From Clostridia bacterium (GTDB lineage Bacteria > Bacillota > Clostridia > Oscillospirales > Acutalibacteraceae): a stretch of 64,000 nt of DNA. The stretch is taken from the NCBI GenBank assembly GCA_017433225.1, contig JAFRHS010000044.1:28317-92316 (forward strand), read 5' to 3'. The translations under genes were made by a program, and so were the position numbers. A model generated the notes under the pieces. That model searched no databases and was not told where the DNA came from. It worked only from the letters and a program-made list of their open reading frames with translations. This document shows, piece by piece, positions 1 through 64,000 of the stretch. How positions within the stretch are numbered: the first letter of the stretch is position 1; each line of letters opens with the position of its first letter.

Positions 1-260
1 GGTTTAGGACTTTTCTTTTCCCTACCAGTTAATAAGAAGTCTGCAGAAACATTAAAGACCTCAGCCAATAATGACAGCGTATCAATCCCAGGGAGCATAT
101 CGTCATTACGATACTTTGAAAGAGTGCCCGCTCCAATGCCAATACGCCGCGCTATTTCCGCCTGGGAAATGCCTTTTTCTTTTTGCTTATTCAATTCATT
201 TTTCAACCGCTGGTTAAACTGCCCGCGGTCGAAATTGTAGGTTTCGCCTTTATGGCTCAT
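1..260 (-). CDS. XRE-family (cI-like) HTH repressor, first 86 codons; C-terminus lies left of the window
   Basis: Own reverse-strand translation from ATG 260-258: MSHKGETYNFDRGQFNQRLKNELNKQKEKGISQAEIARRIGIGAGTLSKYRNDDMLPGIDTLSLLAEVFNVSADFLLTGREKKSPK. HTH_3 pattern is present. Absent from the ORF track because there is no stop in the window. Divergent from a small HTH gene. Confidence 0.75.
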   Translation of the reverse strand, partial: MSHKGETYNFDRGQFNQRLKNELNKQKEKGISQAEIARRIGIGAGTLSKYRNDDMLPGIDTLSLLAEVFNVSADFLLTGREKKSPK

Positions 261-452
261 AGTCGTATCACCGTCCTTAAGGTGTTTCTCAAGGTAATAC
301 TACAGCAACAGCAACTATAAGTCAATCAAAGCATATATGCGTGTTTTGGAAATGTTTATTTTCTAAAATTTCTATTCCGTCAATATCGAATGGGCGATAC
401 AATGCGAGTGTAAGCAATAACAACAAAAAGCGAATAGAAAGAAGGTGAAACG

Positions 453-623
453 ATGCCAGGAGCAGAAGTAAAGCGGATGATCCTTGACGCAGGCCTGTAC
501 CTTTACCAGGTGGCAGATGAATTGGGGGTTACTGACAGCTGGTTCTCCAAAATGCTGCGCCACGACTTCACAGCCGAGGACACGGAGCGGGTCAAGGCTG
601 CCATTGAGAAACTGACCAAGTAA
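453..623 (+). CDS. Small cro-like HTH protein (56 aa)
   Basis: Own translation: MPGAEVKRMILDAGLYLYQVADELGVTDSWFSKMLRHDFTAEDTERVKAAIEKLTK. GAAGGTGA Shine-Dalgarno 5 nt upstream. Below the 60-aa cut-off of the ORF track. Divergent from the XRE repressor. Confidence 0.6.
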   Translation: MPGAEVKRMILDAGLYLYQVADELGVTDSWFSKMLRHDFTAEDTERVKAAIEKLTK

Positions 624-666
624 ACCAAAAAGCCCACAGCGGACCGCTGAGAGCATTTTAGAGGGG

Positions 667-1137
667 GTGCTTTTATTGTACTTGTATCACGCCACAAACT
701 CCGAAAGCGTCCCGGAAATTCTCGAAAAAGGGTTAATACCTAAAGGGCCTTTTAGCGCAGTGTGCTTTTCAACCAGTATTGCCGGGGCGTTAGGCGGAGC
801 AGAGTTTACGCGGATGTATAAACAAGCAGTTCGCCTTAACAAGATTTATTGTGATCCCTGCAGGGCCGCCGGGAGGAGGCCGCCGGAAATCTATCTATAT
901 GTTACGGTTTTTGCTGTTCCTTTTAGTGACATCGCGGAAAGGAAACACAAAAAAGTAGGCACGTATTGGGATGAGTGGCGCAGTTATGAGCCCGTCCCCG
1001 TGGCAGATTGTAAAAGGATGGATTATTACTATATCTCTGATCAAGACGGAGTATTCGAGCGGTGGTATAACCCAAAAGATGAAACAAACTGGGCAACAGA
1101 TATCACGCTTGAGCCCTCAGACTGGACTTCTGAGTAG
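667..1137 (+). CDS. Hypothetical island protein (156 aa); N-terminus weakly reminiscent of ADP-ribosyltransferase-fold proteins
   Basis: ORF track. LYHATNSESVPEILEKGLIP followed by CFSTS. The true start may be TTG at 676, 9 nt after GAGGGGG. No family securely recognised. Confidence 0.5.
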   Translation: MLLLYLYHATNSESVPEILEKGLIPKGPFSAVCFSTSIAGALGGAEFTRMYKQAVRLNKIYCDPCRAAGRRPPEIYLYVTVFAVPFSDIAERKHKKVGTYWDEWRSYEPVPVADCKRMDYYYISDQDGVFERWYNPKDETNWATDITLEPSDWTSE

Positions 1138-1354
1138 TGCGTCCATACGGAGCGGGACAAAGAGCGCCCGCGGGTAGGCATTCAGCTGGAACTTCATTTT
1201 CTGTTATGGTGTTCTGCCATTTCTCCATAGCAGGGTTACATTCATACAGTTGTTGCCTAAAAGGGAGTTTCATTGTCTCGGTCACAGTCAGCCTTTCTAT
1301 TGCCCGTCGTGCAATTAATAATCATTCCCGCGGGCGTTCTTTAGCCCGCTCCGT

Positions 1355-1454
1355 GAAAAAGAAAAGACCCTGGGAAAGCCCAGGGCGTAGTCATTAACAA
1401 TAGGTCGGACCCGCGGGAAGTGGTCCCCTATCGCCGTGCTTATCATAGCACAGA
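1355..1454 (-). ncRNA. Candidate ~100-nt countertranscript antisense to the leader of the xis-primase operon
   Basis: Minus-strand promoter TTGAAA (1489-1484), 16-17 nt spacer, CATAAT/ATAATA (1467-1461). Three hairpins follow at 1436-1451, 1400-1431 and 1368-1385, the last followed by a U-run (complement of 1355-1367). Confidence 0.3.
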
Positions 1455-1464
1455 AAGAGGTATT

Positions 1465-1671
1465 ATGCAAAAAGACAGAACCGTTTCAAACTGGGATAAA
1501 TTGCCAGTGGTTTTAGATGTCCACACCGTAGCACTTATCTTTGACGTTTCAGATCAGACCGTTAAGACCTGGTTACAAACCGGGAAACTGAAAGCCACAA
1601 AGGTTGCCCGCAAATGGGTCATTGACCGCGACTATATCCGTGGAATCGTTCAAGGGGGTGCGACTTTATGA
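1465..1671 (+). CDS. Excisionase-type (HTH_17/MerR-like) DNA-binding protein
   Basis: ATG 1465 lies 4 nt after AGAAAGAGG. LPVVLDVHTVALIFDVSDQTVKTWLQTGKLKATKVARKWVIDRDYI matches the excisionase-family HTH pattern. Its stop overlaps the next ATG (ATGA). Confidence 0.7.
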   Translation: MQKDRTVSNWDKLPVVLDVHTVALIFDVSDQTVKTWLQTGKLKATKVARKWVIDRDYIRGIVQGGATL

Positions 1672-2171
1672 GCGGCACAGGTATTGTAAGAGCCTACTTG
1701 GCGATGAACCCGGAAACCAGGAAAAGCGACTACGAATTGGCGCGGCGCGTCTATCACACTGTGGGTTACCGTTACGGTGTCACTAAGGCAGAAGTAGATG
1801 CTGCCATCGACACCCTGGAAAAGCTACACCCCACATTTAGGTCCATCATCCGGCTGCGGTCTGTTATCACCAGGAGCCACCCGGAATGGACAGACCCGGA
1901 AACGGAGAGAAAACGGAAAAAGAACGAACCAAAATACAGGGCCCGATACAGTAATGGCAAAGAGCCCGCGCCCCCTTATGAGATCCCGGCGGAGATCATA
2001 GCGCAAAACCGTGAGATCGAACTAACCAGGGTAATTATGATCCTTCTCACCCTGCAGATGCCCGGCTCCGCAATTAAGGCCGCAGTGGATGCTGTCAACA
2101 ATGAGCGATGCAGGCCCCCGTTGGATACAGACACTTTGACCCTTTTGTTTGATGGGAGCGGGATAGAATGA
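1668..2171 (+). CDS. Stand-alone PriCT-1-like domain protein (167 aa)
   Basis: C-terminal YEIPAEIIAQNREIELTRVIMILLTLQMPGSAIKAAVDAVNNERCRPPLDTDTLTLLF aligns with YEFPAEIVEGQRNSELYKAACSLLGRGLSETAARAALNAENLEKCSPPLDDAEIEQLF inside the 757-aa primase. Translationally coupled on both sides. Confidence 0.6.
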   Translation: MSGTGIVRAYLAMNPETRKSDYELARRVYHTVGYRYGVTKAEVDAAIDTLEKLHPTFRSIIRLRSVITRSHPEWTDPETERKRKKNEPKYRARYSNGKEPAPPYEIPAEIIAQNREIELTRVIMILLTLQMPGSAIKAAVDAVNNERCRPPLDTDTLTLLFDGSGIE

Positions 2172-2368
2172 GCACTAGCAGATGGGGCGAACACTGGGAA
2201 GATGAAGAAAACGAGGAAGGACTATCCCGGGGCCTTTTGGAAAGACGTTTCTTTGACGATGAAATACTGCCCGCATTCGCTGAGGAATACGACATAAACC
2301 TATATGACATAGAGGACCCGTCCGACTACTACGAGGATGCTATGGACTGGTACGACGATAATTATTAA
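2168..2368 (+). CDS. Hyper-acidic 66-aa protein (possible DNA mimic)
   Basis: By my count 23 of 66 residues are D/E, with only 4 R and no K. Aromatic-rich. ATGA overlap with the upstream gene. Confidence 0.55.
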   Translation: MSTSRWGEHWEDEENEEGLSRGLLERRFFDDEILPAFAEEYDINLYDIEDPSDYYEDAMDWYDDNY

Positions 2369-2421
2369 AGCAAAGGCGGCGGCTCAGGGCCGCTGCCTAT
2401 TTTTGAAAGAGGGTTGATGCA

Positions 2422-4695
2422 TTGAGCGATAACAAGATGAGGGACGCGGCCCTGGAATACGCCCAGGCAGGCTATGCGGTATTTCCCATTAAGGCAAAGG
2501 GTAAAACTCCGCTCATTAAGGAATGGCAAAAGAGAGCCACCACAGACAAAAACAAAATATCCAGCTGGTGGGACAAATGGCCCCAGGCCAACATCGCTAT
2601 AGCCTGTGGGCAGATGTCCCGCGGGCTGATCGTCATTGACGTAGATAAGAAATCCGGCGGCTTAGAAACAGTGGCGGACTGGGAGCGGGAAAACGGGACA
2701 CTAACCAGCTGCCAGCGGAGCATAACAGGCAGTGGCGGATTTCATTATTTTTACACTAGCAGGATATCAGATCAATACACCAATAAGGCGGGAGTATATC
2801 AAGGCGTAGACCTTAGAACAGATGGGGGTTATATCATTGCTCCCCCGTCATTACACCCCGGCGGCGGAGTGTATCAATGGGAAATGGATGCTATTACCGA
2901 TAACAGCCCCATAGAACTGAGCGGAACAGCGGAACAGTTCATAGAACCAGCATTAAAGGACTTTGACGATGGTATGCCCGCTCCGCATTATGAATTTCCG
3001 GCGGAGATCGTAGAGGGACAGCGAAACAGTGAACTGTATAAAGCCGCCTGCTCACTATTGGGGCGCGGTCTGAGTGAGACGGCGGCCCGGGCGGCACTTA
3101 ACGCGGAAAACTTGGAAAAGTGTTCCCCACCTTTAGACGATGCAGAAATAGAACAGCTTTTCAACAGTGCTGTTGCATTCATTAACTCTGATCGGTCCCG
3201 CTCCGCCGGGGCGGATCTTTCACGCGCAGCACTGGCAAGTGGCCTTGAACCCAGCGCCGACAAGTCCCCGCTAGATTATTCAGATATCGAACTGGTGTAC
3301 GTTCTTAATGAAATGAAAGTCAGCACGGACCGAAGGTATAACAGCCTGTCGGACATTGCCGCCGGGGCCCTGTTCAATTCCATATACGGTAAGTATCTGC
3401 GTTATAACACTACGGCCCGCGGGTGGTATTGGTACAACGGGATCAACTGGCAGCGGGACCGCACGGAGCGGGCGGAGAAGGCCGCGGAGACGCTTTCTAA
3501 TGCCTTGTACCATTATGCCGTGGGCCAGGGAGACGCTTATCAGAAACTAGCAGGCAGGCTGCAGGATATCAACAAAAGAGACAAAATGCTGAGGGATGCA
3601 CAAAAGCACAACCCCATTACCAGCGAAATGCTAGACCAAAAGCCGGACCTGTTCAACTGTAAGTGTGGAACATACAACCTCAAAACTCGCAAATGGAAAG
3701 ACCACGACCCGGCGGACCTTCTCAGCAAGTGCGCTAATGTCACGGAGCGGGACTGCCAGTATACAGACTTTGAAAAGGTCGTTACGCAAATACTCCCGGA
3801 CAAGGAAATAAGAGACTATTTCCAAATGGTCATTGGCCTGTGCCTATCTGAGGACACCACCCCGGCAGAGTTTTATATCATCTTGGGTGAAACCACCAGG
3901 AACGGAAAGTCAACTCTGTTAAATGCTATAGGGGCAATGATGGGAGACTACCATTTAACCATAGCGCCGGAAACGCTGGAAAAGGCAAACCGAGTAAATA
4001 GCAGCGGACCCAGCCCGGACAGATCGCGCTTTCAAGGTGCGCGGATGATCCACGCGGAAGAACCCCGGCGCGGTATGCCGTTAGACAGTGCATTTATCAA
4101 GGCTATAACAGGTGGCGATACAATGACCGCAAGGCAGCTACACCAAGAGCCCGTCTCTTTCCGGGTGGTTGGCAAGCTGGTCATTGTTACAAACCACCTG
4201 CCAGCCGTTTCCGATACAACCGTCTTTAGTTCGGAGCGGGTGGCAGTGATCCCGTTTGAGCAGCGTTTCATTGGCACGAAAAGAGACTACCACCTGCAGG
4301 AGCGAATGCGGAAACAGGAAATGCTTAACCAGTGTTTTTCCTGGGCGTGTGAAGGAAATCAAAAATACAGAAACGCAAAAGACTTCAAAACAAACAGACC
4401 AGCTGCCATAACTAAGCGAGTGGATCAATACCAGGCGGACAGCGACTATATAGGCCAGTTTATCAAGGACTGCATAAAGAAAGACCCGGAAGGCTGTATA
4501 AGATCCCAGGAATGTTACCACGCGTACAAGTATTGGTGTGAAGAAAACAACTGTAAACCGTTCGGCCCTAGAGCGTTCAATTCAGAATTGCGAGGGCCAC
4601 AAAGAGGACATTTGTTAAAGGACAGCGCAACAGTAGACGGTAAAACAGTAAGAAATGTTATCCCAGGTTATAGTCTGAAAGACAGTACGGGTTAA
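2422..4695 (+). CDS. Bifunctional primase-polymerase / PriCT / P4-D5-type helicase (phage-plasmid primase, P4 family)
   Basis: 757 aa. Prim-Pol motifs (GYAVFPI, LIVIDVDKK, GGFHYFY), a PriCT-1 segment and Walker A GETTRNGKST. TTG start 8 nt after AGAGGG; alternative ATG at 2437. Confidence 0.85.
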   Translation: MSDNKMRDAALEYAQAGYAVFPIKAKGKTPLIKEWQKRATTDKNKISSWWDKWPQANIAIACGQMSRGLIVIDVDKKSGGLETVADWERENGTLTSCQRSITGSGGFHYFYTSRISDQYTNKAGVYQGVDLRTDGGYIIAPPSLHPGGGVYQWEMDAITDNSPIELSGTAEQFIEPALKDFDDGMPAPHYEFPAEIVEGQRNSELYKAACSLLGRGLSETAARAALNAENLEKCSPPLDDAEIEQLFNSAVAFINSDRSRSAGADLSRAALASGLEPSADKSPLDYSDIELVYVLNEMKVSTDRRYNSLSDIAAGALFNSIYGKYLRYNTTARGWYWYNGINWQRDRTERAEKAAETLSNALYHYAVGQGDAYQKLAGRLQDINKRDKMLRDAQKHNPITSEMLDQKPDLFNCKCGTYNLKTRKWKDHDPADLLSKCANVTERDCQYTDFEKVVTQILPDKEIRDYFQMVIGLCLSEDTTPAEFYIILGETTRNGKSTLLNAIGAMMGDYHLTIAPETLEKANRVNSSGPSPDRSRFQGARMIHAEEPRRGMPLDSAFIKAITGGDTMTARQLHQEPVSFRVVGKLVIVTNHLPAVSDTTVFSSERVAVIPFEQRFIGTKRDYHLQERMRKQEMLNQCFSWACEGNQKYRNAKDFKTNRPAAITKRVDQYQADSDYIGQFIKDCIKKDPEGCIRSQECYHAYKYWCEENNCKPFGPRAFNSELRGPQRGHLLKDSATVDGKTVRNVIPGYSLKDSTG

Positions 4696-5598
4696 GAGAC
4701 ACTGAAAAAGCCGATTTTTCGCCTTTTCCAAAAACCACGTAGTTACGCCATTTGTGCAGTTTGTGCAGTTTAGTATCGTTTTTTCCCGGGAAAACAAAAT
4801 TAAAAAAAATATAGAATAAAACTGCACAAACTGCACATTTCAGCCTAATGAATATTATTCATTCGCTTATTTGCCGTAAAACAACGGTAAATTGTGTATG
4901 AATATGCAAAACAGCGCTTGTTTATGCATATATCCACCCTCTTTTATGCATAACTGCAGCTGGAGCGGGTGGAGAATTATACAAAATACGTCTTTTATCC
5001 TAAATGGTTTTAGGCGGCTCAGCTGCTAGCCGCCTGGGGCTGCTTATAGTACAGTGGATCAATCGCCCTGGGGTTCACAATATGATATTATTGCCATAGA
5101 CCCGTTAGGGTCGTATCAGCCTTTCTGTTTCCCGGTCCTGTATCGCCACAGGGCCGGGATCTCTTTTTAAGTTCGAACATATCGAACCTTTCTTTTTTTA
5201 GGGGCGCACCTTCCGCGAGATACTCCCCTTTTTTTGGGGCTGTATTATCTGACGATGCACCCCTTTTTTAGGGGCTCAGAAATGACGGAAAGCTCTTTTT
5301 AAGGTGGCAGGTATAGAAGGATGGCATTTCACGTAATGCCTGCCTACGGCCTTATTTGAGGCAATAATACACTTGCCCACTGCCCAGGCGGAATATAGGC
5401 AATACTTCAAAATGGGATCAAGTGGTATAACTTTGGTATAACTTTGTATACCAGTTTTTCCAGCACCGACGTAGTTACGCCGTTACCTGGGCTTGATTTT
5501 GGTATACATTTTGGTATACACCATAGCGAAAAATAGGGGCAAAGTACGATAAGTTGTACATTTTATTTTCTGATTTGGAAAAATAATATTTATGAAAA
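4696..5598. repeat. Non-coding iteron/inverted-repeat field, probable replication origin of the island
   Basis: Tandem TTTGTGCAG x2 (4751-4771) with an inverted copy at 4819-4837 around an AT-rich core. TTTATGCATA x2 (4921-4951). Five YCYTTTTT(T)AGGGGC-like units about 30-38 bp apart (5161-5300). Four GGTATA(A/C) units (5424-5522). Three ACGTAGTTACGC copies. Confidence 0.5.
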
Positions 5599-5638
5599 AA
5601 CGCTCAAAAACCACGTAGTTACGCGATTTTTGAGCGTT
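5593..5638 (-). terminator. Intrinsic terminator of tRNA-Pro
   Basis: 12-bp stem AACGCTCAAAAA/TTTTTGAGCGTT (5599-5610 / 5627-5638) with a 16-nt loop, followed on the minus strand by a U-run. Confidence 0.65.
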
Positions 5639-5644
5639 TCCTCT

Positions 5645-5720
5645 TGGTCCGAGTGGCGAGACTTGAACTCACGGCCTCTTGACCCCCAGTCAAGCGCGCT
5701 ACCAACTGCGCCACACCCGG
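5645..5720 (-). tRNA. tRNA-Pro (anticodon GGG), CCA encoded
   Basis: Hand-folded reverse complement: CCGGGTG TG GCGC AGTTGGTA GCGC G CTTGA CTGGGGG TCAAG AGGCC GTGAG TTCAAGT CTCGC CACTCGG A CCA. 76 nt. Confidence 0.9.
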
Positions 5721-5741
5721 ATATGCAATTCGTGCTCAACT

Positions 5742-5770
5742 ATAATAACAGAAAGGGGACCCAGAATCAA
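5742..5770 (-). promoter_or_regulatory. Sigma-A-type promoter of tRNA-Pro
   Basis: Minus strand TTGATT, 17 nt spacer, TATTAT, about 20 nt upstream of the tRNA 5' end. Confidence 0.55.
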
Positions 5771-5800
5771 CACCAATTTTTTGAGTTTACGGGTGGTTCA

Positions 5801-5829
5801 TTGACTTTTGTTGTATATTTCTTTATAGT
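5801..5829 (+). promoter_or_regulatory. Sigma-A-type promoter of potABCD
   Basis: TTGACT (5801-5806), 17 nt spacer, TATAGT (5824-5829). Confidence 0.55.
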
Positions 5830-5916
5830 TTAAAACAGCGGGTCACCCACGGGGTGGCCATCTTTGACTCGGTCTGTAAATCACAGCAATTTACGGTTAA
5901 AAAAGGAAGTGCATAA

Positions 5917-7074
5917 GTGAAAGAGAATGTCATCATCACCCTCAAAGACATTTGCGTGGCCTTTGACGGAGAAACGATCCTGAACAACTTGAACCTCGAT
6001 ATCAAAGACGGGGAATTCGTCACCATCCTCGGCCCCTCGGGCTGCGGAAAAACGACGACGCTGCGCATCATTGCAGGCTTTCAGGAACCGGACTCCGGAG
6101 AGGTCATTTTTGATAATCAGGTCATGAATGGTGTCCCGGCCCACAAACGCCGCGTGAACACCATTTTTCAGCGTTATGCACTCTTCCCGCACCTGAACGT
6201 ATATGAGAACATCGCCTTCGGTCTGCGCCTTCGGAAAATGAAGGAGGACGCCATCCAGGCGAAAGTCAAAGAGATGCTGGCACTCGTCGACCTCAGAGGG
6301 TTCGAGCGCCGGTCCATCGACTCTCTGTCCGGCGGCCAGCAGCAAAGGGTCGCTATCGCCCGAGCACTGGCGGTGGACCCGGAAGTGCTCCTGCTCGACG
6401 AACCGCTCGGTGCTCTCGACCTCAAACTCCGCAAGGACATGCAGGTCGAACTCAAGAACATCCAGCAGCGCCTCGGCATCACGTTCATCTACGTCACCCA
6501 TGACCAGGAGGAAGCGCTCTCCATGTCCGACAAGGTCATCGTCATGGACGGCGGTGAGATCCAGCACATCGGCACGCCGGAAGACATCTACAATGAACCG
6601 GCCAACGCCTTCGTCGCCGACTTCATCGGCGAGTCCAACATCCTCGACGGCATCATGCTTTCAGACTGTCGTGTCCGCTTCTCCGGCCATGACTTCGACT
6701 GCGTGGACAAGGGCTTTGCCCTGAACGAGCCTGTCGACGTCGTCATCCGTCCGGAAGACGTGGACATTTGCGCGCCGGAAGACGGCATGCTGACCGGTGT
6801 CATCACGTCGGTCACGTTCAAAGGCCTACACTACGAGATCATCGTCGACATCAACGACTTCAAGTGGATGATCCAGACGACGGACTTCTCTCCGGAAGGC
6901 GCCACCATCGGCATCCTCATCAAACCTGATGAGATCCACATCATGAAGAAATCCAAGTACTCCGGCGAATTCGGCGACTACTCGAGTTTCTCCGACGAGA
7001 TGGACTACATCTCCAACGCGGAGCTCGATATCACCGACCTCGATGACATCACGGAGGTCGAGGAAGATGAATAA
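5917..7074 (+). CDS. potA: Spermidine/putrescine ABC transporter ATP-binding protein
   Basis: Walker [10 protein letters not shown], signature LSGGQQQRV, Walker B LLLDEP, PotA-type C-terminal domain. GTG start after AAAAAGGAAG. Confidence 0.9.
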
Positions 7075-7882
7075 CCGCACTTACAACTCCATCACAGCGC
7101 CCTACGGCCTGTGGATGGCGGTGTTCATCATCGCGCCGCTCGCCATCGTTGCATACTACGCGCTGACCGACGCCGCCGGGCATTTCAGCTTTGAAAACAT
7201 CACCCAGCTCACGCTGTATACGGACACCATCTTCCGTTCCATCTGGTTCGGACTGGTGGCGACGGTCCTCTGTCTCGTGACGGCCTATCCGCTGGCGTAC
7301 ATCTTCTCGAAGACCAAAGCCAGTACACAGACGGTCCTCGTCATGCTGATCATGATCCCCATGTGGATGAACTTCATCCTGCGTACCTACGCCATCATGG
7401 TCCTGTTTGAAGACACCGGCATCATCAACCACGCGCTGCAGAGCATCGGCCTGTCTCCGCTCCATCTCATCAACACGAGCGGCGCCGTCATCTTCGGCAT
7501 GGTCTACAACTATGTGCCCTTCATGGTCCTGCCGCTGTACACGACCATGACCAAGCTCGACTACAAGTTCATCGAGGCGGGGAGAGACCTCGGCGCCAAC
7601 GGCTTCCAGATCTTCAAGGATGTCATGATCCCCCTGACCAAACCCGGCATCATCTCCGGGGTCACGATGGTCTTCGTCCCTTCCGTCAGTACCTTCTACA
7701 TTTCCCAGAAGCTCGGCGGCGGGCGATACACCCTCATCGGTGACGTCATCGAAATGCAGTTCCAGACCGCCTACAACTACCATCTCGGCGCGTCGATCTC
7801 GCTGCTCCTGATGATCTTCATCCTGGTGTGCCTCGCGGTCATGAACCGCTTTGGCGATTCGGAGGAGGGGATGGTCGTATGA
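7067..7882 (+). CDS. potB: Spermidine/putrescine ABC transporter permease
   Basis: Multi-TM permease. ATG 7067 overlaps the end of potA. GGAGG upstream. Confidence 0.85.
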
Positions 7883-8712
7883 AGAAGAAAACCACGGTCC
7901 TCGAACGCGTCTATCTCGCTCTGTTCATGATCCTGCTCTACACGCCCATGGTGGTGCTGATGGTCTTCTCCTTCAACTCCTCCAACAGTACGAGCGTCAT
8001 GGCCGGATTCTCTCTCAAGTGGTACGCGGAACTTTTCAAGGACGGCGCCACCATCGCGGCGTTCCGCAACACGGTGGTCCTTGCCTTCATCTCGGCGATC
8101 ATCTCGACCCTGTTCGGACTGGTCTCCGCGGTCGGCATCAACTACACGCGTTCGCGCTACTATAAAAAGACACTCCTGACGACGAACAACATCCCGATGA
8201 TGAACCCGGACATCGTCACGGGTATCTCCATGATGCTCCTGTTCGTCTTTGCCGGCACACTCATGCACCGGCAGGGCGTGCTGGGCTTTGGCACCATGCT
8301 CATCGCCCACATCACGTTCCAGCTGCCGTACGTCATCCTGAACATCCTCCCGCGTTTCCGGGCGATGGACGGGTACCTGACCGAAGCCGCCCAGGACCTC
8401 GGCTGTACGCCGGTCCAGGCCTTCTTCAAGGTGACACTGCCGCAGATCCGCCCCGGCGTCATCGCCGGTGCCATCATGGCCTTCACGCTGTCGCTCGACG
8501 ACTTCGTCATCTCGTACTTCGTCAGCGGTCCGGAATTCCAGACCCTGCCGATCCGCATCTATTCGATGACGAAAAAGCGCGTGACGCCTGACATGTATGC
8601 GCTGTCCACCATCATCTTCCTCGTCATGCTCATTCTCCTCATCGCGCTGAACGTCATCCAGAGCCGCGCGGAGAACGGCAGTCTGCAGAAAAGAGAGAAG
8701 GTGGCGAAATGA
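7879..8712 (+). CDS. potC: Spermidine/putrescine ABC transporter permease
   Basis: [23 protein letters not shown] start. ATGA overlap with the potB stop. Multi-TM. Confidence 0.85.
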   Translation: MKKKTTVLERVYLALFMILLYTPMVVLMVFSFNSSNSTSVMAGFSLKWYAELFKDGATIAAFRNTVVLAFISAIISTLFGLVSAVGINYTRSRYYKKTLLTTNNIPMMNPDIVTGISMMLLFVFAGTLMHRQGVLGFGTMLIAHITFQLPYVILNILPRFRAMDGYLTEAAQDLGCTPVQAFFKVTLPQIRPGVIAGAIMAFTLSLDDFVISYFVSGPEFQTLPIRIYSMTKKRVTPDMYALSTIIFLVMLILLIALNVIQSRAENGSLQKREKVAK

Positions 8713-9944
8713 GAAAGTACATCGCCACAGGGCTCATGGCACTCGTCATGGTGCTGAGCTCGTGTCTGTTCGCGTTTGCGGTCCCGAGCAGCGCGCCGAA
8801 CACGGCCAATATCGACAATGAGGACTATTACCGGAACAACCCGTACCGTGGAACGACCCTGAACGTCTACAACTGGGGCGAATACATTTCGGACGGGGGA
8901 GAAGGCTCTCTCGACGTCAACAAGAAGTTCGAGGACCTCACCGGCATCAAGGTCAATTACACGAACTTCGACTCGAATGAGGACATGTACGCGAAGCTCA
9001 AGAGCGGCGGCGCGAACTACGACCTCGTCTTTCCGTCGGACTACATGATCGAGCGCCTCATCGACGAGGGGCTCCTCGAGAAACTCGACTATTCGAAGAT
9101 CCCGAACTTCAAGTACATCGACCCGAAATACAAGGGGCTCTACTACGACCCGAAGGATGAGTACACGGTCGCTTACAACGTCGGCTATGTGGCGCTCATC
9201 TACAACAAAAAACTGGTCGAGGGGACACCGGACAGCTGGTCTGTCCTCTGGGATAAGAAGTATGAGGGACAGGTCCTCATGTTCAACAACCCGAGGGACT
9301 CGTTCGCGATCGCGCAGTCGCTGCTCGGTCAGGATTACAACGACACGGACCCGTCCAAGTGGGCCGCCGCGTACGACAAGCTCCTCGAGCAGAAACCGGT
9401 CGTCCGGGCCTACGTCATGGACGAAGTCTACAACATCATGGAGAGCGGCGCGGCCGCCATGGCTCCCTACTATGTGGGCGATTATTTCACCATGGCCGAG
9501 AACAACGACGACCTGGCGGTAGCGTTCCCGAAGGAGGGCGCGAACATCTTCGTCGACGCCATGTGCATCCCGACCACGGCGAAGAACAAGGGTGCCGCGG
9601 AGCTGTATATCAACTTCATGGAAGAACCGGAAGTGGCTCTGGCGAATGCGGAATACATCGCGTACGCGACCCCCAATACGGAAGTCCTCAAAATGGACGA
9701 TTACACCTACAAAGGGAACGAGATCCTGTACCCGGATGAGTCGCTCTTCGAGAACTACCAGTACTTCCACAACCTGCCGCCCGAGACCCAGACGCTCATG
9801 AGCAATTTCTGGTCCGACCTCAAAGTCGACGGCAGTTCGAACCGGTCGGTCTATGTCGGGCTGATCGCCTTCGTGGCGGTCGTGGCAGGGTATGCGATCT
9901 TCCACTTTGCCCGCCGGAAACACCGGGAAAAATACTACGATTAA
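8709..9944 (+). CDS. potD: Spermidine/putrescine-binding protein with lipoprotein signal and extra C-terminal TM helix
   Basis: Lipobox LSSC. PotD-like body (NVYNWGEYI, FPSDYM). C-terminal VYVGLIAFVAVVAGYAIFHFARRKHREKYYD. Confidence 0.85.
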   Translation: MRKYIATGLMALVMVLSSCLFAFAVPSSAPNTANIDNEDYYRNNPYRGTTLNVYNWGEYISDGGEGSLDVNKKFEDLTGIKVNYTNFDSNEDMYAKLKSGGANYDLVFPSDYMIERLIDEGLLEKLDYSKIPNFKYIDPKYKGLYYDPKDEYTVAYNVGYVALIYNKKLVEGTPDSWSVLWDKKYEGQVLMFNNPRDSFAIAQSLLGQDYNDTDPSKWAAAYDKLLEQKPVVRAYVMDEVYNIMESGAAAMAPYYVGDYFTMAENNDDLAVAFPKEGANIFVDAMCIPTTAKNKGAAELYINFMEEPEVALANAEYIAYATPNTEVLKMDDYTYKGNEILYPDESLFENYQYFHNLPPETQTLMSNFWSDLKVDGSSNRSVYVGLIAFVAVVAGYAIFHFARRKHREKYYD

Positions 9945-9970
9945 AAAGTGAAAAAATCCCCGATTATTGG

Positions 9971-9999
9971 TTGACAAAGACCGGGGTTATCACTATAAT
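9971..9999 (+). promoter_or_regulatory. Sigma-A-type promoter of tRNA-Leu(GAG)
   Basis: TTGACA (9971-9976), 17 nt spacer, TATAAT (9994-9999). Confidence 0.6.
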
Positions 10000-10038
10000 A
10001 GTCAATGTTGCGTGAGCCGAATACGGCTTGCGAAACAC

Positions 10039-10123
10039 GCGAGAGTGGCGGAATTGGCAGACGCGCACGTTTGAGGGGCGTGTGGAGTGATTCGTACGGG
10101 TTCAAGTCCCGTCTCTCGCACCA
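10039..10123 (+). tRNA. tRNA-Leu (anticodon GAG), CCA encoded
   Basis: GCGAGAG TG GCGGAATTGGCAGACGC G CACGT TTGAGGG GCGTG, long variable arm, GGGTTCAAGTCCCGT CTCTCGC A CCA. Confidence 0.9.
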
Positions 10124-10129
10124 AAAAAT

Positions 10130-10159
10130 AGCCGACCCGTATGGGTCGGCTGTTTTTTT
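10130..10159 (+). terminator. Intrinsic terminator after tRNA-Leu(GAG)
   Basis: AGCCGACCC GTAT GGGTCGGCT followed by TTTTTTT. Confidence 0.8.
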
Positions 10160-10164
10160 GTCCT

Positions 10165-10289
10165 GACGGGACTTGAACCTTTAGGCCGGAGCGTTAAGAA
10201 AACAGCACGGTGGGCTGTTTTTAGCGACGGGAGGTGCGGCAGCACCTCGGTGCGGCTTGCGAAGCAAGACGCATCAAGTCCCGTCTCTC
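10165..10289 (+). repeat. tRNA-Leu-linked cassette A: conserved ~89-nt module flanked by an inverted and a direct copy of the tRNA T-arm/acceptor 3' segment
   Basis: GACGGGACTTGAACC (10165-10179) is the exact reverse complement of tRNA GGTTCAAGTCCCGTC. CAAGTCCCGTCTCTC (10275-10289) repeats the tRNA 3' part. The module is about nine-tenths identical to 21475-21563 by hand alignment. Confidence 0.6.
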
Positions 10290-10339
10290 TTATTATTTTT
10301 ATGCTATAATAGTCCCATCATCACGAAAGGAGGCCACCC

Positions 10340-11533
10340 ATGCTCAGTTTCCTGCTGCCGATCATCTACCTGGCATTCATCAGTCTGGGCCTTCCGGACT
10401 CGGTCCTCGGTTCTGCCTGGCCGACGATCTACCCGGAATTCGGCGTCCCGGTCTCCTACGCCGGCATCGTCTCGGCGATCATCGCCGTCGGCACCGTCAT
10501 CTCGAGCCTCCTCAGCGCCCGCCTCATCTCGGTCCTGAAGACCGGAGGCGTCACCGCCATCAGTGTCGCGATGACCGCCGCTGCGCTGTTCGGCTTCTCT
10601 CTCTGTCATTCTTTCTGGGCGCTCTGCCTGTGGGCGATCCCGTACGGCCTCGGCGCCGGCAGTGTCGACGCCGCCCTCAACAACTATGTCGCCATCCACT
10701 ACAAGAGCCACCACATGAGCTGGCTCCATTGCATGTGGGGCGTCGGCGCGACCGCCGGGCCCTATCTCATGGGACGCGTCCTGACCATGGGCCTGCCCTG
10801 GACCATGGGCTACCGCATGCTCAGTTTCTTCCAGATGGCGCTCGCTATCGTGCTCATCGTCGTCATCCCGCTGTGGAAAGCCGCCGATGATGAACGGGAA
10901 GAGGGAAAAGAGGAGGACTCGGACGAATCGCCCGAAGCTCCCTGGAAACCGCGTCCGCTCAAAGAGATCGTCCGTTTGCCGGGCGTCAAAGAGATCATGG
11001 TCGCGTTCTTCTGCTACTGCGGTCTCGAGTCCACCACCGGTCTCTGGACCGGCAGTTACCTGACCCTGCACACCGGTCTCACGAACGAAGCGGCGGCCAC
11101 GTTCACGAGCCTCGCGTTCCTCGGTATCACGATCGGCCGTGCCCTGAACGGCTTCCTGGCCTTCCGCTATAACGACGACCAGCTCATCCACCTCGGCGAG
11201 GGCATCATCGCATTCGGCGTCGCCATGCTGCTCGTCCCGACCGGGACCGAATGGTTCCAGCTGACCGCCATCATGCTCATCGGCCTCGGCTGCGCGCCGA
11301 TCTACCCCTGCATCATCCATTCGACGCCGGGCCATTTCGGCAAACGGGCATCCCAGGAGATCATCGGCGTCCAGATGGCCAGTGCCTATGTAGGCACCAC
11401 GGTCCTTCCGCCGCTGTTCGGCCTCATCGCCCAGCACATCAGTATCCGCCTGTGGCCGGTCTACCTGGCCCTGCTGCTGATCCTCATGTTCTTCATGTAT
11501 GAACGGGTCCGTTCCAGGACCGCCGAACAGTAA
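10340..11533 (+). CDS. MFS transporter
   Basis: 397 aa and highly hydrophobic, with roughly 12 predicted TM segments and a central charged loop (ADDEREEGKEEDSDESPE). GGAGG Shine-Dalgarno. Confidence 0.75.
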   Translation: MLSFLLPIIYLAFISLGLPDSVLGSAWPTIYPEFGVPVSYAGIVSAIIAVGTVISSLLSARLISVLKTGGVTAISVAMTAAALFGFSLCHSFWALCLWAIPYGLGAGSVDAALNNYVAIHYKSHHMSWLHCMWGVGATAGPYLMGRVLTMGLPWTMGYRMLSFFQMALAIVLIVVIPLWKAADDEREEGKEEDSDESPEAPWKPRPLKEIVRLPGVKEIMVAFFCYCGLESTTGLWTGSYLTLHTGLTNEAAATFTSLAFLGITIGRALNGFLAFRYNDDQLIHLGEGIIAFGVAMLLVPTGTEWFQLTAIMLIGLGCAPIYPCIIHSTPGHFGKRASQEIIGVQMASAYVGTTVLPPLFGLIAQHISIRLWPVYLALLLILMFFMYERVRSRTAEQ

Positions 11534-11557
11534 CTCTTACGAAAGGAGTCCATCGCC

Positions 11558-12232
11558 ATGGTACGCATCCTCGTCGTCGATGACGACCGCAATACCCGGA
11601 AACTCTTCTCCGAGATCTTCGCCGCGGAAGGCTATGCAGTCGTGTCCGCCGCGAACGGGGTCGAGGCGCTCGAGTGCATGGATCGCGAACAGGTCCACCT
11701 CGCGGTCGTCGATGTCATGATGCCGGAGATGGACGGCCTCGAATTCACGAAAATGCTCCGTCAGGGGAATGAAAACCTGCCGATCCTGATGGTTTCCGCC
11801 AAGACCCTGTCTTCAGACGTCAAGGCCGGCCTCCGCGCCGGATCGGACGACTACATGACCAAGCCGATCGACCCCGAAGAGATGGTCCTGCGCGTCAAAG
11901 CGCTGCTCCGCCGGTTCCAGATCTCGGTCGAAAAAAAGATCCAGATCGGGGACGTGGTCCTCGATGAAGAAGCGCTCACCGTCAGCCGCGGCGATGAAGT
12001 CGTCGAGCTGCCGCAAAAGGAGTTCCAACTCCTGTATCTGCTGCTGTCCTCTCCCGGACGCATCTTCACCCGCATCCAGATCATGGATGCCGTCTGGGGC
12101 GAAGACAGCGAGACCGGCTGGGAGACCGTCACGGTCCACATCTCCCGTCTGCGCAAACACTTCGCCGACTGGGACGAATTCAATATCCAGTCCATCCGCG
12201 GGCTGGGCTATAAAGCTACGACCAATGTGTGA
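11558..12232 (+). CDS. OmpR-family response regulator
   Basis: REC domain (ILVVDDD, LAVVDVMMPEMDG) plus a winged-helix domain (LPQKEFQLLYLL, VTVHISRLRKH). Confidence 0.9.
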   Translation: MVRILVVDDDRNTRKLFSEIFAAEGYAVVSAANGVEALECMDREQVHLAVVDVMMPEMDGLEFTKMLRQGNENLPILMVSAKTLSSDVKAGLRAGSDDYMTKPIDPEEMVLRVKALLRRFQISVEKKIQIGDVVLDEEALTVSRGDEVVELPQKEFQLLYLLLSSPGRIFTRIQIMDAVWGEDSETGWETVTVHISRLRKHFADWDEFNIQSIRGLGYKATTNV

Positions 12233-12249
12233 AAAAGGAGGGAAGACCC

Positions 12250-13368
12250 ATGAGCGACCGCCGGCACGAGATCCTCGAAAAACTGCCGCGCCCGGATGCC
12301 GAGACCATCGAAAACCGGAAACGGTACTTCAAACTGACCGCGATGTTTTCTGTCATCGTTGCAGTCGTTCTGCTGGTCACCTCTATCATCATTATCGGAG
12401 GGGCCATCCTCCTGCACAAACTGAAGATCCTCAAAAAGCTTCCGGACCTTTCCCTGCGTTCCACCCGATGGGCGGGAGCCCTGGTGGCGCTGTTCTCGAT
12501 CCTCATCGGGACCGGTCTGTCCGCAGGCGCGATGAGTTTTCCGCTGCGTCTGCTGGAAGAGTACATCGATATGATCGACCGTCTGACCCACGGCAACTTC
12601 GACACACGGATCCGGATCCCCGCCGTCCTCCGCCGGTTCCGCCCGTTTCTCGAACTCGAGGAGAGTTTCAACAAACTTGCGGAAGAACTGGGTCGGAATG
12701 AAATGCTCCGCACGGACTTCATCCACGACTTCTCCCACGAGTTCAAAACACCGATCGTCTCCATCTCCGGCTTTGCCAAACTGCTCCAGAAGGGCAACCT
12801 CTCCGAAGAGCAGGAGAAAGAGTACCTCGAGATCATCCGGACCGAGTCTGAGAAGCTCTCCAATATGGCGATGAACGTCCTCGACATGAACAAACTCGAC
12901 AACGTCAGCGTCCTCACGGACATCACCCGGTTCAACCTGTCCGAGCAGCTGCGCCACTGTGTGCTCATGCTGGAAAAGAAGTGGACGGAAAAGCGTCAGG
13001 AGATCGACATCGATCTCGAAGAGTTCTACCTCTCCGGCAATGAGGACATGCTGTCCGAAGTCTGGATCAATCTCCTCGACAACGCCATCAAGTTCAGTCC
13101 CGTCGGCGGAAAGATCATCGTCAAAGTCCGTCCGAAAGACAACTGGCTCGCGGTCGAGGTCCGGAACACCGGAGAAACGATCCCCGACAAAGACAAGTAC
13201 CGTATCTTCGACAAGTTCTACCAGACGGACCCGTCTCACGCCACAGTTGGCAACGGCCTCGGCCTCTCCATCTGTAAACGCATCGTCGAGTTGCATCACG
13301 GCACCATCTCGGTCACATCCACCTTCGGACTGACTGTTTTTACGGTAAATCTGCCCCAAATCTTATAA
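12250..13368 (+). CDS. Sensor histidine kinase
   Basis: Two TM helices, H-box FIHDFSHEFKTPI, N-box NLLDNAIKF and G-boxes. Immediately downstream of the response regulator. Confidence 0.9.
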   Translation: MSDRRHEILEKLPRPDAETIENRKRYFKLTAMFSVIVAVVLLVTSIIIIGGAILLHKLKILKKLPDLSLRSTRWAGALVALFSILIGTGLSAGAMSFPLRLLEEYIDMIDRLTHGNFDTRIRIPAVLRRFRPFLELEESFNKLAEELGRNEMLRTDFIHDFSHEFKTPIVSISGFAKLLQKGNLSEEQEKEYLEIIRTESEKLSNMAMNVLDMNKLDNVSVLTDITRFNLSEQLRHCVLMLEKKWTEKRQEIDIDLEEFYLSGNEDMLSEVWINLLDNAIKFSPVGGKIIVKVRPKDNWLAVEVRNTGETIPDKDKYRIFDKFYQTDPSHATVGNGLGLSICKRIVELHHGTISVTSTFGLTVFTVNLPQIL

Positions 13369-13456
13369 AAGTTTCGATTCAGTTTAGAATAGTCTGTTAG
13401 ACTCCCACCTGTAATAGCTAATAATATATTTTTAAAAGGACTACTGGGTGAATCTA

Positions 13457-16024
13457 ATGGCAAACAAAACTACGATCGAACCGAATTTCAGAGAATTCTG
13501 CGCCGGCAAAGTCGCGTGGGGTTCTCTTTCTGTTCCCGGACAGAAATTCGAAAAGAAACCGGACGCCACCTTCAAGGCGGTGGCATACGACGACGTCACA
13601 CTCGCGGCCAAACTCTGGAAGGCTTCGAACGAGAAGCGGATCCTTCTCTGCGTCCACGGCTACGGCTCCGACGGCGTGACCGACTTCAAAGCCCTCATCC
13701 CGGGCCTCCTGGAGAACGGCACTTCCGTCTGCACCATGGACCTTCGGAACCATGGCGACAGCGACTGCGGCGAAAAGGCCTTCACCATGTGGGGCGTCAA
13801 AGAAAAATTCGATGTCATTGCGGTCCTGTGGGAACTGAACCGCGCCTACAACGGCGCCGGCAGACCCATCTATGTTTACGGTAAGGACCTCGGCGCGACC
13901 GCCGCTCTCTATTCCAACATGCGTGCCCTTCCCGGCACGGTCAAGGGTTTCATTTTGGAAGACCCGATCGAAGAGGCGATGGTCTCCATGCCGTACATCT
14001 TCAAAAAGACGACGGGCAGGGGCGACCACGATTACAATGCGCTGGAAGACTACCTGAACGACACCTATCGTCAGGACGCCGTCTCCAACAACAGCGATGC
14101 CCTGTGGCGGCTCGTCCAGAGACCGGCGCTGTTCCTCCAGTCCATGAAGAACGATCAGTTCCCGAAGAACTGGGTCAGCGACCTCGCGTCTGCCTATCCG
14201 AAGAAGAGCACGCTGATGTCCTTCCCGGAGGCGAAACTCGACGGCTGCTATGAAGCCGACCCCGAAAGCTTCCGCGCGGCAGTCGACACGTTCTTTGCCG
14301 AAAACGATGGAGCCGTCTATGACGACGAGGTGCACATCGCGTACCCGGACAAGACCATGTACGAGATGTTCAAGATGGCACGCGACCGTCTGCCGGGCAA
14401 CCCCGCTTACATGTTCCAGGGCGCGTCCACGACGTTCGACACGATGCATGACCACATCCTGTCCATCGCGGCAGCCTTCGAGGCCCACGGCGTGAAGAAG
14501 GGCGACACGGTCACTCTCTGCATGCCGAACATCCCGCAGGCCATCGAGACGCTGTATGCGCTCAACCGCATCGGTGTCACGGTCTCCCTGATCCATCCGC
14601 TGTCTGCGGAAAAAGAGATCGTCCACTACCTGACTCTCTCCGAGAGCAAAGCGATCCTCGTCCCGGACCTCTTCTACGAGAAGGTCCTCCAGGCGACCGA
14701 GGAGATCGACCGCGACATCGACATCATCGTCGCCCGCATGCAGGACTACCTGAACTTCCCGCTGAACGTCGGCTACTGGGCAAAGGACGGCCGCAAGTTC
14801 ACGAAGTTCCCGCTGAAAGGGAAGGGCACTGCCTGGAAAGACTACATGAAAGCCGGCCGCGGCAAGACTGCCTCCCTGGTGCCCTACGATGAGGGCCGTA
14901 CGGCGGTCATTCTCTACTCCGGCGGTTCGACCGGTGCTCCCAAGGGCATCCTGCTCTCCGACAAGAACTTCAACGCTCTGGCACTGCAGTGTGCCGTGGC
15001 GATCGACTTCGACTTCTTCCGCGACCTGCGGTTCCTGGCCGCCATGCCCGTGTTCCACGGCTTCGGCCTCGGCGTCGGCATCCACACGATCCTCGTCAAC
15101 GGCGGCTGCGATGTCCTGATCCCGACCGTCAACACGAAGAGCTATTCGGAAGCCATGCAGAAGTTCCACCCGAACCTCATCGCCGGCGTTCCGACTCTGT
15201 TCAAGATGCTCATCGAATCCGAATACATGAAAGATGCCGATGTCTCGTACCTCATGGGCATGTTCTCCGGCGGCGACTCCATTCCGGTCCCGCTGAAGCG
15301 CGCCGTCGACAAGTACCTCAAAGAACACGGCGCAAGCATCCAGGTCCGCGAGGGCTACGGTCTCACCGAGACCGTCACCGCGTCCTGCCTGACGCCCCGC
15401 ACCAAGTATAAAGAGGGCTCCATCGGTGTCGGCTATCCGGACACCACGTACCGGATCGTCAGACCCGGTACCGAAGAATTCCTCTCTGCGGGTGAGGAAG
15501 GCGAGATCGCCATCCAGGGTCCCTCCGTCATGCTGGGCTACAAAGACCAGCCGGAAGAGACCGCCAAGACGCTCGTACGCCATTCGAACGGGGAAGTCTG
15601 GCTCCACACCGGCGACCTCGGCCACATGGACGAGGAGGACTTCGTCTACTTCCATCAGCGCATGAAGCGTATGATCATCACGTCCGGCTACAACGTTTCC
15701 CCGGCTCAGGTCGAAAATGCGATCAACGAACTGGACTATGTCGACTACTCCTGTGTCATCGGTGTCCAGGACGACTATAAGATGCAGCGCATCAAGGCGT
15801 TCGTCGTCCTCAAAGAGGGTGTCGAAGGCACCGAAGAACTGAAGAAACAGATCGTGGACGCCTGCCGCGCTTCCGTCGCCGGTTACGCGCTCCCGAGAGA
15901 GATCGAATTCCGCTCCGAACTTCCGAAGACGCTGGTCGGCAAAGTCGCCTTCCACGCTCTGGAGGAAGAGGAGAATGCCAAGATCGCCGCAGCGAAGAAA
16001 GCTGCCGCGGAAGGAGCTAACTGA
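13457..16024 (+). CDS. Fusion protein: N-terminal alpha/beta-hydrolase-like domain plus AMP-dependent acyl-CoA synthetase/ligase
   Basis: N-terminal ~290 aa hydrolase fold (ILLCVHGYGSDG, elbow YGKDLGA). AMP-binding motifs YSGGSTGAPKG, GYGLTE, TGDLGHMD, LPKTLVGKV. Start uncertain (GTG 13448 or ATG 13457). Confidence 0.8.
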   Translation: MANKTTIEPNFREFCAGKVAWGSLSVPGQKFEKKPDATFKAVAYDDVTLAAKLWKASNEKRILLCVHGYGSDGVTDFKALIPGLLENGTSVCTMDLRNHGDSDCGEKAFTMWGVKEKFDVIAVLWELNRAYNGAGRPIYVYGKDLGATAALYSNMRALPGTVKGFILEDPIEEAMVSMPYIFKKTTGRGDHDYNALEDYLNDTYRQDAVSNNSDALWRLVQRPALFLQSMKNDQFPKNWVSDLASAYPKKSTLMSFPEAKLDGCYEADPESFRAAVDTFFAENDGAVYDDEVHIAYPDKTMYEMFKMARDRLPGNPAYMFQGASTTFDTMHDHILSIAAAFEAHGVKKGDTVTLCMPNIPQAIETLYALNRIGVTVSLIHPLSAEKEIVHYLTLSESKAILVPDLFYEKVLQATEEIDRDIDIIVARMQDYLNFPLNVGYWAKDGRKFTKFPLKGKGTAWKDYMKAGRGKTASLVPYDEGRTAVILYSGGSTGAPKGILLSDKNFNALALQCAVAIDFDFFRDLRFLAAMPVFHGFGLGVGIHTILVNGGCDVLIPTVNTKSYSEAMQKFHPNLIAGVPTLFKMLIESEYMKDADVSYLMGMFSGGDSIPVPLKRAVDKYLKEHGASIQVREGYGLTETVTASCLTPRTKYKEGSIGVGYPDTTYRIVRPGTEEFLSAGEEGEIAIQGPSVMLGYKDQPEETAKTLVRHSNGEVWLHTGDLGHMDEEDFVYFHQRMKRMIITSGYNVSPAQVENAINELDYVDYSCVIGVQDDYKMQRIKAFVVLKEGVEGTEELKKQIVDACRASVAGYALPREIEFRSELPKTLVGKVAFHALEEEENAKIAAAKKAAAEGAN

Positions 16025-16026
16025 TC

Positions 16027-17217
16027 ATGAAACAGATGCCCAACAACTTCCGGCGCGTCAAGTTCATCTGGAAGTATCTGGCACCCGTCCTGTCTCCGAT
16101 CTTCTGCAAACTGTTCGGGTTCCACCGCAACGTTTACAAACCCGTCGAAGAGCCGTTCCTGCTGGTCTCGAACCACACGGACGGGGCAGACCCCGGCTTT
16201 GTCCTGAGCGACGTCCGGGCATACTTCCGGTTCGTCTCCAGTGACCATGTCATGGAGAACCCGGTCATCCGAAACGTGTTCCGGTTCATCGGCCGCCCGC
16301 TCATCAACTATCAGAAGGATTCGAGCGATGTCATTTACAACAATATGCTCGAGACCCTGAAGCGGGGCATCAATGTCCAGCTGATGGCCGAGGCCAGAGT
16401 CACGGACACGGGGGAGACCGGCTACATCTCCCGCCGAAATGCGACCCTCGTCAAGGAGGCGGGCTGCGGACTCATCACACACCGCATCACCGGTGGTTAC
16501 CTGACCATCCCGCGGTGGGCGGACGAGCGCCGCAAGGGCCCTGTCTACGGAGAGGTGGTCCATCATTACACGAAGGCGGAGATCGCTCAGATGAGCGAAG
16601 ACGAGGTCTATGAGGCGATGTGCCGCGACCTCTATGTCAACGCCTATGAAGAGAACCGTGTGAAGAAACAGAAGTATATCGCCGAGAACCCGGCGCAGAG
16701 CGCGGAGTACGTGCTGTACGGCTGTCCGAAGTGCGGGACGGTCGGCAAACTCCACACGAAGCACGACAAACTCTGGTGCGACTGCTGCGACTTCGAGGCC
16801 ACGGTCGACGACTATGGTTTCTGGCATTCCAAAGACATGGACTGGGACACGATCCCCGAATGGGACAAGTACCAGAAAGAACTCATCTACCAGCTCATCG
16901 ACAACGCGACCGACCCCGATGAAGTCCTGGTCGAGCACGACGAACAGCTCGTCTCCGTCATGGATGAGAAAGGCGATGTACACCTCGCCGACGAACACGG
17001 CGTCATCCGTCTTTACAAGGACAGCATCGAGGTACTGTGGGACGGCAGATCGACCCGGGTGAAGGGGACCGACGTGAAGAAGATCTCCTACTCGTCCAAG
17101 GGCACGGTCGGCCTCGTCACGGACGACGTGAACCTGCGCATCAAGACGAAAGAGCCCCGCGCCGCCAATATCTATCTGGTCGGTGTCCGGTACATGAAAG
17201 GCCATAAGACAATCTGA
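16027..17217 (+). CDS. PlsC-like lysophospholipid acyltransferase with C-terminal zinc-ribbon domain
   Basis: HX4D motif (SNHTDGAD). CPKCG...CDCCD ribbon. Starts 3 nt after the ligase stop. Confidence 0.7.
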   Translation: MKQMPNNFRRVKFIWKYLAPVLSPIFCKLFGFHRNVYKPVEEPFLLVSNHTDGADPGFVLSDVRAYFRFVSSDHVMENPVIRNVFRFIGRPLINYQKDSSDVIYNNMLETLKRGINVQLMAEARVTDTGETGYISRRNATLVKEAGCGLITHRITGGYLTIPRWADERRKGPVYGEVVHHYTKAEIAQMSEDEVYEAMCRDLYVNAYEENRVKKQKYIAENPAQSAEYVLYGCPKCGTVGKLHTKHDKLWCDCCDFEATVDDYGFWHSKDMDWDTIPEWDKYQKELIYQLIDNATDPDEVLVEHDEQLVSVMDEKGDVHLADEHGVIRLYKDSIEVLWDGRSTRVKGTDVKKISYSSKGTVGLVTDDVNLRIKTKEPRAANIYLVGVRYMKGHKTI

Positions 17218-17302
17218 TAAGATAATATTTTCGTTTGAGTCCTATATAACGTGCGATTTCTTCCAAAAATGAAATTTCACAAAATGAATTTTTCAAAAAG
17301 AG

Positions 17303-17331
17303 TTGACAAATCCTTTTTGCAGGTGTAGACT
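17303..17331 (+). promoter_or_regulatory. Sigma-A-type promoter of glnA-asnA-purF
   Basis: TTGACA (17303-17308), 17 nt spacer, TAGACT (17326-17331). Confidence 0.55.
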
Positions 17332-17349
17332 CTTAGCCAAGATAAGAGC

Positions 17350-17390
17350 GAAGGCGTTCCGATCCACATCGGAGCGCCTTCTTCTTTTTT
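17350..17390 (+). terminator. Promoter-proximal intrinsic terminator (attenuator) in the glnA leader
   Basis: 14-bp stem GAAGGCGTTCCGAT / ATCGGAGCGCCTTC, loop CCAC, then TTCTTTTTT. Lies about 40 nt upstream of the glnA ATG. Confidence 0.75.
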
Positions 17391-17432
17391 ATCAATTTTT
17401 TGAATCGATGTAATGTCGAGAAGGAGGATCTT

Positions 17433-18776
17433 ATGAGTAAGCTCACAAAAGAACAGATTTTGCAGAGCGCAAAAGAGAATCACGTGGAATTTGTCAGACT
17501 TCAGTTCACCGACCTGTTTGGCATCATGAAGAACGTTGCCATCACGGTGTCGCAGCTCGAAAAGGCGCTGGACAATGAGTGCATGTTCGACGGGTCCTCG
17601 ATCAACGGATTCGTTCGCATCGACGAGAGCGACATGTATCTGCATCCCGATTATGACTCCTGGGCGATCGTTCCCTGGAGAAAGCACGAAGAGATCCAGA
17701 CCGGCCGTCTGATCTGTTCTGTCTATATGTCCGACAACAAGACCCCGTTTGAAGGCGATCCGCGAAACGTGTTCCAGAAAGTCATCGACGAGGCAAAAGA
17801 GATGGGTTACGGTTTCAACGTTGGCCCCGAGTGCGAATTCTTCCTTTTCAAACTGGACGAGGAAGGAAAACCGACTACCGAGGTCGCGGACAAGGCCGGG
17901 TATTTCGACCTGAACCCGATCGACCACGGCGAGAACTGCCGGAGAGATATCTGTCTGGCGCTCGAACAGATGGGTTACGTGATCGAGGCATCCCACCACG
18001 AAGTCGCGGAAGGACAGCATGAGATCGACTTCCAGTTCGGCGAAGGCCTCATGACCGCCGACCGTGTCATGACCTTCAAACATGTCGTCAAGACCTATGC
18101 CACCAAGCACGGCCTGCATGCGACGTTCATGCCGAAACCCATCTACGGCATCAACGGCTCCGGCATGCACACCAATATGAGCCTTTACGAACTCGAGACC
18201 GGCAAGAACGTCTTCGACGATCCGGACGGCGACCTCGGTCTTTCCAAAGAGGCCTATGCGTTCATCGCCGGCATCATGGAACACGTCAAAGGCATCGCGG
18301 CCTTCTCGAACCCGACCGTCAACTCCTACAAGCGTCTGGTGCCCGGCTATGAGGCTCCGAGCTACCTCGTCTGGAGCACTTCCAACCGCTCCTGCCTGGT
18401 CCGGATCCCGGCCAGCCGCGGCAAGGGCACCCGTGTCGAGCTCCGCTGCCCGGACCCGACCTGCAACCCGTACCTGGAGATGGCGCTCTGCCTTGCAGCC
18501 GGTCTGGACGGCATCAAAAGAGGACTTGTTCCGAAACCCGCTTATGACGAGAATGTGTTCGTGCTGAGCGATGAGGAACTGGCTGCCAACGGCATCGACT
18601 GTCTGCCGGGCACTCTGGAAGAGGCCATTGCCGAAGCCGAAAAAGACCCGTTCGTCCGCGAGACCCTCGGCGCTCATGTATTCGACAATTACATCGCCGG
18701 AAAGAAAGCGGAATGGGACGACTACAGAACGAAGATCTCTCAGTGGGAGATCGACCAGTATCTGATCAACTATTAA
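17433..18776 (+). CDS. glnA: Glutamine synthetase type I
   Basis: 447 aa. GPECEFFLF, HHEVAEGQHEIDF, GSGMHTNMS, NSYKRLVPGYEAP, RVELRCPDP all intact. AAGGAGG Shine-Dalgarno. Confidence 0.95.
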   Translation: MSKLTKEQILQSAKENHVEFVRLQFTDLFGIMKNVAITVSQLEKALDNECMFDGSSINGFVRIDESDMYLHPDYDSWAIVPWRKHEEIQTGRLICSVYMSDNKTPFEGDPRNVFQKVIDEAKEMGYGFNVGPECEFFLFKLDEEGKPTTEVADKAGYFDLNPIDHGENCRRDICLALEQMGYVIEASHHEVAEGQHEIDFQFGEGLMTADRVMTFKHVVKTYATKHGLHATFMPKPIYGINGSGMHTNMSLYELETGKNVFDDPDGDLGLSKEAYAFIAGIMEHVKGIAAFSNPTVNSYKRLVPGYEAPSYLVWSTSNRSCLVRIPASRGKGTRVELRCPDPTCNPYLEMALCLAAGLDGIKRGLVPKPAYDENVFVLSDEELAANGIDCLPGTLEEAIAEAEKDPFVRETLGAHVFDNYIAGKKAEWDDYRTKISQWEIDQYLINY

Positions 18777-18788
18777 GGGGAGACACCT

Positions 18789-19796
18789 ATGATCTATCCG
18801 ATCTATCCGGAAGGATATCACAGTAAACTCAGTCAGAGAGAAACGCAATACGCGATCAAAACGGTCAAAGATACGTTCCAGTTCAAACTCAGCAAAGCGC
18901 TGAACCTCGACCGCGTGACCGCGCCGCTCATGGTGACGGAGGCCAGCGGTCTCAACGATGACCTGAACGGTGTGGAGCGAAAAGTCACCTTTACGATGAA
19001 GAACATGGAAGGGGAGGGCCAGGTCGTTCAAAGCCTTGCCAAATGGAAGCGCCACGCGCTCTGGTACTATGGCTATGAGCCCGGGACCGGCATCTATACC
19101 GACATGAACGCCATCCGCCGGGACGACGATATGGACAACCTGCATTCTCTGTATGTCGACCAGTGGGACTGGTGCCGGGTCATCCGCCGGGAAGACCGCA
19201 ACCGGGAATTCCTGCATGACATCGTCAAAAAGATCGTCCGTGCGATCGTTGAGACGAACGACGTCGTCAAAGAGACCTATCCGATGCTGGGCTTTGAGAT
19301 GAGTGACGAAGTCTATTTCGTCACGACCCAGGAACTGGAAGACCGCTGGCCGGAGCTGAGCCCGAGAGAGCGTGAGGACGCCATCGTCAAAGAACACGGG
19401 ACCGTGTTCATCGAACAGATCGGCGGCGCTCTGAAGAGCGGTCAGAAACATGACGGCCGTGCGCCGGACTATGATGACTGGTCGCTCAACGGCGACATCT
19501 TCGCATGGAACGAGCTCCTCGGCTGCGCGTTCGAGATCAGCTCGATGGGCATCCGTGTCGACGCCGAGAGCATGCATCGCCAGCTGGAGATCGAGGGCTG
19601 CCTCGACCGGGAGGAACGTCCGTTCCACAAAGGGATCCTGGACGGCACCCTGCCGCTCACCATCGGAGGCGGCATCGGTCAATCGCGCATGTGTATGCTG
19701 CTCCTGGAAAAAGCGCACATCGGCGAAGTGCAGTGCGCACTCTGGCCCGATGAGATGCGTGCGGAATGTGCCGAGCACGGCATCATCCTACTGTGA
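18789..19796 (+). CDS. asnA: Aspartate-ammonia ligase
   Basis: 335 aa with an AsnA-type class II synthetase-like sequence (TAPLMV, GIGQSRMCMLLL). 12 nt after glnA. Confidence 0.9.
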   Translation: MIYPIYPEGYHSKLSQRETQYAIKTVKDTFQFKLSKALNLDRVTAPLMVTEASGLNDDLNGVERKVTFTMKNMEGEGQVVQSLAKWKRHALWYYGYEPGTGIYTDMNAIRRDDDMDNLHSLYVDQWDWCRVIRREDRNREFLHDIVKKIVRAIVETNDVVKETYPMLGFEMSDEVYFVTTQELEDRWPELSPREREDAIVKEHGTVFIEQIGGALKSGQKHDGRAPDYDDWSLNGDIFAWNELLGCAFEISSMGIRVDAESMHRQLEIEGCLDREERPFHKGILDGTLPLTIGGGIGQSRMCMLLLEKAHIGEVQCALWPDEMRAECAEHGIILL

Positions 19797-19798
19797 AC

Positions 19799-21247
19799 AT
19801 GTTGAATAAACTCCATGAAGAGTGCGGCGTCTTCGGCCTGTTCGAACCGACGACCAAGGATGTCGCACACTCGGTTTACCTTGCCCTCTATGCGCTTCAG
19901 CACAGAGGGCAGGAAGCTTGTGGGATCGTCGTGAACGACGACGGGGTCTTTTCCCACCACAAGGGCGACGGACTGGTCCATGAGGTGTTCCCGGAAGAAC
20001 GTCTTTCCGCACTGGGGACGGGGAACATGGCGGTCGGCCATGTCCGCTATTCCACGACCGGCGGCAAGAGCCTCAGCAATATCCAGCCCCTCGTCATCCG
20101 TCATATCAAGGGCAATATGGCGCTCGCGCATAACGGGAACCTCGTCAATGCGGCGGAACTGCGCCGGCAGTTCGAACTGTCCGGAGGCATCTTCCACGGG
20201 ACTTCCGACACGGAGGCGATCGCTTATACGATCGTGTCTCATCGTCTGCATTCCGCCAGTACGGAGGAGGCCATCGAAAAGACGATGGAATCGATCTCCG
20301 GCGCGTATTCGTGCATCGTCATGACGGCGACCAAGATGATCGCCTTCCGTGACCCGAACGGCTTCCGTCCGCTCTGTCTGGGGCGGACCGAAGAGGGTGC
20401 CTGGGCAGTCAGCAGTGAGTCCTGTGCGCTCGAGTCCATCGGTGCCTCGTTTGTGCGCGATGTACTGCCGGGAGAGATCATCATCCTCTCGAAAGACGGA
20501 GTCGGGTCCAACACGAAGCATTGTCTTCCGGCTGCAAAACGCAGTGCCTGTGTCTTTGAATACATCTACTTTGCCCGCCCGGACTCGGTGCTGGACGGCG
20601 CCTCGGTCCACCGTGCCCGCATGCGGGCCGGCGCCTTCCTCGCGAAGGAGCACCCGGTGGACGCGGATATCGTCATCGGAGTCCCGGACTCCGGGCTGGA
20701 CGCGGCGCTGGGCTACGCCAGAGAGAGCGGGATCCCTTACGGGGTCGGTTTCATCAAGAATAAATATATCGGGCGCAGCTTCATCGAACCGAGCCAGGGA
20801 CAGAGGGAAGACGCGGTCAAGATCAAACTGAACGTGATCCGGGAAACGGTCGCCGGGAAGCGTGTCATCATGATCGACGATTCCATCGTCCGCGGGACGA
20901 CCTGCGCGCGGATCGTCCGCCTTCTGCGCGAGGCCGGTGCCGCAGAGGTCCATATGCGGGTCTCTTCTCCGCCGTTTCGCCATGAGTGCTTCTTTGGCAC
21001 CGATGTCGACAGCAGCGACAACCTGATCGCCTGCCGCTATGACACGGTGGAAGAGATCGGGGAGGAGATCGGCGTCGACTCGCTCGGGTACCTGTCGGTC
21101 GAGGCGACACACCGTCTGGCGGACACCGCGGCGGTCGGGTTCTGTGACGGCTGTTTTACCGGCTGTTATCCGATCCCGGTGCCGGATGAGATCGAAAAGA
21201 ACAAGTTCGATCAGAAACTGGGAGCATTCCCTCTGGCAGTGGAATGA
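19799..21247 (+). CDS. purF: Amidophosphoribosyltransferase
   Basis: N-terminal MLNKLHEECGVFG (Cys nucleophile), PRTase motif VIMIDDSIVRGTT and a C-terminal Cys cluster. 2 nt after asnA. Confidence 0.95.
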   Translation: MLNKLHEECGVFGLFEPTTKDVAHSVYLALYALQHRGQEACGIVVNDDGVFSHHKGDGLVHEVFPEERLSALGTGNMAVGHVRYSTTGGKSLSNIQPLVIRHIKGNMALAHNGNLVNAAELRRQFELSGGIFHGTSDTEAIAYTIVSHRLHSASTEEAIEKTMESISGAYSCIVMTATKMIAFRDPNGFRPLCLGRTEEGAWAVSSESCALESIGASFVRDVLPGEIIILSKDGVGSNTKHCLPAAKRSACVFEYIYFARPDSVLDGASVHRARMRAGAFLAKEHPVDADIVIGVPDSGLDAALGYARESGIPYGVGFIKNKYIGRSFIEPSQGQREDAVKIKLNVIRETVAGKRVIMIDDSIVRGTTCARIVRLLREAGAAEVHMRVSSPPFRHECFFGTDVDSSDNLIACRYDTVEEIGEEIGVDSLGYLSVEATHRLADTAAVGFCDGCFTGCYPIPVPDEIEKNKFDQKLGAFPLAVE

Positions 21248-21272
21248 GTCCGATAAAAAAGAAAATTTCCCG

Positions 21273-21301
21273 TTGCATTTGAGCGGTTGCTGTGCTATTA
21301 T
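21273..21301 (+). promoter_or_regulatory. Sigma-A-type promoter of tRNA-Leu(CAG)
   Basis: TTGCAT, 17 nt spacer, TATTAT. Confidence 0.5.
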
Positions 21302-21342
21302 ATTCAAGCAGTCAACGCGGGTCTCCCGCTTGACATACATAT

Positions 21343-21429
21343 GCGGACGTGGCGGAATTGGCAGACGCGCTAGATTCAGGTTCTAGTGAATGCAAGTTCA
21401 TGTGGGTTCAAGTCCCGTCGTCCGCACCA
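21343..21429 (+). tRNA. tRNA-Leu (anticodon CAG), CCA encoded
   Basis: GCGGACG TG GCGGAATTGGCAGACGC G CTAGA TTCAGGT TCTAG, long variable arm, GGGTTCAAGTCCCGT CGTCCGC A CCA. Confidence 0.9.
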
Positions 21430-21430
21430 G

Positions 21431-21471
21431 GAAACAGCGAACACGCTTATGCGTATTCGCTGTTTCTTTTT
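21431..21471 (+). terminator. Intrinsic terminator after tRNA-Leu(CAG)
   Basis: GAAACAGCGAACACGC TTAT GCGTATTCGCTGTTTC followed by TTTTT. Confidence 0.8.
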
Positions 21472-21474
21472 GCG

Positions 21475-21735
21475 GACAGGGACTTGAACCGAAGGCCGGA
21501 GCGTCAGGAAAACAGTCCGGTGGACTGTTTTTAGCGACGGGAGGTGCGGCAGCACTTCGGTGCAATTTCGCAAAGCGAAATTGCAGTACGGTCAGAAACA
21601 TAGTCGTCTCGCTCGCTTGGAGCGCGTCGCGATACTCCTTGTTTCTTCCTGTTCGACGACACTGCTTCATCTGCCGCAGGCAGCGCAGTGCCGCGAACCA
21701 AGTCCCGTCGTCCGCACGGCGGCAGTCCCGTCGTC
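21475..21735 (+). repeat. tRNA-Leu-linked cassette B: same conserved module, longer, with two further direct copies of the tRNA 3' segment
   Basis: GACAGGGACTTGAACC (21475-21490) is an inverted T-arm copy. The module runs to 21563. CAAGTCCCGTCGTCCGCAC (21699-21717) and AGTCCCGTCGTC (21724-21735) repeat this tRNA's own 3' end. Confidence 0.6.
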
Positions 21736-21853
21736 GTTTATTTACATCTTGTACACCATACATCCTTGCGTTTTAATCGGGTAATTGGTAGAATTTTACA
21801 CGGTAAGTTTCTTGCTGATTATGTATGTAAATTTCATGAATGGGAGAGATTTT

Positions 21854-23314
21854 ATGGCTGAAGAAAAAACCAAAGCTCCTGCTTATGAAGCAGGTCAGGC
21901 GATCTACGACGCCACCAAACTGGGCACCCCCAGAATGGTCGTCCTGGGTCTCCAGCACATGTTTGCCATGTTTGGCGCCACGGTCCTCGTTCCGCTGATC
22001 ACCGGACTCGATGTCTCGACGACTCTGCTCTTTGCCGGTCTCGGCACATTGCTGTTCCACTTCATCACGAAGATGAAAGTGCCCGCGTTCCTGGGTTCTT
22101 CCTTCGCGTTCCTCGGCGGTTACGCCGCCATCACCGGTCTTACCGATCAATCCATGACGCAGGCCCAGCTCCTGCCGTACGCCTGCTTCGGCGTCGCCTG
22201 TGCCGGTCTCGTCTATCTGATCCTTGCGGCGGTCATCCGTGCCTTTGGTACGTCCAAAGTCATGAGATACTTCCCGCCGGTCGTCACCGGTCCCATCATC
22301 GTGGCCATCGGTCTCGGCCTGTCCGGTTCCGCAGTCACGAACTGCCAGGAGAACTGGCTCGTCGCGTTCTCCGCACTCATCGTCGTCATCATGTTCAACA
22401 TCTGGGGCGTCGGTATGATGCGGATCATCCCGATCATCATGGGCGTCATCGTCTCCTACATCGTCGCCATCCTGTGCCACGATGTCGATTTCACACCCAT
22501 CAAAGAAGCTGCCTGGATCGGCTCTCCGATCCACTGGTCCAGCACCGTCTTCGGCGGCGTGGACTTCGCAAACAGCTCCCTGGTCCTCACGGCCATCATC
22601 GCCATCGTCCCGATCGCGCTCGCGACCATGATGGAGCACATCGGCGACATCTCCGCCATCGGCGCTACCGTCGGCAAGAACTACATCGCCGACCCGGGTC
22701 TCCACAGAACACTGACCGGTGACGGTCTTGCGACCACCATCGCGTCCCTCTTCGGCGCTCCCGCCAACACCACTTACGGTGAGAACACCGGCGTCCTCGC
22801 GCTGACCAAGGTCTACGACCCGAAGGTCATCCGCATTGCAGCGTGCTTCGCGGCGGTCCTGTCCTTCAGCCCGAAGTTCGCGGCCATCATCCACACCATC
22901 CCGACCGCGACCATCGGCGGCATCTCCTTCGTCCTTTACGGTATGATCTCCGCTGCCGGTCTCCGCAACATGGTCGAGTCCCATGTCGACTTCTCCAAGA
23001 GCCGGAACCTCATCATCGCGGCGGTCATCCTGGTCTGCGCACTCGGCATGACGGACGGTCTGACCTTCCATCTCGGCTCCGTCGCCATCACGCTGTCCGC
23101 ACTGGCCGTCGGCTCCATCGCCGGCATCCTGCTCAACGCCATCCTTCCGGGCAAAGACTTCACGTTCGATGAGTCCGACCCGAAAGACACCGGCGCCGAC
23201 CTCTCTCTTGAGAATGTCGCTCTCGAAAAACAGAAGGCTTACGGCGAGAAGAAAGCCAGAGAAAAGGCTGCTGTGAAAAAACTGAAAGCAACGGCGGTAA
23301 ATTCCGAAGAATGA
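21854..23314 (+). CDS. NCS2-family nucleobase (uracil/xanthine-type) permease with charged C-terminal tail
   Basis: GLQHMFAMFGATVLVPLITG and an ENTGVLALT-type motif. Multi-TM. ATG 21854 follows GGGAGAG. Confidence 0.85.
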   Translation: MAEEKTKAPAYEAGQAIYDATKLGTPRMVVLGLQHMFAMFGATVLVPLITGLDVSTTLLFAGLGTLLFHFITKMKVPAFLGSSFAFLGGYAAITGLTDQSMTQAQLLPYACFGVACAGLVYLILAAVIRAFGTSKVMRYFPPVVTGPIIVAIGLGLSGSAVTNCQENWLVAFSALIVVIMFNIWGVGMMRIIPIIMGVIVSYIVAILCHDVDFTPIKEAAWIGSPIHWSSTVFGGVDFANSSLVLTAIIAIVPIALATMMEHIGDISAIGATVGKNYIADPGLHRTLTGDGLATTIASLFGAPANTTYGENTGVLALTKVYDPKVIRIAACFAAVLSFSPKFAAIIHTIPTATIGGISFVLYGMISAAGLRNMVESHVDFSKSRNLIIAAVILVCALGMTDGLTFHLGSVAITLSALAVGSIAGILLNAILPGKDFTFDESDPKDTGADLSLENVALEKQKAYGEKKAREKAAVKKLKATAVNSEE

Positions 23315-23325
23315 AATATTTAGTG

Positions 23326-23354
23326 TTGCAATTTTCATAATATCGTATTATAAT
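23326..23354 (+). promoter_or_regulatory. Sigma-A-type promoter of gltBD
   Basis: TTGCAA (23326-23331), 17 nt spacer, TATAAT (23349-23354). Confidence 0.55.
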
Positions 23355-23377
23355 AATTGCAACCTGAGTGGCGAAGA

Positions 23378-23421
23378 AGTCACAGAACGCAGAGGATTCT
23401 GCGCTCTGTGACTCTTTTTTT
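23378..23421 (+). terminator. Promoter-proximal intrinsic terminator (attenuator) in the gltB leader
   Basis: AGTCACAGA A CGCAGA GGAT TCTGCG C TCTGTGACT followed by CTTTTTTT. Lies about 40 nt upstream of the gltB ATG. Confidence 0.75.
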
Positions 23422-23459
23422 ATGCTTCTCACAAACTCCTCTGGGAGGGACTGTCAAGA

Positions 23460-26400
23460 ATGAAAAATGAAACTTTGCAAAACAATCTGCTCTACAGTGA
23501 GCAGTTCGAACACGATGCCTGCGGGATCGGGACCGTGGTCTCCATCAAAGGGGAGGCGTCCCGGCGGATCGTCGACAGCGCATTGAAGATCGTCGAGAAA
23601 CTGGAACACCGGGCCGGAAAAGATGCGGCCGGGGAGACCGGAGACGGTGTCGGCATCATCGTCGCCACCCCGCACGAGTTCTTCAAAGCCAAAGCGGCGG
23701 AGTGCGGCATCGAACTGGGCGATGCACGGGAATACGGCATCGGCATGCTGTTCCTGCCGCAGGACAAACTGCGCCGGGCACAGGCCAAGAAGATGCTCGA
23801 GATCATCACCGCCAAAGAAGGTCTCCGATTCCTCGGCTGGCGGGTCGTCCCGACCTGTCCCGAGACGCTCGGGCAGAAAGCGATCGACAAGATGCCGTAC
23901 ATCGAGCAGTGTTTCATCGAAAAGCCGGCCGACTGCGCGAAGGGCATCGACTTTGACCGCAAACTCTACGTCATCCGCCGGGTCTTCGAACAGTCCAACG
24001 ACAACACGTATGTCTGCTCGCTGTCCTCCCGGACCATCGTTTACAAAGGCATGTTTCTCGTCCAGCAGCTGAGAAGCTTCTATCGGGACCTCCAGGAAGA
24101 GGACTTCGTCTCGTCCATCGCGATGGTCCACTCCCGATTCTCCACCAACACGAACCCCAGCTGGGAACGGGCGCACCCGAACCGGTTCATCGTCCACAAC
24201 GGCGAGATCAACACCATCCGCGGCAACGCGGACCGGATGCTCGCCAGAGGCGAGACCATGGAATCGCCGTTCCTGAATGAGAACTACGAAAAGATCCTGC
24301 CGGTCGTCGATACCGCCGGGTCCGATTCCGCCATGCTCGACAACACGCTCGAGTTCCTCGTCATGAACGGCATGGACCTGCCGCTCGCGATGATGATCTG
24401 TGTCCCGGAACCCTGGAAGTCCGATGACACCATGAGCCGCGAGAAAAAGGACATGTACCACTACTATTCCACGATGATGGAACCCTGGGACGGCCCTGCG
24501 GCCCTGCTGTTCACCGACGGCGACCAGGTCGGCGCCTGTCTCGACCGGAACGGTCTGCGGCCCTCCCGCTACTATGTGACCGATGACGACCTGCTCATCC
24601 TGTCCTCGGAAGTCGGTGTCCTGCCGCTGGACGACCGGCACATCGTCAAAAAGTCCCGTTTGCAGCCCGGAAAGATGCTGCTCATCGATACGAGAGAGGT
24701 ACGCATCATCTCCGATGACGAGTGCAAAGAGCGGTACGCACATCGCCACCCTTACGGAGAATGGCTCGACCTGTACCTCAAAACGCTGCACGAACTGCCG
24801 ATCCCCAATAAGAAAGTGGAGGAGTCCACGCAGGAAGTCCGGGACCGTCTCTACAAGGTCTTCGGCTACACCTATGAGGACATCAATACGTCCATTCTGC
24901 CGATGGCGAAAAACGGCTCGGAGCCGATCGCTGCCATGGGCATCGACATCCCGCTGGCCGTCCTCTCCGAAAAGCACCAGCTGCTGTTCAGCTATTTCAA
25001 ACAGCTGTTCGCGCAGGTGACGAACCCGCCGATCGACGCCATCCGGGAAAAGGTCATCACCGATACCCAGGTCTACGTCGGTTCGGACGGCAACCTTCTG
25101 GAGGACAAAGGAGACAACTGCCAGGTCCTCGAGATCAGCCATCCGATCCTGACCAGTGTCGACCTTTTGAAGATCAAAAACATGGATCTGCCCGGCCTGA
25201 AAGTGGCGACGGTCAGCATCCTGTATTACAAGAACACGTCCCTCGAAAAGGCGGTCGACCATCTCTATGTGGAGTGCGACAAAGCCTACAAGAAGGGCGC
25301 GAACATCATCATCCTGTCGGACCGCGGCGTCGACGAGAACCACGTGGCGATCCCGTCGCTGCTGGCCGTCTCGGCGATGGAGCAGTACCTCATCCGGACC
25401 AAGAAGAGGACGGCGATCTCCATCATCCTGGAGAGTGCCGAACCCCGCTGCGTCCACGACTTTGCGACGCTTCTCGGCTACGGCGCCCGGGCGGTCAACC
25501 CGTACCTCGCGCACGAGTGCATCGAAGAGTGCATCGAGAAGGGCCTTCTCGACAAGGACCCCCATACGGCGATCGACGACTACAACGAGGCGGTGCTGAA
25601 CGGCATCGTCAAGATCGCCTCCAAAATGGGGATCTCGACCATCCAGTCTTACCAGTCCGCACAGATCTTCGAGATCGTCGGGATCCGGGAAGACGTCGTC
25701 GAGAAATACTTCACCAATACCGTGAGCCGTGTCGGCGGCATCGGCCTTCCGGAGATCGCGGAAGGGGTCGAATACCGGCATGACCACGCCTTTGACCCGC
25801 TGGGCCTCGGCACCGACACCACCGTCGACAGTATGGGTTACCACAAGCTGCGCAACGGCGCCGGGAAAGAGGATCATCTCTATGACCCGCGGACCATCAT
25901 CCACCTGCGCAGAGCGGTCCAGGACGGCGATTATGAGCGGTTCAAAGAGTATTCCGCCATGGTCGACGATGAGAACGTCCCGCATACCTTGCGCGGACTC
26001 CTGGCATTCGAATACCCGGAACAGGGCATCCCGCTCGAAGAAGTGGAACCCGCTTCCGAGATCGTCAAACGCTTCAAGACCGGTGCCATGTCCTACGGAT
26101 CTCTCTCCCGAGAGGCCCACGAATGCATGGCAGTGGCGATGAACCGTCTCGGCGCAAAGTCCAATACCGGTGAGGGCGGCGAACTGCGCGACCGGTTCGG
26201 GACCGAGCGCAACAGCGCGATCAAACAGGTCGCGTCCGGCCGCTTCGGCGTCACGAGCGAATACCTCGTCTCGGCCAAAGAGATCCAGATCAAACTGGCG
26301 CAGGGCGCGAAACCCGGCGAGGGCGGTCACCTCCCGGGCAAAAAAGTGTATCCCTGGGTCGCGGCGACCCGGTTCTCCACACCCGGCGTTTCGCTGATCT

Positions 26401-27995
26401 CTCCGCCGCCGCACCACGACATCTATTCCATCGAGGACCTGGCGCAGCTCATCTATGACCTGAAAAACGCCAACCGCGATGCGCGCATCAACGTCAAACT
26501 CGTCTCCGAGGCGGGGGTCGGCACCATCGCCTCCGGCGTCGCCAAGGGCGGGGCAGAGGTCATCCTCATCTCCGGCTATGACGGCGGTTCGGGCGCGGCT
26601 CCTCTGAGCTCGCTCCACAACGCCGGTCTGCCGCTGGAACTCGGCCTCGCCGAGACGCACCAGACGCTCATCGAGAACGGCCTGCGTACGCGGGTCCGGG
26701 TCGAGGCCGACGGCAAACTGATGACCGGCCGCGACGTGGCGATCGCCTGCATGCTGGGCGCCGAAGAGTTCGGCTTTGCCACGACGCCGCTGATCGCCAT
26801 GGGATGCGTCATGATGCGTGTCTGCAATCAGAACACCTGTCCGGTCGGCATCGCGACCCAGGACCCGCGCCTGCGGGCTCGCTTTGCCGGAAAACCGGAA
26901 TACGTCATCAACTTCATGATGTACATCGCCGAAGAACTGCGTGAGATCATGGCAAAACTCGGTGTCCGCACCGTCGAGGAACTCGTCGGGCGCACAGACT
27001 TCCTGAAAGTGAAAGAGAAGGCGATCACACACCGCGCCGCCATGGTAGACCTTTCGAAGATCCTCGGGAACCACAATGCGGACGGCTGCAACGCAGTCCA
27101 CCATATCGACGGCGACGAGTTCGATTTCTGTCTGGAAGAGACTCTGGACATGAAAGAACTGGTCCCCGCGTTCCGCAAAGCGCAGAAGGCGGGGAAACCG
27201 ATGGATCTCGCGCTCGAGGTCACGAGCACGGACCGTTCGTTCGGCACGATCCTCGGTTCGGAAGTGACCAGAGCGTACGGCATCGATGCACCGGAAGACC
27301 TGTGCCGTGTCCGCTGCAAAGGCGGCGGCGGTCAGTCGTTCGGAGCGTTCCTGCCAAAGGGCGTCTCCATCCGGCTCGAAGGGGACTGTAACGACTATTT
27401 CGGCAAAGGACTCAGCGGAGGGAATCTGGCCGTATATCCGCCGGAAGATGCCGCATTCCGGGCGGAAGAGAACATCATTATCGGCAACGTCGCTCTGTAC
27501 GGCGCCACCGCCGGCAAGGCATTTGTCCGCGGCATTGCGGGCGAGCGGTTCTGTGTCCGGAATTCCGGCGCGGAAGCCGTCGTCGAAGGCGTCGGAGACC
27601 ACGGCTGTGAATACATGACCGGAGGTACGGTCGTCGTTCTGGGACGCACCGGAAAGAACTTTGCGGCCGGGATGAGCGGCGGGACCGCCTACGTCCTCGA
27701 CGAAGAGCATGATCTGTACCGCAGACTCAACAAGGAAATGGTCGAAGTGAGTACGGTCAGCAGCAAGGCGGACATTTCCAAACTGAAGGAGATGCTGGAG
27801 GAGCATGTCGCCGCCACCGGCTCTGAACTGGGGCAGAGGATCCTCGACTCGTTCGATGACTATGTCCCGTCCTTCAAGAAGATCATCCCGCACGAGTATG
27901 CGGTCATGAAAGACAAGATCTACGAAGAACTCAGCAAAGGCCTGTCGCAGGAGGATGCCGAACTCGAGGCATTCAACGCGCTGATGGGCGCATAA
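23460..27995 (+). CDS. gltB: Glutamate synthase large subunit
   Basis: 1511 aa. N-terminal EHDACGIG amidotransferase, FMN and Fe-S domains, GXGG repeats in the C-terminal domain. Confidence 0.95.
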   Translation: MKNETLQNNLLYSEQFEHDACGIGTVVSIKGEASRRIVDSALKIVEKLEHRAGKDAAGETGDGVGIIVATPHEFFKAKAAECGIELGDAREYGIGMLFLPQDKLRRAQAKKMLEIITAKEGLRFLGWRVVPTCPETLGQKAIDKMPYIEQCFIEKPADCAKGIDFDRKLYVIRRVFEQSNDNTYVCSLSSRTIVYKGMFLVQQLRSFYRDLQEEDFVSSIAMVHSRFSTNTNPSWERAHPNRFIVHNGEINTIRGNADRMLARGETMESPFLNENYEKILPVVDTAGSDSAMLDNTLEFLVMNGMDLPLAMMICVPEPWKSDDTMSREKKDMYHYYSTMMEPWDGPAALLFTDGDQVGACLDRNGLRPSRYYVTDDDLLILSSEVGVLPLDDRHIVKKSRLQPGKMLLIDTREVRIISDDECKERYAHRHPYGEWLDLYLKTLHELPIPNKKVEESTQEVRDRLYKVFGYTYEDINTSILPMAKNGSEPIAAMGIDIPLAVLSEKHQLLFSYFKQLFAQVTNPPIDAIREKVITDTQVYVGSDGNLLEDKGDNCQVLEISHPILTSVDLLKIKNMDLPGLKVATVSILYYKNTSLEKAVDHLYVECDKAYKKGANIIILSDRGVDENHVAIPSLLAVSAMEQYLIRTKKRTAISIILESAEPRCVHDFATLLGYGARAVNPYLAHECIEECIEKGLLDKDPHTAIDDYNEAVLNGIVKIASKMGISTIQSYQSAQIFEIVGIREDVVEKYFTNTVSRVGGIGLPEIAEGVEYRHDHAFDPLGLGTDTTVDSMGYHKLRNGAGKEDHLYDPRTIIHLRRAVQDGDYERFKEYSAMVDDENVPHTLRGLLAFEYPEQGIPLEEVEPASEIVKRFKTGAMSYGSLSREAHECMAVAMNRLGAKSNTGEGGELRDRFGTERNSAIKQVASGRFGVTSEYLVSAKEIQIKLAQGAKPGEGGHLPGKKVYPWVAATRFSTPGVSLISPPPHHDIYSIEDLAQLIYDLKNANRDARINVKLVSEAGVGTIASGVAKGGAEVILISGYDGGSGAAPLSSLHNAGLPLELGLAETHQTLIENGLRTRVRVEADGKLMTGRDVAIACMLGAEEFGFATTPLIAMGCVMMRVCNQNTCPVGIATQDPRLRARFAGKPEYVINFMMYIAEELREIMAKLGVRTVEELVGRTDFLKVKEKAITHRAAMVDLSKILGNHNADGCNAVHHIDGDEFDFCLEETLDMKELVPAFRKAQKAGKPMDLALEVTSTDRSFGTILGSEVTRAYGIDAPEDLCRVRCKGGGGQSFGAFLPKGVSIRLEGDCNDYFGKGLSGGNLAVYPPEDAAFRAEENIIIGNVALYGATAGKAFVRGIAGERFCVRNSGAEAVVEGVGDHGCEYMTGGTVVVLGRTGKNFAAGMSGGTAYVLDEEHDLYRRLNKEMVEVSTVSSKADISKLKEMLEEHVAATGSELGQRILDSFDDYVPSFKKIIPHEYAVMKDKIYEELSKGLSQEDAELEAFNALMGA

Positions 27996-28010
27996 AGGAG
28001 GGGAGACAAT

Positions 28011-29498
28011 ATGGGTAAAACAACAGGATTCCTGGACTATGACCGGAAGACCAACCCGGCCGTCGCTCCTCTTCAGAGGCTGCAGGACTTTCACGAATTC
28101 CACCCGCCGCTGCAGGTGGAGGAACGGCAGGAGCAGGCAGCGCGCTGTATGAACTGCGGCATCCCGTTCTGCCAGTCTGCCGTGGCATTCGGAAAAGGGC
28201 CGGCCGTCTCCGGCTGTCCGCTCCACAACCTTATTCCGGAGTGGAACGACGAATTGTATAACGGTCATTACGAGAGCGCAAAAGCCCGTCTTTTGAAGAC
28301 GGCCAGTTTCCCGGAGTTCACCGGACGTGTCTGCCCGGCCCTCTGTGAGGTGGCCTGCACCTGCGGGCTGAACGGAGACCCTGTCACAGTACGGGAGAAT
28401 GAACTCTTTCTCATCGAACAGGCCTATGCCACCGGGAACATGAAGCCGCATGCGCCCGCCGTCCGTACCGACAAAACGGTCGCGGTCATCGGTTCCGGAC
28501 CCTCCGGCCTCGCCACCGCGGATGCCCTCAATAAACGCGGGCACAATGTCACTGTCTTTGAGCGGGAAGACCGCATCGGCGGACTGCTGATGTACGGGAT
28601 CCCGAATATGAAACTGGAGAAACAGATCATCGAGCGCCGCAGGGCGCTGATGGAGGCCGAAGGTGTCGTGTTCCGAACGGGTTGCAACGTGGGGGCAGAC
28701 GTCTCTGCAGAAGAGCTTCTGGCGGAATACGATGCCGTGGTCCTCTGCTGCGGCGCCAAACAGGCCCGCACGCTGAATGTCGGAGAAGAACAGGTCGGGA
28801 ACGTCTTTCCTGCTGTCGACTTTCTGACCCGCCAGACCCGGAACCTGCTCTCCGGAAACGCAATGACGGAGGCAAAAGGGAAAAAGGTCATCATCGTCGG
28901 CGGCGGAGACACCGGGAACGACTGTGTCGGCACCTGTCTCCGTGAAGGCTGCGCCTCGGTCACACAGATCGAAATGATGCCGAAACCGCCGGCAGAACGT
29001 CCGGCGAGCAATCCCTGGCCCGAATGGCCGGTCCAGCTCAAAACGGACTACGGCCAGGAAGAGGCGATCGCGGTGTTCGGCAAAGATCCGCGCATCTATC
29101 AGACCACCATCAAGGAAGTCATCCCGAACAAAAAAGGTCTCATCAAAGCGGTGAAGACCGTGAAACTGGAGTTTGAACGGGACCCGGAGACCGGCCGGAT
29201 GATGCCTCGGGAAGTCGAAGGTTCCGAAGAGACGCTGGCCTGCGACCTTCTGCTGATCGCAGCCGGATTCACCGGATGTGAAGCCTACACGCCGGGCGCG
29301 TTCCATGTGGAATGCGGTCCCCGGAACACCGTTCAGACCTCTGCCGGAAGCTATGCGACCGGTGTGGAGAAAGTCTTTACGGCGGGCGACATGCACCGGG
29401 GCCAGTCTCTGGTCGTCTGGGCCATTGCCGAAGGCAGGGCCTGCGCAGTGGAAGTAGACCGATATCTGATGGGTTATACCAACCTTCCGTTGGTGTGA
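28011..29498 (+). CDS. gltD: Glutamate synthase small subunit (NADPH)
   Basis: 495 aa. Cys clusters CMNCGIPFC and CPALCEVAC. Dinucleotide folds [12 protein letters not shown] and [13 protein letters not shown]. Confidence 0.95.
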
Positions 29499-29526
29499 TC
29501 TGTTGATATATACTCCATTCTTGACA

Positions 29527-29558
29527 GGAAAAAGCCACCCGAAAGGGTGGCTTTTTCC
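29527..29558. terminator. Bidirectional terminator between gltD and the convergent SDR gene
   Basis: GGAAAAAGCCACCC GAAA GGGTGGCTTTTTCC. Confidence 0.85.
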
Positions 29559-29574
29559 GTTATGCCGTGATGGC

Positions 29575-31110
29575 TTATTTCTTCAGGTATTCGTCGTAAT
29601 CTCTGTAGATCTCTTCGCCGTAGACGTTGTTCTCGTTCGGGCTGTGGTCGATGTACCAGACCTGAGCGAAGAACGGATTCTGCTTGGCGATCTCGTCGTA
29701 TCTCCAGGGGAACGGATCCTGTGCGGGGGACCAGTGGCCGCCGCGAAGGACGGTGTTCGGGGTCATGTCGAACTGATTGCCTTCGGCATCTTCCCAGGTG
29801 ACCGGAGTGTACATGTCGACGATCTCGGTGGAGATGAGCTTACCGCCGCGGAATGCAGCCGCTTTCTGAAGATCTTCGATGGTCAGTTCGTCAAAGGGCT
29901 TGGTCTCATCGTAACCGTGGTCAAGGAGGACCGGAGTCTTGGACGGGATATGGATGTCAGCCTTGTCCCAGGTGGTGGGAAGGGTCTTGTAATGATCCAT
30001 ACCGGAGGTCTTGGTATCGCCGTAGAACGCGGTCAGACGCTCGGTGTTGTTGTTCTTGACCCAGGTGCGGGTACCGAAACGCTTGTTGAGAGCGATCATG
30101 CCGAGGCCTTCACGGGCCAGGGTGGAGATGACCGGAAGTCTGGTCACGATGGACAGCTGATAGAACCACTCGACCTGCTTCGCCATGTTCTTGAAGTAGA
30201 GGTCGATCGGGGTGTTGTGACGGAAATGGAGTGCCTCTTCGAGGACATCGCCGTCCGCATACCACTGACCGTGGAAGTTTCTGTCGACGAACCAGTTCGG
30301 CTTGAAGACGCGCTTGGTGGCGTCGTGGCCCATGCCGATGGCGTTGAGGAGAAGGTCCTCGAACTGGTAATTGGTGATCCGGTATTCGTCACCGGAACCG
30401 ATGTTGTAGAATCTTCTGAAGAAGTCATCGGGGATGTTGTCGTTGCAAAGACGCTCCATAAGAGTGGCGGAGTCTTCGACAGTAGCCCATTCCAGAACGC
30501 CGTTCAGCGGAACGTGGAACATGATCGGGTCCATGTTCTTCAGGATCTGCGGATAGAGGATACCGGACTGACGGAGGGAGACCCACTTTTTCAGACCGGA
30601 CTCGGCGAAGACGCGCTCCGCCTTGACCTTGGAAATGGCATAGTGGTCATAAATGGAGATTTTGATCGGGTCTCCGCAACGGCCCCAGTGGAGAGGCTCA
30701 CAGCGGTTGCCGGTCTCGGCGACGGTACCGATGTAGCAGACAACGATGTCGTCGGGGTTCTTCTGAGCCTTGACGGCTTTGACGATGTTCTCAGCGGCCA
30801 TGACATTGGTCTTGAGAGTTCTCTTCGGCCAGTAGTCCGCAGCGGGGGAAACCATGCCGCCGATGTGCAGGACGTAGCTGGCGCCGGTGATGCCTTCGAG
30901 GATGGCATCGTAGTCGCCGAAGTCGCCCCAGACGATCTTGACACGTTTGTCATTCATGTAGCCTGCGAACAGGTTGCGGTTCTTTTCAGAATCTCTGATC
31001 AGGACGACGATGTCGAGGTCGGGTCTGTTCTGATAGATCTCCTGGAACGTCTGCCAGCCCATGTGGCCGGAAGCGCCGGTAATGAATACCTTTTTGTTGG
31101 TGGTTGCCAT
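29575..31110 (-). CDS. NAD-dependent epimerase/dehydratase-family (extended SDR) protein with ~180-aa C-terminal domain of unknown function
   Basis: KVFITGASGHMG Rossmann motif and YAISK catalytic pair. ATG 31110 follows AAGGAGG. Confidence 0.7.
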   Translation of the reverse strand: MATTNKKVFITGASGHMGWQTFQEIYQNRPDLDIVVLIRDSEKNRNLFAGYMNDKRVKIVWGDFGDYDAILEGITGASYVLHIGGMVSPAADYWPKRTLKTNVMAAENIVKAVKAQKNPDDIVVCYIGTVAETGNRCEPLHWGRCGDPIKISIYDHYAISKVKAERVFAESGLKKWVSLRQSGILYPQILKNMDPIMFHVPLNGVLEWATVEDSATLMERLCNDNIPDDFFRRFYNIGSGDEYRITNYQFEDLLLNAIGMGHDATKRVFKPNWFVDRNFHGQWYADGDVLEEALHFRHNTPIDLYFKNMAKQVEWFYQLSIVTRLPVISTLAREGLGMIALNKRFGTRTWVKNNNTERLTAFYGDTKTSGMDHYKTLPTTWDKADIHIPSKTPVLLDHGYDETKPFDELTIEDLQKAAAFRGGKLISTEIVDMYTPVTWEDAEGNQFDMTPNTVLRGGHWSPAQDPFPWRYDEIAKQNPFFAQVWYIDHSPNENNVYGEEIYRDYDEYLKK

Positions 31111-31271
31111 TGGGATCAATCCTCCTTGAATTAACATTTATTCGAACATTCTTATTATACAGAGAAACAGAAAGGCACGCAAATTGTATTTGTACAATAA
31201 AACAACAGAACCCCGACAAAATGTCAGAGTTCTGAAGAAATCTTGAAAAATGTACGATTGTGTTTTGATGC

Positions 31272-32417
31272 TCAAATCGTGAAATCTTCGACGTTGTAAT
31301 CGCGCCCGAATTTCGGCTGATCTTTCCTCCGGGGTTTCCGGGAGGGGAACAGGATGAGCAGGGCGATGAGCACCAGAGCCAGAGACGCGAGCACCGCGAA
31401 ATAGTTGATGCGGTGGGTGAGCGCGTACTTCGTCAGTTTGCCAAGGCCGGCGATGCGGTAGACCGCTTTGCCGAGGTACTGGTCGGCGGTGACGTCGTAG
31501 GTGGCGCCGGTGTTGTCCGCAGCCACGATGTAGTTCGCGCCGTCTCTCGTTTCGATGGCCTCAACAGAGCCGAAGGAACGGTCTCCGTAAGTGGAGAGGA
31601 TGACGTTCGAGGGCTGGAGTTTCTCCATGGCGACTTTTTTGACGACGATGACGTCAGTCTGTTTGACATTCGGCGCCATGGCGTCGTTCTGGACGGTGTA
31701 ACAGCGAAGGCCGCCGATGGTGGCGTCCGGGAAGTTGTGGGCAAACAGTCCGACGATGCCGCTGATGAGCGCCAGCAGAAGGACGAGGGTCAGGAGAGTG
31801 GCGAGGATGCCGCGCAGTATTCTGCGTCCCGGAGAGCCCTTGCGGTGAGAGGTGCGAGGCTGCTGGGGAGCCGGCGCGCGTTTGGCGCGGCCCTGATTGG
31901 AGTTGCGCATGGCGGGACCGACTTCGGGCTCCTCATCCGGCTCGTCGAGTTTCAGCGCCTTGAAACTGACGGTGTTGCCGGTGCGGGTGGCGTTGGCGAG
32001 TTCGGTGTTCTGGATGGTCTCGAGGGACGGGGCGGCGATCTCGTCGGCGAAGAGTTCTTCCTCTTCCGGTCCTGCCGCGGGCTCCAGGACGATCGGGAGC
32101 TCGTCCTCGATGTCTTCCAGGGTCTCCTTCAGCTCGTTGGCCTGGGAGACTTCTCTCATATTCTGATTTTCGATGGTCAGCGCGACGATCTGTTCTTTGA
32201 GAGCGGCGATCTCTTCCGCGTACTGTGTGTTGAGCTCCTTCAGTCCGTCGACGTCCTCGTCGAGGATGCCGGAGACCTGGATCTTCTTCAGCTTTTTCGC
32301 GAACGTGACACAATCTTTGTAAAGTTTCTGGTTTGTGTATTTGAGGTCGGCGATCTCCTCTTCCAGGGAATTGATGCGGCCGTAAAGTCCATCCTGCTCG
32401 AGTCTGTTGTCAGGCAT
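31272..32417 (-). CDS. Membrane protein: cytoplasmic coiled-coil, TM helix, SipW/S26-like domain lacking catalytic residues, C-terminal TM helix
   Basis: The SipW-like pattern V.S.SM.P....GD is present as VQNDAMAPNVKQTDVIVV, with Ala in place of the nucleophile Ser. Two TM helices. ATG 32417 follows AGGAGG. Confidence 0.6.
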   Translation of the reverse strand: MPDNRLEQDGLYGRINSLEEEIADLKYTNQKLYKDCVTFAKKLKKIQVSGILDEDVDGLKELNTQYAEEIAALKEQIVALTIENQNMREVSQANELKETLEDIEDELPIVLEPAAGPEEEELFADEIAAPSLETIQNTELANATRTGNTVSFKALKLDEPDEEPEVGPAMRNSNQGRAKRAPAPQQPRTSHRKGSPGRRILRGILATLLTLVLLLALISGIVGLFAHNFPDATIGGLRCYTVQNDAMAPNVKQTDVIVVKKVAMEKLQPSNVILSTYGDRSFGSVEAIETRDGANYIVAADNTGATYDVTADQYLGKAVYRIAGLGKLTKYALTHRINYFAVLASLALVLIALLILFPSRKPRRKDQPKFGRDYNVEDFTI

Positions 32418-32577
32418 GAGTGACCTCCTGTTGTGGTGATAATGGAAAAACGTTCTGTAATAGTTTATAAAATTCTCGGGCGATTTACAATATCTATTCT
32501 TTAATTTATCCATTGTATTGAAACAATTTGCCTTCTGATGTAGAATGACGGGAGAACGTTTTTATGGAGGACCTGCC

Positions 32578-33456
32578 ATGAATTATTCTGTATTTCAGCG
32601 GATCGAAGACGCATATTACGGTCTGTCGAAAAGCCATAAAAAGATCGCCGACTACATTCTCGAGAACTATGAGAAAGCGGCGTTCCTGACTGCGGCCAAA
32701 CTGGGCGAGACCACCGGTATCAGTGTGTCTACTGTCGTCCGGTTCGCCACGCAGCTCGGCTATGAAGGCTATCCCGAATTCCAGGATGCTCTCCGGGAGA
32801 CCATCAAGGGGAAACTGACGTCGACCCAGCGCATCGAAGTGGCCGGCAATCAGATTGCCGACAACGACCTTTTGACCTCCGTTCTCCAGAAAGACCGGGA
32901 GATGATCCGCAACACCATGACGGCCGTCTCCAAAGAAGACTTCGAACAGGCGTCCCGCGCCATCAACGGCGCCCGCCGTATCTATATCGTCGGTGTCCGA
33001 AGCGCCGCGCCGCTCGCGAACTTCATGTATTTCTATTTCAAGATGATCTACGACGACGTTCGCCTCATCAGCTCGAACAGCTCGAGCGAGATGTTCGAAG
33101 AGATCTACCGCATCGAACCGGACGACGTGTGTGTCGCCTTCAGTTTCCCGCGGTATTCCATGCAGGTCCAGAGCGTGGTCCGTTATGCCCACGACAAGGG
33201 CGCGAAGACCATCGCCATCACCGATAACGACGATTCGCCCATCGCCGAACTCGCGGACTTCATCCTCGTTGCAAAGAGCAATATGGTGTCCTTCATCGAC
33301 TCGCTCACGGCTCCGCTGAGCCTCGTCAACGCGCTCATCGTCTCCTCGGCACGGGGCAGACGGAACGCGACCAAGCAGAACCTCGCGGAACTCGAGAAGA
33401 TCTGGGCGGAATACAATATCTACGAGAAATCGGAGGAAGCCCACAGTGACGAATGA
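32578..33456 (+). CDS. MurR/RpiR-family transcriptional regulator (HTH_6 + SIS)
   Basis: LSKSHKKIADYILENY...ETTGISVSTVVRFA HTH, plus a SIS domain (RIYIVGVRSAAPLA). Confidence 0.85.
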   Translation: MNYSVFQRIEDAYYGLSKSHKKIADYILENYEKAAFLTAAKLGETTGISVSTVVRFATQLGYEGYPEFQDALRETIKGKLTSTQRIEVAGNQIADNDLLTSVLQKDREMIRNTMTAVSKEDFEQASRAINGARRIYIVGVRSAAPLANFMYFYFKMIYDDVRLISSNSSSEMFEEIYRIEPDDVCVAFSFPRYSMQVQSVVRYAHDKGAKTIAITDNDDSPIAELADFILVAKSNMVSFIDSLTAPLSLVNALIVSSARGRRNATKQNLAELEKIWAEYNIYEKSEEAHSDE

Positions 33457-34678
33457 TGTCGTGGTCATCGGCGGCGGCGCAGCCGGCGTCATGGCCGCCT
33501 GTACGGCAGCGGAACAGGGGCACCGGGTCCTCCTCATCGAAAAGAACGAACGCATTGGAAGAAAAGTGATGATCACCGGAAAAGGGCGATGCAATGTCAC
33601 CAATGCCACGTACACCGTGGAGGAGCTGCTCGAGAACATACCGGTCAATCCGCGCTTTCTCTACAGTGCGTTCCACTGTTTTATGCCCGTCGATACCATG
33701 GAACTGTTCGAGGGCCTCGGCGTGCCTCTGAAGATCGAACGGGGCAACCGGGTGTTCCCGGTCTCGGACAAGGCGGTCGACATCGTCGACGCCATGGACC
33801 GGTGGCTGAAACAGACCGGGGTACATCGCCTCCACGACACCGTGAAGCACATTCTGGCGGATGACGGCGTGGTGACCGGCGTAGAAACGGAACAGCACGG
33901 GACCATCGATGCTTTTGCAGTCATCCTCGCCACAGGCGGGTGCTCATACCCCCGGACCGGCTCGACCGGCGACGGCTACCGGATGGCGGAGGAAGTGGGG
34001 CACACGGTCACCGGGATCGTCCCGTCCCTCGTTCCGATGACGTCCGACGACCGCTCCTGTGCCGACATGCAGGGGCTGTCCCTGCGCAACGTCTCCGTGT
34101 CGGTCGTCGAAGTCAAAACGGGGAAGACCGTCTATTGCGACTTTGGGGAGATGCTCTTCACTCACTTCGGCGTGTCCGGGCCGGTCATCCTCAGCGCGAG
34201 TTCCCATCTGCACGGCATGCAAAACGGGGAGTATGAACTGCGGATCGACCTCAAACCGGCGCTGTCCGACGAACAGCTGGAAGCCCGTCTTCTCCGGGAC
34301 TTTGAGGCGAACTCCAACAAAGATTTCCGCAATGCTCTCGGCGATCTGCTGCCCAAGAGCATGATCCCCGTCTTTCTGCGGAAAACCGGGGTGGACCCTT
34401 ACAAAAAAGTCAATCAGATCACCCGCGAAGAACGGCGGGAGATCTTGCATACCTTACGGGAATTCACCATCCCGCTCTCCGGGTTCCGGCCCGTGGAGGA
34501 AGCCATCGTCACGTCGGGCGGTGTGCAGGTGAAGGAAGTGGACCCGAAGACCATGGAGTCGAAACTCGTCGAGGGCCTGTATTTCGCAGGCGAAGTGCTC
34601 GATGTCGACGCCTATACGGGCGGGTTCAATCTTCAAATCGCGTTTTCGACCGGTCGTCTGGCCGGCCTCAGCGTCTAG
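33446..34678 (+). CDS. HI0933/BaiN-like NAD(P)/FAD-dependent oxidoreductase
   Basis: VVVIGGGAAGVMAA...GKGRCNVTN. C-terminal GGF motif region. GTG start overlaps the RpiR stop. Confidence 0.8.
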   Translation: MTNDVVVIGGGAAGVMAACTAAEQGHRVLLIEKNERIGRKVMITGKGRCNVTNATYTVEELLENIPVNPRFLYSAFHCFMPVDTMELFEGLGVPLKIERGNRVFPVSDKAVDIVDAMDRWLKQTGVHRLHDTVKHILADDGVVTGVETEQHGTIDAFAVILATGGCSYPRTGSTGDGYRMAEEVGHTVTGIVPSLVPMTSDDRSCADMQGLSLRNVSVSVVEVKTGKTVYCDFGEMLFTHFGVSGPVILSASSHLHGMQNGEYELRIDLKPALSDEQLEARLLRDFEANSNKDFRNALGDLLPKSMIPVFLRKTGVDPYKKVNQITREERREILHTLREFTIPLSGFRPVEEAIVTSGGVQVKEVDPKTMESKLVEGLYFAGEVLDVDAYTGGFNLQIAFSTGRLAGLSV

Positions 34679-34688
34679 GAGGTACTGT

Positions 34689-35351
34689 ATGTTCAATATT
34701 GCGATCGACGGCCCCGCCGGGGCAGGAAAAAGCAGCATCGCCCGCGCGGCGGCAGCCAACCTGGGGTTCCTCTATGTGGACACCGGCGCGCTGTACCGCA
34801 CAGTGGCGCTCGCCGCCATCCGGAAGGGCCTGAAACCTGACGAACAGGAGGCGATCGTCGCGCTCCTGCCGGACATCAAAGTCACGATGGGCTTCGTCGA
34901 CGGCGAGCAGAGAGTGTTCCTGAACGGAGATGACGTCTCGGAAGACATCCGGCTCCCGGAGGTCTCCGCCGCCGCTTCCACCGTCTCCGCCATCCCTGAG
35001 GTTCGAGGGTTCCTGTTCGACCTCCAGAGAGATATGGCGAAGACCAATGACGTCCTGATGGACGGACGGGACATCGGCACGGTCGTGCTGCCCGATGCCC
35101 AGCTCAAGATCTTCCTGACGGCAACGCCGGAAGAGCGCGCGAGACGGCGCTATGAGCAGATCAAAGACAAAAGCGACGTCACCTATGAGGAAGTCCTGAA
35201 GGACCTCAACCAGAGAGATTACCAGGACACCCACCGGGAGATCGCCCCGCTGAAACAGGCGGAGGACGCCGTTCTGCTCGACACGACCAATATGAGTTTT
35301 GAGGAGGTCGTTCAGGCGATCGAAGACCTCGCGAAGGAGAGACAAGCATGA
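34689..35351 (+). CDS. cmk: Cytidylate kinase
   Basis: MFNIAIDGPAGAGKSSIAR P-loop. AGGAGG Shine-Dalgarno. Confidence 0.9.
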   Translation: MFNIAIDGPAGAGKSSIARAAAANLGFLYVDTGALYRTVALAAIRKGLKPDEQEAIVALLPDIKVTMGFVDGEQRVFLNGDDVSEDIRLPEVSAAASTVSAIPEVRGFLFDLQRDMAKTNDVLMDGRDIGTVVLPDAQLKIFLTATPEERARRRYEQIKDKSDVTYEEVLKDLNQRDYQDTHREIAPLKQAEDAVLLDTTNMSFEEVVQAIEDLAKERQA

Positions 35352-36061
35352 GTTCCACCAAAGTCAAAAAGATTCCCCTGATCTCGGAAAAACCGTACGA
35401 TTTCAACTGGGACAAAAAGCTGGTCGACCGTCCGACCTTTTATAAATCCTGGCTGCCGCTGGCACACATCCTGCTGAACCGTGAGTTCGAACAGCTCGAT
35501 TTCTACGGCACGGAAAACGTCCCGCAGAACGGACCGTTCATCCTGGTCGCGAACCACGTCAACGGGTTCGACCCCATCACCATGGTGTACGGCATCCGTG
35601 CCCGCCGCCGCTTCTTCTTCATGGCAAAGGAAGCGTTTTTCCGCACGTTCTATATCCGCTGGCTCCTCGAACCGCTCGGCGGGTTCCCGGTCAAACGCGG
35701 CACGGCGGACCGCGACGCCATGAAGTTCGCGCAGCGCGTCTGTGAAGACGGCCGCTTCGGCCTCGTCATCTTCCCGCAGGGCACCAGAGACCGTCAGCGG
35801 AAGCGTCCGGAACTGGACACCGCATCCAACGGATTCGTCATGATCGCCCGTGAGAGCAAAGTGCCGGTCGTCCCGGCCTCCATCCATCTGGAGTCCGATC
35901 TCGAGAAGAGCCACCCGAAGTGTATCGTCCGGTTCGGCGAGCCGATCTCCTATGAAGAACTCGGTTTCACTCCGGGTTCCCGGAAAAAGAAAGAACTGAA
36001 CGCCGCAGCGGCGATCATCTGGGGGAAGGTCCAGGAGTTATGGGACAAAGACGAGATGTGA
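35348..36061 (+). CDS. plsC: 1-acyl-sn-glycerol-3-phosphate acyltransferase
   Basis: HX4D motif (ANHVNGFD) and the FPQGTR motif. ATGA overlap with cmk. Confidence 0.85.
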   Translation: MSSTKVKKIPLISEKPYDFNWDKKLVDRPTFYKSWLPLAHILLNREFEQLDFYGTENVPQNGPFILVANHVNGFDPITMVYGIRARRRFFFMAKEAFFRTFYIRWLLEPLGGFPVKRGTADRDAMKFAQRVCEDGRFGLVIFPQGTRDRQRKRPELDTASNGFVMIARESKVPVVPASIHLESDLEKSHPKCIVRFGEPISYEELGFTPGSRKKKELNAAAAIIWGKVQELWDKDEM

Positions 36062-38244
36062 AGATCATTGTCGCCGAACATGCCGGCTTCTGTTTCGGCG
36101 TGGAACGGGCGATCGACCAGATCGAAGAGTACCTGAAAACACAGCCCAACGTCTACGCGATGGGCCAGGTGGTACACAATAACGCCGTCAATGAGCGCCT
36201 CGAGGGAATGGGACTCCACTTCGAAGAAGATGAGACGAAGATCCCCGACGACGCTCAGGTCGTCCTGCGCACACACGGTGTCCCGAAACGCATCTACGAA
36301 TACTATGACGAGCGCCACATCCCGTACCTTGATGTCGCCTGTCCGTTCGTAAAACGCATCCACAAGATCGTCGAGGAGCTGGATCCGGACAACGATGTCC
36401 TCATCCTCGCCGGGACCGTCGGCCACGCCGAAGTGACCGGCACGCTCGGGTTTGCATCCTGCCCGGCATTCGTGGTCCACGACGCCGATGAGTTGAAAGA
36501 GACATACATCGCCCACGAGACCGAATGGGAAGGGAAGAAGATCAATCTCATCGCCCAGACGACATACAGCCTCGAAGAATGGGAAAAGTGCGTAACAACA
36601 ATAAAATTTTTATGTACAAACTATTCTGTTTTTGGTACAATATGTAAAGCTACCGAAGAACGCCAACATGAAGCTGAAGTACTTTCGAAACAGGTAAACA
36701 GAATGATAGTTGTCGGTGGCAGGCACAGTTCGAACACTGTCAAACTGTACAACGTTTGTCAGAAAAACTGTGAGACTTTGCTCGTTCAGGACGCGTCCGA
36801 GTTCGACCCGGCGTTCCTTGAGGGAGCCGACACCATTGGTGTCACTGCAGGAGCGTCTACGCCTTCTGCGACAATAAAGGAGGTACTTGAGTCCATGTCC
36901 GAAGAAGTAAAAACCATGACCGAAGAAAACGAAGATTTTGAAGCGATGCTCGAAGAGAGCCTCAGCAACATGTCCACCGACGGCCGCGTCGAAGGCACTG
37001 TTGTCGGCATCACCTCGACGGAGATCCAGGTCGACATCGGCAGAAAACAGACCGGTTATATCAAGTATGACGAATACAGCTATGACCCGACTGTTGACCC
37101 CGCGACCGACGTCAAAGTGGGCGACACCATCAACTGTGTCATCATGAAGACCAACGACGCCGAAGGCACCATCATGCTGTCCAAGAAACGTTTCGACAGC
37201 GCCAATGCCTGGAGCGAGCTGGAAACGGCTGCTGAGGAAGGTACCATCATCGAAGGTACCGTCACCGACATCAACAAGGGCGGCGTCATCGCCACCACCG
37301 ATAAGGGTTCCCGCGTCTTCATCCCCGGTTCTCTTGCCACTGCCAGCAGAGGCGAGCCCCTCGAAGACCTGCGCAACTCCCGCGTCCGTTTCAAGATCAT
37401 CGAGCTTGCCAAGCCGAGAAAACGTGCTGTTGGTTCCATCAGAGACGTTCTCAAGGAAGAGCGCAAAGCGGCCCGTGAAAAGTTCTGGGAGACTGCTGAA
37501 GAAGGTCAGACCTTCACCGGCGTCGTCAAATCCCTCACTTCCTATGGCGCTTTCGTCGACATCGGCGGCATCGACGGCATGATCCACATCTCCGAACTCT
37601 CCTGGAAGCGCATCAAGCATCCTTCTGAAGTTCTGAACGTCGGCGACACGGTCGAAGTTTACATCAAATCCCTCGAGAACGAGCGCATCTCTCTTGGTTA
37701 CAAGAAAGACGAAGACAACCCCTGGGTCGTTCTCTCCAAGACCTATGAAGTCGGCGACGTTGTCGACGCCACCATCGTCGGCATGACCGCGTTCGGTGCA
37801 TTCGCCAACATCATCCCCGGCATCGACGGCCTCATCCACATTTCTCAGATCGCCAACAAGCGCATCGAGAAACCGGACGATGTCCTGAAGAAGGGCCAGG
37901 TCGTCAGCTGCCAGATCACCGACATCGACTACGACAAGAAACGCGTCAGCCTTTCCATCCGTGCTCTTCTCGATGACGAAGAAGACCTGACGGACATCCT
38001 CGAGACCGAGGAAGAGGCTCCGGCTGAGGAAGTCGTCGAAGAGGCTCCGGCTGAGGAAGTCGTCGAAGAAGCTCCCGCTGAGGAAGTCGTCGAAGAAGCT
38101 CCCGCTGAGGAAGTCGTCGAAGAAGCTCCCGCTGAGGAAGCTGTCGAAGAGGCTCCGGCTGAAGAAGCTGTCGAAGAGGCTCCGGCTGAGGAAGCTGCTG
38201 AAGAAGCTCCCGCTGAGGAAGCTGCTGAGGAAGCCGCTGAATAA
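36058..38244 (+). CDS. ispH: 4-hydroxy-3-methylbut-2-enyl diphosphate reductase fused to four S1 RNA-binding domains with an acidic repeat tail
   Basis: [19 protein letters not shown] IspH N-terminus, four S1 repeats, then a C-terminal (EEAPAEEVV)n. GTG 36058 overlaps the plsC stop; the track start ATG 36040 is an alternative. Confidence 0.85.
38011..38226 (+). repeat. Eight tandem 27-bp coding repeats (EEAPAEE[VA][VA])
   Basis: Read directly: two codon sub-variants (GAGGCTCCGGCT and GAAGCTCCCGCT) are interleaved. Confidence 0.9.
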
Positions 38245-38267
38245 GCGTCCCATTCTGCGAAAATACC

Positions 38268-38298
38268 AGACCACCGACTGTTGTCGGTGGTCTTTTTC
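38268..38298 (+). terminator. Intrinsic terminator after ispH-S1
   Basis: AGACCACCGAC TGTT GTCGGTGGTCT followed by TTTT. Confidence 0.8.
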
Positions 38299-38329
38299 TG
38301 TGGTATAATACGACACGACTATTATATGT

Positions 38330-38794
38330 ATGGAGGTACTGCTTTTGCGCAAACAGGAGCAGATCCTTTCTGTAATAGCGCTTGTCTTACTGGCCGGAAT
38401 CATACTCTATCATGTTCTCTCTTCACCGCTGCGGTATGAAGTGACGGTGGAAGAGGAGGTCACTACGGAAACTGTTGTCGCGACGACATCGGTTTCTTTG
38501 TCTGTCTCAAGTGAATCGCCCACGGCGGCGGAAACACCGGCGGAAACGCCCTCAGAGCCCGTTTCAGAGGCTCCAGCGGCAGCCCCCGGGATCGACGACA
38601 CCGGGAAAGTGAACCTCAACACAGCGACGCTGGAGGATCTCAAGACCCTGAACGGGGTAGGGGATTCCAAAGCGCAGGCCATCATCGATGACCGGACCGA
38701 AAACGGACCGTTCACGAGCGTGGAGGACCTGACCCGCGTCAGCGGGATCGGCCAGAAGACCTTTGAATCTTTGAGAGACCAGATCACGGTTTAG
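38330..38794 (+). CDS. comEA: ComEA-family helix-hairpin-helix DNA-binding protein
   Basis: N-terminal TM helix. VNLNTATLEDLKTLNGVGDSKAQAII...VSGIGQKTFESL. Confidence 0.85.
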   Translation: MEVLLLRKQEQILSVIALVLLAGIILYHVLSSPLRYEVTVEEEVTTETVVATTSVSLSVSSESPTAAETPAETPSEPVSEAPAAAPGIDDTGKVNLNTATLEDLKTLNGVGDSKAQAIIDDRTENGPFTSVEDLTRVSGIGQKTFESLRDQITV

Positions 38795-38811
38795 AAGGAT
38801 GTGTCAACAGC

Positions 38812-40227
38812 GTGGTCTTTTCCAGTTTATCGTTCTTATATATCTTCCTGCCCATCTGCATCCTCGGCGCCTTCTCGCTGCCGAAACTGCAGTGGAAGAA
38901 CTACTTTCTCCTGGCAATGTCCCTGTTTTTCTACGCATGGGGCGAGCCCAAGTGGATCATTCTCATGATCATCTCGACCGCAGTCGAGTACGCGGGCGCT
39001 CTGGTAGTGGACAAAAACCGGGGGACATGGAAAGCGAAAGCGGCGGTCGGCGTCAGCATCGGTGTCGCTCTGAGCTTTCTCTTCATTTTTAAATATTTAG
39101 ACTTTTTCACCTTCAACTTCAATACTCTGTTCCACACGCACGCGAAGCTTCTGGAACTGACGCTGCCCATCGGCATCTCGTTCTACACGTTCCAGACCAT
39201 CACGTACATCGTCGATGTCTACCGGGACAAGGCCCCGGTGCAGAAGAACTTCGGCTACCTGCTGCTCTACGTCAGCATGTTCCCGCAGCTCATCGCCGGA
39301 CCGATCGTCAAATACGTGGACATCGAGGCGCAGATCCGCAAGCGGACCCTGCATGGAAAAGAGGTTGGGGAAGGTGTTTTGCGCTTTCTTGTGGGTCTGT
39401 TCAAGAAGGCTGTCCTCGCGAACGTCGCCGGTGAAGTCGCCGCCACGTTCCTCGACGGAGACCTCTCGAACCTGTCCGTCCTCGGCGCCTGGCTCGGCAT
39501 CCTGAGCTACACGCTCCAGATCTACTTCGATTTCTCCGCCTACTCCGACATGGCCATCGGCCTCGGCCGCATGTTCGGATTCAAGTACAAGGAGAACTTC
39601 AACTACCCATACATCGCCAACAGCATTACAGACTTCTGGCGGCGCTGGCACATCTCGCTGACCACGTTCTTCCGGGAGTACCTCTACATCCCGCTCGGCG
39701 GCAACCGGAAACATCAGGTCCTGAACCTGTTCATCGTCTGGGCGCTGACCGGCTTCTGGCACGGCGCTGCCTGGAATTTCGTCGCCTGGGGACTGTACTA
39801 TTTCGTTCTCATCATGGCGGAAAAGCTGTTCCTCGGCGAAGCGCTCGAGAAGATCCCGCGGGTCTTCGGGCACATCTACGCGCTCCTGTTCGTCATCCTC
39901 GGCTGGGGACTCTTCTACTTCGACGACATGACCCGGCTGCGTCAGTTCTTCTCGGTGCTCTTCGGGTTCGGCGCCTCTGCAGGTGCCACCGCAGGCGATG
40001 TGTCCATCCTGCTCAACCACCTTCTGTTCTTCCTGTTCGCCATCGTCGCGTGCCTGCCGGTCTCCCGTTACATCAAGGAGCGGTACATCGCCTTTGGCCG
40101 CTCCAGCATCCCGAATTCCAAGCTGGCCGACGCAGGACTCGTGGTCTTCGCCGCTGTGCTGCTGTTCCTTAACACGGCCGCCATCGTGGGGTCCACCTAC
40201 AACCCCTTCCTTTACTTCAGATTCTAA
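38812..40227 (+). CDS. MBOAT-family O-acyltransferase (AlgI/DltB-like)
   Basis: MVFSSLSFLYIFLPI N-terminus, FWRRWHISL motif with the conserved His. Multi-TM. Confidence 0.85.
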   Translation: MVFSSLSFLYIFLPICILGAFSLPKLQWKNYFLLAMSLFFYAWGEPKWIILMIISTAVEYAGALVVDKNRGTWKAKAAVGVSIGVALSFLFIFKYLDFFTFNFNTLFHTHAKLLELTLPIGISFYTFQTITYIVDVYRDKAPVQKNFGYLLLYVSMFPQLIAGPIVKYVDIEAQIRKRTLHGKEVGEGVLRFLVGLFKKAVLANVAGEVAATFLDGDLSNLSVLGAWLGILSYTLQIYFDFSAYSDMAIGLGRMFGFKYKENFNYPYIANSITDFWRRWHISLTTFFREYLYIPLGGNRKHQVLNLFIVWALTGFWHGAAWNFVAWGLYYFVLIMAEKLFLGEALEKIPRVFGHIYALLFVILGWGLFYFDDMTRLRQFFSVLFGFGASAGATAGDVSILLNHLLFFLFAIVACLPVSRYIKERYIAFGRSSIPNSKLADAGLVVFAAVLLFLNTAAIVGSTYNPFLYFRF

Positions 40228-40239
40228 GGAGTTTTTCCC

Positions 40240-40656
40240 TTGAAACACAGACAAACTGACCCGAACGCGCTGCCGCTGCTGCGCTACTCGCGGGTAGGTG
40301 TGACCCTCCTGGCCATGCTGCTCGCCGTGACCATGTTCTTCTTCCTGTTCTCCCTGTTCGACACCGACGCCACCGTCTCGGAACAGGAAAACCGGAAACT
40401 GGCCGCGAAACCCGCCTTCTCGGTCTCGAGCCTCCTGGCGGGGGAGTACATCCCGAAAGTGGAGTCGTACTACTCCGACACGTTCCCGATGCGGAACTTC
40501 TTCCTGACCGTGAACCAAGGCATTTCGAAAGTGACGAGCCGCATGTCGTTCCGCGCGGATGACGTGGTCGTCGTACAAAACAATCAACCGGACGATTTTG
40601 GCGGACAGTCCCTGCAGGATGTGACCTCCACTTCCGACAAAGAAAACGAGGGCTGA
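40240..40656 (+). CDS. DHHW/AlgJ-like protein, N-terminal fragment only (probably truncated)
   Basis: TM anchor plus ENRKLAAKPAFSVSSLLAGEYIPKVESYYSDTFPMRNFF, typical of the N-terminus of MBOAT partner proteins. It stops at 138 aa, 4 nt before the next gene. TTG start after AAGGAG. Confidence 0.45.
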   Translation: MKHRQTDPNALPLLRYSRVGVTLLAMLLAVTMFFFLFSLFDTDATVSEQENRKLAAKPAFSVSSLLAGEYIPKVESYYSDTFPMRNFFLTVNQGISKVTSRMSFRADDVVVVQNNQPDDFGGQSLQDVTSTSDKENEG

Positions 40657-40660
40657 CCGC

Positions 40661-41524
40661 ATGCAATACATCATCCTGGACCTGGAATGGAACACCGCGT
40701 TCGACAAACGCCGCAAGGAGTTCGTCAACGAGATCATCGAGTTCGGCGCGGTGAAACTGGACGACCGGCTGGAAGAGGTCGACACCTTTTCAAGCTTCGT
40801 CAAACCGGTCATCGAAAAGAAACTGACGTCCCGGGTGCGCAAACTGACGCACATCTCCAATGAGGACGTCCAGAACGCCGAAAGGTACCTGCCCGTCACG
40901 AACCACTTCACGGACTGGATCGGGGAAGACCCCGACACCGTCTTCATGAGCTGGGGAGACATGGACATCCGGGCGCTCATCAGCAACAACGGGTCAGCGT
41001 TCGACAACGTCCGCATCCCGTACATCCACCACTATGTGGACCTGCAGGACTGCTTCATGAAGCAGAAAGGCCTGCCGAAGGCGCATCAGGTGGGGCTCTC
41101 TACGGCGGCCGAGATGATCGACGTCGACCCCGAGACCTTCGCTCTCCACCGGGCGCTGGATGACAGCATCCTCGCTTCGGTGTGTTTCCGGGCGATCTAC
41201 GACGAGATCGATCTGGACGACTATGTAGTGGAGGTCGATGAGGAGTTCTACCAGCAGATGCTCTTCAAGCCGTACATCATCAAGGAGATCGACGACACCG
41301 GCGTCGACAAATCGATGCTCGACTGCTCCTGCATCCTCTGCGGCGAGAAAGCGAAGAAGCTCTCCGAATGGCGGTTCTCCGGCAGTTCCTTCCACGCCAT
41401 CTACAAGTGTGAACCGTGCAACCAGAAGTACCGCGTGAACGTCCAGTTCAAACGGCAGTTCAATCAGGTCGTGTCGAAGAAGACCGTCCTCAAAATCAAA
41501 GACAAGAAAAAGAAAAAGGCTTAA
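40661..41524 (+). CDS. DEDD-family 3'-5' exonuclease with C-terminal zinc ribbon
   Basis: YIILDLEWN, EIIEFGAVKL, HRALDDS motifs. CSCILCG...CEPCN. Confidence 0.75.
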   Translation: MQYIILDLEWNTAFDKRRKEFVNEIIEFGAVKLDDRLEEVDTFSSFVKPVIEKKLTSRVRKLTHISNEDVQNAERYLPVTNHFTDWIGEDPDTVFMSWGDMDIRALISNNGSAFDNVRIPYIHHYVDLQDCFMKQKGLPKAHQVGLSTAAEMIDVDPETFALHRALDDSILASVCFRAIYDEIDLDDYVVEVDEEFYQQMLFKPYIIKEIDDTGVDKSMLDCSCILCGEKAKKLSEWRFSGSSFHAIYKCEPCNQKYRVNVQFKRQFNQVVSKKTVLKIKDKKKKKA

Positions 41525-41550
41525 CTCTCAGAAGTTAAGCCTTTTGTTTT
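41518..41550 (+). terminator. Intrinsic terminator after the exonuclease gene
   Basis: GGCTTAACT CTCAGA AGTTAAGCC followed by TTTTGTTTTT. Confidence 0.75.
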
Positions 41551-41700
41551 TATAATGGGAATTTTTCGTAGGAAAAGTTTGTCGAAGCAAGAATTGAGCT
41601 TTGCGGGGTGCGCCGAAGGCGCTATTGATTCTCAGAAACAGCCTCCGCAACGCGACCTTCGCAGCGAGACAAAGCTTTTCCAGAATAATTCTCAACCATA

Positions 41701-42459
41701 TCAACCAATAAGATCCTTCATCGAGTACTTTCCGGGTGCTTTGCCGGCGAGGAACGCGGCGGCGTTCAGCGCGCCGTTGGCGAAGATCTTCCGGCTGGCG
41801 GCGTGGTGGGAGATCTTGATGACCTCGTCCGGGCCGCCGAAGATGACTTCGTGCTCACCGACGATGGTGCCGGCACGGACTGCGTGGATGCCGATCTCGT
41901 TGACCGGGCGTTTTTCGCGCTTCGCGGCACGGTTGGTCTCATAGTCGACCTCTTCCGGCAGGACGGAGGCGATCTCGTCGGCGATCATCAGAGCCGTGCC
42001 GCTGGGCGCGTCGAGCTTCTGGTTGTGATGCGCTTCGACGATCTCGATGTTGAAGCCGGGGTAGAGGATCTCAGCCGCTTTTTTCGCCAGTTCCGAGATC
42101 AGATTGACGCCGATCGACATGTTGGCGGAGAAGAAGACCGGGATGGTCTTTGCCGCTTCGTCGATCTTCGCCAGCTGTTCTTCGCTGAAGCCGGTCGTGC
42201 AGATGACGACGGGGACCTCATTGGCGAGTGCATAGGACAGGATGCCGTCCAGCGCGACAGGGTTCGAGAAGTCGATGATGACATCGGGTTTGACCTCGAT
42301 GTTCTCGTAATCGGTGTAAGTGGAGAAGGAGAAGACTTCGTTCTCGGGTGCCTTGTAGTCGACACCGGCGATGACTTCGAGGTCGTCCCGCTCCTTGGAG
42401 AGCTCCAGGATGACCCGGCCCATGCGGCCGAGGTATCCGTTCATCAGAATGTTGACCAT
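41701..42459 (-). CDS. dapB: 4-hydroxy-tetrahydrodipicolinate reductase
   Basis: 252 aa. GYLGRMGR NAD motif and EAHHNQKLDAPSGTA. Confidence 0.9.
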   Translation of the reverse strand: MVNILMNGYLGRMGRVILELSKERDDLEVIAGVDYKAPENEVFSFSTYTDYENIEVKPDVIIDFSNPVALDGILSYALANEVPVVICTTGFSEEQLAKIDEAAKTIPVFFSANMSIGVNLISELAKKAAEILYPGFNIEIVEAHHNQKLDAPSGTALMIADEIASVLPEEVDYETNRAAKREKRPVNEIGIHAVRAGTIVGEHEVIFGGPDEVIKISHHAASRKIFANGALNAAAFLAGKAPGKYSMKDLIG

Positions 42460-42469
42460 ATCCGTCTCC

Positions 42470-43369
42470 TTATGCCTTGACGAGGCCGTAGCGGATGAGT
42501 ATCTGCTTCAGCGCCTCATGGCCGGCATCGGACATGACATCGAGCGGCATGCGGCAGTCGCCGACTTCTTTGCCCATGATGTTCATGGCTTCCTTGACGG
42601 GGATGGGGTTGACGTCGCTGAAGAGCGCGTTGATGAGGTCGATGTACTCGATCTGCAGTCTCGCGGACTCCGCCACGTTGCCGTTGATGGCTTCCATGGC
42701 GATGTCATGGGCCACTTTCGGCGCCACGTTGGAAAGGACGGAGATGACGCCCTTTGCGCCGAGGGCGCAGAGCGCGGTGATCTGGTCGTCGTTGCCGCTG
42801 TAGAAGTCGAGCTTGTCTCCGCAAAGATCCATGGTCTTGGCGAACGCGGCGATGTTGCCGTTGGCCTCTTTGGCAGCGACCACACGGGGCATCTCGGCGA
42901 GTTCCGCATAGGTCTCCGGCTTGATGTCGACGCCGGTACGGGACGGAACGTTGTAGAGAACGATCGGTTTGGAAACGCGGTCGTGGATGTATCTGTAATG
43001 GCGTACAAGGCCTCTCTGAGAGGTTTTGTTGTAATAAGGCGTTACCATCAGGAGAGCGTCCGCACCGGCCTTCTCGGCCTCGTTGGAAAGTTTGACCGCG
43101 AACGCGGTGTCGTTGGAACCGGTGCCGGCAATGACCGGGACGCGGCCTGCGACCTGCTTGCAGGTGAACTCGATGCCTTTGACGTGCTCGACGATGTCGA
43201 GGGCAGAACCTTCACCGGTGGTGCCGATGCTGATGATGGCATCGGTGCCCGCGGCGATCTGCTCTTCGATGAGCTCCGCCATTTTCGGATAGTTGATGTT
43301 GCCGTAGTTGTCGAAGGGGGTGACCAGCGCTACGCCGGCACCTTCAAAGATGGGCTTGGGTCCTTTCAT
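42470..43369 (-). CDS. dapA: 4-hydroxy-tetrahydrodipicolinate synthase
   Basis: 299 aa. GTTGEGS and PYYNK motifs. Confidence 0.9.
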   Translation of the reverse strand: MKGPKPIFEGAGVALVTPFDNYGNINYPKMAELIEEQIAAGTDAIISIGTTGEGSALDIVEHVKGIEFTCKQVAGRVPVIAGTGSNDTAFAVKLSNEAEKAGADALLMVTPYYNKTSQRGLVRHYRYIHDRVSKPIVLYNVPSRTGVDIKPETYAELAEMPRVVAAKEANGNIAAFAKTMDLCGDKLDFYSGNDDQITALCALGAKGVISVLSNVAPKVAHDIAMEAINGNVAESARLQIEYIDLINALFSDVNPIPVKEAMNIMGKEVGDCRMPLDVMSDAGHEALKQILIRYGLVKA

Positions 43370-43391
43370 TGTCGTTCCTCCTGTTCAGGGA

Positions 43392-44474
43392 TCAGTCAAA
43401 ATAGCCTTTGGCAGCCAGCAGCTCGGCCAGCTCCACAGCGCCGCCGGCAGCACCGCGCAGGGTGTTGTGGGAGACGCAGACGAATTTGTAGTCGTACTGG
43501 GTGTCTTCACGAAGCCGGCCCATGGAGACAGCCATGCCCTTTTCGAGCATTCTCTTCTCTTTGGTCTGGGGCTGATCGTCTTCTTCGAAGTAGTTGAGGA
43601 AGTGCTCCGGAGCCATCGGCAGTTTCAGGGCCTGCGGCTCTGCGGTGAAGTTCTTCCAGCAGTCCAGGATCTCTTCCTTGGACGGTTTGTTCTTGAAGCG
43701 TACAAAGACCGCGGCGAGGTGGCCGTCGGAGACGGGGACACGCAGGCACTGCGCGGTGAAGTGAGGCTCGGTGGCCGGGACGATCTCATCGCCTTCGACC
43801 TTGCCCCAGATCTTCAGAGGCTCTTTCTCGGACTTCTCCTCTTCGCCGCCGATGTAGGGGATGACGTTGTCGAGGATCTCCGGCCAGTCTTCAAAGGTCT
43901 TGCCGGCGCCGGAAATGGCCTGGTAAGTGCAGACGAGGACGTCTTCCACACCGTACTTCTCATGGAGAGGGAAGAGCGGCGGGACATAGCTCTGAAGGGA
44001 GCAGTTGGACTTGACGGCGATGAAGCCGCGGGTGGTGCCGAGACGCTTCTTCTGAGCGGGGATGATGTCGAGGTGCTCCGGGTTCAGTTCCGGGACGACC
44101 ATCGGGACGTCTTTGGTGTGGCGATGTGCGCTGTTGTTGGAGACGACGGGGATGTCGGCTTTCGCGTATCTCTCCTCAAGAGCGGCTGTCGCTTCCTTGG
44201 ACATGTTGACAGCACAGAAGACGAAGTCGACCATCTCGCCGATCTTCTCGATGTCGTTCTCAGCGTCCATGATGATGACGTCTTCGAGTTCCTTCGGCAT
44301 CGGGGTCTGGAGCTTCCATTTGGCGCCGACGGCGTCTTTATACGTCTTGCCGGCGGAACGGGAGCTGGCCGCGAGAGCAACGATGTTGAACCACGGATGA
44401 CCCGAGAGGAGGGTGGCGAAGCGCTGACCGACCATGCCGGTGGCGCCGATGATACCTACGTTGTACTGTTTCAT
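43392..44474 (-). CDS. asd: Aspartate-semialdehyde dehydrogenase
   Basis: 360 aa. IIGATGMVGQ and SNCSLQ active-site region. Confidence 0.9.
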   Translation of the reverse strand: MKQYNVGIIGATGMVGQRFATLLSGHPWFNIVALAASSRSAGKTYKDAVGAKWKLQTPMPKELEDVIIMDAENDIEKIGEMVDFVFCAVNMSKEATAALEERYAKADIPVVSNNSAHRHTKDVPMVVPELNPEHLDIIPAQKKRLGTTRGFIAVKSNCSLQSYVPPLFPLHEKYGVEDVLVCTYQAISGAGKTFEDWPEILDNVIPYIGGEEEKSEKEPLKIWGKVEGDEIVPATEPHFTAQCLRVPVSDGHLAAVFVRFKNKPSKEEILDCWKNFTAEPQALKLPMAPEHFLNYFEEDDQPQTKEKRMLEKGMAVSMGRLREDTQYDYKFVCVSHNTLRGAAGGAVELAELLAAKGYFD

Positions 44475-44648
44475 GTTGTTTCCACTTCTTTCGAATTGTT
44501 GTTTAGATTAAAAACCGGTTGTAAACCGGCTCATCTTTTACTATAATAAAGCAAGTTTTTAATACTATATTACAGAGAAATACCAAAGTCAATGCAAATT
44601 GCGCCGAACTTTGTTAAAAACTCTCATATGTAAGGAGAAACATACCTC

Positions 44649-46815
<2,167 letters not shown>

Positions 46816-46874
46816 ACTATGTTATAATTTATGGCAACATGTGCCAAGCACAATACATTTGGAGGTAACTCACT

Positions 46875-47288
46875 ATGGATTTCGCAATTTTACTGAACAC
46901 CGCTTCCGGCGCTTCTGCCGCAGATCAGGGCGCAGCGCTCGGCTCCAGCGGATTTATGATCGTCATTCTTCTCTTCTTCGTCGTCTACATGTGGATGATG
47001 AGCCGCAGAGAGAAGAAGAACCGCAATGAAGAGCAGGCCATGAGAGACAGCCTGAAGGTCGGCGACGAAGTCGTCACCATCGGCGGCATCCTCGGCAAGG
47101 TCGTCTCCGTCAAGGACGAGACCGTCGTTCTGGAGACAGGCGCGGACCGCAACAAGATCCGTTTCACCAAGGCCGCCATCGCCACCAACGCTTCTGCCAA
47201 TGCCCGCGCGCAGGCAGACAAGGAAGCCAAAGAGGCTGCCAAAGCCAAGGAAAAGGCTGCGAAAAAGGAAGCCAAGAAAAAAGACTGA
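46875..47288 (+). CDS. yajC: Preprotein translocase subunit YajC with K/A-rich C-terminal extension
   Basis: TM helix plus LKVGDEVVTIGGILGKVVSV. Confidence 0.8.
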   Translation: MDFAILLNTASGASAADQGAALGSSGFMIVILLFFVVYMWMMSRREKKNRNEEQAMRDSLKVGDEVVTIGGILGKVVSVKDETVVLETGADRNKIRFTKAAIATNASANARAQADKEAKEAAKAKEKAAKKEAKKKD

Positions 47289-47361
47289 TCTTAGCAAGAA
47301 ACCTGAGGCCTGACGTATTCGTTGGGCCTTTTTTTGGAAGAAAATGGAAGGGTGTGTTGCC

Positions 47362-48777
47362 ATGAGTATCCAACTGTCAAAAGAAAACATGCGAAAAGGC
47401 ATGGAGGACATGAACGCGTTTGGTTCCCGACTGACCGGTTCCAAAGGACATCATGAGTTCGTCGAATACCTCAAAAACGAAGTCCGTGCGATCGGCTTCG
47501 AGCCGGTGTCCGACACCAAGACCTTCGAACGCTGGGAAGCGAAGGAGACGAAACTGGTCCTTCACACGAAGAAGGGCGATGTGGAAGTCCCCGTTGCGTC
47601 AGCCTTCCCGTATTCGGGAGAGACCGGTCCGGAAGGCTTTACCGGCAAACTGTCGAAGCTCCGTCCCTTCAAAGACATCGTCGTCATGCGGATGCCCGAC
47701 TTCAGCCGTGTCCCGGCTGCGGTCGCGTTCTCGGAGCGCCGTGCCATGCCGGCGGACCTGCATGTGACCAAATTCTATAAGGGTCCCGTCGCGGTCGCCT
47801 TCGTCAAGGCGACGGTCGGCATCTTCCTCGCGAAGTTCACCGGCGCGAAAGCCGCTGTCTTCATCTGGCAGAAGATGTCGAAAGAGATGGTCCAGGGCCA
47901 GTACCTGAACTTCATCCTCGGTCACCTCGGCATCCCGACGCTCTGGGTCAACGAAGAAGCCGGCAAAACGCTTCTGAAGGCCAGAAAGAAAAAGACGAAA
48001 GCTACCCTGACCCTCGATGCCGAGATCGAGAAAGACGCCTTCGCGGAGTCCTTCTATGTCATCGTTCCCGGTAAGAACCACAAAGAGAACATCATCATCA
48101 ACACTCATACCGACGGCGTCAACGCAGTCGAAGAGAACGGTCCCATCGCCATGCTGGAGATGCTCCGTTACTACAAGACCCATCAGCCGGAACGCGACCT
48201 CATCTTCGCGTTCGTCGCGGGACATTTCCGTCTGCCGGCCTTCGAGCACAGAAACTCGATTGCCCCGGTCCAGCAGGCGACGTCCGGCTGGCTGAACGAC
48301 CACAGAGACCTCTGGGACGGCAAGCGCCGCCACAAATACACGGTCGCAGCCCTGGCCCTCGAGCATTTCGGCTGTGAAGAGTGGAAAGACGTCAAAGGGG
48401 TCTATCAGAAGACCAACGACGTCGACATCGAACTGACGTATACCGGCAACCAGGTCATGGACGACATCCTGTACCAGGCGCTGGAGGAAGAGCGGAGCAA
48501 AGTCCGCACCGTTTCGCTGCATCCCCACAACTTCATGCACTTCGGAGAAGGCCAGTCCACGTTCAATGTAGGCATCCCGGACATCTCCCTCTGCGTGGCT
48601 CCGGACTACCTGACGGTCGTCTCTGACGGACAGGAAATGGAGAAGTTCGACCTCGACCTCATGGAAGAGCAGGTCCGTGCCTTCATCCGCATGGAACAGC
48701 TCATCAACGAGAAGAGCGCAAAAGAACTGGGCCGTGCGGACTTCTACAGCTTCGGTTACGGCAAGACCCACAAGTAA
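47362..48777 (+). CDS. M28-peptidase-like protein (assignment tentative)
   Basis: FGSRLTGSKGHHEFVEYL and NTHTDGVNAVEENG resemble M28 metal-site segments. Not verified. Confidence 0.4.
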   Translation: MSIQLSKENMRKGMEDMNAFGSRLTGSKGHHEFVEYLKNEVRAIGFEPVSDTKTFERWEAKETKLVLHTKKGDVEVPVASAFPYSGETGPEGFTGKLSKLRPFKDIVVMRMPDFSRVPAAVAFSERRAMPADLHVTKFYKGPVAVAFVKATVGIFLAKFTGAKAAVFIWQKMSKEMVQGQYLNFILGHLGIPTLWVNEEAGKTLLKARKKKTKATLTLDAEIEKDAFAESFYVIVPGKNHKENIIINTHTDGVNAVEENGPIAMLEMLRYYKTHQPERDLIFAFVAGHFRLPAFEHRNSIAPVQQATSGWLNDHRDLWDGKRRHKYTVAALALEHFGCEEWKDVKGVYQKTNDVDIELTYTGNQVMDDILYQALEEERSKVRTVSLHPHNFMHFGEGQSTFNVGIPDISLCVAPDYLTVVSDGQEMEKFDLDLMEEQVRAFIRMEQLINEKSAKELGRADFYSFGYGKTHK

Positions 48778-48788
48778 AACCAAACAAT

Positions 48789-48823
48789 AAGACCCTCCTG
48801 ATGTTCAGGAGGGTCTTTCTTTT
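48789..48823. terminator. Bidirectional terminator
   Basis: AAGACCCTCCTG ATGTT CAGGAGGGTCTT followed by TCTTTT. Confidence 0.8.
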
Positions 48824-48831
48824 GTCTGTCG

Positions 48832-49407
48832 TTAACCGTGGTCAGTGAAGAAGCCGATGGCGGCTTTGACCGACTGGAAGGTGATCTCGGCCATTTCCTG
48901 CGGCGGGTGTTTGAAGTCGGAATCGACCCAGTCCTTGATGATGGACAGGATGCCGTAGGTGGAGAAGAGGGCCGTGATGTTCAGGACTTCCTTGCTGATG
49001 GGCTGCCGTTTCGACAGGTAGAAGACCGTCAGCAGTTTGTAGATGTCGTCACAGATCTTCTTCGTCATGTCCGCTTCTTTCGGGGACATGAGCAGGAGAC
49101 GGGTGGTCGTCTTGTTCTCGTAAAGATAGGTGAGGATCTCATTGTACATGTAGAGATAGCCGTTTTCGCCGGGCATGTCCGCATGTGCTTTCATGATGAT
49201 CGAGTAGATCTGTTTCGTGAACGAGTCGCAGATCTCATCGACGAGCTCGTATGTGCCGTTGTAGTGGAAATAGAAGGTGCTTCGGGAGATATCAGCGCGT
49301 TTGGTGATATCGGTGATGCTGATCTTGTCGATGTCCTTCTTTTCGTCCAGCAGTTCGAGAAATGCCGTTACAATGGCCTGCTTGGTTTTTCTGATGCGTC
49401 TATCCAT
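48832..49407 (-). CDS. TetR-family transcriptional regulator
   Basis: RKTKQAIVTAFLELL...ISITDITKRADISRSTFYFHY. Confidence 0.9.
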   Translation of the reverse strand: MDRRIRKTKQAIVTAFLELLDEKKDIDKISITDITKRADISRSTFYFHYNGTYELVDEICDSFTKQIYSIIMKAHADMPGENGYLYMYNEILTYLYENKTTTRLLLMSPKEADMTKKICDDIYKLLTVFYLSKRQPISKEVLNITALFSTYGILSIIKDWVDSDFKHPPQEMAEITFQSVKAAIGFFTDHG

Positions 49408-49644
49408 AACGTTTACCCCTTGATGGCATGATCGTGTGCAGAATTACACACCTGATTGCTGAAATGTCGATACAATCGATATACACCATATATTATTTAA
49501 TACAAAACACCTGTTATTGTCAAGTTTGTTTGCCGAAATAGAAACTATGTTTATTTTTTCCATAAACCGCCCTTGAGCAGACGGGTCCCTGGTGCTAAAA
49601 TAACGTGGAAATGTAATTGCCCCAGGGGAAAGAAGAGATGAAAC

Positions 49645-50811
49645 ATGGCAAACATCCACGACTATCTGTACTGGCGGGGTGACCTTCCGTTTTCGAATGT
49701 CCCGATCAATGAACTCGACGGACTGGTCCTGACGCGCTTTGCGTACATGCCGATGGAAGAACTGACACTCGACCCGTCGGAGACGGTAGTCAGCATCTGT
49801 GAGAAACTGAAAACGCTGCCGGTCGACAAGTTCCGGCTGGAAGGTGACATGCAGTTCGTCCATCTGCTCAGCAAGTCTGACCGGTTCGACGACCTGATCG
49901 TCACTGATTTTGTAAAGAACAATGACCCGGAGGCGGTCCTGCAGTTTGCAGCCGTCACCATCCATCTTCCAAACGACGAGCTGTACATCGCGTACTGCGG
50001 CACAGACTCGACGCTGACGGGCTGGAAAGAGGATTTCTACATGTCCTTCATGGAGGACGTCCCGGCTCAGAAGAAAGCGCTCGACTATGCGTTGGCCATT
50101 TGTAAAAAGTACCCGGGAAAACCGTTTCACCTCGGAGGTCATTCCAAGGGCGGCAACCTGGCGATCTATACGGCGGTCAACCTGCCGGCAGAACTCAAAG
50201 AACTCCTCGTGCACGTTAGCAACTATGACGGCCCCGGCTTCCCGCGGAGTTTCATCGACTCCCATGACTTTTCCAGCGTGAACGAACGGCTGTATTCCTG
50301 GCTGCCGCAGGAGTCTATGATCGGACGGATCCATGAACACGAAGAAGGGTTCCGGGTCATCGAGAGCACGGAAAACGGGATCATGCAGCACGACATCTAT
50401 TCCTGGACGACTCTGCCGACTTCCATGCGTGTCCTCGGGGCACCGGACGACACGTCGGAGATCACTTACCGCGCCATCCAGAACATCCTTACGAATACGA
50501 CACCGGAGCAGCGAAAGCGTTATATCGACCGCATCTTCGACCTGCTGACCTCGACCGACGGCAACTCCTTTGGCGAGGCGTTCCGGAACCTTCCGTTGAA
50601 GTTCACCGATGTGTTCCGGAGCGTGACCGACATGACGGCGGCGGAACACAAGGAAAACTCCGAGATGACGGCGACCGTCGTCCGCTCGTTCCTCGACGCG
50701 GCACTGTCGTACCACGAAGAGAAGCTGCCGGACTTTGGCGGGATGCTCGACAAGTTCACATTCGACATCCCGAACGTCCCGGTACTCGAAAAACTCAAAG
50801 AAAAACTATAA
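49645..50811 (+). CDS. Mbeg1-like (DUF2974) alpha/beta-hydrolase/lipase
   Basis: MANIHDYLYWRGDL N-terminus and GGHSKGGNLA nucleophile elbow. Confidence 0.75.
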   Translation: MANIHDYLYWRGDLPFSNVPINELDGLVLTRFAYMPMEELTLDPSETVVSICEKLKTLPVDKFRLEGDMQFVHLLSKSDRFDDLIVTDFVKNNDPEAVLQFAAVTIHLPNDELYIAYCGTDSTLTGWKEDFYMSFMEDVPAQKKALDYALAICKKYPGKPFHLGGHSKGGNLAIYTAVNLPAELKELLVHVSNYDGPGFPRSFIDSHDFSSVNERLYSWLPQESMIGRIHEHEEGFRVIESTENGIMQHDIYSWTTLPTSMRVLGAPDDTSEITYRAIQNILTNTTPEQRKRYIDRIFDLLTSTDGNSFGEAFRNLPLKFTDVFRSVTDMTAAEHKENSEMTATVVRSFLDAALSYHEEKLPDFGGMLDKFTFDIPNVPVLEKLKEKL

Positions 50812-50817
50812 ACAGAA

Positions 50818-50853
50818 AACACGGAGGACCGTTTCAGTCCTCCGTGTTGTTTT
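50818..50853. terminator. Bidirectional terminator overlapping the recombinase 3' end
   Basis: AACACGGAGGAC CGTTTCA GTCCTCCGTGTT. Confidence 0.7.
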
Positions 50854-51820
50854 GTGCGATCTTGTTCAGCGGGTTCGCGTCGGTCGCGGATTTCAGCTGT
50901 TCGTTGACCACGTGTGTGTAGATCTGTGTGGTGCCGACGTTCTCGTGTCCGAGGATCTCTTTGAGAAGCAGGACGTCGACGTCTCCGTACTGGTACATGA
51001 GCGTGGCCGCGGTGTGGCGGAGCTTGTGGACCGAGTAGCCCTCGAGTCCCGCTTTTTCCAGCGTCGTGTACACGATGTGCTGGACCGTCTTCGGCGAGAT
51101 GCGCTGTTTGCGGTTGCTGAGGAACAGCGCCTCTTTGTCCTTGACGCCGTCGACCGGCCGGACTTTCATGTACTCGTTGATGGCGGCGATACACGCGTCG
51201 TTGAAGTAGATGGTACGTTCTTTATTACCTTTTCCGGTGATCTTGACCGTGTTGTCGTCCCGGATGTCCGTGTAATTGAGGCTGACGAGCTCTGAGAGCC
51301 GCATCCCGCAATTCAGGAAGAGAGTGATGATCGCGTAGTCGCGCTCCTTATTGGGCCCCTCAGCGGCCTTTGAGAGCAGTTTCATGCTCTCGTCGAGTGT
51401 GAGGTACTTCGGCAGGGACTGCTTCATTTTGGGCGTCTCCAGCTCCTGCATGGGGTTTTCGTCGATGACGTGTTTCTGGACCGTACAGTATTTGAAAAAC
51501 GCGCGCAGGGTAGAGACCTTCCGGGCACGGGTCCGGGCGGAGTTCTCCCGCTCGTCCTTGCACCAGGAGAGGAACGCGTAAGCGTCTGCCAGCGTGATCC
51601 GCCGGATGTCCTTCTTGTCGATGTCCGAGATGTCGATCTCGTCAAAGGGAGTGTCCTCCGGTACATCGCCCCAGTACTTCTTCAGAAAGCGGAAGAAGAG
51701 GCGAAGGTCCGATGCGTACTCCGAAATGGTATTCTTGGACTTGTTGCGGATGGCATCCATATAGTTGAGGAATTCCACCATCAGAACGGGGAAGTCCCTG
51801 TAATCCTGCCGGGTGATCAT
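50834..51820 (-). CDS. Tyrosine recombinase, XerC/XerD-like
   Basis: R...HKLRHTAAT...LGHENVGTTQIYTHV catalytic signature. ATG 51820 is preferred because the upstream in-frame ATG (51871) lies inside a TATAAT box. Confidence 0.8.
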   Translation of the reverse strand: MITRQDYRDFPVLMVEFLNYMDAIRNKSKNTISEYASDLRLFFRFLKKYWGDVPEDTPFDEIDISDIDKKDIRRITLADAYAFLSWCKDERENSARTRARKVSTLRAFFKYCTVQKHVIDENPMQELETPKMKQSLPKYLTLDESMKLLSKAAEGPNKERDYAIITLFLNCGMRLSELVSLNYTDIRDDNTVKITGKGNKERTIYFNDACIAAINEYMKVRPVDGVKDKEALFLSNRKQRISPKTVQHIVYTTLEKAGLEGYSVHKLRHTAATLMYQYGDVDVLLLKEILGHENVGTTQIYTHVVNEQLKSATDANPLNKIAQNNTED

Positions 51821-52081
51821 ACTGTTCCAGTCCTTTCGTGGGCGATGTGCCGCGTCTGGCAAATTATACAAAATATTTTGAAATATCTCAAGTGGTTCCC
51901 CGGCGGGGAAGGGCGCTAATGTGGTTTTTCAGCGGTGACTGTCATCATTTTTTCAAGATGCGTTACATATATGACAAAGAGTCGGAAAACGTCCTTTTAA
52001 TCTGCACAACTTATGATATATTTTAGCGGGATAAATAATTGTTAATGTATTCATATTGGGATTCATGGAGGAGAAAGATCT

Positions 52082-53023
52082 ATGGCAATCATTCGTCTGT
52101 CAGACACGTTCCGTTCCGCATCGCAGGACCCGACCGATGTCCAGTATTATATCTGGTACGATGCGGACGTTGCTCCGAAAGCCTGTCTTCAGCTGACGCA
52201 CGGTGTGGCATGTTACATCGACCGCTATGAGGAACTGGCTCGGTTCTTCGTGAAAAACGGCTACGCGGTCTGCGGCATGGACAATCTCGGTCACGGACGC
52301 ACCGCCGGTCTTGAACGGCTCGGCATCATGCCGGACGACGGCGCGGATGCGGTCATCGAAGACATGCACACGCTGACCGGCATCATGAAAGAAAAATTCC
52401 CGGGACTGCCGTACATCCTGCACGGCCACAGCCTCGGATCCATCTACGCGCGGTGCTACTGCATCAAATGGTCTGACGAACTCGACGGCGCCATCTGGGA
52501 AGGTTCCGGCTGGGTCCCGTCGCTGGTCACGAAACTCGTACCGGTCATGCAGAAGATGTCGGAAACCGGCGGCCCGGAGAACTCCAACAAGCTGATGGCC
52601 GATGCCGGGAACGTCATCCTGGACCTCGGCATTTTCCCGCCGGAGACGCTGCTCGCGTGGCTGTCGAAGGACATGGTCAACCAGAAGCTGTACATCGCGG
52701 ACCCGTACAACGGCGCTCCCGCGTCGAACTCCATGAACCGTGTGCTCATCGAGAACCTTGCCAAGTGCAGCAAAAAGGACTGGTTCAGGAGCATCCGTCA
52801 CGACCTGCCGGTGTTCATCTGTTCCGGCGACAAAGACCCGATCGGCCTCTGGAGTTTCGGCATCCGCCGTCTGTTCCTGACCTGCGTCGACTATCTCGAC
52901 AACATGACGTTCAAGCTGTATGACGGCCGTCACGAGATCCACAACGACTTCTGCAAAGACGAAGTCTACCGCGATCTGCTCGATTTCTGCAACGAAGTCG
53001 CAGACGGTACCTACAAAGCATAA
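52082..53023 (+). CDS. Alpha/beta hydrolase (lysophospholipase / monoacylglycerol-lipase-like)
   Basis: LTHGVACYIDRYEE, GHSLGS elbow, C-terminal DGRHEIHND. Confidence 0.8.
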   Translation: MAIIRLSDTFRSASQDPTDVQYYIWYDADVAPKACLQLTHGVACYIDRYEELARFFVKNGYAVCGMDNLGHGRTAGLERLGIMPDDGADAVIEDMHTLTGIMKEKFPGLPYILHGHSLGSIYARCYCIKWSDELDGAIWEGSGWVPSLVTKLVPVMQKMSETGGPENSNKLMADAGNVILDLGIFPPETLLAWLSKDMVNQKLYIADPYNGAPASNSMNRVLIENLAKCSKKDWFRSIRHDLPVFICSGDKDPIGLWSFGIRRLFLTCVDYLDNMTFKLYDGRHEIHNDFCKDEVYRDLLDFCNEVADGTYKA

Positions 53024-53036
53024 GGTGTGGCATAAG

Positions 53037-53070
53037 AAAAACCTCTGGGATCCTCCAGAGGTTTTTGTTT
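53037..53070. terminator. Bidirectional terminator
   Basis: AAAAACCTCTGG GATCCT CCAGAGGTTTTT. Confidence 0.8.
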
Positions 53071-53076
53071 TTGTAT

Positions 53077-53349
53077 TCAGTCGCGGAAGTTGAATTCGTC
53101 CCTGTGCTCTTCCTGGAACTGGCGGTACAGTTTGTCGAGCAGTTTCCGGTCTTCCACGATGTCAAAGTCCTGTTCGCCGTCGTCGTTCTCAACGACCTGC
53201 AGGATCAGCACTTCCGCGTTCTCCAGATCGCCCTCGAGGGGGAGGAGCGCCACATAGTTGCAGTGGTCGTATTCAATATAGTCGAGGAATTCGAAGGGGA
53301 CTTCGTTTCCGTCTTCGTCGTAAAGCACGATCAGGTTTTCGTTGTTCAT
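53077..53349 (-). CDS. DUF1292-family small acidic protein
   Basis: MNNENLIVLYDEDGNEVPFEFLDYIEYD pattern. AAGGAG Shine-Dalgarno. Confidence 0.75.
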   Translation of the reverse strand: MNNENLIVLYDEDGNEVPFEFLDYIEYDHCNYVALLPLEGDLENAEVLILQVVENDDGEQDFDIVEDRKLLDKLYRQFQEEHRDEFNFRD

Positions 53350-53399
53350 CGAAAAACTCCTTTGCAGTCTTTGGTATGGAGACATTGTAACGGATTTTG

Positions 53400-54150
53400 A
53401 AAGCGTTCGCAACCGGAAGAGGAGTCTCACCCACACTTGTTAAATATTTCACAAATAGGGGACGTTGACCGGTCAATAGGGGCCCTATGGCTGTTTTCCC
53501 GGGTGTTTGGCCGGAACACCACACGGTTTTGACCTGTTTTGAGGCGATTTAAGGCTCAAAAAGTCTAAAAAACCGCGTAGATTAGCCAAAAATTGGCATT
53601 TTAGAAGGCCTAATCTGGCTCTGAAAGCCTTAAAATGGCCCAAATATACAAATTCAACCAGAATTTTTCGCACAGAGGCTGGTTCGTTCCAAAAAAACTG
53701 GTTGAATGAGGAAAATCGCTCAAATGCCATTCAACCAGAATTTTTGAGACAGAGGCTGGTTCGTTCCAAACATTTCTATTGAATGGAGCCAATAGAAGCT
53801 TTTGAAACGAACCAAGGTTCGAATGAAATAACGTAGTTGAATGAAAGAAACAGATCGAATAGAAAGAAATAAAATGAAGGAAGCATTGAAACTAAAACTG
53901 TTATGGAATGAGAAAAAGAAAAACACAACTGCAAAAACGGAAATAAATGCAGAAGTGTAATTACTATATAATATAAATATACCAAAAACGGCGTAGATAC
54001 TGGGGTTTCGGGCAAAGCCTGTCTAGGGGCTGTATTCTGAAATTCCTCCCCTCAATTATACAAAACATTTATTTTGTATAATTATATGGAAAATTTTCAG
54101 GGGCAGAAATACAGGATTTCCGGCCATTCCCCCTCGGTAAATCGCCAAAA
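53400..54150. repeat. AT-rich non-coding region with nested direct and inverted repeats
   Basis: Two 42-nt direct repeats (53652-53693, 53729-53770; 39/42 identical) with an internal AACCAG/CTGGTT hairpin. An inverted partial copy near 53800. Many TGAATGA-like units. A 12-bp perfect inverted repeat at 54054-54083. No convincing ORF. Confidence 0.7.
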
Positions 54151-54193
54151 AAATACACTTAGAGGACTCTTATTGATCACTCTAAGTGTATTT
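54144..54193 (-). terminator. Intrinsic terminator of the glnA2-ANTAR-HAD operon
   Basis: AAATACACTTAGAG / CTCTAAGTGTATTT 14-bp stem with a U-run on the minus strand. Confidence 0.7.
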
Positions 54194-54718
54194 CTTTTTA
54201 CCGATATTGATGAGCTTCAGCCACCACGGCGGGTTCTGCAGCATGTTCAGCGCCGGTTCGATCATGGTTTCCCGGAACCCGTCGACTTTGGGGTCGGTCT
54301 TTATCCACCACTCGGACAGCCGGTATTTCTCCCAGAAAAAATTGGCGTCGTCCAGGATGACGAATCCATCGACCCGGTATGGATATTTCCTCAGATATTC
54401 CAGGACTTCTCCCGGCCGGTCCCTCGTTTCCGACACTCCGGTCTTGTCGTATAGCTTGATGCCGTACATCGCGAGACCGGTATCGACGATCTTCCCCCCT
54501 ACATCGCGCAGCTTCGGATCTCTGTTCCAGCCGTAGCGCCAGGAGGACGTGAGGATGATGTTCACCGTGTTGCCATGTTGTTCGGACAATTCGATGAGGC
54601 GTTTCACCCGTTTGATCGCTTCCGGGTCCAGCGGGTTCTCGGTGATGCTTTTGACCGTATCGTAAAAGGACATGGAATTGATGACGCCGTCGACATCCAT
54701 AAAAATGAGGTAATGCAT
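54182..54718 (-). CDS. HAD-superfamily (HAD_SAK-like) phosphatase-fold protein
   Basis: MHYLIFMDVDGVINS (DxDG motif). AAGGAGG Shine-Dalgarno before ATG 54718. Confidence 0.6.
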   Translation of the reverse strand: MHYLIFMDVDGVINSMSFYDTVKSITENPLDPEAIKRVKRLIELSEQHGNTVNIILTSSWRYGWNRDPKLRDVGGKIVDTGLAMYGIKLYDKTGVSETRDRPGEVLEYLRKYPYRVDGFVILDDANFFWEKYRLSEWWIKTDPKVDGFRETMIEPALNMLQNPPWWLKLINIGKKKYT

Positions 54719-54738
54719 GGGCGCCTCCTTCCCTGTCC

Positions 54739-55326
54739 TCAATACTTGCCGTATGTGTTGATGATGTTCTGCGCGATTTCCGCCTTCTTCTTGCAGTTGT
54801 CCATCGCGGCTTTCTCGATGTAACGGTGCGCTTCCTGCTCGGTGAACTTTAGGTTCTCCATGAGGAGCCCTTTGGCGCGATTCACGAGCCGGATCTCTTT
54901 CATCTTCTCTTCGAGAGACGCGGTCTTCTGTTCGAGCGCCTTGAGCCGCTGCTGCGTGGCCACCAGGAGTTTCATCGTCTGGAACGCCTGCTGTGCGGTA
55001 CAGGGCCGCGGCAGCGTCAGGACACCGTACTCTTCCACTTTATAGGAGACCTGCTCGTAGACGTCGTTCTTGACCATCATCATGACGCCGCAGCTCTGGT
55101 TCTGGGCAAGCTCGATGGCGAGCTCCGTGCCCATCTCATCTTTGAGCGGCGCGTTGATGACGACGATGTCGACGCTCCGGTCGACGAGCATCCGCTGTGC
55201 TTCTCCGGCGGAGTGGACGCACGTCAGCGGTGAAAACTGTTCCTTGGGCAGGATCTTCTGAAAGAATTCGACCGCTTTGTCGGTCGTCGAGACGACCATG
55301 ACGCTGGCAGCCTGTTCCTGTCTCAT
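54739..55326 (-). CDS. ANTAR-domain RNA-binding antiterminator with pseudo-receiver domain (NitR/AmiR-like)
   Basis: C-terminal coiled coil plus ANTAR (IRLVNRAKGLLMENLKFTEQEAHRYIEKAAMDN). The receiver lacks the acidic pocket and phospho-Asp (VVSTTD, DIVVINAPL). ATG 55326 has better spacing to AGGAGG than 55332. Confidence 0.8.
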   Translation of the reverse strand: MRQEQAASVMVVSTTDKAVEFFQKILPKEQFSPLTCVHSAGEAQRMLVDRSVDIVVINAPLKDEMGTELAIELAQNQSCGVMMMVKNDVYEQVSYKVEEYGVLTLPRPCTAQQAFQTMKLLVATQQRLKALEQKTASLEEKMKEIRLVNRAKGLLMENLKFTEQEAHRYIEKAAMDNCKKKAEIAQNIINTYGKY

Positions 55327-55361
55327 GTGCATCCACCTCCTTTCCGGGGTTTTGTTTCAAA

Positions 55362-56558
55362 TCAGAAGAGTTTCAGATAGTCGTCGCCGAGGATGTCGCG
55401 CACGAATGCGGAGTTCAGCGCCTTGTCGCGGGCGGCTTCGAGCGTCAGCGGGAGCTTCTTCAGGTCGGTGCGGTCCGCTTTGCCGTCGGCGAGGTCGAGG
55501 TTCGTGGGCTCGCCGGGGTCCATGTTGTTCCGGACGCCGTCGAGGCCGGCATAGATGAGCAGAGCGTACGCGATGTACGGGTTCGAGCCCGAGTCCGGCG
55601 AACGCAGTTTCAGGTGCCGGCGGTCTTTCGAGCACTCCGGGATCATGATGAGCTGGTTCCGGTTCTCGGACGACCACGTGATGTAGATGGGAGCCTTCTT
55701 CTCTCCGAAGCGCCGGTAGGACTCTTCCGTCGGGTTCAGGAAGAAGGTGATCTCCTCGATGTGTTTGATGATGCCTGCCATGAAGGCGCGGAGCTTGTCT
55801 TCCCCGTCCATGGCATGGACCATGATGTTGATGTGCATGCCGTTGCCGCTGTGTTCTTCGAGCGGCTTCGGCGAGAAGTCGGCAAAGAGGCCGTTGCGCA
55901 TGGCGATCGTCTTGATGACGGCGCGCAGCGTCAGGGTGTTTTCCGCTGCGGTCAGCGGGTCGGAATAGCGGAAGTCGACTTCGTTCTGCCCGGGGCCGGC
56001 TTCGTGGTGCGAGGACTCCGGTACGATGCCCATCTCGGACAGCGTGAAGCAGATCTCGCGGCGGACGTTCTCGCCCTTGTCTTCGGGGGCGATATCGAGG
56101 TAACCGGCTTCATCGAAGGGCTCCTTCGTGGGTCTCCCCTCGTCGTCGGTCTTGAACAGATAGAATTCGCTCTCGTTGCCGAAGGTGCAGTCCACGCCAC
56201 TCTTGTTCGCGTATTCGATGGCGGCCTGCAGAATGGACCGTGAATCGCCCTCAAAAGGCGTTCCGTCCGGGTAAGTCACGTTGCAGAACATACGCACAAC
56301 GCGGCCGTTGGAGGGCCTCCAGGGCAAAATGGAGAGCGTCGACGGGTCCGGGTGCAGGTACAGGTCGGACAGGACATAGTCCTTGAAGCCGTCGATGTTG
56401 CTCGAAGCGAACGGGATGCCTTCCTCGAAGGCCCGTTTCAGCTCACCTGGCATGATGGCGATGTTCTTCTGTTTTCCGAAAATATCCACGAATGCGAGGC
56501 GGATGAACTTGACATCCTCTTCCTCGACGAAGGTCAAAACATCTTCACGTGTATACAT
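55362..56558 (-). CDS. Glutamine-synthetase-family protein (398 aa) with substituted catalytic residues
   Basis: The GS fold is clear (GNESEFYLF, HHEAGPGQNEVDF, GNGMHINI), but GEKKAP replaces PGYEAP, LIMIP replaces LVRIP and HLKLRSPD replaces RVELRCPD relative to GlnA at 17433. Confidence 0.8.
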   Translation of the reverse strand: MYTREDVLTFVEEEDVKFIRLAFVDIFGKQKNIAIMPGELKRAFEEGIPFASSNIDGFKDYVLSDLYLHPDPSTLSILPWRPSNGRVVRMFCNVTYPDGTPFEGDSRSILQAAIEYANKSGVDCTFGNESEFYLFKTDDEGRPTKEPFDEAGYLDIAPEDKGENVRREICFTLSEMGIVPESSHHEAGPGQNEVDFRYSDPLTAAENTLTLRAVIKTIAMRNGLFADFSPKPLEEHSGNGMHINIMVHAMDGEDKLRAFMAGIIKHIEEITFFLNPTEESYRRFGEKKAPIYITWSSENRNQLIMIPECSKDRRHLKLRSPDSGSNPYIAYALLIYAGLDGVRNNMDPGEPTNLDLADGKADRTDLKKLPLTLEAARDKALNSAFVRDILGDDYLKLF

Positions 56559-56679
56559 AAGATTGCCTCCCGGTGTTGATATCTAAAAACTTAATAACTA
56601 GTTTACTGGCAGTTGGAGCGAATTTCAACATCAAATTTAACGATATGAAAAAGTATGCGATATAATTTTTCATTTTTTC

Positions 56680-56708
56680 TTGACAAAGTCAAAAACAGGT
56701 GCTAAAAT
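56680..56708 (+). promoter_or_regulatory. Sigma-A-type promoter of amtB::glnK
   Basis: TTGACA (56680-56685), 17 nt spacer, TAAAAT (56703-56708). Confidence 0.55.
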
Positions 56709-56716
56709 TCACACAT

Positions 56717-56767
56717 AAACGACAACGGCGTCATCGAGTTTTTCGCCGGTGTCGTTTTTTATTTTTT
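56717..56767 (+). terminator. First leader terminator upstream of amtB
   Basis: AAACGACAACGGCG / CGCCGGTGTCGTTT 14-bp stem followed by TTTTATTTTTT. Begins within a few nt of the predicted +1. Confidence 0.7.
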
Positions 56768-56769
56768 CA

Positions 56770-56820
56770 AGGCAACGGTGTCTCTTTTTGAAAGAGTGCG
56801 CAGTTGCCTGATTTTTTTTG
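56770..56820 (+). terminator. Second leader terminator upstream of amtB
   Basis: AAGGCAAC ... GTTGCCT stem enclosing CTCTTTTTGAAAGAG, followed by GATTTTTTTT. Confidence 0.6.
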
Positions 56821-56835
56821 GGAGTGATAGAAACG

Positions 56836-58626
56836 ATGGAAAACAATATCATGACGCTGTTGTCCGGTGGACTCAACAATGCATGGGTCCTTCTCGGCGC
56901 GGCGCTGGTGTTCTTTATGCAGGCTGGTTTCGCGATGTGCGAAGCAGGTTTTACCAGAGCAAAGAATGCCGGCAACATCATTATGAAGAACCTGATGGAT
57001 CTGTCGATCGGCACGGTCCTGTACTGGCTGGTCGGGTTCGGGATCATGTTCGGCTCTCAGTCCGCTTTCTTTGGAGCCATTGATCTCTTCACACAGGGGA
57101 GTTACGCAGATGCCCTGCCGGACGGTGTTTCGATATTTTCATTCTTCATTTTCCAGACGGTCTTCTGTGCGACTTCTGCGACGATCGTTTCCGGCTCGAT
57201 GGCGGAGCGCACCAAGTTCAGTTCTTACTGTTTGTACAGTGCGCTGATCAGTCTTGTCATCTACCCCATCGAAGGCCACTGGATCTGGGGTGGCGGCTGG
57301 CTGGCAGCCATGGGATTCCATGATTTCGCCGGTTCGACTGCGGTCCATATGAATGGCGGCGTGATTGCTCTGATCGGTGCGGCACTTCTGGGTCCTCGCA
57401 TCGGCAAATACGGAAAAGACGGGAAACCGCGCGCCATCCCCGGTCACAATATCCCGATCGCCGCACTCGGTGTCTTTATCCTCTGGTTCTGCTGGTTCGG
57501 ATTCAATGGCTGTTCGACCGTCAGCATGATGGGCGATGATGCGAGTCTTGCCGGAAAAGTCTTCTTTAATACGAACCTTGCAGCGGCAACGGCAACGGAT
57601 ACCGCACTGATTTATACATGGATCAAGTATAAAAAACCGGACGTTTCATTGACTCTGAACGGCTCACTGGCCGGTCTGGTCGGTATTACAGCCGGGTGCG
57701 ATATCGTCGATCCCTGGGCGGCAGCGTTGATCGGTATCCTCTGTTCGCTCGCCATGTTGATCGGTGTGGAATTCGTCGATCGCAAACTGAAAGTAGATGA
57801 TCCTGTTGGTGCGATCAGTGTACACGGTATTGCAGGTGCTTTTGGTACGATCCTGACCGGTATCCTTTGCACGAGCGATCACCTTCAGGACGCCGGCATG
57901 AGCCGTGGACAGTTTGCCGGTATCCAGATCCTTGGTGTCCTCTCCGTGATCGTTTGGGCCGGTGCGTGTTCCTATGTCCTGTTTGTTACGTTGAAGCACA
58001 CGCTCGGTCTTCGTGTCTCTCGTGAAGAAGAGCTGTCCGGTCTGGACATTCCGGAGCATGGACTGGTCAGCGCCTATGCAGATTTCATGCCGTCGATCGA
58101 AAGCCATGTCAGCCTTCCTGTGAAGCTCAATACGGAGGAACTGGATGCGGCTGATGCTGCCGTCGCGAAAGAACTGGCCGGACTGACTGAAACACCGGTC
58201 CCGGTCGAGCATGCAGTCCCGGTCAAAGTGGTCAAAGTGCCCCGTGACACCGGACTCAAAGCTCCGGTCTCGATCCATAAGCTCAGCATCGTCATCAAGC
58301 AGGATAAACTCGACGCATTGAAAGAAGCTCTGATCGAAATCGGTATTACCGGCATGACGGTCACGAATGTTCTTGGCTGTGGTATGAGGCACGGTGTCAC
58401 CCATTACCGTGGTGCCGAGCAGGAGATCTATCTGCATCCGAGGATCGAAGTCGAGGTCGTCGTTTCGAAGATCCCGGTCGATACGGTCGTCGAAACGGCC
58501 AAGAAAGTCCTTTACACCGGCCATTACGGCGATGGGAAGATCTTTGTCTATGATGTTGCCAATGTCATCAAAGTAAGGACCGGAGAAGAAGGTTATGCTG
58601 CTCTGCAGGATGTCGAGCAGTTCTGA
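56836..58626 (+). CDS. amtB: Ammonium transporter fused to a C-terminal P-II (GlnK/GlnB-like) domain
   Basis: AmtB core (FFMQAGFAMCEAG, FAGSTAVHMNGG) of about 410 aa, a ~60-aa linker, then P-II (GITGMTVTNVLGCG...YRGAEQ...GDGKIFVYDV). Confidence 0.9.
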   Translation: MENNIMTLLSGGLNNAWVLLGAALVFFMQAGFAMCEAGFTRAKNAGNIIMKNLMDLSIGTVLYWLVGFGIMFGSQSAFFGAIDLFTQGSYADALPDGVSIFSFFIFQTVFCATSATIVSGSMAERTKFSSYCLYSALISLVIYPIEGHWIWGGGWLAAMGFHDFAGSTAVHMNGGVIALIGAALLGPRIGKYGKDGKPRAIPGHNIPIAALGVFILWFCWFGFNGCSTVSMMGDDASLAGKVFFNTNLAAATATDTALIYTWIKYKKPDVSLTLNGSLAGLVGITAGCDIVDPWAAALIGILCSLAMLIGVEFVDRKLKVDDPVGAISVHGIAGAFGTILTGILCTSDHLQDAGMSRGQFAGIQILGVLSVIVWAGACSYVLFVTLKHTLGLRVSREEELSGLDIPEHGLVSAYADFMPSIESHVSLPVKLNTEELDAADAAVAKELAGLTETPVPVEHAVPVKVVKVPRDTGLKAPVSIHKLSIVIKQDKLDALKEALIEIGITGMTVTNVLGCGMRHGVTHYRGAEQEIYLHPRIEVEVVVSKIPVDTVVETAKKVLYTGHYGDGKIFVYDVANVIKVRTGEEGYAALQDVEQF

Positions 58627-58656
58627 TTCAAGAAATCTGTCTCAATATAATAGCTG

Positions 58657-58690
58657 GACCCTGCCATCGTATGGGTGGCAGGGTCTTGGT
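58657..58690 (+). terminator. Probable terminator after amtB::glnK
   Basis: GACCCTGCCA ... TGGCAGGGTC stem with a weak T-run. Confidence 0.5.
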
Positions 58691-58709
58691 CATTTTAAAG
58701 AGGAAACTT

Positions 58710-60092
58710 TTACAACGCAGCCTGGAACGCCTGCGAGATATACTGAACCCCGATGATCTCTGCCTGGGCCATGGTCTCTTTCGAGAGGTGGCGCAGGTTG
58801 TCTTTCGGGACGATGATCTTGTGAAACCCGAGGCGGATGGCCTCTTTGACGCGCTGCTCGCAGAAGCCGACGGAACGGATCTCGCCGGCGAGGCCGATCT
58901 CTCCGAACGCGAGGACGTCGTCGGGGACGACGGCCTCTTTCAGGGACGAGACGAGCGACAGCGCGACGGACAGGTCTGCGGCGGGCTCGAACAGCTTGAT
59001 GCCGCCGATGACGTTGAGGTACACATCCATGTTGGAGAAGTAGTACCCTCCCCTCTTTTCGAGGACTGCCAGGATGACGTTGAGCCGGTTGAAGTCGTAG
59101 CCGTTGGCCATGCGCCGCGGGTTGCCGAAGTTGCTTGCGGTGGCGAGCCCCTGGACTTCCGCGAGGATGGGCCGCATGCCCTCCATGACGCAGGCGACAC
59201 ACGAACCGCTGGAGTTCGCCGGACGGCCTTCCAGCATCATTTTCGAGGGGTTCTCGACCTGCCGGAGGCCCTGGTCCATCATCTCGAAGACGCCGATCTC
59301 GTTGGTGGAGCCGAACCGGTTCTTGGCGGCCCGCAGGATGCGGTAGGAGTAGTTCTTTTCGCCTTCGAAGTACAGGACCGTGTCGACGATGTGCTCGAGC
59401 ACCTTGGGCCCGGCGATGTTGCCGTCCTTGTTGACGTGCCCGACGATGATGACCGGGATGTCGAGGCTCTTCGCGGTGCGCAGGAGCAGGTTCGTGCATT
59501 CCCGGACCTGGGTGATGGAGCCGGCGGACGAGGACAGCTCGGAGAGCGTCATGGTCTGGATGGAGTCGATGATGACGATGTCCGGTTTCTTCGCGTTCAC
59601 CTGTTCGGTGATGACTTCGACGTCGGTCTCGCAGAGCACCAGAAGGTTCTCGGACGTGACGCCCAGGCGGTCGGCGCGAAGTTTGATCTGGTGGGGGCTT
59701 TCCTCACCGGAGGCATAGAGAACGGTCTCTTCCTCCCCCAGCGTCTGACAGATCTGCAGAAGGATGGTGGACTTGCCGATGCCGGGGTCGCCGGACAGCA
59801 GGACCACAGAGCCCTTGACGATGCCGCCTCCGAGGACGCGGTCGAACTCCGAGAGCCCGGTATGGTACCGGTGTTCCCCGACCGTCTGGATCTCGGAGAT
59901 CTTCTGGGCCACCCCTCGGGTGCCTCCTCCGAGTCCGCCGGCGCGGGCGGCAGCCGTATTCCCTTTCTGTTCCACGCGGACTTCTTCCTGCATGGTGTCC
60001 CATTCCCCGCACTGGGGGCATTTGCCGTACCATTTCGGGTTCTCGTACCCGCAGTTCTGGCAGACAAACAAAGACTTCATCTTCGATGCCAT
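58710..60092 (-). CDS. radA: DNA repair protein RadA/Sms
   Basis: N-terminal zinc finger CQNCGYENPKWYGKCPQCGEW, Walker A GDPGIGKST, KNRFG motif, Lon-like C-terminus. Confidence 0.95.
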   Translation of the reverse strand: MASKMKSLFVCQNCGYENPKWYGKCPQCGEWDTMQEEVRVEQKGNTAAARAGGLGGGTRGVAQKISEIQTVGEHRYHTGLSEFDRVLGGGIVKGSVVLLSGDPGIGKSTILLQICQTLGEEETVLYASGEESPHQIKLRADRLGVTSENLLVLCETDVEVITEQVNAKKPDIVIIDSIQTMTLSELSSSAGSITQVRECTNLLLRTAKSLDIPVIIVGHVNKDGNIAGPKVLEHIVDTVLYFEGEKNYSYRILRAAKNRFGSTNEIGVFEMMDQGLRQVENPSKMMLEGRPANSSGSCVACVMEGMRPILAEVQGLATASNFGNPRRMANGYDFNRLNVILAVLEKRGGYYFSNMDVYLNVIGGIKLFEPAADLSVALSLVSSLKEAVVPDDVLAFGEIGLAGEIRSVGFCEQRVKEAIRLGFHKIIVPKDNLRHLSKETMAQAEIIGVQYISQAFQAAL

Positions 60093-60191
60093 GGGGCGAT
60101 CGACTCCTTAAGTTCAATAGAATAACGGACAAAGAAAATCCTTGTCCGTTAGTATACCATAAAACCCCGCGAATTGCTCGCGTTCAGAGGG

Positions 60192-61301
60192 TTATTTAAA
60201 GTACATGTAATATTGACATTTGATCATGCCGTTATACAGCTTGCGGCGCTTGTCCGCCTTTCGTCCGAAGAGCTTCTCGAAGTCCTCCGACGGGCTGATG
60301 ATGGAGTAGCTCCAGCCCCGTTCTCTCGGGAAGACTTCGCCCATGGTGCGGTAGATGGCTTCCGCCTCCCGGATCTCCATGAGACGCTCGCCGTACGGCG
60401 GGTTGCAGATGACGGTGCCCCGGTCGGTCTTCTTTTCGAAGTCTTTGAGGTCCCGCACCTCGAAGGTGATGCGGTCCTCGACCCCGGCGCGTCTCGCGTT
60501 CTCTTTCGCGATCTCGATGACCTCCGGGTCGATGTCCGAACCGTACGCGTGGAACGAACAGTCCGTGTTCACGAGGTCTCTCGCCCGTTCTCTCTCCTCG
60601 TCCCAGATCTCTTTCGGAAATTGGCGGAACGTCTCCGCACGGAAGTGGCGATGGACCCCGGGAGCCATGTTCAGCGCTTTCAGTGCACCCTCGATGAGGA
60701 TGGTCCCGGAGCCGCACATGGGGTCGTACAGCGTGTGGAAGTCCCGGACGCGGGCGATGTCGACCAGGGAGGCGGCCAGCGTCTCCTTGATGGGCGCGTC
60801 GTTCGCTTTGAGCCGGTAGCCGCGCTTATGCAGCCCGGCGCCGGTCGTGTCGATGACGATGGTGACTTCATCTTTCAGGATGGAGAACTGTACCTGGTAC
60901 GTGGCACCCGTCTCTGAGAACCAGGGCACCTGGTAGACGGTCTTGAGGCGCTCGACCATGGCCTTTTTGATGATGGCCTGGCAGTCCCGGACACTGAAGA
61001 GTTTGGAGTTCAGCGAGTAGCCCTTGACCGGGAACGCGTCGTCTTTTCCGATCCAGTCCTCGAGCGGCAGCGCTTTGACGCCCTGGAACAGCTCCTCAAA
61101 GGTGACAGCATGAAAAGAACCCAGAAGGATCTGGATTCTTTCCGCGTGTCGTAAAACTATGTTGGCTCTTGCGAGGATATGCTCATCGCCGGAAAACAGG
61201 ACCCGGGCATTTTCTGCGCGGACGTCTTCCGCTCCGAGCTCTCTGAGCTCGTTCGCGATGAGGCTCTCAACACCCATCAAACATGGGACGACAAAATTCA
61301 T
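60192..61301 (-). CDS. THUMP-domain class I SAM-dependent RNA methyltransferase (RlmL/YpsC-like)
   Basis: THUMP N-terminus, DPMCGSGT SAM motif, NPPYGER catalytic motif. Confidence 0.85.
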   Translation of the reverse strand: MNFVVPCLMGVESLIANELRELGAEDVRAENARVLFSGDEHILARANIVLRHAERIQILLGSFHAVTFEELFQGVKALPLEDWIGKDDAFPVKGYSLNSKLFSVRDCQAIIKKAMVERLKTVYQVPWFSETGATYQVQFSILKDEVTIVIDTTGAGLHKRGYRLKANDAPIKETLAASLVDIARVRDFHTLYDPMCGSGTILIEGALKALNMAPGVHRHFRAETFRQFPKEIWDEERERARDLVNTDCSFHAYGSDIDPEVIEIAKENARRAGVEDRITFEVRDLKDFEKKTDRGTVICNPPYGERLMEIREAEAIYRTMGEVFPRERGWSYSIISPSEDFEKLFGRKADKRRKLYNGMIKCQYYMYFK

Positions 61302-61304
61302 AGA

Positions 61305-61838
61305 TCACTCTTTCTCCGGTTCGAGGAGGCCGTAGCCGCCTTCTTTCCGGGCATAGACGACGTTGATGTCGCCGGTGTCGATGTTCTCGAAGAGATAGAA
61401 GTCGTGCTCGAGCAGGTTCATCTGCAGGATGGCTTCATCGACGGTCTGAGGTTTGATGACGATGTTCTTCTGACGTTCGATCTTGTACTCGACTTCTTCT
61501 TCCACGGCCGGAGCGTCCGGAATGAGAGCGTCGAAGTTGCCGGATTTGATCTTCTTTTCGACTTTGGTCTTATTTTTACGGATCTGACGGATGAGGTTGT
61601 CGACGCATTTATCGAGCGCCGCCGTCATGTCCGGGTCGGTCGCCTGGGAGCGGAAGAACAGGCCGTTGTTCTGAACGGTGAGTTCGACCGTCGTCGTGTT
61701 ATTCTTATTCACGGAAGCAGTGATCTTTGCGTTCCCCTCCCCTCCGAAAAACTTGTCGATCTTCGCAAGTTTCTTATCGGCGTGGTCCTTGAAGGACTCT
61801 TTCGGGGTGCATTTTCTGCCAACGATCGTAGTTTTCAT
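61305..61838 (-). CDS. hpf: Ribosome hibernation-promoting factor (long form)
   Basis: MKTTIVGRK... N-terminal domain plus a C-terminal dimerisation domain (KPQTVDEAILQMNLLEHDFYLF). AAGGAGG Shine-Dalgarno. Confidence 0.9.
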   Translation of the reverse strand: MKTTIVGRKCTPKESFKDHADKKLAKIDKFFGGEGNAKITASVNKNNTTTVELTVQNNGLFFRSQATDPDMTAALDKCVDNLIRQIRKNKTKVEKKIKSGNFDALIPDAPAVEEEVEYKIERQKNIVIKPQTVDEAILQMNLLEHDFYLFENIDTGDINVVYARKEGGYGLLEPEKE

Positions 61839-61934
61839 AGTGTTACCTCCTTTAAGGTCAACTGACACTTGTATTATAGCATAAAAAAACCGGAGCATAC
61901 AGAGATACTCCGGTATGTTGTCATATTTTTTCGT

Positions 61935-62420
61935 TCAGCCGTACCGCTTGTTTCCGCCCCGGCGGGAGAAGCCGCCGTGCTTCGATTCCGTGGCACGCTT
62001 GAGATCGGTGAGCTTGTCATCCGACTGCTGCTTGAACTGAGACATCATCTCTTCAAAGGTGAGGTCCTGTTTGTCGGAAAACTTGGATTTCTGACCCTGC
62101 CAGACATTGGGTGCAGACCGTTTCCGCTCGCGGCGTTCCACGTTGTCGCGAGGATCGTCTTCCGCTTTTTTGATGACTTCAGCGTTTTCCGGGACCTGTT
62201 TCAGCGAGAGGCTGATCTTGCCGTTCTCATCGATGCTGAGGACTTTGACCTTGACGGTCTGTCCTTTTTCCAGGAAGTCGCCGATGTCTTTGACGTACGT
62301 GGTGGACACTTCCGAAATGTGGATCATGCCGACCTTTTCTTCCGGAAGACTGACAAATGCGCCGAACTTGGTCAGTCCGGTCACTCTACCTTCTACGATT
62401 TCTCCTACTCCCAGTGCCAT
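61935..62420 (-). CDS. S1 RNA-binding domain protein (YabR-like)
   Basis: GEIVEGRVTGLTKFGAFVSL...GMIHISEV. Confidence 0.85.
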   Translation of the reverse strand: MALGVGEIVEGRVTGLTKFGAFVSLPEEKVGMIHISEVSTTYVKDIGDFLEKGQTVKVKVLSIDENGKISLSLKQVPENAEVIKKAEDDPRDNVERRERKRSAPNVWQGQKSKFSDKQDLTFEEMMSQFKQQSDDKLTDLKRATESKHGGFSRRGGNKRYG

Positions 62421-62451
62421 ACGTGCGTGAAATGCCTCCTCTTATGCAGCA

Positions 62452-62775
62452 TCAGTTGGCGGTGGAGACATCATAGTAGACGCTTTCTCCGGGCAGGACA
62501 TAACCGAGCACGTCACGGGCAATACGCTCCATGTACGTCTTCTCATCCTCTTCCTGAGCAAGCTCCTTGAGTTCGGCGTTCTCTGCCTGAGCCGAGGCAA
62601 GAGTCTGCCGCGCAGTCTCCACTTCTTTGGTTTTCTCATTGATCTGAAACTGAAGGGATACAAGGGAAATGACGAAGTACCCCAGAATAGCAACGGTAGC
62701 AAGGGTCAGGATAAAGCTTTTGTTAGAGCGTTTAACGACTGATTTGCTGTTTTTCTTTGCCAACGCGAGGACCAT
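62452..62775 (-). CDS. divIC: Septum formation initiator (FtsB/DivIC family)
   Basis: TM helix plus coiled coil, then ERIARDVLGYVLPGE. Confidence 0.8.
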   Translation of the reverse strand: MVLALAKKNSKSVVKRSNKSFILTLATVAILGYFVISLVSLQFQINEKTKEVETARQTLASAQAENAELKELAQEEDEKTYMERIARDVLGYVLPGESVYYDVSTAN

Positions 62776-62873
62776 CCTTTCTTTGCGTCATATTCTCCAA
62801 TCTCATAATCATTGTTAATTATAAGATAAACAGAGATAAAAAGGCAAGAAATACTTACATATTTTTTAACATA

Positions 62874-63113
62874 TCAGAGAAGTTGATACATTTCTCCCGC
62901 GGTCTCTTTGGTAGCGTGTTCGACGACCGTCAGGACTTTGGCCCGGATGACACGGGAGCCCATCGTGATCTCGATCTCGTCCCCCACCTTCACGTCGTAG
63001 GAGGCGCGGGCCACTTTGCCGTTGACCGTGACATGTTTCGCGTCACAGAGTTCATTGGCAACGGTGCGGCGTTTGACGAGCCGGGAGACTTTCAGATATT
63101 TGTCTAATCTCAT
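62874..63113 (-). CDS. S4-domain RNA-binding protein (YabO/Hsp15-like)
   Basis: MRLDKYLKVSRLVKRRTVANE. Confidence 0.85.
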   Translation of the reverse strand: MRLDKYLKVSRLVKRRTVANELCDAKHVTVNGKVARASYDVKVGDEIEITMGSRVIRAKVLTVVEHATKETAGEMYQLL

Positions 63114-63184
63114 ATGGGAATACCTCGAATACGGAAATTGGGAGGAACGTGACCGTTCCTCCCAAGATTTACGCATAAATATGA

Positions 63185-63457
63185 TTATTTAACAGCGTCT
63201 TTAAGAGCCTTGCCTGCTTTGAAAGCCGGAAGTTTGGATGCCGGAACGGTCATCGGCTCGCCGGTTCTCGGGTTGTGGCCCTGTTTTGCAGCGCGGTTGC
63301 GGACTTCGAAGGTGCCGAAGCCGACAAGCTGGACTTTGTCACCGGCCTTGAGAGCCTCGGTGATCTGATCGAGAACAGAAGCGACAGCCTTTTCAGCGTC
63401 TTTCTTGGTGAAACCGGTTTCTGCTGCAACAGCATTGACGAGATCAGTCTTATTCAT
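63185..63457 (-). CDS. hup: HU-family DNA-binding protein
   Basis: MNKTDLVNAVAAETGFTKKDAEKAV...RNPRTGEPM. GGAGG Shine-Dalgarno. Confidence 0.95.
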   Translation of the reverse strand: MNKTDLVNAVAAETGFTKKDAEKAVASVLDQITEALKAGDKVQLVGFGTFEVRNRAAKQGHNPRTGEPMTVPASKLPAFKAGKALKDAVK

Positions 63458-63545
63458 GTTAAAATTCCTCCATTTTTTCAATTACAGCTTAATTGAGTGA
63501 TTTGAGTCCTACCACAAGATGTTGTGGACTCACACCTCCAATATA

Positions 63546-64000
63546 TTAGCCGATAATATGCACTTTTTCAAGTACTTTTGCGATTTTTTTGCCTTTTGGA
63601 AGAGATTCTATATCTTGACGGTTCAAAACATGGATCAGCCCGAGGAAAACGACCCACGCAAGGATGGACACCGTGAGGGCGATGAGCGTCGCCCAGGTGA
63701 AATTGGCGAGACGGGATCCGGGCGCTCCGGCGGGAAGGACATGCATGAAGAACTGGTAGACGCCCCATGCCACTCCCCCGGACAGTGCACCGGCGGCAAA
63801 CGGTTTCCAAAAGACGTTCTTCCAGGCGATTTTGACCTTCGTCTGACGGAGCAGCACGATCAGGTTGTGCGTGACGATATAGATGTAGCAGACGATGGTG
63901 CCGACGGGTGCGCCCTTGATGTTGATGCTGGGGATGCCGCACAGCGTGAAGTCGCAGATGATCTTGAGAGAAGCACCGACGGCCAGCGCCTTCAGCGGGA
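63546..64000 (-). CDS. MOP-superfamily flippase (SpoVB/YabM/MurJ-like), C-terminal part; N-terminus lies right of the window
   Basis: The frame stays open to the window edge (own translation ...PLKALAVGASLKIICDFTLCGIPSINIKGAPVGTIVCYIYIVTHNLIVLLRQT...). Hydrophobic TM profile. Position upstream of hup-yabO-divIC-yabR. Confidence 0.7.
   Translation of the reverse strand, partial: PLKALAVGASLKIICDFTLCGIPSINIKGAPVGTIVCYIYIVTHNLIVLLRQTKVKIAWKNVFWKPFAAGALSGGVAWGVYQFFMHVLPAGAPGSRLANFTWATLIALTVSILAWVVFLGLIHVLNRQDIESLPKGKKIAKVLEKVHIIG

Follow-up and report, generated by a model that had tools for sequence, protein, structure and literature searches.

Genes and boundaries of the island

The window, the 64,000-nt stretch of DNA analysed in this study, comes from the assembly (97% complete) of an uncultured Clostridia bacterium, and its left end holds part of a 7.85-kb island that is complete, recently mobile and integrated into a proline tRNA gene. 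The window contains the island's right-hand 5.7 kb, and the complete element runs from contig 26111 (window -2205) to window 5695 (Table 1). Its two ends are exact, directly repeated 51-nt copies of the 3' part of tRNA-Pro(GGG), one core lying at contig 26111-26161 and the other in the tRNA copy, 7850 bp apart. Because the tRNA-Pro(GGG) gene lies on the minus strand, its 3' end is at 5645; the gene is regenerated by the element and stays intact after insertion. The G+C content was 0.488 for the element, 0.576 for the genome, and 0.579 and 0.575 for the 10-kb flanks. A sequence-only reading had described an AT-rich block ending at the 3' end of this tRNA gene, which agrees with a G+C of 0.39-0.53 over window 1-5750 and 0.55-0.63 beyond. 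The island does not begin at window position 1: the integrase gene, orf52 and most of the repressor gene are off the window to the left. The integrase and second att copy that the earlier reading predicted on that side were both found, within 2.2 kb, where about 20 kb had been allowed.

Table 1. Features of the island (window coordinates; negative values lie left of the window; C25, contig coordinates)
Feature	Position	Strand	Evidence or content
attL core	-2205..-2155 (L003 711-761), 2.2 kb left of window		exact 51-nt repeat
Tyrosine integrase, 388 aa	-1896..-730 (C25:26420-27586; L003 1020-2186)	-	PF00589 E 1.3e-19; phrog_1 E 1.4e-55
orf52	L003 2191-2349, left of window	-	between integrase and repressor genes
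XRE-type repressor, 276 aa	1..260 (N-terminal 86 codons), on to C25:27746; L003 2346-3176	-	HTH_3 E 6.3e-13, residues 27-76
Divergent switch region, repressor/cro-like gene	261..452		promoter-like motif and inverted repeat
Cro-like small HTH protein, 56 aa, first rightward-operon gene	453..623	+	phrog_17740 E 4.1e-8; weak HTH_31/HTH_23 E 0.02
ORF156, 156-aa orphan accessory gene	667..1137	+	no family assignment
28-nt inverted repeat, arms around 152 nt, ORF156-xis gap	1147..1354 (L003 4063-4090 / 4243-4270)		89% complementary
Excisionase-type HTH protein (Xis, AlpA-MerR class), 68 aa	1465..1671	+	PF12728 HTH_17 E 1.3e-7; phrog_66, phrog_2907 excisionases
ORF167, 167 aa, detached PriCT-like C-terminal domain	1668..2171	+	BLASTP to primase
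ORF66, strongly acidic, 66 aa	2168..2368	+	ORF; translationally coupled to ORF167
Replicase, 757 aa: AEP primase-polymerase, PriCT_1, D5_N, SF3 helicase (DUF5906), Pox_D5	2422..4695	+	profile matches
Origin-like part	4696..5000		one ACGTAGTTACGC repeat, TTTGTGCAG tandem and inverted pairs, TTTATGCATA repeats
Variable middle part	5001..5400		hairpins; array of T-tract/AGGGGC units about 35 nt apart
attP right arm, conserved	5401..5644		TGGTATAAC/GGTATAC repeats and two ACGTAGTTACGC repeats
attR core	5645..5695		51 nt, CCA end to anticodon stem of tRNA-Pro(GGG); exact copy of contig 26111-26161
tRNA-Pro(GGG), integration target	5645..5720	-	ARAGORN; Rfam RF00005 tRNA, 63.6 bits

The gene order on the element is int, orf52, repressor, cro-like, ORF156, xis, ORF167, ORF66 and PrimPol-PriCT-D5 helicase, and the order claimed earlier for positions 1-5644 (repressor, cro, unknown, xis, PriCT-like, acidic, primase-helicase) was recovered by ORFs and profiles. 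The core genes are under purifying selection, and the dN/dS values of int, repressor, cro-like gene, ORF167, ORF66 and replicase were 0.06-0.07, 0.09-0.18, 0.05-0.27, 0.14-0.30, 0.16-0.24 and 0.03-0.07, respectively; that of ORF156 was 0.6-0.8, from few changes. The integrase gene adjoins attL, 0.7-1.9 kb left of the window. The repressor matched the phrog_8, phrog_4 and phrog_3 repressors, its C-terminus showed no Peptidase_S24 or other known domain in the profile search, and homologues of its C-terminal 190 aa are confined to this element family. The switch region carries a promoter-like TTGACT-17-TAGTAT on the minus strand (window 325-297) and a single 9-nt inverted repeat, TTTCTATTC/GAATAGAAA (window 369-377 and 432-440), and a search of this region for a LexA (Cheo) box gave none.

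In the rightward operon, the cro-like gene is kept in all copies. ORF156 had no match in Pfam, PHROG or PADLOC and one distant homologue only among 1.84 billion representatives (31% identity, E 2.7e-6); its AF2 model (pLDDT 38) was too poor for use. The gene is deleted in copy L025, where the deletion stops at the left arm of the 28-nt inverted repeat. Five of the six other copies encode an identical Xis although their DNA carries 4-5 silent changes; an 83-aa ORF was rejected as xis, the true gene being the 68-aa one that is also called in other copies. The start of ORF167 overlaps the stop of xis (ATGA), and its C-terminus is 42% identical to primase residues 186-250, the PriCT_1 domain (BLASTP, E 1e-13); ORF167 alone reached only E 0.11 against the PriCT_1 profile. 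ORF66 had no family match in the Pfam, PHROG and PADLOC searches and is frameshifted in one copy, L023. The replicase matched Prim-Pol (E 9.9e-41), D5_N (3e-20), PriCT_1 (8e-9), DUF5906 (2e-8) and Pox_D5 (8.7e-7), as well as the phrog_1156 DNA primase (E 1.5e-116); a 752-aa start variant is commoner than 757 aa in other copies, and the closest relative beyond the element family is 34% identical.

The 0.95-kb non-coding field downstream of the replicase contains repeats above chance, with 4 matches of ACGTAKTTACRC, 6 of TGGTATAMC and 3 of TTTGTGCAG against 0.00, 0.06 and 0.07 expected, respectively. Window 4696-5000 is nearly invariant among nine copies. In it, at window 4753-4837, a tandem TTTGTGCAG pair faces its inverted counterpart across an AT-rich core of 47 nt, this 47-nt spacer being flanked by a perfect inverted repeat of 19 nt (I12). 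By its likeness to SaPI-type origins, this part is a candidate origin. The middle part has three T-tract/AGGGGC units here, five or six in L023, L046 and L049, and a different sequence at that place in L024; we speculate that the array might serve as a packaging or bending site. The last ACGTAGTTACGC repeat of the right arm stands 20 nt before the core, both right-arm motifs recur just inside attL (L003 770-781 and 797-817), and the repeats on either side of the core are putative integrase/Xis arm-type sites. The "iteron ori" read earlier into the whole field is retained for its candidate origin part; the field also appears to contain arm sites of attP and a repeat array that varies between copies. 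The field had no DNA match in 50,697 phage records, and the origin 30-mer was not found in IMG/VR.

Mobility and related copies

An empty tRNA-Pro site, which the sequence-only reading had suggested looking for in relatives, exists in exact form in the same-genus genome G017, where uvrA is followed by the trailing repeat and then by an intact, uninterrupted tRNA-Pro. The island body was found in 0 of 40 related genomes, and it is thus not a block shared by all relatives. The copy in L016/L017 is 98.06% identical over 7997 bp and those in L046/L049/L050 are 94.5% identical, while the host flanks of these copies are only 89.8-91.7% identical and the element stands there in another orientation and context. 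Near-identical copies (94.5-98%) occur in at least three host contexts, with the element more conserved than its flanks. The core spacing was 7850-7926 bp in 7/7 full-length copies, with the same ends. Among nine aligned copies there was no larger version, and the gene set differed only by the ORF156 loss and the ORF66 frameshift.

The integrase was seen, through its cluster variants, on up to 100 contigs, the primase on up to 66 and the repressor on up to 123. The layout of int, repressor, small ORF, HTH_17, primase and D5 helicase was also seen in metagenome contigs labelled Hadza and in the annotated "Streptococcus satellite phage Javan644" (MK448594.1). Neither an attP junction nor a circular form was observed, and the JGI collection is without the element altogether; the one contig of element length, L022, is ambiguous.

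Gene content compared with known satellites

The claimed absence of structural genes was upheld by the Pfam and PHROG searches of the element. Neither terS, capsid-morphogenesis, portal, HNH or interference genes (Pfam, PHROG, PADLOC) nor relaxase, coupling protein or partition genes (profile searches) were detected, and no phage-like cos site or cos/pac match was found on the element. Packaging genes are likewise absent from its distant relatives. In the host assembly, searches for HK97 capsid, TerL (three families) and portal genes were negative, and no resident prophage was found.

Under the SatelliteFinder model (de Sousa et al. 2023, PMC10085698), the element has 3/5 PICI core components and 0 forbidden phage components; int and repressor leftward with cro, xis, pri-rep and ori rightward agree with the SaPI/PICI-type order proposed earlier. 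Because it has no small terminase and no capsid-morphogenesis gene, it scores only "Type C". It is a "Type C PICI" by this definition, works most like PICMI or the StCI of S. thermophilus, and belongs to a common, already described kind of element. As in SaPI-type PICIs, the integrase adjoins attL, the repressor is leftward and lacks a self-cleavage domain, the cro-like gene, xis, primase-replicase and origin follow rightward in the same order, tail, holin and portal genes are absent, and the element is smaller than 10 kb with G+C lower than its host. Unlike them, it has neither a small terminase nor a capsid-morphogenesis gene nor a known helper, and the kinship is limited to shared domain families, the integrase being 24% identical to those of Javan streptococcal satellites.

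With the phage-inducible chromosomal minimalist islands (PICMI) of Vibrionaceae (Barcia-Cruz et al. 2024, PMC10803314), it shares an integrase, an AlpA/Xis-type regulator, a primase, a few small genes of unknown function, a small gene coupled to int, and the lack of terS, sid, ppi and capsid genes. PICMI prove that such a minimal gene set suffices for a working satellite (PMC10803314). In contrast, PICMI integrate beside fis rather than in a tRNA, have AlpA as key regulator and no cI/cro-type repressor pair, and live in marine Gammaproteobacteria, whereas a fused PrimPol-SF3 helicase is the replicase here.

StCI (Morency et al. 2026, PMC13376191) and the Javan644-type streptococcal "satellite prophages" also have Firmicutes hosts, mostly without complete prophages, and combine att repeats, int, regulatory and replication genes with no structural genes, G+C below the host and class PICI Type C or D. 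The island also falls in the size range of 7-20 kb given for StCI (PMC13376191), and Javan644 measures 8.4 kb. The att repeats of StCI differ in length (16-18 bp) and in location, which is not tRNA-Pro, no close kinship links the proteins, and experiments have shown that StCI is induced by a virulent phage's protein and transferred by competence. P4, a satellite phage of Enterobacterales, likewise integrates in a tRNA gene with a tyrosine integrase and replicates as a plasmid, using one large primase-helicase that combines a D5_N/SF3 helicase with an origin-binding end. The Pfam and PHROG searches gave no homologue of Psu, Delta, Sid or Ash/epsilon on the element, the element's primase is an AEP (Prim-Pol), and no cos site related to a P2-like helper was found; the P4 resemblance noted earlier holds for the D5-type helicase and is limited to it.

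Proposed mode of life and alternatives

We favour, with a probability of about 0.55, the explanation that the island, a self-replicating, site-specific integrative element, leaves the cell with outside help, most likely in the manner of a minimalist PICI-like satellite. At rest, the repressor would be transcribed leftwards together with orf52 and int and would shut the rightward operon from cro through ORF156, xis, ORF167 and ORF66 to the primase/helicase. Given the lack of both a LexA-type protease domain in the repressor and a LexA box, derepression would most likely depend on a protein binding to the repressor's orphan C-terminal domain, much as Stl of SaPIs is bound by phage proteins. Xis and Int would then excise a circle, which the PrimPol-SF3 helicase would replicate after melting the AT-rich core that lies between the TTTGTGCAG iterons. 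Since virion, packaging, lysis and conjugation genes are absent, the element should leave the cell with outside help; since its genes serve only integration, the switch and self-replication, it probably spreads in borrowed phage particles. The element would most likely exit encapsidated by an infecting helper phage, on which it presumably depends, or alternatively as free DNA released on phage lysis, as shown for StCI. Studies have shown that satellites can work without terS or capsid-remodelling genes (PICMI115, 6.1 kb, 6 genes; PMC10803314) and that StCI elements are induced by virulent phages (PMC13376191). Against this reading, none of the gene and sequence searches tied the element to a phage.

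A lesser but real possibility is an integrative episome that replicates itself and is no phage satellite: a plasmid-like circle under its own repressor/cro switch, never packaged in virions, and either inherited vertically or spread through natural transformation, vesicles or mobilisation in trans via a cryptic oriT. The att sites, int, xis, replicase, origin and moves between contexts fit this equally well, neither phage-derived genes nor phage-derived sequence turned up on the element, and no prophage hallmark genes were found in the host. StCI, moreover, is transferred by natural competence without packaging (PMC13376191), and the SatelliteFinder authors warn that a "Type C" set may represent some other mobile element (PMC10085698). 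However, relaxase, coupling protein and partition genes were not found, a cI/cro-type switch with a Stl-like protease-less repressor and int/xis is typical of phage-derived elements, the best family matches of the replicase are phage primases, and even StCI needs a virulent phage for induction.

The satellite reading is also preferred to a fixed, immobile remnant of a larger prophage or fuller PICI that has lost its packaging module. Two of the five PICI core components are missing, constraint on ORF156 is relaxed and ORF66 is frameshifted in one copy, but such decay is unlikely given exact att cores, a unit of 7850-7926 bp with the same ends in all full copies, spread over at least three host contexts with the element more conserved than the flanks, intact int, xis, repressor and primase under strong purifying selection, and no larger version among the aligned copies. 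Satellites often carry defence genes (PMC13376191; PMC10803314), and the top PDB matches of the ORF156 profile were the NAD-binding lobes of Tpt1/KptA RNA 2'-phosphotransferases. We nevertheless consider it very improbable that the island is a defence or toxin island whose mobility genes are a mere carrier for a cargo made up of an ART/Tpt1-like enzyme (ORF156) and a DNA mimic (the acidic ORF66): the Tpt1/KptA matches are below significance (E 0.056-0.078), no cargo ORF had a PADLOC match, and ORF156 is dispensable and weakly constrained. Such a cargo would in any case add to the mobility mechanism rather than compete with it.

Boundaries, genes and non-coding field of the element

Because the tRNA-Pro(GGG) gene lies on the minus strand, its 3' end points at the island. 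The sequence-only reading had predicted that an integrase and a direct repeat of the tRNA would lie to the left of the window, and both were present, 0.7-2.2 kb leftwards. The repeat is exact over 51 nt, and its two copies (attL and attR) are 7850 bp apart. In the tRNA-Pro it reaches from the CCA end as far as the anticodon stem, the region that tRNA-integrating tyrosine recombinases usually target. The integration site is located between uvrA and a potA-like gene. The G+C content was 0.39-0.53 in window 1-5750 and 0.55-0.63 rightwards, and the low values extended about 2.8 kb further left, beyond the window. The G+C contents of the whole element, the genome and the two 10-kb flanks were 0.488, 0.576, and 0.579 and 0.575, respectively. 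The assembly, in which the window is contig C25:28317-92316, is 2.12 Mb in 60 contigs and 97% complete. All ORFs of the sequence-only reading were recovered, and their family assignments were upheld by Pfam and PHROG; the length of the excisionase-type protein was corrected to 68 aa, as in other copies. Nine genes were found on the element, none of them structural according to Pfam and PHROG, as had been claimed. The sequence-only observation is confirmed, its inference is supported within the reach of these analyses, and the element is real and complete.

Features of the element and its surroundings (dN/dS, this copy against four other copies)
Feature	Position	Strand	Description	dN/dS
About 180-nt repeat	contig C25:25929-26110 = window -2387 to -2206 = L003 (locus sequence with left flank) 529-710		between uvrA and attL	
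attL, 51-nt core	contig 26111-26161			
Tyrosine integrase, 388 aa	contig 26420-27586	minus	PF00589 E 1.3e-19, phrog_1 E 1.4e-55; next to attL	0.06-0.07
52-aa ORF	integrase-repressor interval		start overlaps repressor stop by 4 nt	
XRE/HTH_3 repressor, 276 aa	first 86 codons only inside window	minus		0.09-0.18
Small HTH-like protein, 56 aa			phrog_17740	
ORF156	window 667-1137		orphan	
Inverted repeat, 28 nt	window 1147-1174/1327-1354		ORF156-xis interval; 152 nt between arms	
Excisionase-type protein, 68 aa	window 1465-1671		HTH_17 (PF12728), Xis/AlpA-MerR class; length as called in other copies	
ORF167			C-terminus a paralogue of the primase PriCT_1 domain (42% identity, E 1e-13)	0.14-0.30
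ORF66			acidic	0.16-0.24
Replicase (primase-helicase), 757 aa			Prim-Pol, PriCT_1, D5_N, DUF5906 and Pox_D5 in one protein	0.03-0.07
Non-coding field, left part	window 4696-5000		near-invariant among nine copies	
Non-coding field, middle part	window about 5000-5400		variable between copies	
T-tract/AGGGGC array	window about 5184-5290		spacing about 35 nt	
Non-coding field, right part	window 5400-5644		conserved	
attR, 51-nt core	window 5645-5695		3' part of tRNA-Pro(GGG)	
tRNA-Pro(GGG)	window 5645-5720	minus	ARAGORN; Rfam concurs	
Further copies of the about 180-nt repeat	window about 10167-10289 and 21402-21580			
Second tyrosine recombinase	C25:79222-79722 (window about 50906-51406)			
DDE_Tnp_1 transposase gene of metagenome copy L016	L016 3406-4815		about 170 bp outside attL	

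The 0.95-kb non-coding field was divided into three parts by an alignment of nine copies. In the left part, a tandem TTTGTGCAG pair and its inverted pair enclose an AT-rich core of 47 nt. The TTTGTGCAG pairs build a perfect 19-nt inverted repeat, and the motif was observed 3 times against 0.07 expected. A tandem pair and an inverted pair around an AT-rich core is the SaPI-type origin pattern, and by analogy we take the left part as the putative origin for the adjacent helicase. The T-tract/AGGGGC array of the middle part consists of three units in this copy and of five or six in the metagenome copies L023, L046 and L049, and in copy L024 unrelated DNA stands in its place. The right part carries TGGTATAAC/GGTATAC and ACGTAGTTACGC repeats. 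These motifs reappear just inside attL, so both sides of the core would be flanked by them in the excised circle, and they are putative arm-type sites for the integrase and Xis. The repeat-rich tract had been read as an iteron origin; this holds for the iteron/AT-rich origin-like part, and the rest consists of the variable array and the putative arm-type sites.

Empty sites, copies and inversion of the tRNA-Pro block

The 9-kb locus was compared by BLAST with 40 related genomes, 19 of them from the same genus. Besides the flanks, only the tRNA and a small repeat were matched, and the island body had no match in any of the 40 genomes. An empty tRNA-Pro site in relatives, which had been proposed as a check, was found in the same-genus genome G017. 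The order there is the uvrA stop, a terminator, the repeat of about 180 nt and an intact tRNA-Pro in the same orientation as here, and the join is the exact point where attL and attR would fuse. In three other genomes of the genus (G016, G019 and G004), the tRNA-plus-repeat block is inverted between uvrA and potA, and these sites are also empty.

In metagenomes, one cluster variant of the integrase was found on 100 contigs, one of the primase on 66 and one of the repressor on 123; the element was not found in the JGI metagenome collection. Metagenomes with the element include SRR12529347, SRR31077500 and ERZ28018735, and labels such as STEW18 and XIEF21 may point to ruminant gut as a habitat. 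The two cores were 7850-7926 bp apart in all seven full-length copies. In the copies L016/L017, the element was 98.06% identical over 7997 bp and uvrA about 90-91% identical; uvrA is abutted by the tRNA end, and attL by different DNA that has a DDE transposase close by. In the copies L046/L049/L050, the element was 94.5% identical and the host flanks were 89.8-91.7% identical, and the whole repeat-element-tRNA block is inverted between uvrA and potA. The element is more conserved than its flanks and occurs in at least three contexts, which argues for recent horizontal movement, as judged from these alignments. Part of this pattern of context and identity could have come from later rearrangement of the locus. 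In L016, the DNA beyond the transposase gene is unlike the flank of this genome.

A third copy of the att core, 23 nt long and at contig 25929-25951, was considered as the trace of a second, tandem element; this was rejected, for it is the start of the tRNA-trailing repeat of about 180 nt. At its start this repeat has the tRNA tail in antisense (TGGTCCGAGTGGCGAGACTTGA) and at its end a sense T-arm fragment. It is one of a dispersed family that is present in many copies in the genome and across the genus, often right behind a tRNA gene. Its occurrence in the empty site of G017 shows that it is older than the island and did not arise as an att scar. Among species, the block of tRNA-Pro and trailing repeat is found either way round between uvrA and potA (G017, G016, G019 and G004; L005, L006, L009 and L010), and both orientations were also seen in the island-bearing metagenome copies. 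The opposite orientations across the genus suggest recurrent inversion of this short intergenic block. The 7888-bp Logan contig L022, which starts at core base 1 and stops 29 nt into the core, was considered as a circular form, and it is equally well accounted for by a break of the assembly graph at the repeat. An attP-junction pattern had no match in JGI metagenome contigs, the collection from which the element itself is absent.

Kinship with phage satellites and possible ways of transfer

In SatelliteFinder, PICIs are defined by five core components: integrase, regulator, primase-replicase, capsid morphogenesis and small terminase. The regulation module consists of homologues of AlpA, MerR or Stl, and the capsid-morphogenesis component is missing from bona fide SaPIs too (PMC10085698). 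On the element, the integrase and the primase-replicase with an adjacent iteron/AT-rich origin-like site are present, and the HTH_17 protein and the XRE repressor/cro pair are candidates for the regulator by their Pfam domains; the small terminase and capsid-morphogenesis components are absent. With integrase, candidate regulator and primase-replicase and no forbidden phage component, the element is probably a type C PICI, the components being judged by Pfam/PHROG. Type C comprises more than 6000 elements, which were put aside because they may be functional satellites, defective satellites or mobile elements of another kind (PMC10085698). The element is an ordinary mobile element of a known, common kind.

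Small islands of this type have been studied elsewhere. For example, PICMI115 (6.1 kb, six genes) has neither terS nor capsid remodelling genes, and a virulent phage packages it as concatemers (PMC10803314). StCI of S. thermophilus is induced by a virulent-phage protein and taken up by natural competence (PMC13376191). PICMI115 and StCI show, by analogy, that such a gene set can suffice, and they are the closest to the element in function. PICMIs have int, alpA and prim as their core without packaging-redirection genes, and the element has functional counterparts and likewise no packaging genes. PICMIs lie next to fis in Vibrionaceae, whereas the element lies in tRNA-Pro(GGG) of a host whose UvrA groups with proteins of 'Clostridia bacterium' MAGs. 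The element is not a PICMI, since integration site, host and regulator differ. A likeness to P4 had also been proposed. It holds for the D5_N/SF3 helicase part of alpha, the sole counterpart, but Psu, Delta, Sid and Ash/epsilon were undetected on the element, and its primase is of the AEP type; the element is not P4-like.

The integrase was 24% identical to those of Javan streptococcal satellites. The replicase was 34% identical to its closest relative outside the element family and 22-28% identical to phage primases, and the primase, searched singly against genome contigs and viral contigs, had remote relatives only. By these comparisons, the element is only remotely related in sequence to named satellites. 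The Hadza-labelled contigs L029/L030/L031 carry an element of about 8-9 kb between host genes. Its order is as here: int, 222-aa repressor, 62-aa ORF, HTH_17, NrS1-1-like primase-polymerase and D5 helicase, the last with 39% identity to the helicase part of the replicase, and six small unknown ORFs downstream. No packaging genes were recognisable in the distant relatives L029/L030 and L021, which share this layout.

No terS match was found by Pfam or PHROG in any element ORF, with the unknowns tried up to E 10; the sole phrog_57 'terminase small subunit' match (E 0.0029) was the HTH of the repressor. Capsid-morphogenesis, tail, holin, portal and head-tail genes were likewise without a Pfam or PHROG match on the element, and the nine genes include no prophage gene for capsid, portal, terminase, tail or lysis. 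HK97 capsid, TerL (three families) and portal were undetected in the 97%-complete host assembly, whose only two tyrosine recombinases are the island integrase and the second one in the table. The non-coding field had no match in phage records, and the origin 30-mer had none in IMG/VR. One 17-mer match to the T-tract array, inside an unrelated coding region, was taken as chance. The sole plasmid match was the tRNA itself, on a Pusillibacter replicon.

The element is equipped for integration and excision, and it has a divergent switch of the repressor/cro type, a replicase and an origin-like site. We propose that the repressor holds the rightward operon off until an inducing protein binds its C-terminal domain, which has homologues within this element family only. 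The repressor has no S24 protease domain and the locus no LexA box; therefore, such a binder is likelier than RecA-mediated self-cleavage. Excision of the circle by Xis and integrase would follow, and replication of the circle by the PrimPol-SF3 helicase. Because the element has no gene for a particle, lysis or conjugation, exit needs outside help. We believed that the element is a phage satellite, with a probability of about 0.55; no link to any phage was found, and for this reason an integrative episome that is not a satellite is a possible, less probable reading. No relaxase, coupling protein or T4SS domain was found in any element ORF, and an oriT without a relaxase could in principle be present. 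A dead remnant is very unlikely; the att sites are exact and enclose a complete unit, and the dN/dS values of its integrase and replicase are low.

Within the satellite reading, we regard as improbable, and put forward as speculation, a minimalist satellite of uncultured gut/rumen Clostridia that itself lacks any packaging gene and hijacks a virulent phage. A phage protein acting on the orphan C-terminal domain of the repressor would be its switch, and the PrimPol-helicase would make concatemers. The variable T-tract/AGGGGC array would mimic the packaging site of the helper, and the detached PriCT protein (ORF167) and the acidic ORF66 would interfere with helper replication or host defences.

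Significance and orphan proteins

The element is a cleanly delimited, abundant example of the smallest satellite-like islands, in uncultured Clostridia without any studied satellite. Its exact ends, empty site and natural variants make it a convenient model for the minimum functions for phage exploitation. The sensor domain of the repressor, ORF156 and ORF66 are orphans and could hold functions of induction or interference. Against the PADLOC defence models, the element ORFs gave generic HTH matches only. Predicted structures were unusable for ORF156 (pLDDT 37.9) and for the repressor (pLDDT 40.2, alignment of 5).

The dN/dS values in the table indicate functional genes. The Xis protein was unchanged in five of six other copies despite 4-5 DNA differences. 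ORF156 was the exception in the dN/dS comparison, with a value of 0.6-0.8 resting on about a dozen changes. It is absent by deletion in copy L025 and had one distant homologue among 1.84 billion representative proteins, which itself gave a single weak DUF7002 match. From this pattern, ORF156 may be read as accessory cargo. With a profile of ORF156 and two homologues, the best PDB matches were the NAD-binding lobe of Tpt1/KptA RNA 2'-phosphotransferases, at a sub-significant E of 0.056-0.078, and the motif LYHxT...I.EKGL is common to both. The CCCGCGGG-rich inverted repeat between ORF156 and xis is 89% complementary, and the ORF156 deletion of L025 stops at its left arm.

Follow-up and report, generated by a model that had tools for sequence, protein, structure and literature searches.

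Downstream of a tRNA-Leu(GAG) gene in the stretch of DNA analysed here (64 kb, hereafter the window), a short segment is bounded by two copies of the tRNA's own 3′ part, one inverted and one direct, which raises the question of what such a segment is and how it came to lie there. The original prediction offered two readings, an att-flanked remnant or non-autonomous element of the kind left by tRNA-targeting integrases, and a MITE-like element with ends that mimic the T-arm. We put at about one half the probability that positions 10160-10289 represent a partly decayed member of a widespread group of protein-less, structured units (~100-250 nt) that lie behind tRNA terminators, and that these units are non-autonomous, duplicatively inserted on the tRNA strand and flanked by tRNA 3′ ends. 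The tRNA-trailing units themselves are a widespread, structured and strongly covarying family that is absent from Rfam.

Two tRNA-trailing units in the window

The tRNA-Leu(GAG) gene (10039-10123, + strand; identified by ARAGORN and Rfam) has a sigma-70 promoter at 9971-9999 (+) that agrees with the consensus at 12 of 12 positions (TTGACA, 17-nt spacer, TATAAT), carries its T-arm GGTTCAAGTCCCGTC at 10099-10113 (+) and ends in ...TCTCGCACCA. An intrinsic terminator follows at 10130-10159 (+; stem 10130-10138/10143-10151, T-run 10153-10159), and behind it lies GACGGGACTTGAACC (10165-10179, +), here called a′, the reverse complement of tRNA nucleotides 52-66; the exact complementarity to the T-arm that had been proposed was confirmed, with 0 mismatches against 10099-10113. 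The 5′ half of the module that comes next (10178-10233, +) consists of hairpin P1a, helix P2 and hairpin P3 (an A-run, CAGC..GCTG and a T-run), then TAGCG, and it is followed by the hairpin GAGGTGC-GGCA-GCACCTC (10231-10248, +) and by hairpin P5 with the tip GCGAAGC (10252-10272, +). The segment closes with the direct repeat (DR) CAAGTCCCGTCTCTC at 10275-10289 (+), a sense copy of tRNA nucleotides 56-70 at a spacing of 95 nt from a′; it does contain acceptor bases specific to this tRNA, as had been noted, and there are four of them. The 15-mer has four matches at no more than 2 mismatches in the window against 0.18 expected, and none of 100 shuffles reached four. On either strand the region folds much better than shuffled sequences (z = -5.0 to -6.4), and in the predicted structure a′ supplies the 5′ strand and the DR the 3′ strand of a closing helix, P1.

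The same order of parts (terminator, inverted copy, module, direct copy) was found at a second carrier, the tRNA-Leu(CAG) gene (21343-21429, +). Here a′ reads GCGGAC-A-GGGACTTGAACC (21472-21490, +) and includes the reverse complement of CAG-specific acceptor bases, the module is of a long form (21489-21698, +), and the DR (21699-21717, +) copies nucleotides 56-74 of tRNA-Leu(CAG); a further partial DR copy lies at 21724-21735. That the two loci share a module had also been predicted, and this was borne out by the 28-mer TTTTTAGCGACGGGAGGTGCGGCAGCAC, which occurs exactly twice in the window (at 10218 and 21528) against 0 expected, the modules being roughly 90% identical over ~70 nt. The predicted folds of both copies are branched, with a closing helix made of the inverted and direct tRNA copies. 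P5 is kept in both despite a different stem sequence, and the CAG copy of the GAGGTGC-GGCA-GCACCTC hairpin contains a G·T pair, so that pairing is possible on the + strand only. Within the window, an extra domain of ~130 nt occurs at the CAG locus only. The GAG copy is a short, divergent and partly decayed version of the unit: a simple hairpin replaces the P4 domain, there is no second terminator, and the DR is cut after 15 nt (nucleotides 56-70), whereas relatives have a full copy through CCA and a second terminator. The window also holds an island-like element at tRNA-Pro.

Downstream of the GAG copy lies an MFS gene (10340-11533) whose extended -10 box, TGC-TATAAT, is at 10305-10310 (+) rather than at 10304-10309 as first given. 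The proposal that the DR covers the expected -35 position of this promoter stands, and no -35 consensus was found at the position that the DR overlies.

Census and architecture of the family

Further copies were sought in named genomes with an architecture pattern made of a T-arm and its inverted copy (GGTTCAAGTCCC-N40-70-GGGACTTGAACC), and many were found, the pattern matching at least 120 loci. Among the matches listed, most are from Clostridia (Oscillospiraceae, Acutalibacteraceae, Lachnospiraceae, Ruminococcus, Butyrivibrio and Ruminiclostridium), and others are from Coriobacteriia, Spirochaetes, Patescibacteria, Alphaproteobacteria and Melainabacteria. Cultured strains that carry the unit include Ruminiclostridium cellobioparum subsp. 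termitidis CT1112 (L035) and Butyrivibrio proteoclasticus P18 (L044). A real tRNA sits on exactly one arm in 107 of the 120 matches listed and on both arms in none of them, and these loci are thus not pairs of convergent tRNA genes. The carriers are mostly tRNA-Leu, with tRNAs for Phe, Pro, Asp, Arg, Met, Thr and Ala also represented among the listed matches. The main caveat is sampling bias: the census started from a single T-arm sequence and allowed spacings of 40-70 nt, and the search itself therefore imposes part of the uniformity seen in a′ and in how far it lies from the tRNA. Exact 23-mer and 20-mer searches with the window module returned 0 matches in genome, viral and metagenome collections that lack the window's species.

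The layout of a unit begins with a′ (the reverse complement of the local T-loop and T-stem, sometimes with the acceptor), continues with a multi-hairpin module and ends with the last 16-22 nt of the local tRNA (T-loop to CCA) repeated in sense orientation; a terminator usually comes next. Taking the 107 database loci together with the two window copies, the sense copy of the tRNA's own 3′ end is present in 72 of 109 oriented loci. It measures 16-23 nt, starts in the T-loop (tRNA positions ~55-61), in most cases runs to CCA and always agrees with the acceptor of the adjoining tRNA. Units are mostly 90-165 nt long from a′ to the end of the DR; minimal ones, with a′, ~8 nt and then the DR, occur at L042 and L039, and most loci that lack a DR have a′ and a module whose end point varies, the A-run that precedes hairpin P3 being a frequent one. 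A terminator-like hairpin follows 57 of 69 DRs (83%), and among second terminators 25 resemble the first and 33 are unrelated to it. Near-identical modules were found on Leu(CAG), Leu(GAG) and Pro(CGG) in three genomes (L048, L094 and L114), each with its own tRNA tail and with unrelated terminators.

Several loci indicate that the ends follow the tRNA beside which they lie. At the window's CAG locus and at L133, a′ carries the reverse complement of the acceptor of its own tRNA. Two cases with a different T-arm turned up among 37 other tRNAs in the fetched loci: a tRNA-Arg(CCG) with the T-arm GGTTCGAATCCT is trailed by AGGATTCGAACC, so that a′ tracks the local tRNA, and a tRNA-Gln has 19 nt of its tail repeated at +179. 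A module-specific two-block pattern gave four metagenome loci only, all at Leu tRNAs, a sample too small to show whether a′ covaries with other T-arms. The linkage of every copy to a tRNA, raised in the original prediction as a point to check, held throughout, all copies found being tRNA-linked or joined to a displaced tRNA fragment (L006, where the fragment starts at G52).

This linkage bears directly on the proposed MITE-like element. The units do resemble MITEs in being small and non-coding, with inverted termini of 11-15 bp (GACGGGACTTG / CAAGTCCCGTC) and multiple copies per genome. Unlike those of MITEs, however, their termini are copies of the neighbouring tRNA, with a repeat that reaches tRNA-specific bases; a short target duplication of fixed length is absent, the repeats being 16-23 nt and often extended through the terminator; and no copies dispersed away from tRNAs were found, nor is a parent IS known. 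We therefore do not retain the MITE-like reading.

Linked proteins were sought by an all-against-all comparison of 975 ORFs from 105 loci. No ORF family occurred in more than 8 of these loci, and those that recurred are ordinary syntenic genes; no integrase, reverse transcriptase, transposase or other recurrent family was found near the units in the 105 loci, and no autonomous version of the unit was found. BLAST of a typical unit against phage and plasmid collections gave nothing relevant, and the module pattern matched 0 loci in viral contigs. Cassettes carrying an integrase, which the original prediction had suggested looking for, were thus absent from the neighbourhood of all 105 loci.

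A conserved fold on the tRNA-sense strand

In the commonest type (21 units), the 5′ part of the consensus is GGGACTTGAACC-CTAAGAGGG-[P2]-GTTAAGAAAA-[P3]-TTTTTAGC-[P2']-GGTGCGCAG, and it continues as ACG-GGGT-ACCG[hairpin]CGGT-CGTC-AAGCAGG-[P5]-GTCCC plus a tRNA-specific tail. RNAalifold predicted 34 pairs, with compensatory changes in 19. Paired cells amounted to 94.2% compared to 81.5% in column shuffles (0 of 500 shuffles reached the observed value) and to 34-48% in a partner-sliding control. The alignment contains 36 G·T cells versus 3 A·C cells, which identifies the tRNA-sense (+) strand as the folding strand. The P1a loops are GNRA, the hairpin tips are mostly C-GNA-G triloops (e.g., GCGAAGC), and P3 resembles an intrinsic terminator inside the module. 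In DNA, triloops of the C-GNA-G type such as GCGAAGC have an unusual stability.

Membership of the window copies was assessed with a covariance model (R1) of the module's 5′ half, built from 19 foreign units with a′ removed and with no window sequences. Run with filters off over the whole 64 kb window, R1 recovered the GAG copy with 34.1 bits (E=1e-6) and the CAG copy with 39.5 bits (E=5e-8), and there was no other full match in the window. It had another 71 matches in the fetched loci, with second copies and reverse-strand hairpins among them, and it matched neither L132, an orthologous locus with an empty site, nor the E. coli locus described below. Searches of Rfam 15, at the gathering score and at E up to 10, returned no family for the module, only the tRNA and chance hairpins. 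These results show that the module has a multi-hairpin fold conserved on the tRNA-sense strand, and that both window copies belong to the family, which is common in gut and rumen Clostridia and would extend Rfam.

Further ideas were rejected. For a T-box or other known cis-regulatory RNA there is no Rfam match, and the downstream genes vary between loci; the T-box likeness of GGGUACCG was likewise set aside, as the bulge shows no covariation with the discriminator base. A minus-strand RNA with a primer-binding-site-like complement of the tRNA's 3′ 18 nt is excluded by the 36:3 ratio of G·T to A·C cells. An own sigma-70 promoter upstream of a′ was not supported either, no -10 signal being present at a fixed position, and this, together with the terminator-like P3, argues against a full-length independent RNA.

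Literature searches found no described family for the tRNA-trailing unit and turned up rtT/rttR alone. The 178-bp repeats at tyrT/tyrV of E. coli K-12 are, as here, tandem units that directly follow a tRNA gene and share its strand. Each 178-nt unit has at its end nucleotides 58-76 of tRNA-Tyr, i.e., its last 19 nt from the T-loop to CCA (AATCCTTCCCCCACCACCA), and contains GGGGAAGGAT, the reverse complement of T-stem/acceptor sequence ATCCTTCCCC, and in the minimum free energy fold this closes a branched structure with the end repeat; the hairpins of the tyrV unit have GCA/GAA triloops. The E. coli locus differs in that no intrinsic terminator stands between the tRNA and the unit, the inverted copy is interrupted and there is a tiny ORF, tpr, and, unlike the tyrT repeats, the family described here spans many tRNA species and taxa. 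Neither sequence similarity nor covariance-model similarity (Rfam at gathering and at E up to 10; R1) was detected between the tyrV unit and this family. We thus regard the tyrT/rtT repeat as the closest known analogue and at most as a very distant relative; the units here do not belong to its Rfam family (RtT, RF00391). A 45-year-old oddity would in this way become one case of a general phenomenon.

A unit distal to E. coli tyrV encodes the small RNA rttR (rtT RNA) of the tyrT operon (PMC3318445; bioRxiv 10.1101/2024.07.17.603846), which makes a transcript produced by read-through of the tRNA terminator plausible for the units here as well. By extension, the units might be resident small structured RNA genes like rtT, with terminator read-through extending the tRNA precursor at its 3′ end; the copied 3′ end and terminator would then recruit tRNA 3′ maturation, and arrays and losses would reflect only unequal crossing-over. 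We consider this a tentative possibility, and it does not exclude a mobile unit. It agrees with the covariation across several helices, with G·U pairs on the tRNA-sense strand only, with the GNRA loops of P1a, with the E. coli small RNA and with the terminator-like hairpin that follows 83% of DRs even where it is unrelated to the first terminator. On the other hand, a strong terminator stands before the unit and a terminator-like P3 within it, no consistently positioned promoter signal precedes a′, and different module types can succeed one another at a single tRNA. The resident-RNA explanation also gives no reason why a′ should copy the local T-loop, a part that lies outside P1 in the major type. 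The DNA-stable C-GNA-G tips, the internal P3 hairpin and the lack of a positioned promoter all fit an RNA less well.

The conserved single-strand fold could be an RNA, or it could be a folded single-stranded DNA substrate comparable to attC and CTX-phage attP sites. In those systems, as in the units, structure rather than sequence is conserved and on one strand only, and inverted and direct target copies pair and so rebuild a duplex target, in a single-strand form that is predicted here; the units also stand in cassette-like arrays that end with a palindromic site. Differences from attC are that no integron integrase, attI or Xer context was found near the units (105 loci), that the core boxes match the attC R''/R' consensus at 5/7 positions only (by eye), and that the units fold as a multi-branch structure rather than a bulged hairpin.

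Gain, loss and possible routes of insertion

Orthologous loci of the order solute-binding protein, tRNA-Leu(GAG) and MFS gene were located in relatives through homologues of the upstream solute-binding protein. At a flanking-protein identity of 93%, L130 and L131 carry a long form with the ~130-nt extra domain seen at the window's CAG locus, a full DR through CCA (nucleotides 56-76 in L130) and a small second terminator. At 90%, L132 is a clean empty site, in which the tRNA and its terminator are followed directly by the TATAAT of the MFS promoter. At 87%, L133 has an a′ that extends through the reverse complement of the acceptor, and its second terminator, contiguous with the native flank, is a degraded duplicate of the native terminator. 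At 86%, L134 has one unit and, as a distal remnant, a degenerate a′ with a truncated module. These loci show that orthologous sites either carry the unit as a block or lack it. All five lineages, filled and empty, have an orthologous terminator next to the tRNA, and in L133 both terminators are homologous to the one at the empty site. With four filled lineages versus one empty, parsimony suggests that L132 more likely reflects a loss than the ancestral state; no gain event was caught directly among the orthologous loci. The empty site that the original prediction had proposed to look for therefore exists, and this and the many further copies mean that the segment is not an invariant companion of this tRNA.

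The same comparison speaks to a local role. One could suppose, from the position of the window's DR over the MFS -35 region, that the unit is a cis-regulatory leader or promoter element of the MFS transporter gene, but we regard this as extremely unlikely: the -10 box is intact at the empty site L132, L133 has a unit and no MFS gene, downstream genes differ between loci with no recurrent family in 105 loci, and units normally end in a terminator of their own.

Units were also found to accumulate in tandem. Arrays of up to three units are present at L045, L067 and L107, and different module types share one tRNA at L053, L066, L103 and L116; at L018, L032, L040 and L128 an intact unit adjoins the tRNA and a decayed one lies distally. 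Tandem accumulation, with intact units by the tRNA and decayed ones further out, is thus shown. Such tandem accretion with the newest member next to the tRNA is shared with tRNA islands and CIMEs, as are a DR that is a tRNA 3′ fragment from the T-loop, an intact tRNA and precise empty sites (L132). The units differ from islands and CIMEs in their size (100-250 bp), in having no gene, in the strand-specific conserved fold and in the inverted T-arm copy, and also in that their tRNA-proximal terminator is orthologous to that at the empty site.

These likenesses underlie the idea of a CIME-like att-flanked remnant, in which a large integrase island in the tRNA T-loop has been internally deleted down to attL and attR. 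The identity block of tRNA-targeting integrases starts in the T-loop and runs towards CCA, as the DR does, and real islands use such sites, examples being the L006 fragment from G52 and the window's island-like element at tRNA-Pro. Yet one fold of 100-160 nt recurs with covariation in more than 100 genomes, which random deletions would not produce. Moreover, neither integrase fragments nor recurrent ORFs were found in the 105 loci, the phage, plasmid and viral collections gave no matches, and no full-length islands ending at the a′ side and the DR side of the module were seen. We judge a deleted island to be decidedly improbable. From the first of the two original readings, an insertion-like, non-autonomous unit bounded by tRNA repeats survives, and its derivation from an integrase island does not. 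As a practical consequence, programs that find islands by repeats of tRNA fragments would systematically take the units for att sites.

Inverted copies could also be obtained if the hairpin of the tRNA terminator underwent quasi-palindrome or template-switch mutation, the units then being by-products that are neither elements nor functional. In both window copies the 3′ part of the tRNA makes up a single long quasi-palindrome together with the terminator and a′, and in L133 this is nearly perfect; the minimal units at L042 and L039 would also be expected from such a process. It could not, however, create a conserved module that is common to families and tRNA species and is under structural constraint, and as a full explanation it is improbable; as the origin of a′ alone, quasi-palindrome mutation is possible.

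We return to duplicatively inserted, non-autonomous units. From the states of the orthologous loci, the basic event would place a′ and the module between two copies of a block made of tRNA nucleotides ~56-76 and the terminator. As no protein family is linked to the units and no autonomous version was found, how they move is entirely inferred. The geometry would be that of a small circle recombining in Campbell fashion with the 3′ part of the tRNA gene, or equally that of a replicative template switch that re-primes on the tRNA T-arm. A non-autonomous element would depend on an enzyme acting in trans, and its functional form may be a folded single strand, with P1 formed from a′ and the DR closing the module, that serves as a recombination substrate or as an RNA. 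Precise loss could take place by recombination between the two copies and would yield exactly the state of L132.

A Campbell-type circle would account for the start of the block in the T-loop, the extra terminators, accretion on the tRNA side and the precise empty site. The orthologous proximal terminator and the modules shared between loci with unrelated terminators indicate that a simple circle does not cover every case, and the idea that the units arise solely from a circle with a tRNA tail and terminator of its own is weakened by these orthologous terminators and by L048, L094 and L114. Copy-choice, or re-priming on the T-arm, would better explain how modules move between tRNAs without their terminators. 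If the ends are indeed re-templated from the target tRNA, this would be a new insertion mechanism.

A broader hypothesis, which we hold to be rather unlikely, is that the units and E. coli rtT are protein-less selfish elements found across phyla, the ends of which are rewritten from the target. Their fold would then rebuild an image of the tRNA-gene duplex as a substrate for integration and excision by a recombinase supplied in trans by the host or a prophage, or the element would re-prime on the tRNA gene. The units also add terminators, and sometimes promoter-proximal sequence, beside tRNA genes and thereby reshape local transcription, an instance being the MFS -35 position at the GAG locus of the window.

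Long, short and minimal forms of the unit

Within the multi-hairpin module of the tRNA-linked unit, an additional structured domain of ~130 nt was found in the copy behind tRNA-Leu(CAG) in the window (21563-21697) and, in a relative whose flanking protein is 93% identical (L130, about 3045-3180), behind tRNA-Leu(GAG). The window's own tRNA-Leu(GAG) copy is without it; the long and short forms thus convert into one another through internal deletion or insertion. At two loci in other genomes (L042 and L039), units of just 34 and 38 nt lack the module altogether, and only about 8-10 nt separate the inverted T-arm copy from the copy of the tRNA 3' end. These minimal units could be deletion products or, alternatively, a clue to how the inverted/direct pair first originated.

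A split array and a displaced tRNA fragment

Behind the tRNA-Leu(GAG) of a further genome (L078, 3147-6760), an array of units is interrupted by 3.4 kb encoding an AraC-type regulator and a GFO/IDH/MocA oxidoreductase; the breakpoint is the A-run 5' of the module hairpin P3, the identical point at which many modules are truncated at other loci. At another locus (L006, 3445-3900), a tRNA-Leu 3' fragment starting at G52 and missing its 5' part is followed by two complete units. An arrangement of this kind would be expected at the distal boundary of an ordinary island that had inserted into a tRNA already bearing units.

Inverted tRNA copies in the E. coli tyrV repeats

In the 178-bp repeats distal to tyrV (rttR, tpr) in E. 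coli K-12 (NC_000913.3, 1286709-1287236), the T-stem/acceptor of tRNA-Tyr recurs in inverted and interrupted form, GGGGAAGGAT...TTCGACC, of which we found no mention in the literature searched. This inverted copy base-pairs with the 19-nt tRNA copy that ends each unit.

Other tRNA-associated features of the window

The tRNA-Leu(GAG) promoter (9971-9999) is perfect, with TTGACA and TATAAT separated by 17 nt (12/12 consensus). At positions 1-5640, a block of lower GC content (45-52% versus 56-61%) adjoins the 3' end of tRNA-Pro(GGG) (5645-5720, minus strand) and contains a primase ORF with Prim-Pol/PriCT/D5_N domains (2422-4695). Near the tRNA-proximal end of this block, the 13-mer CACGTAGTTACGC occurs in three copies (4736, 5468 and 5612) against 0.06 expected. 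The block has the appearance of an integrated island or a phage satellite, with its far end outside the window.

Follow-up and report, generated by a model that had tools for sequence, protein, structure and literature searches.

The 3' ends of tRNA genes and of rpsI are documented insertion targets of the IMEs and ICEs of Firmicutes, whose gene-less, att-flanked derivatives are known as CIMEs (PMC5704250). For islands residing in tRNA genes (tDNA islands), the hallmark is a split gene that has been restored, accompanied by a displaced fragment (PMC4383910). We have analyzed a stretch of 64,000 nucleotides from a Clostridia bacterium of the Acutalibacteraceae (hereafter, the window), in which one hairpin-rich module occurs behind each of two tRNA-Leu genes. 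With moderate confidence, we interpret this module as the structured core (hairpins P2 to P4) of a family of non-coding, non-autonomous integrative cassettes that nest at the 3' ends of tRNA genes. The family is not previously described, either in Rfam or in the literature that we found.

A first-pass annotation, prepared from the letters of the window alone, had aligned the two copies of the module by hand and counted eight substitutions and two single-nucleotide gaps. Global alignment of copy A (10165-10252) with copy B (21475-21563) reproduced these figures, adding only one end gap to the two internal ones. The hairpins to which that annotation had drawn attention are likewise real. In copy A, AAAACAGCAC-GGT-GGGCTGTTTT corresponds to AAAACAGTCC-GGT-GGACTGTTTT in copy B, where a C-G pair has become T-A with pairing kept; in this AAAACAG hairpin, copy B additionally mends an A.G mismatch of copy A. 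The hairpin GAGGTGC-GGCA-GCACCTC of copy A ends in GCACTTC in copy B, giving a G.U pair, and 3' of CGGT both copies carry a tri-loop hairpin, the stems of which are unrelated (GCGGCTTGC-GAA-GCAAGACGC versus GCAATTTCGC-AAA-GCGAAATTGC). Each of the core motifs occurs twice in the window, against an expectation of 0.00-0.01, and the fold, when closed by its outer arms, reaches z-scores of -5.0 (copy A) and -5.8 (copy B). What has to be given up is the notion of a two-copy feature: the module forms the core of an insertion cassette that is present in many copies and is linked to tRNA 3' ends.

All parts of cassettes A and B lie on the plus strand. Cassette A targets the gene for tRNA-Leu(GAG) (10039..10123, found by ARAGORN and Rfam RF00005), whose last 22 nucleotides, T55 to A76, constitute the repeated segment that we call X. 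A terminator hairpin, T1 (10124..10161; stem 10130-10151, loop CGTAT, A/T tracts on both sides), stands between the tRNA and the cassette core. The left arm X' (GACGGGACTTGAACC, 10165..10179) is the reverse complement of tRNA positions ~52-66, which comprise the T-loop and the 3' strand of the T-stem. P2 (10186..10230), the most conserved part of the family, consists of a base helix, CCGGAGC/GCGACGG with tandem G.A, a 5' bulge, GUUAA, and a G.U plus AAAACAGCAC-GGU-GGGCUGUUUU. It is followed by P3 (GAGGTGC-GGCA-GCACCTC, 10231..10248) and by P4 (10249..10275), in which a GCGAAGC apex (a GNA tri-loop) caps a stem whose sequence differs among copies. The right arm X (TCAAGTCCCGTCTCTC, 10274..10289) is a direct copy of tRNA-Leu(GAG) that starts at T55 and stops after 16 nucleotides; its pairing with the left arm forms P1.

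Cassette B has the same order behind tRNA-Leu(CAG) (21343..21429; ARAGORN, Rfam). Its T1 hairpin (21430..21471) precedes a left arm, GCGGAC-A-GGGACTTGAACC (21472..21490), complementary to the acceptor 3' strand, T-stem and T-loop of that tRNA, and a core at 21496..21586 (P2 21496-21540, P3 21541-21558, P4 21559-21586). Nested behind this core, and not present in copy A, is a second element, core2 (GTACGGTCAGAAACATAGTCG...CTGTTCGAC plus a hairpin; 21587..21698), which belongs to a separate multi-copy family. The right arm (CAAGTCCCGTCGTCCGCAC, 21699..21717) copies the 3' end of tRNA-Leu(CAG) directly, through the discriminator and the first C, and a second partial direct copy (AGTCCCGTCGTCG) is found at 21724..21736. 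The acceptor sequence peculiar to tRNA-Leu(CAG) is found in both arms of copy B. Decay in copy A appears to have affected the right arm and some of the left arm, leaving the core intact.

The outer closure of the module, GACGGGA...TCCCGTC, is an inverted plus a direct copy of the adjacent tRNA's own 3' end. Because GACGGGA occurs twice in copy A, it had been suggested that the two occurrences compete for the distal TCCCGTC in mutually exclusive closures. The motifs are indeed there (GACGGGA at 10165 and 10226, TCCCGTC at 10107 and 10279), but exclusive closure is no property of the element, as copies behind Arg, Ser, Lys, Pro and other tRNAs have no such match. The GACGGGA at 10226 is the family-invariant P2/P3 junction, GCGACGGGAG, which matches TCCCGTC because both tRNA-Leu genes have a CCCGT T-stem; the alternative closures are a coincidence of these two tRNA-Leu loci.

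Within its own 2.1 Mb genome, BLAST found 23 matches to the module (some 15 significant), and 18 came from a covariance model for which 13 own-genome copies had been used; overall, about 14-18 copies are present there. The same model detected 6-20 copies in each of six sister species and 1-2 in two more, with none in the 11 other genomes of the genus, which are more distant at the compared locus (eight of the 19 searched are positive). A same-strand tRNA gene lies 40-54 nucleotides upstream in 66 of 84 model matches, more than 20 tRNA species being represented, while the remaining matches are at contig ends, are second tandem units or are weak. The layout runs from the tRNA through a terminator, an inverted copy (X') of the tRNA 3' segment and the P2-P4 hairpins to a direct copy that begins at T55. 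X' has no complement of NCCA, and X, terminator and X' together make up one long imperfect palindrome centered on the terminator loop.

The arms follow the tRNA beside which they stand. The cassette's own tRNA gives the best score for the right arm in 57 of 66 copies, and mean scores against cognate and non-cognate tRNAs are 17.0 versus 6.7 for the right arm and 14.3 versus 8.6 for the left. Identity to the tRNA begins at T55 in every one of the 59 copies with a recognizable right arm. In 14 of them the arm is perfect through CCA (22/22); the others end early, at variable distal points (3' extents of 13-22 nucleotides), and nearly all mismatches are distal. Tandem units occur, as do partial ones, such as P4 plus X, or the 3' half of P2 through to X. 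In a few copies, for example at Ser(TGA) in one sister genome (G010) and at Pro(CGG) in another (G002), the left arm matches another tRNA better than its own, which hints at hops between tRNAs; assembly chimeras are another possible source of such mismatches, since contigs break inside cassettes. Contigs C60 (58412-58496), C37 (81669-81876), C52 and C59 of the source genome end inside cassettes, and the ends of C60 and C37 apparently make up a single tRNA-Leu(TAA) cassette, one half each, with a second tandem unit behind it. Cassette repeats break this assembly and could create chimeric joins.

Sites behind tRNA-Pro(TGG), Ser(TGA) and Thr(CGT) are empty in the source genome and filled in G016, G017 or G010. 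A filled site reads tRNA, new terminator, X', core and a perfect T55-to-CCA copy, after which the exact flank that follows CCA at the empty site resumes, including the native terminator where one exists. This comparison shows that the cassette is inserted DNA: a precise insertion of ~190 nucleotides, bounded by a 22-nucleotide direct repeat (T55 to CCA), that brings its own terminator. G019, G006 and G008 have no cassette behind tRNA-Leu(GAG), and the terminator at their empty site is homologous to T1 of copy A. At this locus in the window, and at tRNA-Pro(CGG) of the source genome, the terminator upstream appears to be native, and there is no second one downstream; G010 retains a remnant of a second native-like terminator 3' of the right arm. 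Copy A would fit an older or different case, in which a unit of X plus terminator was duplicated and later decayed. Both loci call for extra deletions or a second mode of insertion.

A covariance model of collected homologues, which the first-pass annotation had proposed, revealed compensatory variation. In the alignment fitted to this model (85 copies from eight related genomes, many of the rows being related), 97.8% of cells pair, compared with 38-46% in slid controls, and two-sided change is seen in 34 of 40 pairs; no shuffle matched the observed values. Two G.U pairs are conserved, in 69 of 83 and 65 of 81 copies, and G.U plus U.G combinations outnumber A.C plus C.A by 186 to 11 across the 85 copies. 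The latter excess identifies the tRNA-sense strand as the one that folds and, together with the conserved G.U pairs, points to a single-stranded form of that strand. The module had been thought to be either a structured RNA or a set of palindromes bound by a recombinase or another protein; a conserved, strand-specific fold with compensatory variation stands, but double-stranded protein-binding palindromes do not. A tRNA-like gene on the minus strand was also considered and set aside, as ARAGORN and Rfam found none and the G.U polarity favors the plus strand.

The loops are NGY in P2, GGCA in P3 and GCGNAGC in P4, the apex of the last being GCGAAGC in 42 copies and a GNA-type variant in others. 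As DNA, d(GCGAAGC) forms a mini-hairpin of unusual stability. This stability, the dominance of d(GCGNAGC)-type tri-loops and the lack of GNRA and UNCG loops incline us towards a core that acts as a single strand, in the tRNA sense, and as ssDNA in preference to RNA. When one locus is compared between sister species, its copies differ in entire stem variants (30 two-sided changes to nine breaks); this looks like exchange among copies and not like slow compensatory drift, although a comparison of orthologues does not separate selection in place from gene conversion.

P2 extends well beyond the genus. Its exact 29-mer, AAGAAAACAGNCCNGNGGNCTGTTTTTAG, is present on at least 120 GTDB contigs and 17 IMG/VR contigs, with hosts that include Ruminococcus, Oscillospiraceae, Acutalibacteraceae, Faecousia, Lachnospiraceae, Eubacterium and Christensenella, as well as the Coriobacteriia Slackia and Adlercreutzia. 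An invariant P2 thus spans Oscillospirales, Lachnospiraceae and Coriobacteriia, behind tRNA, tmRNA and rpsI genes. Most of the 29-mer matches listed are 60-116 nucleotides behind a same-strand tRNA, or multiples thereof in tandem arrays, and all 62 tRNAs found beside P2 share its strand. One copy is located behind a tmRNA gene. Behind rpsI (S9), tandem units of ~150 nucleotides occur at seven loci (L192, L180, L181, L209, L211, L225 and L241), each unit comprising the last 19 nucleotides of rpsI, a terminator, a hairpin and P2 in antisense, with direct repeats only and no inverted arm. The complete genome of Ruminococcus sp. JE7B6 carries 11 exact P2 copies at seven loci. One JE7B6 cassette lies inside an rRNA operon (L304 1415-1605), in the order 23S, tRNA, tRNA, cassette, tRNA, 5S, and has a perfect 22-nucleotide repeat without a strong terminator. 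At a prophage end on each of two IMG/VR contigs (L157, L165), the cassettes lie beyond the displaced tRNA fragment, towards the host, and the same is true of a cassette at the tRNA-Pro(GGG) island of the source genome.

A few occurrences of P2 lie outside these settings. In one Pseudomonadota MAG and one Rhodobacterales MAG (L206 7070-7140; L218 1200-1270), a P2 copy of 44-50 nucleotides, GGAGCGTGAAGAAAACAGTCCGGTGGACTGTTTTTAGCGACG, interrupts the ORF of an IS630-type transposase between YSPD and PIE, out of frame. In Bifidobacterium biavatii and B. goeldii (L190 7880-8000; L228 3640-3960), P2 copies occupy a repeated GC-rich region together with an antisense T-loop-like piece, GCGGATTCGAAC, and have no tRNA within 8 kb. 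A match in Sphingomonas was discarded as a native rpsM hairpin that fits the pattern by chance, without homology.

Neighboring loci contain related arrangements. Core2, nested in copy B, also stands alone behind a 5S rRNA gene and its terminator (L150 1459-1645, on contig C9 of the source genome), with the 5S 3' end repeated on its two sides, once inverted and once direct. Further copies of core2, two to nine per genome in the same set of species, are found in ordinary intergenic regions with inverted arms of their own. Given the rpsI-linked units and the 5S-linked core2, a T-loop-specific mechanism is weakened as the whole story. An island of ~8 kb, which covers window positions 1-5720 and G000:C25:25940-27500 just to the left of the window (G000 being the source genome), splits tRNA-Pro(GGG) and has a 408-aa integrase beside a displaced 40-nucleotide tRNA fragment. 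Behind this fragment is a further cassette, whose right arm runs in full through CCA and which has a second terminator; in G017, the same locus has no island.

The earlier statement that the module belongs to no known RNA family was borne out by covariance-model searches at gathering and permissive thresholds alike. With Rfam 15, only tRNAs reach the gathering threshold in the window, and matches at both loci up to E=10 are noise, namely miRNA and sRNA models that score 10-25 bits where 41-137 would be needed. Literature searches by sequence and by keywords found no description of the cassette, and plasmid and phage collections yielded no match to the core. Cassettes measure 125-290 nucleotides and contain no ORF of note. 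The source genome, a 97%-complete MAG from which plasmids and phages may therefore have been left unbinned, encodes two tyrosine recombinases and no more, namely an Xer-like enzyme and that of the tRNA-Pro island, neither of them inside a cassette. It has no match to the Y1 HUH transposase (PF01797) and no member of the Rep_trans, Mob_Pre or Relaxase families, the helpers sought for an oriT or a single-strand origin. Reverse transcriptase (RVT_1) is absent from all cassette-bearing genomes of the genus and present only in 3-4 genomes without cassettes.

Measured against known classes, the cassette shares with tDNA integrative elements a direct repeat of the gene's 3' end, here the 22-nucleotide T55-A76 repeat, and a regenerated gene, but has no integrase or recombinase of its own. 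Like CIMEs, it has att-like repeats and no genes, but descent from an ICE or IME is unsupported: the core is unmatched in the plasmid and phage collections, and no full-length relative was seen. A MITE was rejected, as the inverted arms differ by locus and match the adjacent tRNA, and the duplication amounts to 22 nucleotides of gene end. An IS200/IS605-derived PATE or REPIN was rejected in the light of the missing Y1 transposase and of the flank of the sole TnpB gene, which by eye is unlike the core, and a retroelement in the light of the missing reverse transcriptase in cassette-bearing genomes of the genus. That TnpB gene (400 aa; L148 1085-2652, G000:C26:41226-42793) is convergent to tRNA-Ala(CGC), just past its terminator, and its presumed omega-RNA region bears no visible resemblance to the cassette. 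As for P2 as an intrinsic terminator, a UUUUU run closes its stem but is itself paired with an A-run further upstream, and a terminator scan made no call.

A fresh insertion can be described as T55..CCA, a new terminator, X' and the core, placed in the T-loop, or, equivalently, as terminator, X', core and T55..CCA, placed after CCA. Either form leaves the tRNA intact and terminated, and the displaced or duplicated 22 nucleotides stay as the right arm. Under the integrative reading that we favor, units would be gained and lost by recombination across the 22-nucleotide repeat, through a recombinase acting in trans or through homologous exchange after DNA transfer. Cognate arms may persist because the tRNA remains functional only with a matching 3' end, and the single-stranded core may offer a handle to mobilizing or replicating machinery. 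Targeting of tRNA, tmRNA and rpsI genes, a regenerated gene and a displaced fragment are together the signature of tyrosine integrases, and the cassettes therefore read as miniature non-autonomous integrative elements. Several observations run counter to this reading. No mover was found in the source genome, and more than 20 tRNA targets would have to be served by integrases of many specificities, by a single enzyme generic for T-loops, or by RecA on as little as 22 nucleotides. The model leaves the origin and the retargeting of the inverted arm X' unexplained, and well-paired cores in a genome without visible mobilization genes could instead have a function in place.

Such a function could be that of a structured RNA tied to its tRNA and made by read-through from the tRNA promoter, which we regard as rather unlikely. 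The 5' arm X' would be antisense to the T-arm and acceptor 3' strand, the 3' arm would mimic the acceptor end, P1 would be an acceptor/T mini-helix of 12-16 bp with a free NCCA, and P2-P4 would be the scaffold of an antisense guide, a decoy, or a tRNA-like substrate of RNase P or the CCA-adding enzyme. The folding of the tRNA-sense strand with its conserved G.U pairs is consistent with this proposal, as are the position of X' directly before the invariant P2 in tRNA and rpsI versions (a guide-plus-scaffold layout), the cores that are intact where arms have decayed, and the JE7B6 copy among tRNA genes, which must be transcribed on that strand because it is inside an rRNA operon. The proposal has to contend, however, with the strong terminator upstream of the cassette, with a P2 that is itself terminator-like and with the failure to find a promoter belonging to the cassette. 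The orientation of P2 differs as well: it is sense to 62 of 62 tRNAs but antisense to rpsI at seven loci, and hence in no fixed relation to the host transcript. Decaying arms, right arms that end at variable points, a patchy distribution with precise presence or absence, tandem and partial units, and tri-loops rather than GNRA or UNCG loops also argue against an RNA.

Templated copying instead of conservative recombination, which we judge quite unlikely, would make the arms themselves the product of the process: a polymerase would snap back at the terminator hairpin, copy the tRNA 3' end into X', copy the core from another cassette and re-prime at T55, either on DNA, by quasi-palindrome template switching, or by way of an RNA intermediate that carries a tRNA-like CCA as its 3' tag, like the Mauriceville retroplasmid. 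The long imperfect palindrome around the terminator loop, the repeat that ends at the mature tRNA 3' end, the X' that has no NCCA complement, the tandem partial units without a 5' part (resembling 5'-truncated copies), the varying right-arm extents (13-22 nucleotides) and the native upstream terminator at tRNA-Leu(GAG) all suit such copying. Young insertions, on the other hand, bring a foreign terminator, which snap-back on the resident locus could not produce; the rpsI version has direct repeats only, and the cassette-bearing genomes of the genus have no reverse transcriptase. A long shot, in our estimation, is that X' beside the invariant P2 is a programmable guide (RNA or ssDNA) that would pair with the last ~20 nucleotides of a tRNA, tmRNA or rpsI gene and direct insertion at the duplex ends, giving the exact T55-to-CCA duplication. 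After an off-target hop, pairing between the old guide and the new duplicate in P1, followed by hairpin-templated repair, would rewrite the guide, and the result would be a self-reprogramming homing cassette that encodes no protein and is served by a host or helper enzyme. It is highly improbable that the cassettes are passive scars, that is, functionless, worn att remnants or CIMEs left by ordinary integrase-bearing prophages, IMEs and ICEs. A direct repeat that copies the tRNA 3' end from the T-loop onward is the classical attR signature (PMC4383910; PMC1762012), and cassettes are frequent neighbors of prophage ends in IMG/VR contigs, with one adjoining the tRNA-Pro(GGG) island. At prophage ends, however, they stand on the host side of the displaced piece of tRNA; one core of uniform boundaries recurs behind more than 20 tRNAs, P2 is the same letter for letter across families, and random decay of unrelated elements would give neither a shared core nor 97.8% pairing.

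If the integrative reading holds, roughly one tRNA gene in three in these gut and rumen Clostridia hosts a tiny passenger that has no genes and provides the terminator of the tRNA, and the classical tRNA, tmRNA and rpsI target set is used without an integrase of the element's own. These would be, to our knowledge, the smallest integrative elements reported. The letter-perfect P2 across families would point to a conserved partner, either a recombinase or a protein that handles single strands. The cassettes fragment metagenome assemblies, can be mistaken for att scars, and add terminators and long palindromes beside essential RNA genes.

Among known systems, MITEs, REP/BIME/REPIN, BOX, RUP and Correia elements resemble the cassettes in being multi-copy, intergenic, non-coding, hairpin-rich and patchy, and in breaking assemblies. 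Those elements have terminal repeats of their own, the same in every copy, whereas the arms of the cassette are copied from the adjacent gene; the cassette targets a gene 3' end and leaves a 22-nucleotide repeat in place of a short duplication, and its source genome has no RAYT/Y1. Sites that act as folded single strands, such as integron attC, the attP hairpin used by CTX phage with XerCD, sso/ssi and oriT, have a strand-specific fold that tolerates sequence change and stable mini-hairpins of the DNA type, as does the cassette. In the cassette, X, terminator and X' could adopt a fold that reproduces the target site in double-stranded form; there are, in contrast to those sites, no AAC/GTT boxes in attC register and no dif-like site, and no relaxase, IntI or Rep was found. 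Retroelements with tRNA-related ends (primer-binding sites; Mauriceville) share the complement of a tRNA 3' end and a 3'-end copy that ends at CCA, but the carrier genomes of the genus have no reverse transcriptase and the cassette sits beside the matching tRNA gene. The cassettes also resemble the tDNA islands, IMEs and ICEs of tyrosine integrases, and CIMEs, which insert at tRNA, tmRNA and rpsI 3' ends, restore the gene end, leave a direct repeat that starts in the T-loop and accrete in tandem (PMC5704250, PMC4383910, PMC1762012). No full-length relative of the cassette, and no integrase related to it, was found. From these islands and their derivatives the cassette is set apart by a length of only about 125-200 nucleotides without any gene, by the use of one folded core for more than 20 targets, and by an extra, inverted copy of the target's 3' end.

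Follow-up and report, generated by a model that had tools for sequence, protein, structure and literature searches.

In the window, that is, the whole 64,000-nucleotide stretch of DNA analysed here, two of the three tRNA genes are followed by cassettes of an apparently undescribed, non-coding, hairpin-rich family. In each of them a shared module of ~95-110 nt is bracketed by an inverted copy (IR) and a direct copy (DR2) of the 3' end of the neighbouring tRNA gene. The cassettes are insertions that are polymorphic, form arrays and decay, and at every locus the IR and DR2 match the neighbouring tRNA. The interpretation favoured here, which is advanced tentatively, is that they are non-autonomous, non-coding insertion cassettes whose brackets were copied from the resident tRNA by copy-choice guided by hairpins and homology, with junctions in the T-loop. 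As part of the same tentative reading, they would colonise the 3' side of tRNA transcription units in one clade of uncultured ruminant-gut Clostridia.

The locus of tRNA-Leu(GAG), termed locus A, carries a complete single copy, the parts of which are as follows.

10039-10123, + strand: tRNA-Leu(GAG), source of the cassette A brackets (ARAGORN; Rfam)
10124-10164, + strand: native terminator of tRNA-Leu(GAG) with 5 nt of native flank, GTCCT (homology to empty sites)
10165-10289, + strand: cassette A, complete single copy (covariance model, 115.6 bits)
10165-10179: IR of cassette A
10179-10273: module 1 and hairpin hp3 of cassette A
10274-10289: direct copy TCAAGTCCCGTCTCTC

The terminator at locus A is homologous to those of the empty sites L066 and L067, with the loop CGTA(T/G)G and covarying stems, and the empty site of L067 also has TTTTTTTGTCCT. 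Since the tRNA-proximal terminator is the native one, cassette A sits downstream of an intact gene and terminator. The cassette is missing at the orthologous sites of L066/L067. As single-stranded DNA it is predicted to fold with -39 kcal/mol (z = -6.4).

The locus of tRNA-Leu(CAG), termed locus B, holds a longer cassette, and its features are listed below.

21343-21429, + strand: tRNA-Leu(CAG) (ARAGORN; Rfam tRNA, 51.7 bits)
21430-21471, + strand: term1, a terminator-like palindrome of A-tract, imperfect stem-loop and T-tract directly 3' of CCA (inverted repeat)
about 21472-21490, + strand: IR, inverted tRNA 3' copy GCGGAC-A-GGGACTTGAACC, complement of positions ~52-72 with a 2-nt gap
21489-21562, + strand: module 1 of cassette B (alignment; covariation; covariance model match 21489-21601, 106.8 bits), comprising mini-hairpin CC-GAA-GG, terminator-like hairpin H1 (21509-21531) and hairpin H2 (21541-21558)
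21496-21502 with 21534-21540: helix P2 of module 1, containing tandem G.A
21561-21585, + strand: hp3-type hairpin TGCAATTTCGC AAA GCGAAATTGCA (inverted repeat; allele alignment)
21586-21698, + strand: module 2, a second structured repeat family, ending ...CGCGAACC (copies elsewhere; covarying stems)
21699-21717, + strand: direct copy of the tRNA-Leu(CAG) 3' end, CAAGTCCCGTCGTCCGCAC, 19 nt (exact repeat; shuffles)
21724-21735, + strand: second, shorter direct copy AGTCCCGTCGTC, 12 nt, the third occurrence (exact repeat)

The source of the repeats at locus B is the last 22 nt of tRNA-Leu(CAG), from T-loop position 55 to CCA. The 19-nt sequence CAAGTCCCGTCGTCCGCAC occurs at 21409-21427, within the tRNA, and again at 21699-21717, and two matches of it were found in none of 100 shuffles. 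Both direct repeats are identical to the tRNA 3' end, exactly where the earlier note had placed them. The IR is the reverse complement of about the last 22 nt of the tRNA, minus 2 nt. The inverted T-arm copy previously reported at 21475-21490 is therefore present, but it is longer than claimed, extending from about 21471 and reading TGCGGAC-A-GGGACTTGAACC over 21471-21490. Together with term1, the IR builds a long imperfect palindrome (21405-21446 / 21451-21490). It should be noted that term1 was missed by a simple terminator scan because its stem has a mismatch; it is found too in L073 and L074, while different terminators occupy other alleles of locus B. The invariant flank of the locus starts at about 21738 (TTTATTTACATC...).

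Comparison of alleles clarifies the remainder of cassette B. In alleles L021/L023 the hp3-type hairpin at 21561-21585 is part of a second, half-deleted cassette, so that the window allele represents a fusion of two cassettes. The same alleles lack 23 nt, GTCCCGTCGTCCGCACGGCGGCA, at ~21702-21724 (the placement being ambiguous within the repeat). Copies of module 2 with covarying stems are found in L021/L023, L038, L042 and L058 (three copies), and module 2 is also located at tRNA-Leu(TAA) and tRNA-Leu(CAG) loci of other genomes. The ~135 nt that had been regarded as unique hairpin-rich sequence thus proved to be an hp3-type hairpin and module 2, the latter recurring in other genomes. Judged from its sequence, cassette B is a chimera, or recombinant, in which module 1 is joined to another repeat family. 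Module 1 would have been fused to an older remnant consisting of hp3 and module 2 when the stretch between two module copies was deleted, and this remnant would end in the two decayed direct copies.

Cassettes A and B share their module. A 26-mer is identical at 10220-10245 and 21530-21555, where none is expected by chance, and the covariance model matches only 10179-10289 and 21489-21601 within the window, in agreement with the shared module that had been proposed. It was also observed correctly that each cassette duplicates the sequence of its own tRNA, A that of tRNA-Leu(GAG) and B that of tRNA-Leu(CAG). The tRNA-Pro(GGG) gene in the window adjoins a genuine integrated element.

The module was found at 34 metagenome loci from uncultured ruminant-gut Clostridia, examined as 8-20-kb metagenome fragments, where it sits co-oriented behind tRNA genes of at least 15 isoacceptors. 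Three copies are present on one 118-kb contig. Wherever upstream DNA is available, it contains a co-oriented tRNA whose 3' end lies 95-108 nt from the module core, and the order is constant: tRNA, terminator, inverted copy of T-loop, T-stem and acceptor, module, and direct copy from T-loop position 55 toward CCA. Between the end of the IR and the core there are 39-40 nt (42 at tRNA-Pro(GGG)), and DR2 starts 30-34 nt after the core in most copies, later in those with a longer hp3. A direct copy of the cassette's own tRNA 3' end is present in all ~25 distinct cassettes; in most copies 13-22 nt of DR2 are identical to the adjacent tRNA, and in 6 distinct cassettes the copy extends to CCA. For the IR, the best exact match measures 10-16 nt in roughly two of every three cassettes, and 5-8 nt in those with an altered T-loop part. 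Module copies at tRNA-Met and tRNA-Arg display 1-2 differences in 77 nt, and copies from the same tRNA type fall into different clusters, which demonstrates that the module is not tied to tRNA type. An H2 variant, GGTGC/GCACC, is confined to the window species and present at both of its loci. The aberrant IR T-loop variant GACGAAGAACC is common to the tRNA-Val(GAC) and tRNA-Arg(ACG) cassettes, implying junctions within the T-arm homology and not at one fixed end. Slightly higher scores were obtained for the IR of L031 with tRNA-Met and for that of L061 with tRNA-Ser(CGA); carriage from a previous site was considered for them and not adopted, the case being ambiguous, as both are resident sequence with a 3-4-nt disruption at the T-stem/acceptor boundary. 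A search of genome contigs with the window 20-mer GCGACGGGAGGTGCGGCAGC, which is a minority variant (most module copies have GGAGCTGC), returned only 13 chance matches in unrelated high-GC taxa, with similarity of no more than 20-21 nt.

The module, of ~105 nt, consists of three hairpins and an enclosing helix with 12 covarying pairs. Its core comprises the mini-hairpin, helix P2 with its tandem G.A around the terminator-like hairpin, H2, and a variable hp3 with a GNA loop. Over 34 pairs, 92.1% of cells are paired, compared with 83.6% in shuffles and at most 44.5% in slid controls. Double-sided changes occur at 12 pairs (62 cells), and none of 500 shuffles was as high. The module is a structured nucleic-acid element, the pairs of which are kept by compensatory changes above the level of the controls. 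Pairing between IR and DR2 is frequently disrupted (the perfect stem has a median of 7.5 bp), whereas the internal helices persist, as expected of decaying insertion by-products around a constrained core.

Empty sites were located by means of the MFS and permease genes that flank the loci. L066 and L067/L068 lack a cassette at locus A, their flanking MFS proteins being 80% and 72% identical, respectively, and L070/L071 lack one at locus B. The covariance model has no match in any of these empty loci. Empty sites in relatives at both window loci demonstrate that the cassettes are insertions. Synteny around purF gave no empty site: in a relative with purF 80% identical, purF abuts gltB and the tRNA-permease block lies elsewhere. 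No target-site duplication of 2-14 bp is visible between empty and filled sites. Turnover can also be observed within one species, defined at locus B by purF 99-100% identical, in which the intergenic region measures 498, 606, 675 or 733 nt with identical flanks and 1 to 3 units. With an identical flanking permease, L074 is a filled allele and L073 a module-less allele with a solo IR that is identical to the IR of cassette B. Tandem or decayed units are present in L021, L035, L037, L040, L045, L047, L054 and L057. A module without duplications, which the earlier note had named as the refuting case, was not seen; the converse was, in the inverted copy without module of L073. Its proposal of insertion-linked duplication at tRNA-Leu targets stands as regards insertion, given the empty sites and the specificity for the own tRNA, but the cassette is not specific to tRNA-Leu, since at least 15 isoacceptors are involved.

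The tRNA, IR and DR2 together form a direct / inverted / direct triplication, all junctions of which lie in T-loop sequence. We infer that the resident tRNA gene served as the template for the brackets, either during insertion or shortly afterwards. The anatomy of the junctions suggests a copy-choice route. Copying would be started by fold-back at the terminator palindrome, would switch into and then out of another cassette via the conserved T-loop sequence, and homologous recombination would later reshuffle the cassettes; the brackets would not have been brought along as the attP of an integrase-mobilised element. Direct / inverted / direct micro-triplications from replication errors at hairpins are documented (PMC13334657). 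Pure fold-back from the transcript 3' end was rejected, being at odds with cassette A, in which the IR has no acceptor part and begins only after 5 nt of native flank. Copy-choice would predict, at birth, a duplicate of the proximal terminator after the distal direct copy. Two identical terminators were found at no locus: the second terminators of L033/L064, L039, L047, L061 and L062 differ from the first, and at the tRNA-Arg(CCG) locus the distal terminator looks conserved between two species. Later recombination would be needed to explain the lack of duplicates. Furthermore, a replication accident with three switches that recurs at at least 15 tRNA types seems improbable unless the module actively promotes such accidents.

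The module is conserved far beyond neutral expectation, loops included, which argues for a trans-acting protein. It is possible, but doubtful, that the cassettes constitute a new class of non-coding element targeting tRNA genes, in which a ~100-nt core, probably folded single-stranded DNA, would be bound by a hypothetical T-loop-directed enzyme, and the 3' end of the target would be copied to both flanks, inverted and direct, with automatic retargeting as the outcome. Regarding such a partner, clustering of all open reading frames from the 34 loci revealed no recurrent neighbouring enzyme, only orthologous housekeeping genes. Neither integrase, transposase, reverse transcriptase, TnpA, TnpB nor intI was seen near these loci, and there is no open reading frame within the cassettes. 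In addition, one cluster apparently reflects a spurious frame that runs across conserved tRNA and cassette sequence.

Rather unlikely, though it deserves discussion, is a miniature element mobilised in trans, the module acting as a cis recognition site, probably as folded single-stranded DNA, for an unlinked recombinase or HUH nuclease. The enzyme would cut and join at tRNA T-loop sequences, and the reaction would yield IR and DR2. The core is strongly conserved in both sequence and structure with covariation restricted to Watson-Crick pairs (62 cells with double changes, compared with 4 G.U cells). On the tRNA-sense strand lie motifs that stabilise that strand alone, namely GNA triloops, GCGAAGC-type mini-hairpins and tandem G.A. 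All left flanks read ...GAAC(C/T) and all right junctions G|TCRA; moreover, units stand head-to-tail in arrays beside the tRNA like integron cassettes, and the clean L073/L074 indel resembles excision or insertion. However, no candidate enzyme lies near any of the 34 loci, the sequences misfit the attC core consensus, and cut-and-paste alone leaves tRNA-specific IR and DR2 at 15 tRNA types unexplained. The strands also fold almost equally in silico (z = -6.4 and -6.0), so that they are not discriminated, and GC skew is too weak to assign leading or lagging strand.

Three further explanations are improbable. In the first, the cassettes would be integrase relics or att-only mini-islands (CIME-like) at tRNA 3' ends, with the direct copies as attL/attR, an origin close to the integrase and attP that the earlier note had suspected. 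The direct repeats run from the T-loop to the 3' end, as in the T-loop class of tRNA attachment sites, and tandem accretion beside the tRNA is observed. The distal copy of L062 fits the acceptor 5' strand better than the proximal copy, the tRNA 3' fragment of L053 starts at T54 after unrelated DNA, as at an attR, and a genuine integrated element does adjoin tRNA-Pro(GGG) in the window. Against this, one near-identical module serves at least 15 tRNAs, for which one or a few integrase/attP pairs cannot account, and no integrase is found in or near the cassettes. The module has no match in viral contigs (two patterns), phage records or plasmid records. The native terminator at locus A is proximal and has not been displaced, the uniform ~170-bp units hold no remnant of an element gene, and the inverted copy would have no role.

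In the second, the cassette would be a functional RNA expressed by read-through of the tRNA terminator, in which the IR:DR2 helix mimics an acceptor/T-arm minihelix with 3' NCCA and the module is a domain for protein binding or regulation; the RNA might act as a small RNA linked to the tRNA, as a processing signal or as a decoy. Covariation backs a conserved fold, and the rare non-Watson-Crick changes are G.T on the tRNA-sense strand, never A.C (4 versus 0). In cassette B and some others, IR and DR2 rebuild the acceptor stem of the tRNA itself, followed by A-CCA, and the cassette is always co-oriented with the tRNA. Yet the module lies behind a strong terminator and itself holds a canonical bidirectional terminator hairpin, H1, while there is neither space for nor any indication of a separate promoter. 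Hardly any G.U pairs occur, unusually for an RNA family; breaks in the IR:DR2 helix are frequent, and the helix of cassette A is missing its acceptor part. Presence/absence polymorphism, truncation and arrays typify selfish DNA rather than host genes. No match to Rfam exists either: with Rfam 15 at gathering thresholds only the three tRNAs of the window pass, and a permissive search of 21300-21860 gave only sub-threshold chance matches.

In the third, of retro-origin, a template-switching reverse transcriptase would extend a folded-back terminated pre-tRNA to make the IR, continue on a module RNA and finally on a tRNA 3' end, which would yield the direct copy with CCA, and the cDNA would recombine into the tRNA locus. 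The IR of most loci starts no more than a few nucleotides from where the terminator T-tract stops; transcripts finish at this point, and their U-tail is able to pair with the A-tract upstream. The direct copies have CCA as their exact end and span a constant 22 nt, and capture of tRNA 3' ends by a template-switching reverse transcriptase is known from the Neurospora Mauriceville retroplasmid. Because CCA is genome-encoded in these tRNAs, CCA ends are not diagnostic of such an origin. Cassette A has 5 nt of native flank between the T-tract and an acceptor-less IR, the polarity demands an antisense module template, and no reverse transcriptase was seen near any locus. Finally, a T-box, a tmRNA-like or Y-RNA-like gene, group II intron domain V, a retroviral-style primer-binding site, and the long target duplications of casposon or CRISPR type were discarded for misfits of sequence, size or polarity.

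The brackets suggest that DNA may spread at tRNA genes in a manner not recognised so far. These genes are classic landing sites of phages and islands, and copies of their 3' ends are routinely read as integrase scars. Here, the same tRNA-fragment signature arises from a tiny, gene-less cassette at many, possibly most, tRNA units of the clade. If the brackets were templated from the target, DNA could spread among all tRNA genes without disrupting them, and either a T-loop-directed enzyme or a replication-driven self-propagating sequence would be exposed. The covariance model and the empty and filled alleles allow the mechanism to be tested in public rumen metagenomes.

With group IIC introns, insertion sequences at terminators or REP hairpins, and the PATEs of IS200/IS605, the cassettes share insertion directly 3' of an intrinsic terminator hairpin, structured ends and a conserved pentanucleotide, GAACC, on the left flank. 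They have no intron or ribozyme core and no Rfam match, and their tRNA brackets are without counterpart there. Like MITE, REP-BIME, BOX, ERIC and Correia elements, they are short, non-coding, hairpin-rich, multi-copy and strain-polymorphic, intergenic and often beside terminators, with a mosaic build (module 1, module 2, mini units). Unlike these, they occur strictly 3' of tRNA genes and in a single orientation, and their terminal repeats vary with the neighbouring tRNA; the constant terminal inverted repeats, short target-site duplication and related autonomous IS of MITEs were not found for them.

Integron attC sites have the core consensus RYYYAAC ... GTTRRRY. The cassettes resemble attC arrays and the attP of CTX phage in their compensatory structure, in inverted arms around a variable centre, in head-to-tail units extending from a fixed entry point, and in plausible single-strand folding. 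However, the cassette arms are tRNA-derived and different at each locus, end ...TYGAACC and begin G|TCRA; the arrays start at a tRNA gene, there is no ORF cargo, and no link to intI or Xer was found.

A T-loop class of tRNA attachment sites was reportedly defined by Williams in 2002, and integrase-mediated insertion that leaves tRNA-gene fragments is said to have been described by Reiter in 1989. Fragments of tRNA genes also serve as attR sites (PMC9897764). As at integrase att sites and CIMEs, the direct copy runs from T-loop to CCA, arrays lie beside the tRNA, which is left intact. The insert is bounded by repeats with full identity to the tRNA 3' end (19 and 12 nt in the window, 13-22 nt in most others). 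The differences are an extra inverted copy, units of only ~170 bp, and the absence of integrase, element genes or related full-length elements at the 34 loci and in viral, phage and plasmid records. Where one attB per element lineage is the rule, near-identical modules occur here at 15 isoacceptors, one module being shared by at least 15 tRNA species. At locus A the insert lies downstream of the native terminator, so that the native 3' end and downstream DNA are not displaced; the opposite is hinted at tRNA-Arg(CCG), so this feature depends on the locus. Repeats of tRNA fragments alone are insufficient for calling att sites or islands.

Tandem inversion duplications are reported, by Kugelberg et al. 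in 2010, to arise from template switching during replication. Small inverted triplications (PMC13334657) resemble the cassettes in their direct/inverted/direct order, in a first junction at a natural palindrome (here the terminator), in short homology at the breakpoints, and in being unstable and removed over hairpins. In contrast to these, a conserved foreign module of ~100 nt occupies the second junction of the cassettes. Moreover, the architecture recurs at many loci and spreads between genomes, and the cassettes therefore behave as a family rather than as sporadic errors.

The 3' end of tRNA-Leu(CAG) is repeated behind its own gene in both orientations, and tRNA-Leu(GAG) is trailed by sequence of the same design.

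Resident tRNA genes of the two cassettes
10039-10123, tRNA-Leu(GAG), bearing cassette A (locus A)
21343-21429, plus strand, tRNA-Leu(CAG), bearing cassette B (locus B)

A second exact copy of the terminal CAAGTCCCGTCGTCCGCAC of tRNA-Leu(CAG) lies at 21699-21717, where chance would be expected to supply no such 19-mer in the window, and AGTCCCGTCGTC is present a third time, as a partial copy, at 21724-21735; both direct copies had been recognised correctly in the earlier note. The inverted copy described there is also present but was drawn too short: it runs over 21471-21490 (TGCGGAC-A-GGGACTTGAACC) and corresponds, less two bases, to the reverse complement of the ~22 nt that end the tRNA. The tRNA end, a terminator-like hairpin and the inverted copy together form an imperfect palindrome of ~85 nt. 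The module shared between the cassettes is confirmed and contains an identical block of 31 nt, and each cassette does copy its own tRNA, cassette B that of tRNA-Leu(CAG) and cassette A likewise that of tRNA-Leu(GAG), with an inverted copy at 10165-10179 and a direct copy, TCAAGTCCCGTCTCTC, at 10274-10289. At 21716-21737, 23 nt that are extra in the window allele form a small hairpin (ACGGCGG/CCGTCGT) followed by T-rich TTATTTAC, scored terminator-like by the scan and located just upstream of the permease promoter region.

Three module variants (cassettes A and B and a divergent allele of a conspecific contig) were combined into the degenerate pattern TTTAGNGANNGGAGNTGCGGCAGC, which matched 34 loci in one scan of metagenome contigs. 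The samples were ruminant gut metagenomes labelled XIEF21/TONG22, and loci were compared on contig fragments (L-numbers below) of 1-21 kb. The host is an uncultured Clostridia MAG lineage of ruminant gut metagenomes, its purF being 100% identical to 'MAG: Clostridia bacterium'. Wherever upstream sequence exists among the 34 loci, a co-stranded tRNA gene comes first, with 95-108 nt between its end and the module core (ARAGORN and a script). Fifteen isoacceptors are represented (Leu CAG/GAG/TAA/TAG, Pro CGG/GGG, Arg CCG/ACG, Met CAT, Val GAC, Lys TTT, Ser GCT/CGA, Glu TTC, Ala GGC), besides three or four tRNA 3' ends of unassigned type at contig edges, so the cassette is not specific to tRNA-Leu. 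In two-tRNA operons (L047, L057), the last tRNA is the one matched and trailed by the cassette.

Layout of the cassette, in order
Part 1, tRNA with CCA end
Part 2, terminator of the A-tract / GC-stem / T-tract type, no two loci alike
Part 3, IR, the inverted T-loop, T-stem 3' strand and part of the acceptor 3' strand of the resident tRNA
Part 4, module
Part 5, hp3, a variable hairpin
Part 6, G, then DR2, a direct tRNA copy from T-loop position 55 (TCRA...)

The last bases of the IR are ...GAACC, and 39-40 nt (42 at tRNA-Pro(GGG)) separate them from the core; DR2 extends to CCA (22 nt) in six distinct cassettes, several of which then have a second terminator. In L053 (~1900-2118), a cassette stands behind a tRNA 3' fragment starting at T54 (TTCGAATCCTGTCACCCCGACCA) and preceded by unrelated DNA; the arrangement resembles the attR end of an element that had entered the T-loop of this tRNA.

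The order SBP - tRNA-Leu(GAG) - MFS at locus A is retained in relatives. The cassette is present there in L065 (MFS protein 87% identical), and L066 (80%) and L067/L068 (72%) are empty, reading tRNA, terminator and MFS promoter with IR, module and DR2 all absent. It can be observed that the tRNA-adjacent terminators are homologous between filled and empty sites, with TTTTTTTGTCCT common to L067 and the window.

Terminators next to the tRNA at locus A
Window, filled: TAGCCGACC-CGTATG-GGTCGGCTG
L056, filled: AACCAGACT-CGTATG-AGTCTGGTT
L066, empty: GGCTAGTAC-CGTATG-GTTCTAGCC
L067, empty: CACCGGATT-CGTAGG-AATCCGGTG

Therefore, the native terminator stayed at locus A and 10165-10289 was added behind it. 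The evidence that the tRNA-proximal terminator is the native one comes from this one locus, whereas the tRNA-Arg(CCG) locus hints at the opposite. Locus B is empty in L070/L071 (permease 85% identical). In GCA_965340255.1 (L069:2000-2400), the tRNA-Leu(GAG) site is empty and a diverged cassette follows tRNA-Leu(CAG), this tRNA and its cassette lying inverted relative to the permease gene.

Contigs of the window species (purF 99-100% identical) have, at locus B, a spacer of 498, 606 (window), 675 or 733 nt between purF and the permease. The flanks are identical across these alleles, and the spacers hold one to three units, every one ending in a tRNA 3'-end copy. Removing from the 675-nt allele the stretch between module 1, the shared core, and a downstream half-module would yield the window allele, except that terminator and IR differ; the window allele is a recombinant, so that module 1 directly abuts hp3 and a second repeat, module 2.

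Copies of module 2
21586-21698, window
L058:2755-2870 and L058:3139-3255
L038 and L042

Module 2 (CGGTCAGAAACATAGTCG...CTGCCGCAGGCAGCGC...CGCGAACC) is a repeat ~113 nt long, structured, and its stems covary. At loci of tRNA-Leu(CAG) and tRNA-Leu(TAA), a direct copy of the tRNA 3' end comes after it; the module 2 copy at ~912 of L058 adjoins no tRNA copy. L073 and L074 share an identical permease, and their spacers differ by one clean indel: L074 (1-300) carries the IR and then, between ...GAACC and AATTAA, module 1-hp3-DR2-mini unit-DR3, and L073 (1-100) has the same terminator and idiosyncratic IR (GCGGAC-A-GGG...), then the flank at once. The pair may reflect an excision or deletion product, or a precursor allele. 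Complete cassettes stand in tandem in L037, L040 and L047, and short repeats of hp3 plus DR, or of DR only, in L021, L035, L045, L054 and L057. Downstream of DR2 in L057 (~4400-4610, minus strand) are four 33-nt tandem units of the tRNA-Glu 3' end (ATTCCCGTCCGGGTCACC) and a GCCGAAAGGC mini-hairpin, and the tRNA-Pro cassette of L056 is truncated 10 nt into the module. Furthermore, alleles re-assort terminator, IR and module variant, one IR occurring with different modules and one module with different IRs or terminators, which points to frequent homologous exchange anchored in conserved tRNA, T-loop and module segments.

A mobile element (1-5644) adjoins the 3' end of tRNA-Pro(GGG) (5645-5720, minus strand), with its own terminator directly after the tRNA; no integrase lies within the part covered by the window.

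Features of the tRNA-Pro(GGG) element
1420-1671, HTH_17 excisionase-like ORF
2422-4695, Prim-Pol/D5-type primase-helicase
~5420-5520, GGTATAC repeats

In the conspecific contigs L056 and L040, tRNA-Pro(GGG) lies the opposite way round, towards the gene starting at 5917, and cassettes follow. The window inversion contains a 112-nt BLAST-matched block (5642-5753; tRNA-Pro(GGG) and part of the promoter) and probably extends to 5783, with the junction at 5783/5784. In relatives (L018, L069, L070), tRNA-Leu(CAG) and the permease have the acyltransferase on one side and a convergent epimerase gene on the other, with gltB directly next to purF. In the window species (17400-29500), the pair is bordered by glnA-asnA-purF and gltBD, so that this tRNA locus and the nitrogen-assimilation genes have undergone rearrangement relative to each other.

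The alignment of 23-28 distinct module copies supports a conserved structure. The module has a mini-hairpin (CC-GNA-GG or CCC-TT-GGG), a helix P2 (C-NN-GA-GC / GC-GA-NN-G, tandem G.A) enclosing the bidirectional-terminator-like hairpin H1 (AAAACAGTCC-TGT-GGACTGTTTT), and a hairpin H2 (GAGCTGC-GGCA-GCAGCTC). The centre of hp3 is usually a GNA triloop of GCGAAGC type, with one purine-purine mismatch, and tRNA-Pro(GGG) cassettes, whose T-stem ends in AG, have a compensating additional mini-hairpin. On this structure, 92.1% of cells are paired, compared with 83.6% in shuffles and at most 44.5% in slid controls; both-sided changes affect 12 pairs (62 cells), matched by 0/500 shuffles; G.U cells number only four, and A.C cells are absent. 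As single-stranded DNA, cassette A folds into a four-way junction closed by IR:DR2 (-39 kcal/mol, z = -6.4), and its complementary strand folds nearly as well (z = -6.0). The GNA loops and G.A pairs, which favour one strand, are on the tRNA-sense strand; this hints at single-stranded DNA rather than RNA but does not decide the matter. An Rfam search assigned the module to no family.

Clustering of modules is independent of tRNA type. Those of tRNA-Met and tRNA-Arg(CCG) differ at 1-2 positions in 77 nt, and copies of tRNA-Val, tRNA-Ser(GCT), tRNA-Arg(CCG) and tRNA-Leu(TAA) are each scattered over different clusters; the H2 variant GGTGC/GCACC is confined to the window species, yet occurs at both its loci, as does the CACGAC/CATGCC variant. 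The module has thus recently moved or been converted between tRNA types. The resident tRNA is matched by DR2 always and by the IR usually, and since matches of 13-22 nt are beyond the reach of point mutation, these brackets were probably templated locally. Typically, an IR reproduces the resident tRNA but for a small lesion of its own, either in the T-loop or where T-stem and acceptor meet, and the perfectly paired stretch between IR and DR2 is short (median 7.5 bp). The core is kept, and the brackets beside it resemble by-products in decay. Moreover, the odd IR T-loop variant GACGAAGAACC is common to tRNA-Val(GAC) and tRNA-Arg(ACG) cassettes, which places the boundary of imported and local sequence within T-arm homology and not at a fixed element end.

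What is established is that the cassettes insert behind tRNA terminators, are polymorphic and form arrays, that their brackets are specific to the resident tRNA, that the structured core is conserved, and that no gene is linked to them. Every junction lies in T-loop sequence in either orientation (left ...GAACC|, right G|TCRA, module 2 GAACC|AAGT). From this junction anatomy, a fold-back and template-switch replication error is our best guess for the origin, tentative and close to an even chance, since errors of this kind characteristically leave direct/inverted/direct order and a palindrome, here the terminator, at the first junction. Tandem inversion duplications are known products of them. 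Small inverted triplications are as well (PMC13334657). The nascent strand would snap back at the terminator and copy the tRNA 3' end backwards, giving the IR; since T-loops are almost universal, its T-loop-complement end could then switch into whichever cassette exists. Subsequently, the strand would copy the module and return via T-loop homology to the resident gene, giving DR2, and recombination and deletion would later reshape the locus. The duplicated terminator after DR2 that this route predicts was never seen in the loci examined, and the strong conservation of the module loops is not explained by it. That the mechanism underlying the cassette is new is less likely than not, but a serious possibility. 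An unlinked enzyme recognising the folded module and T-loop DNA is the second option, a rather unlikely one. Integrase-type integration at att sites is improbable and fails on the many tRNA types, the missing integrase and locus A. A read-through RNA mimicking an acceptor/T minihelix and a reverse-transcriptase route each have a similarly small chance.

Among known systems, integrative-element scars (PMC9897764) have the same T-loop-to-CCA direct repeat and accretion pattern as the cassette. REP/BIME, BOX and MITE repeats are likewise hairpin-rich, multi-copy and strain-variable, integron attC sites likewise conserve structure over sequence and form arrays, and inverted triplications have the same topology. 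However, the cassette departs from each of these systems in some defining feature, in the case of the inverted triplications by the conserved module at the second junction and by the duplicated terminator that was not seen. Full-text literature searches turned up no account of an element that trails tRNA genes and has inverted and direct arms matching them. The cassette is rated as belonging with the non-autonomous structured intergenic insertion elements.
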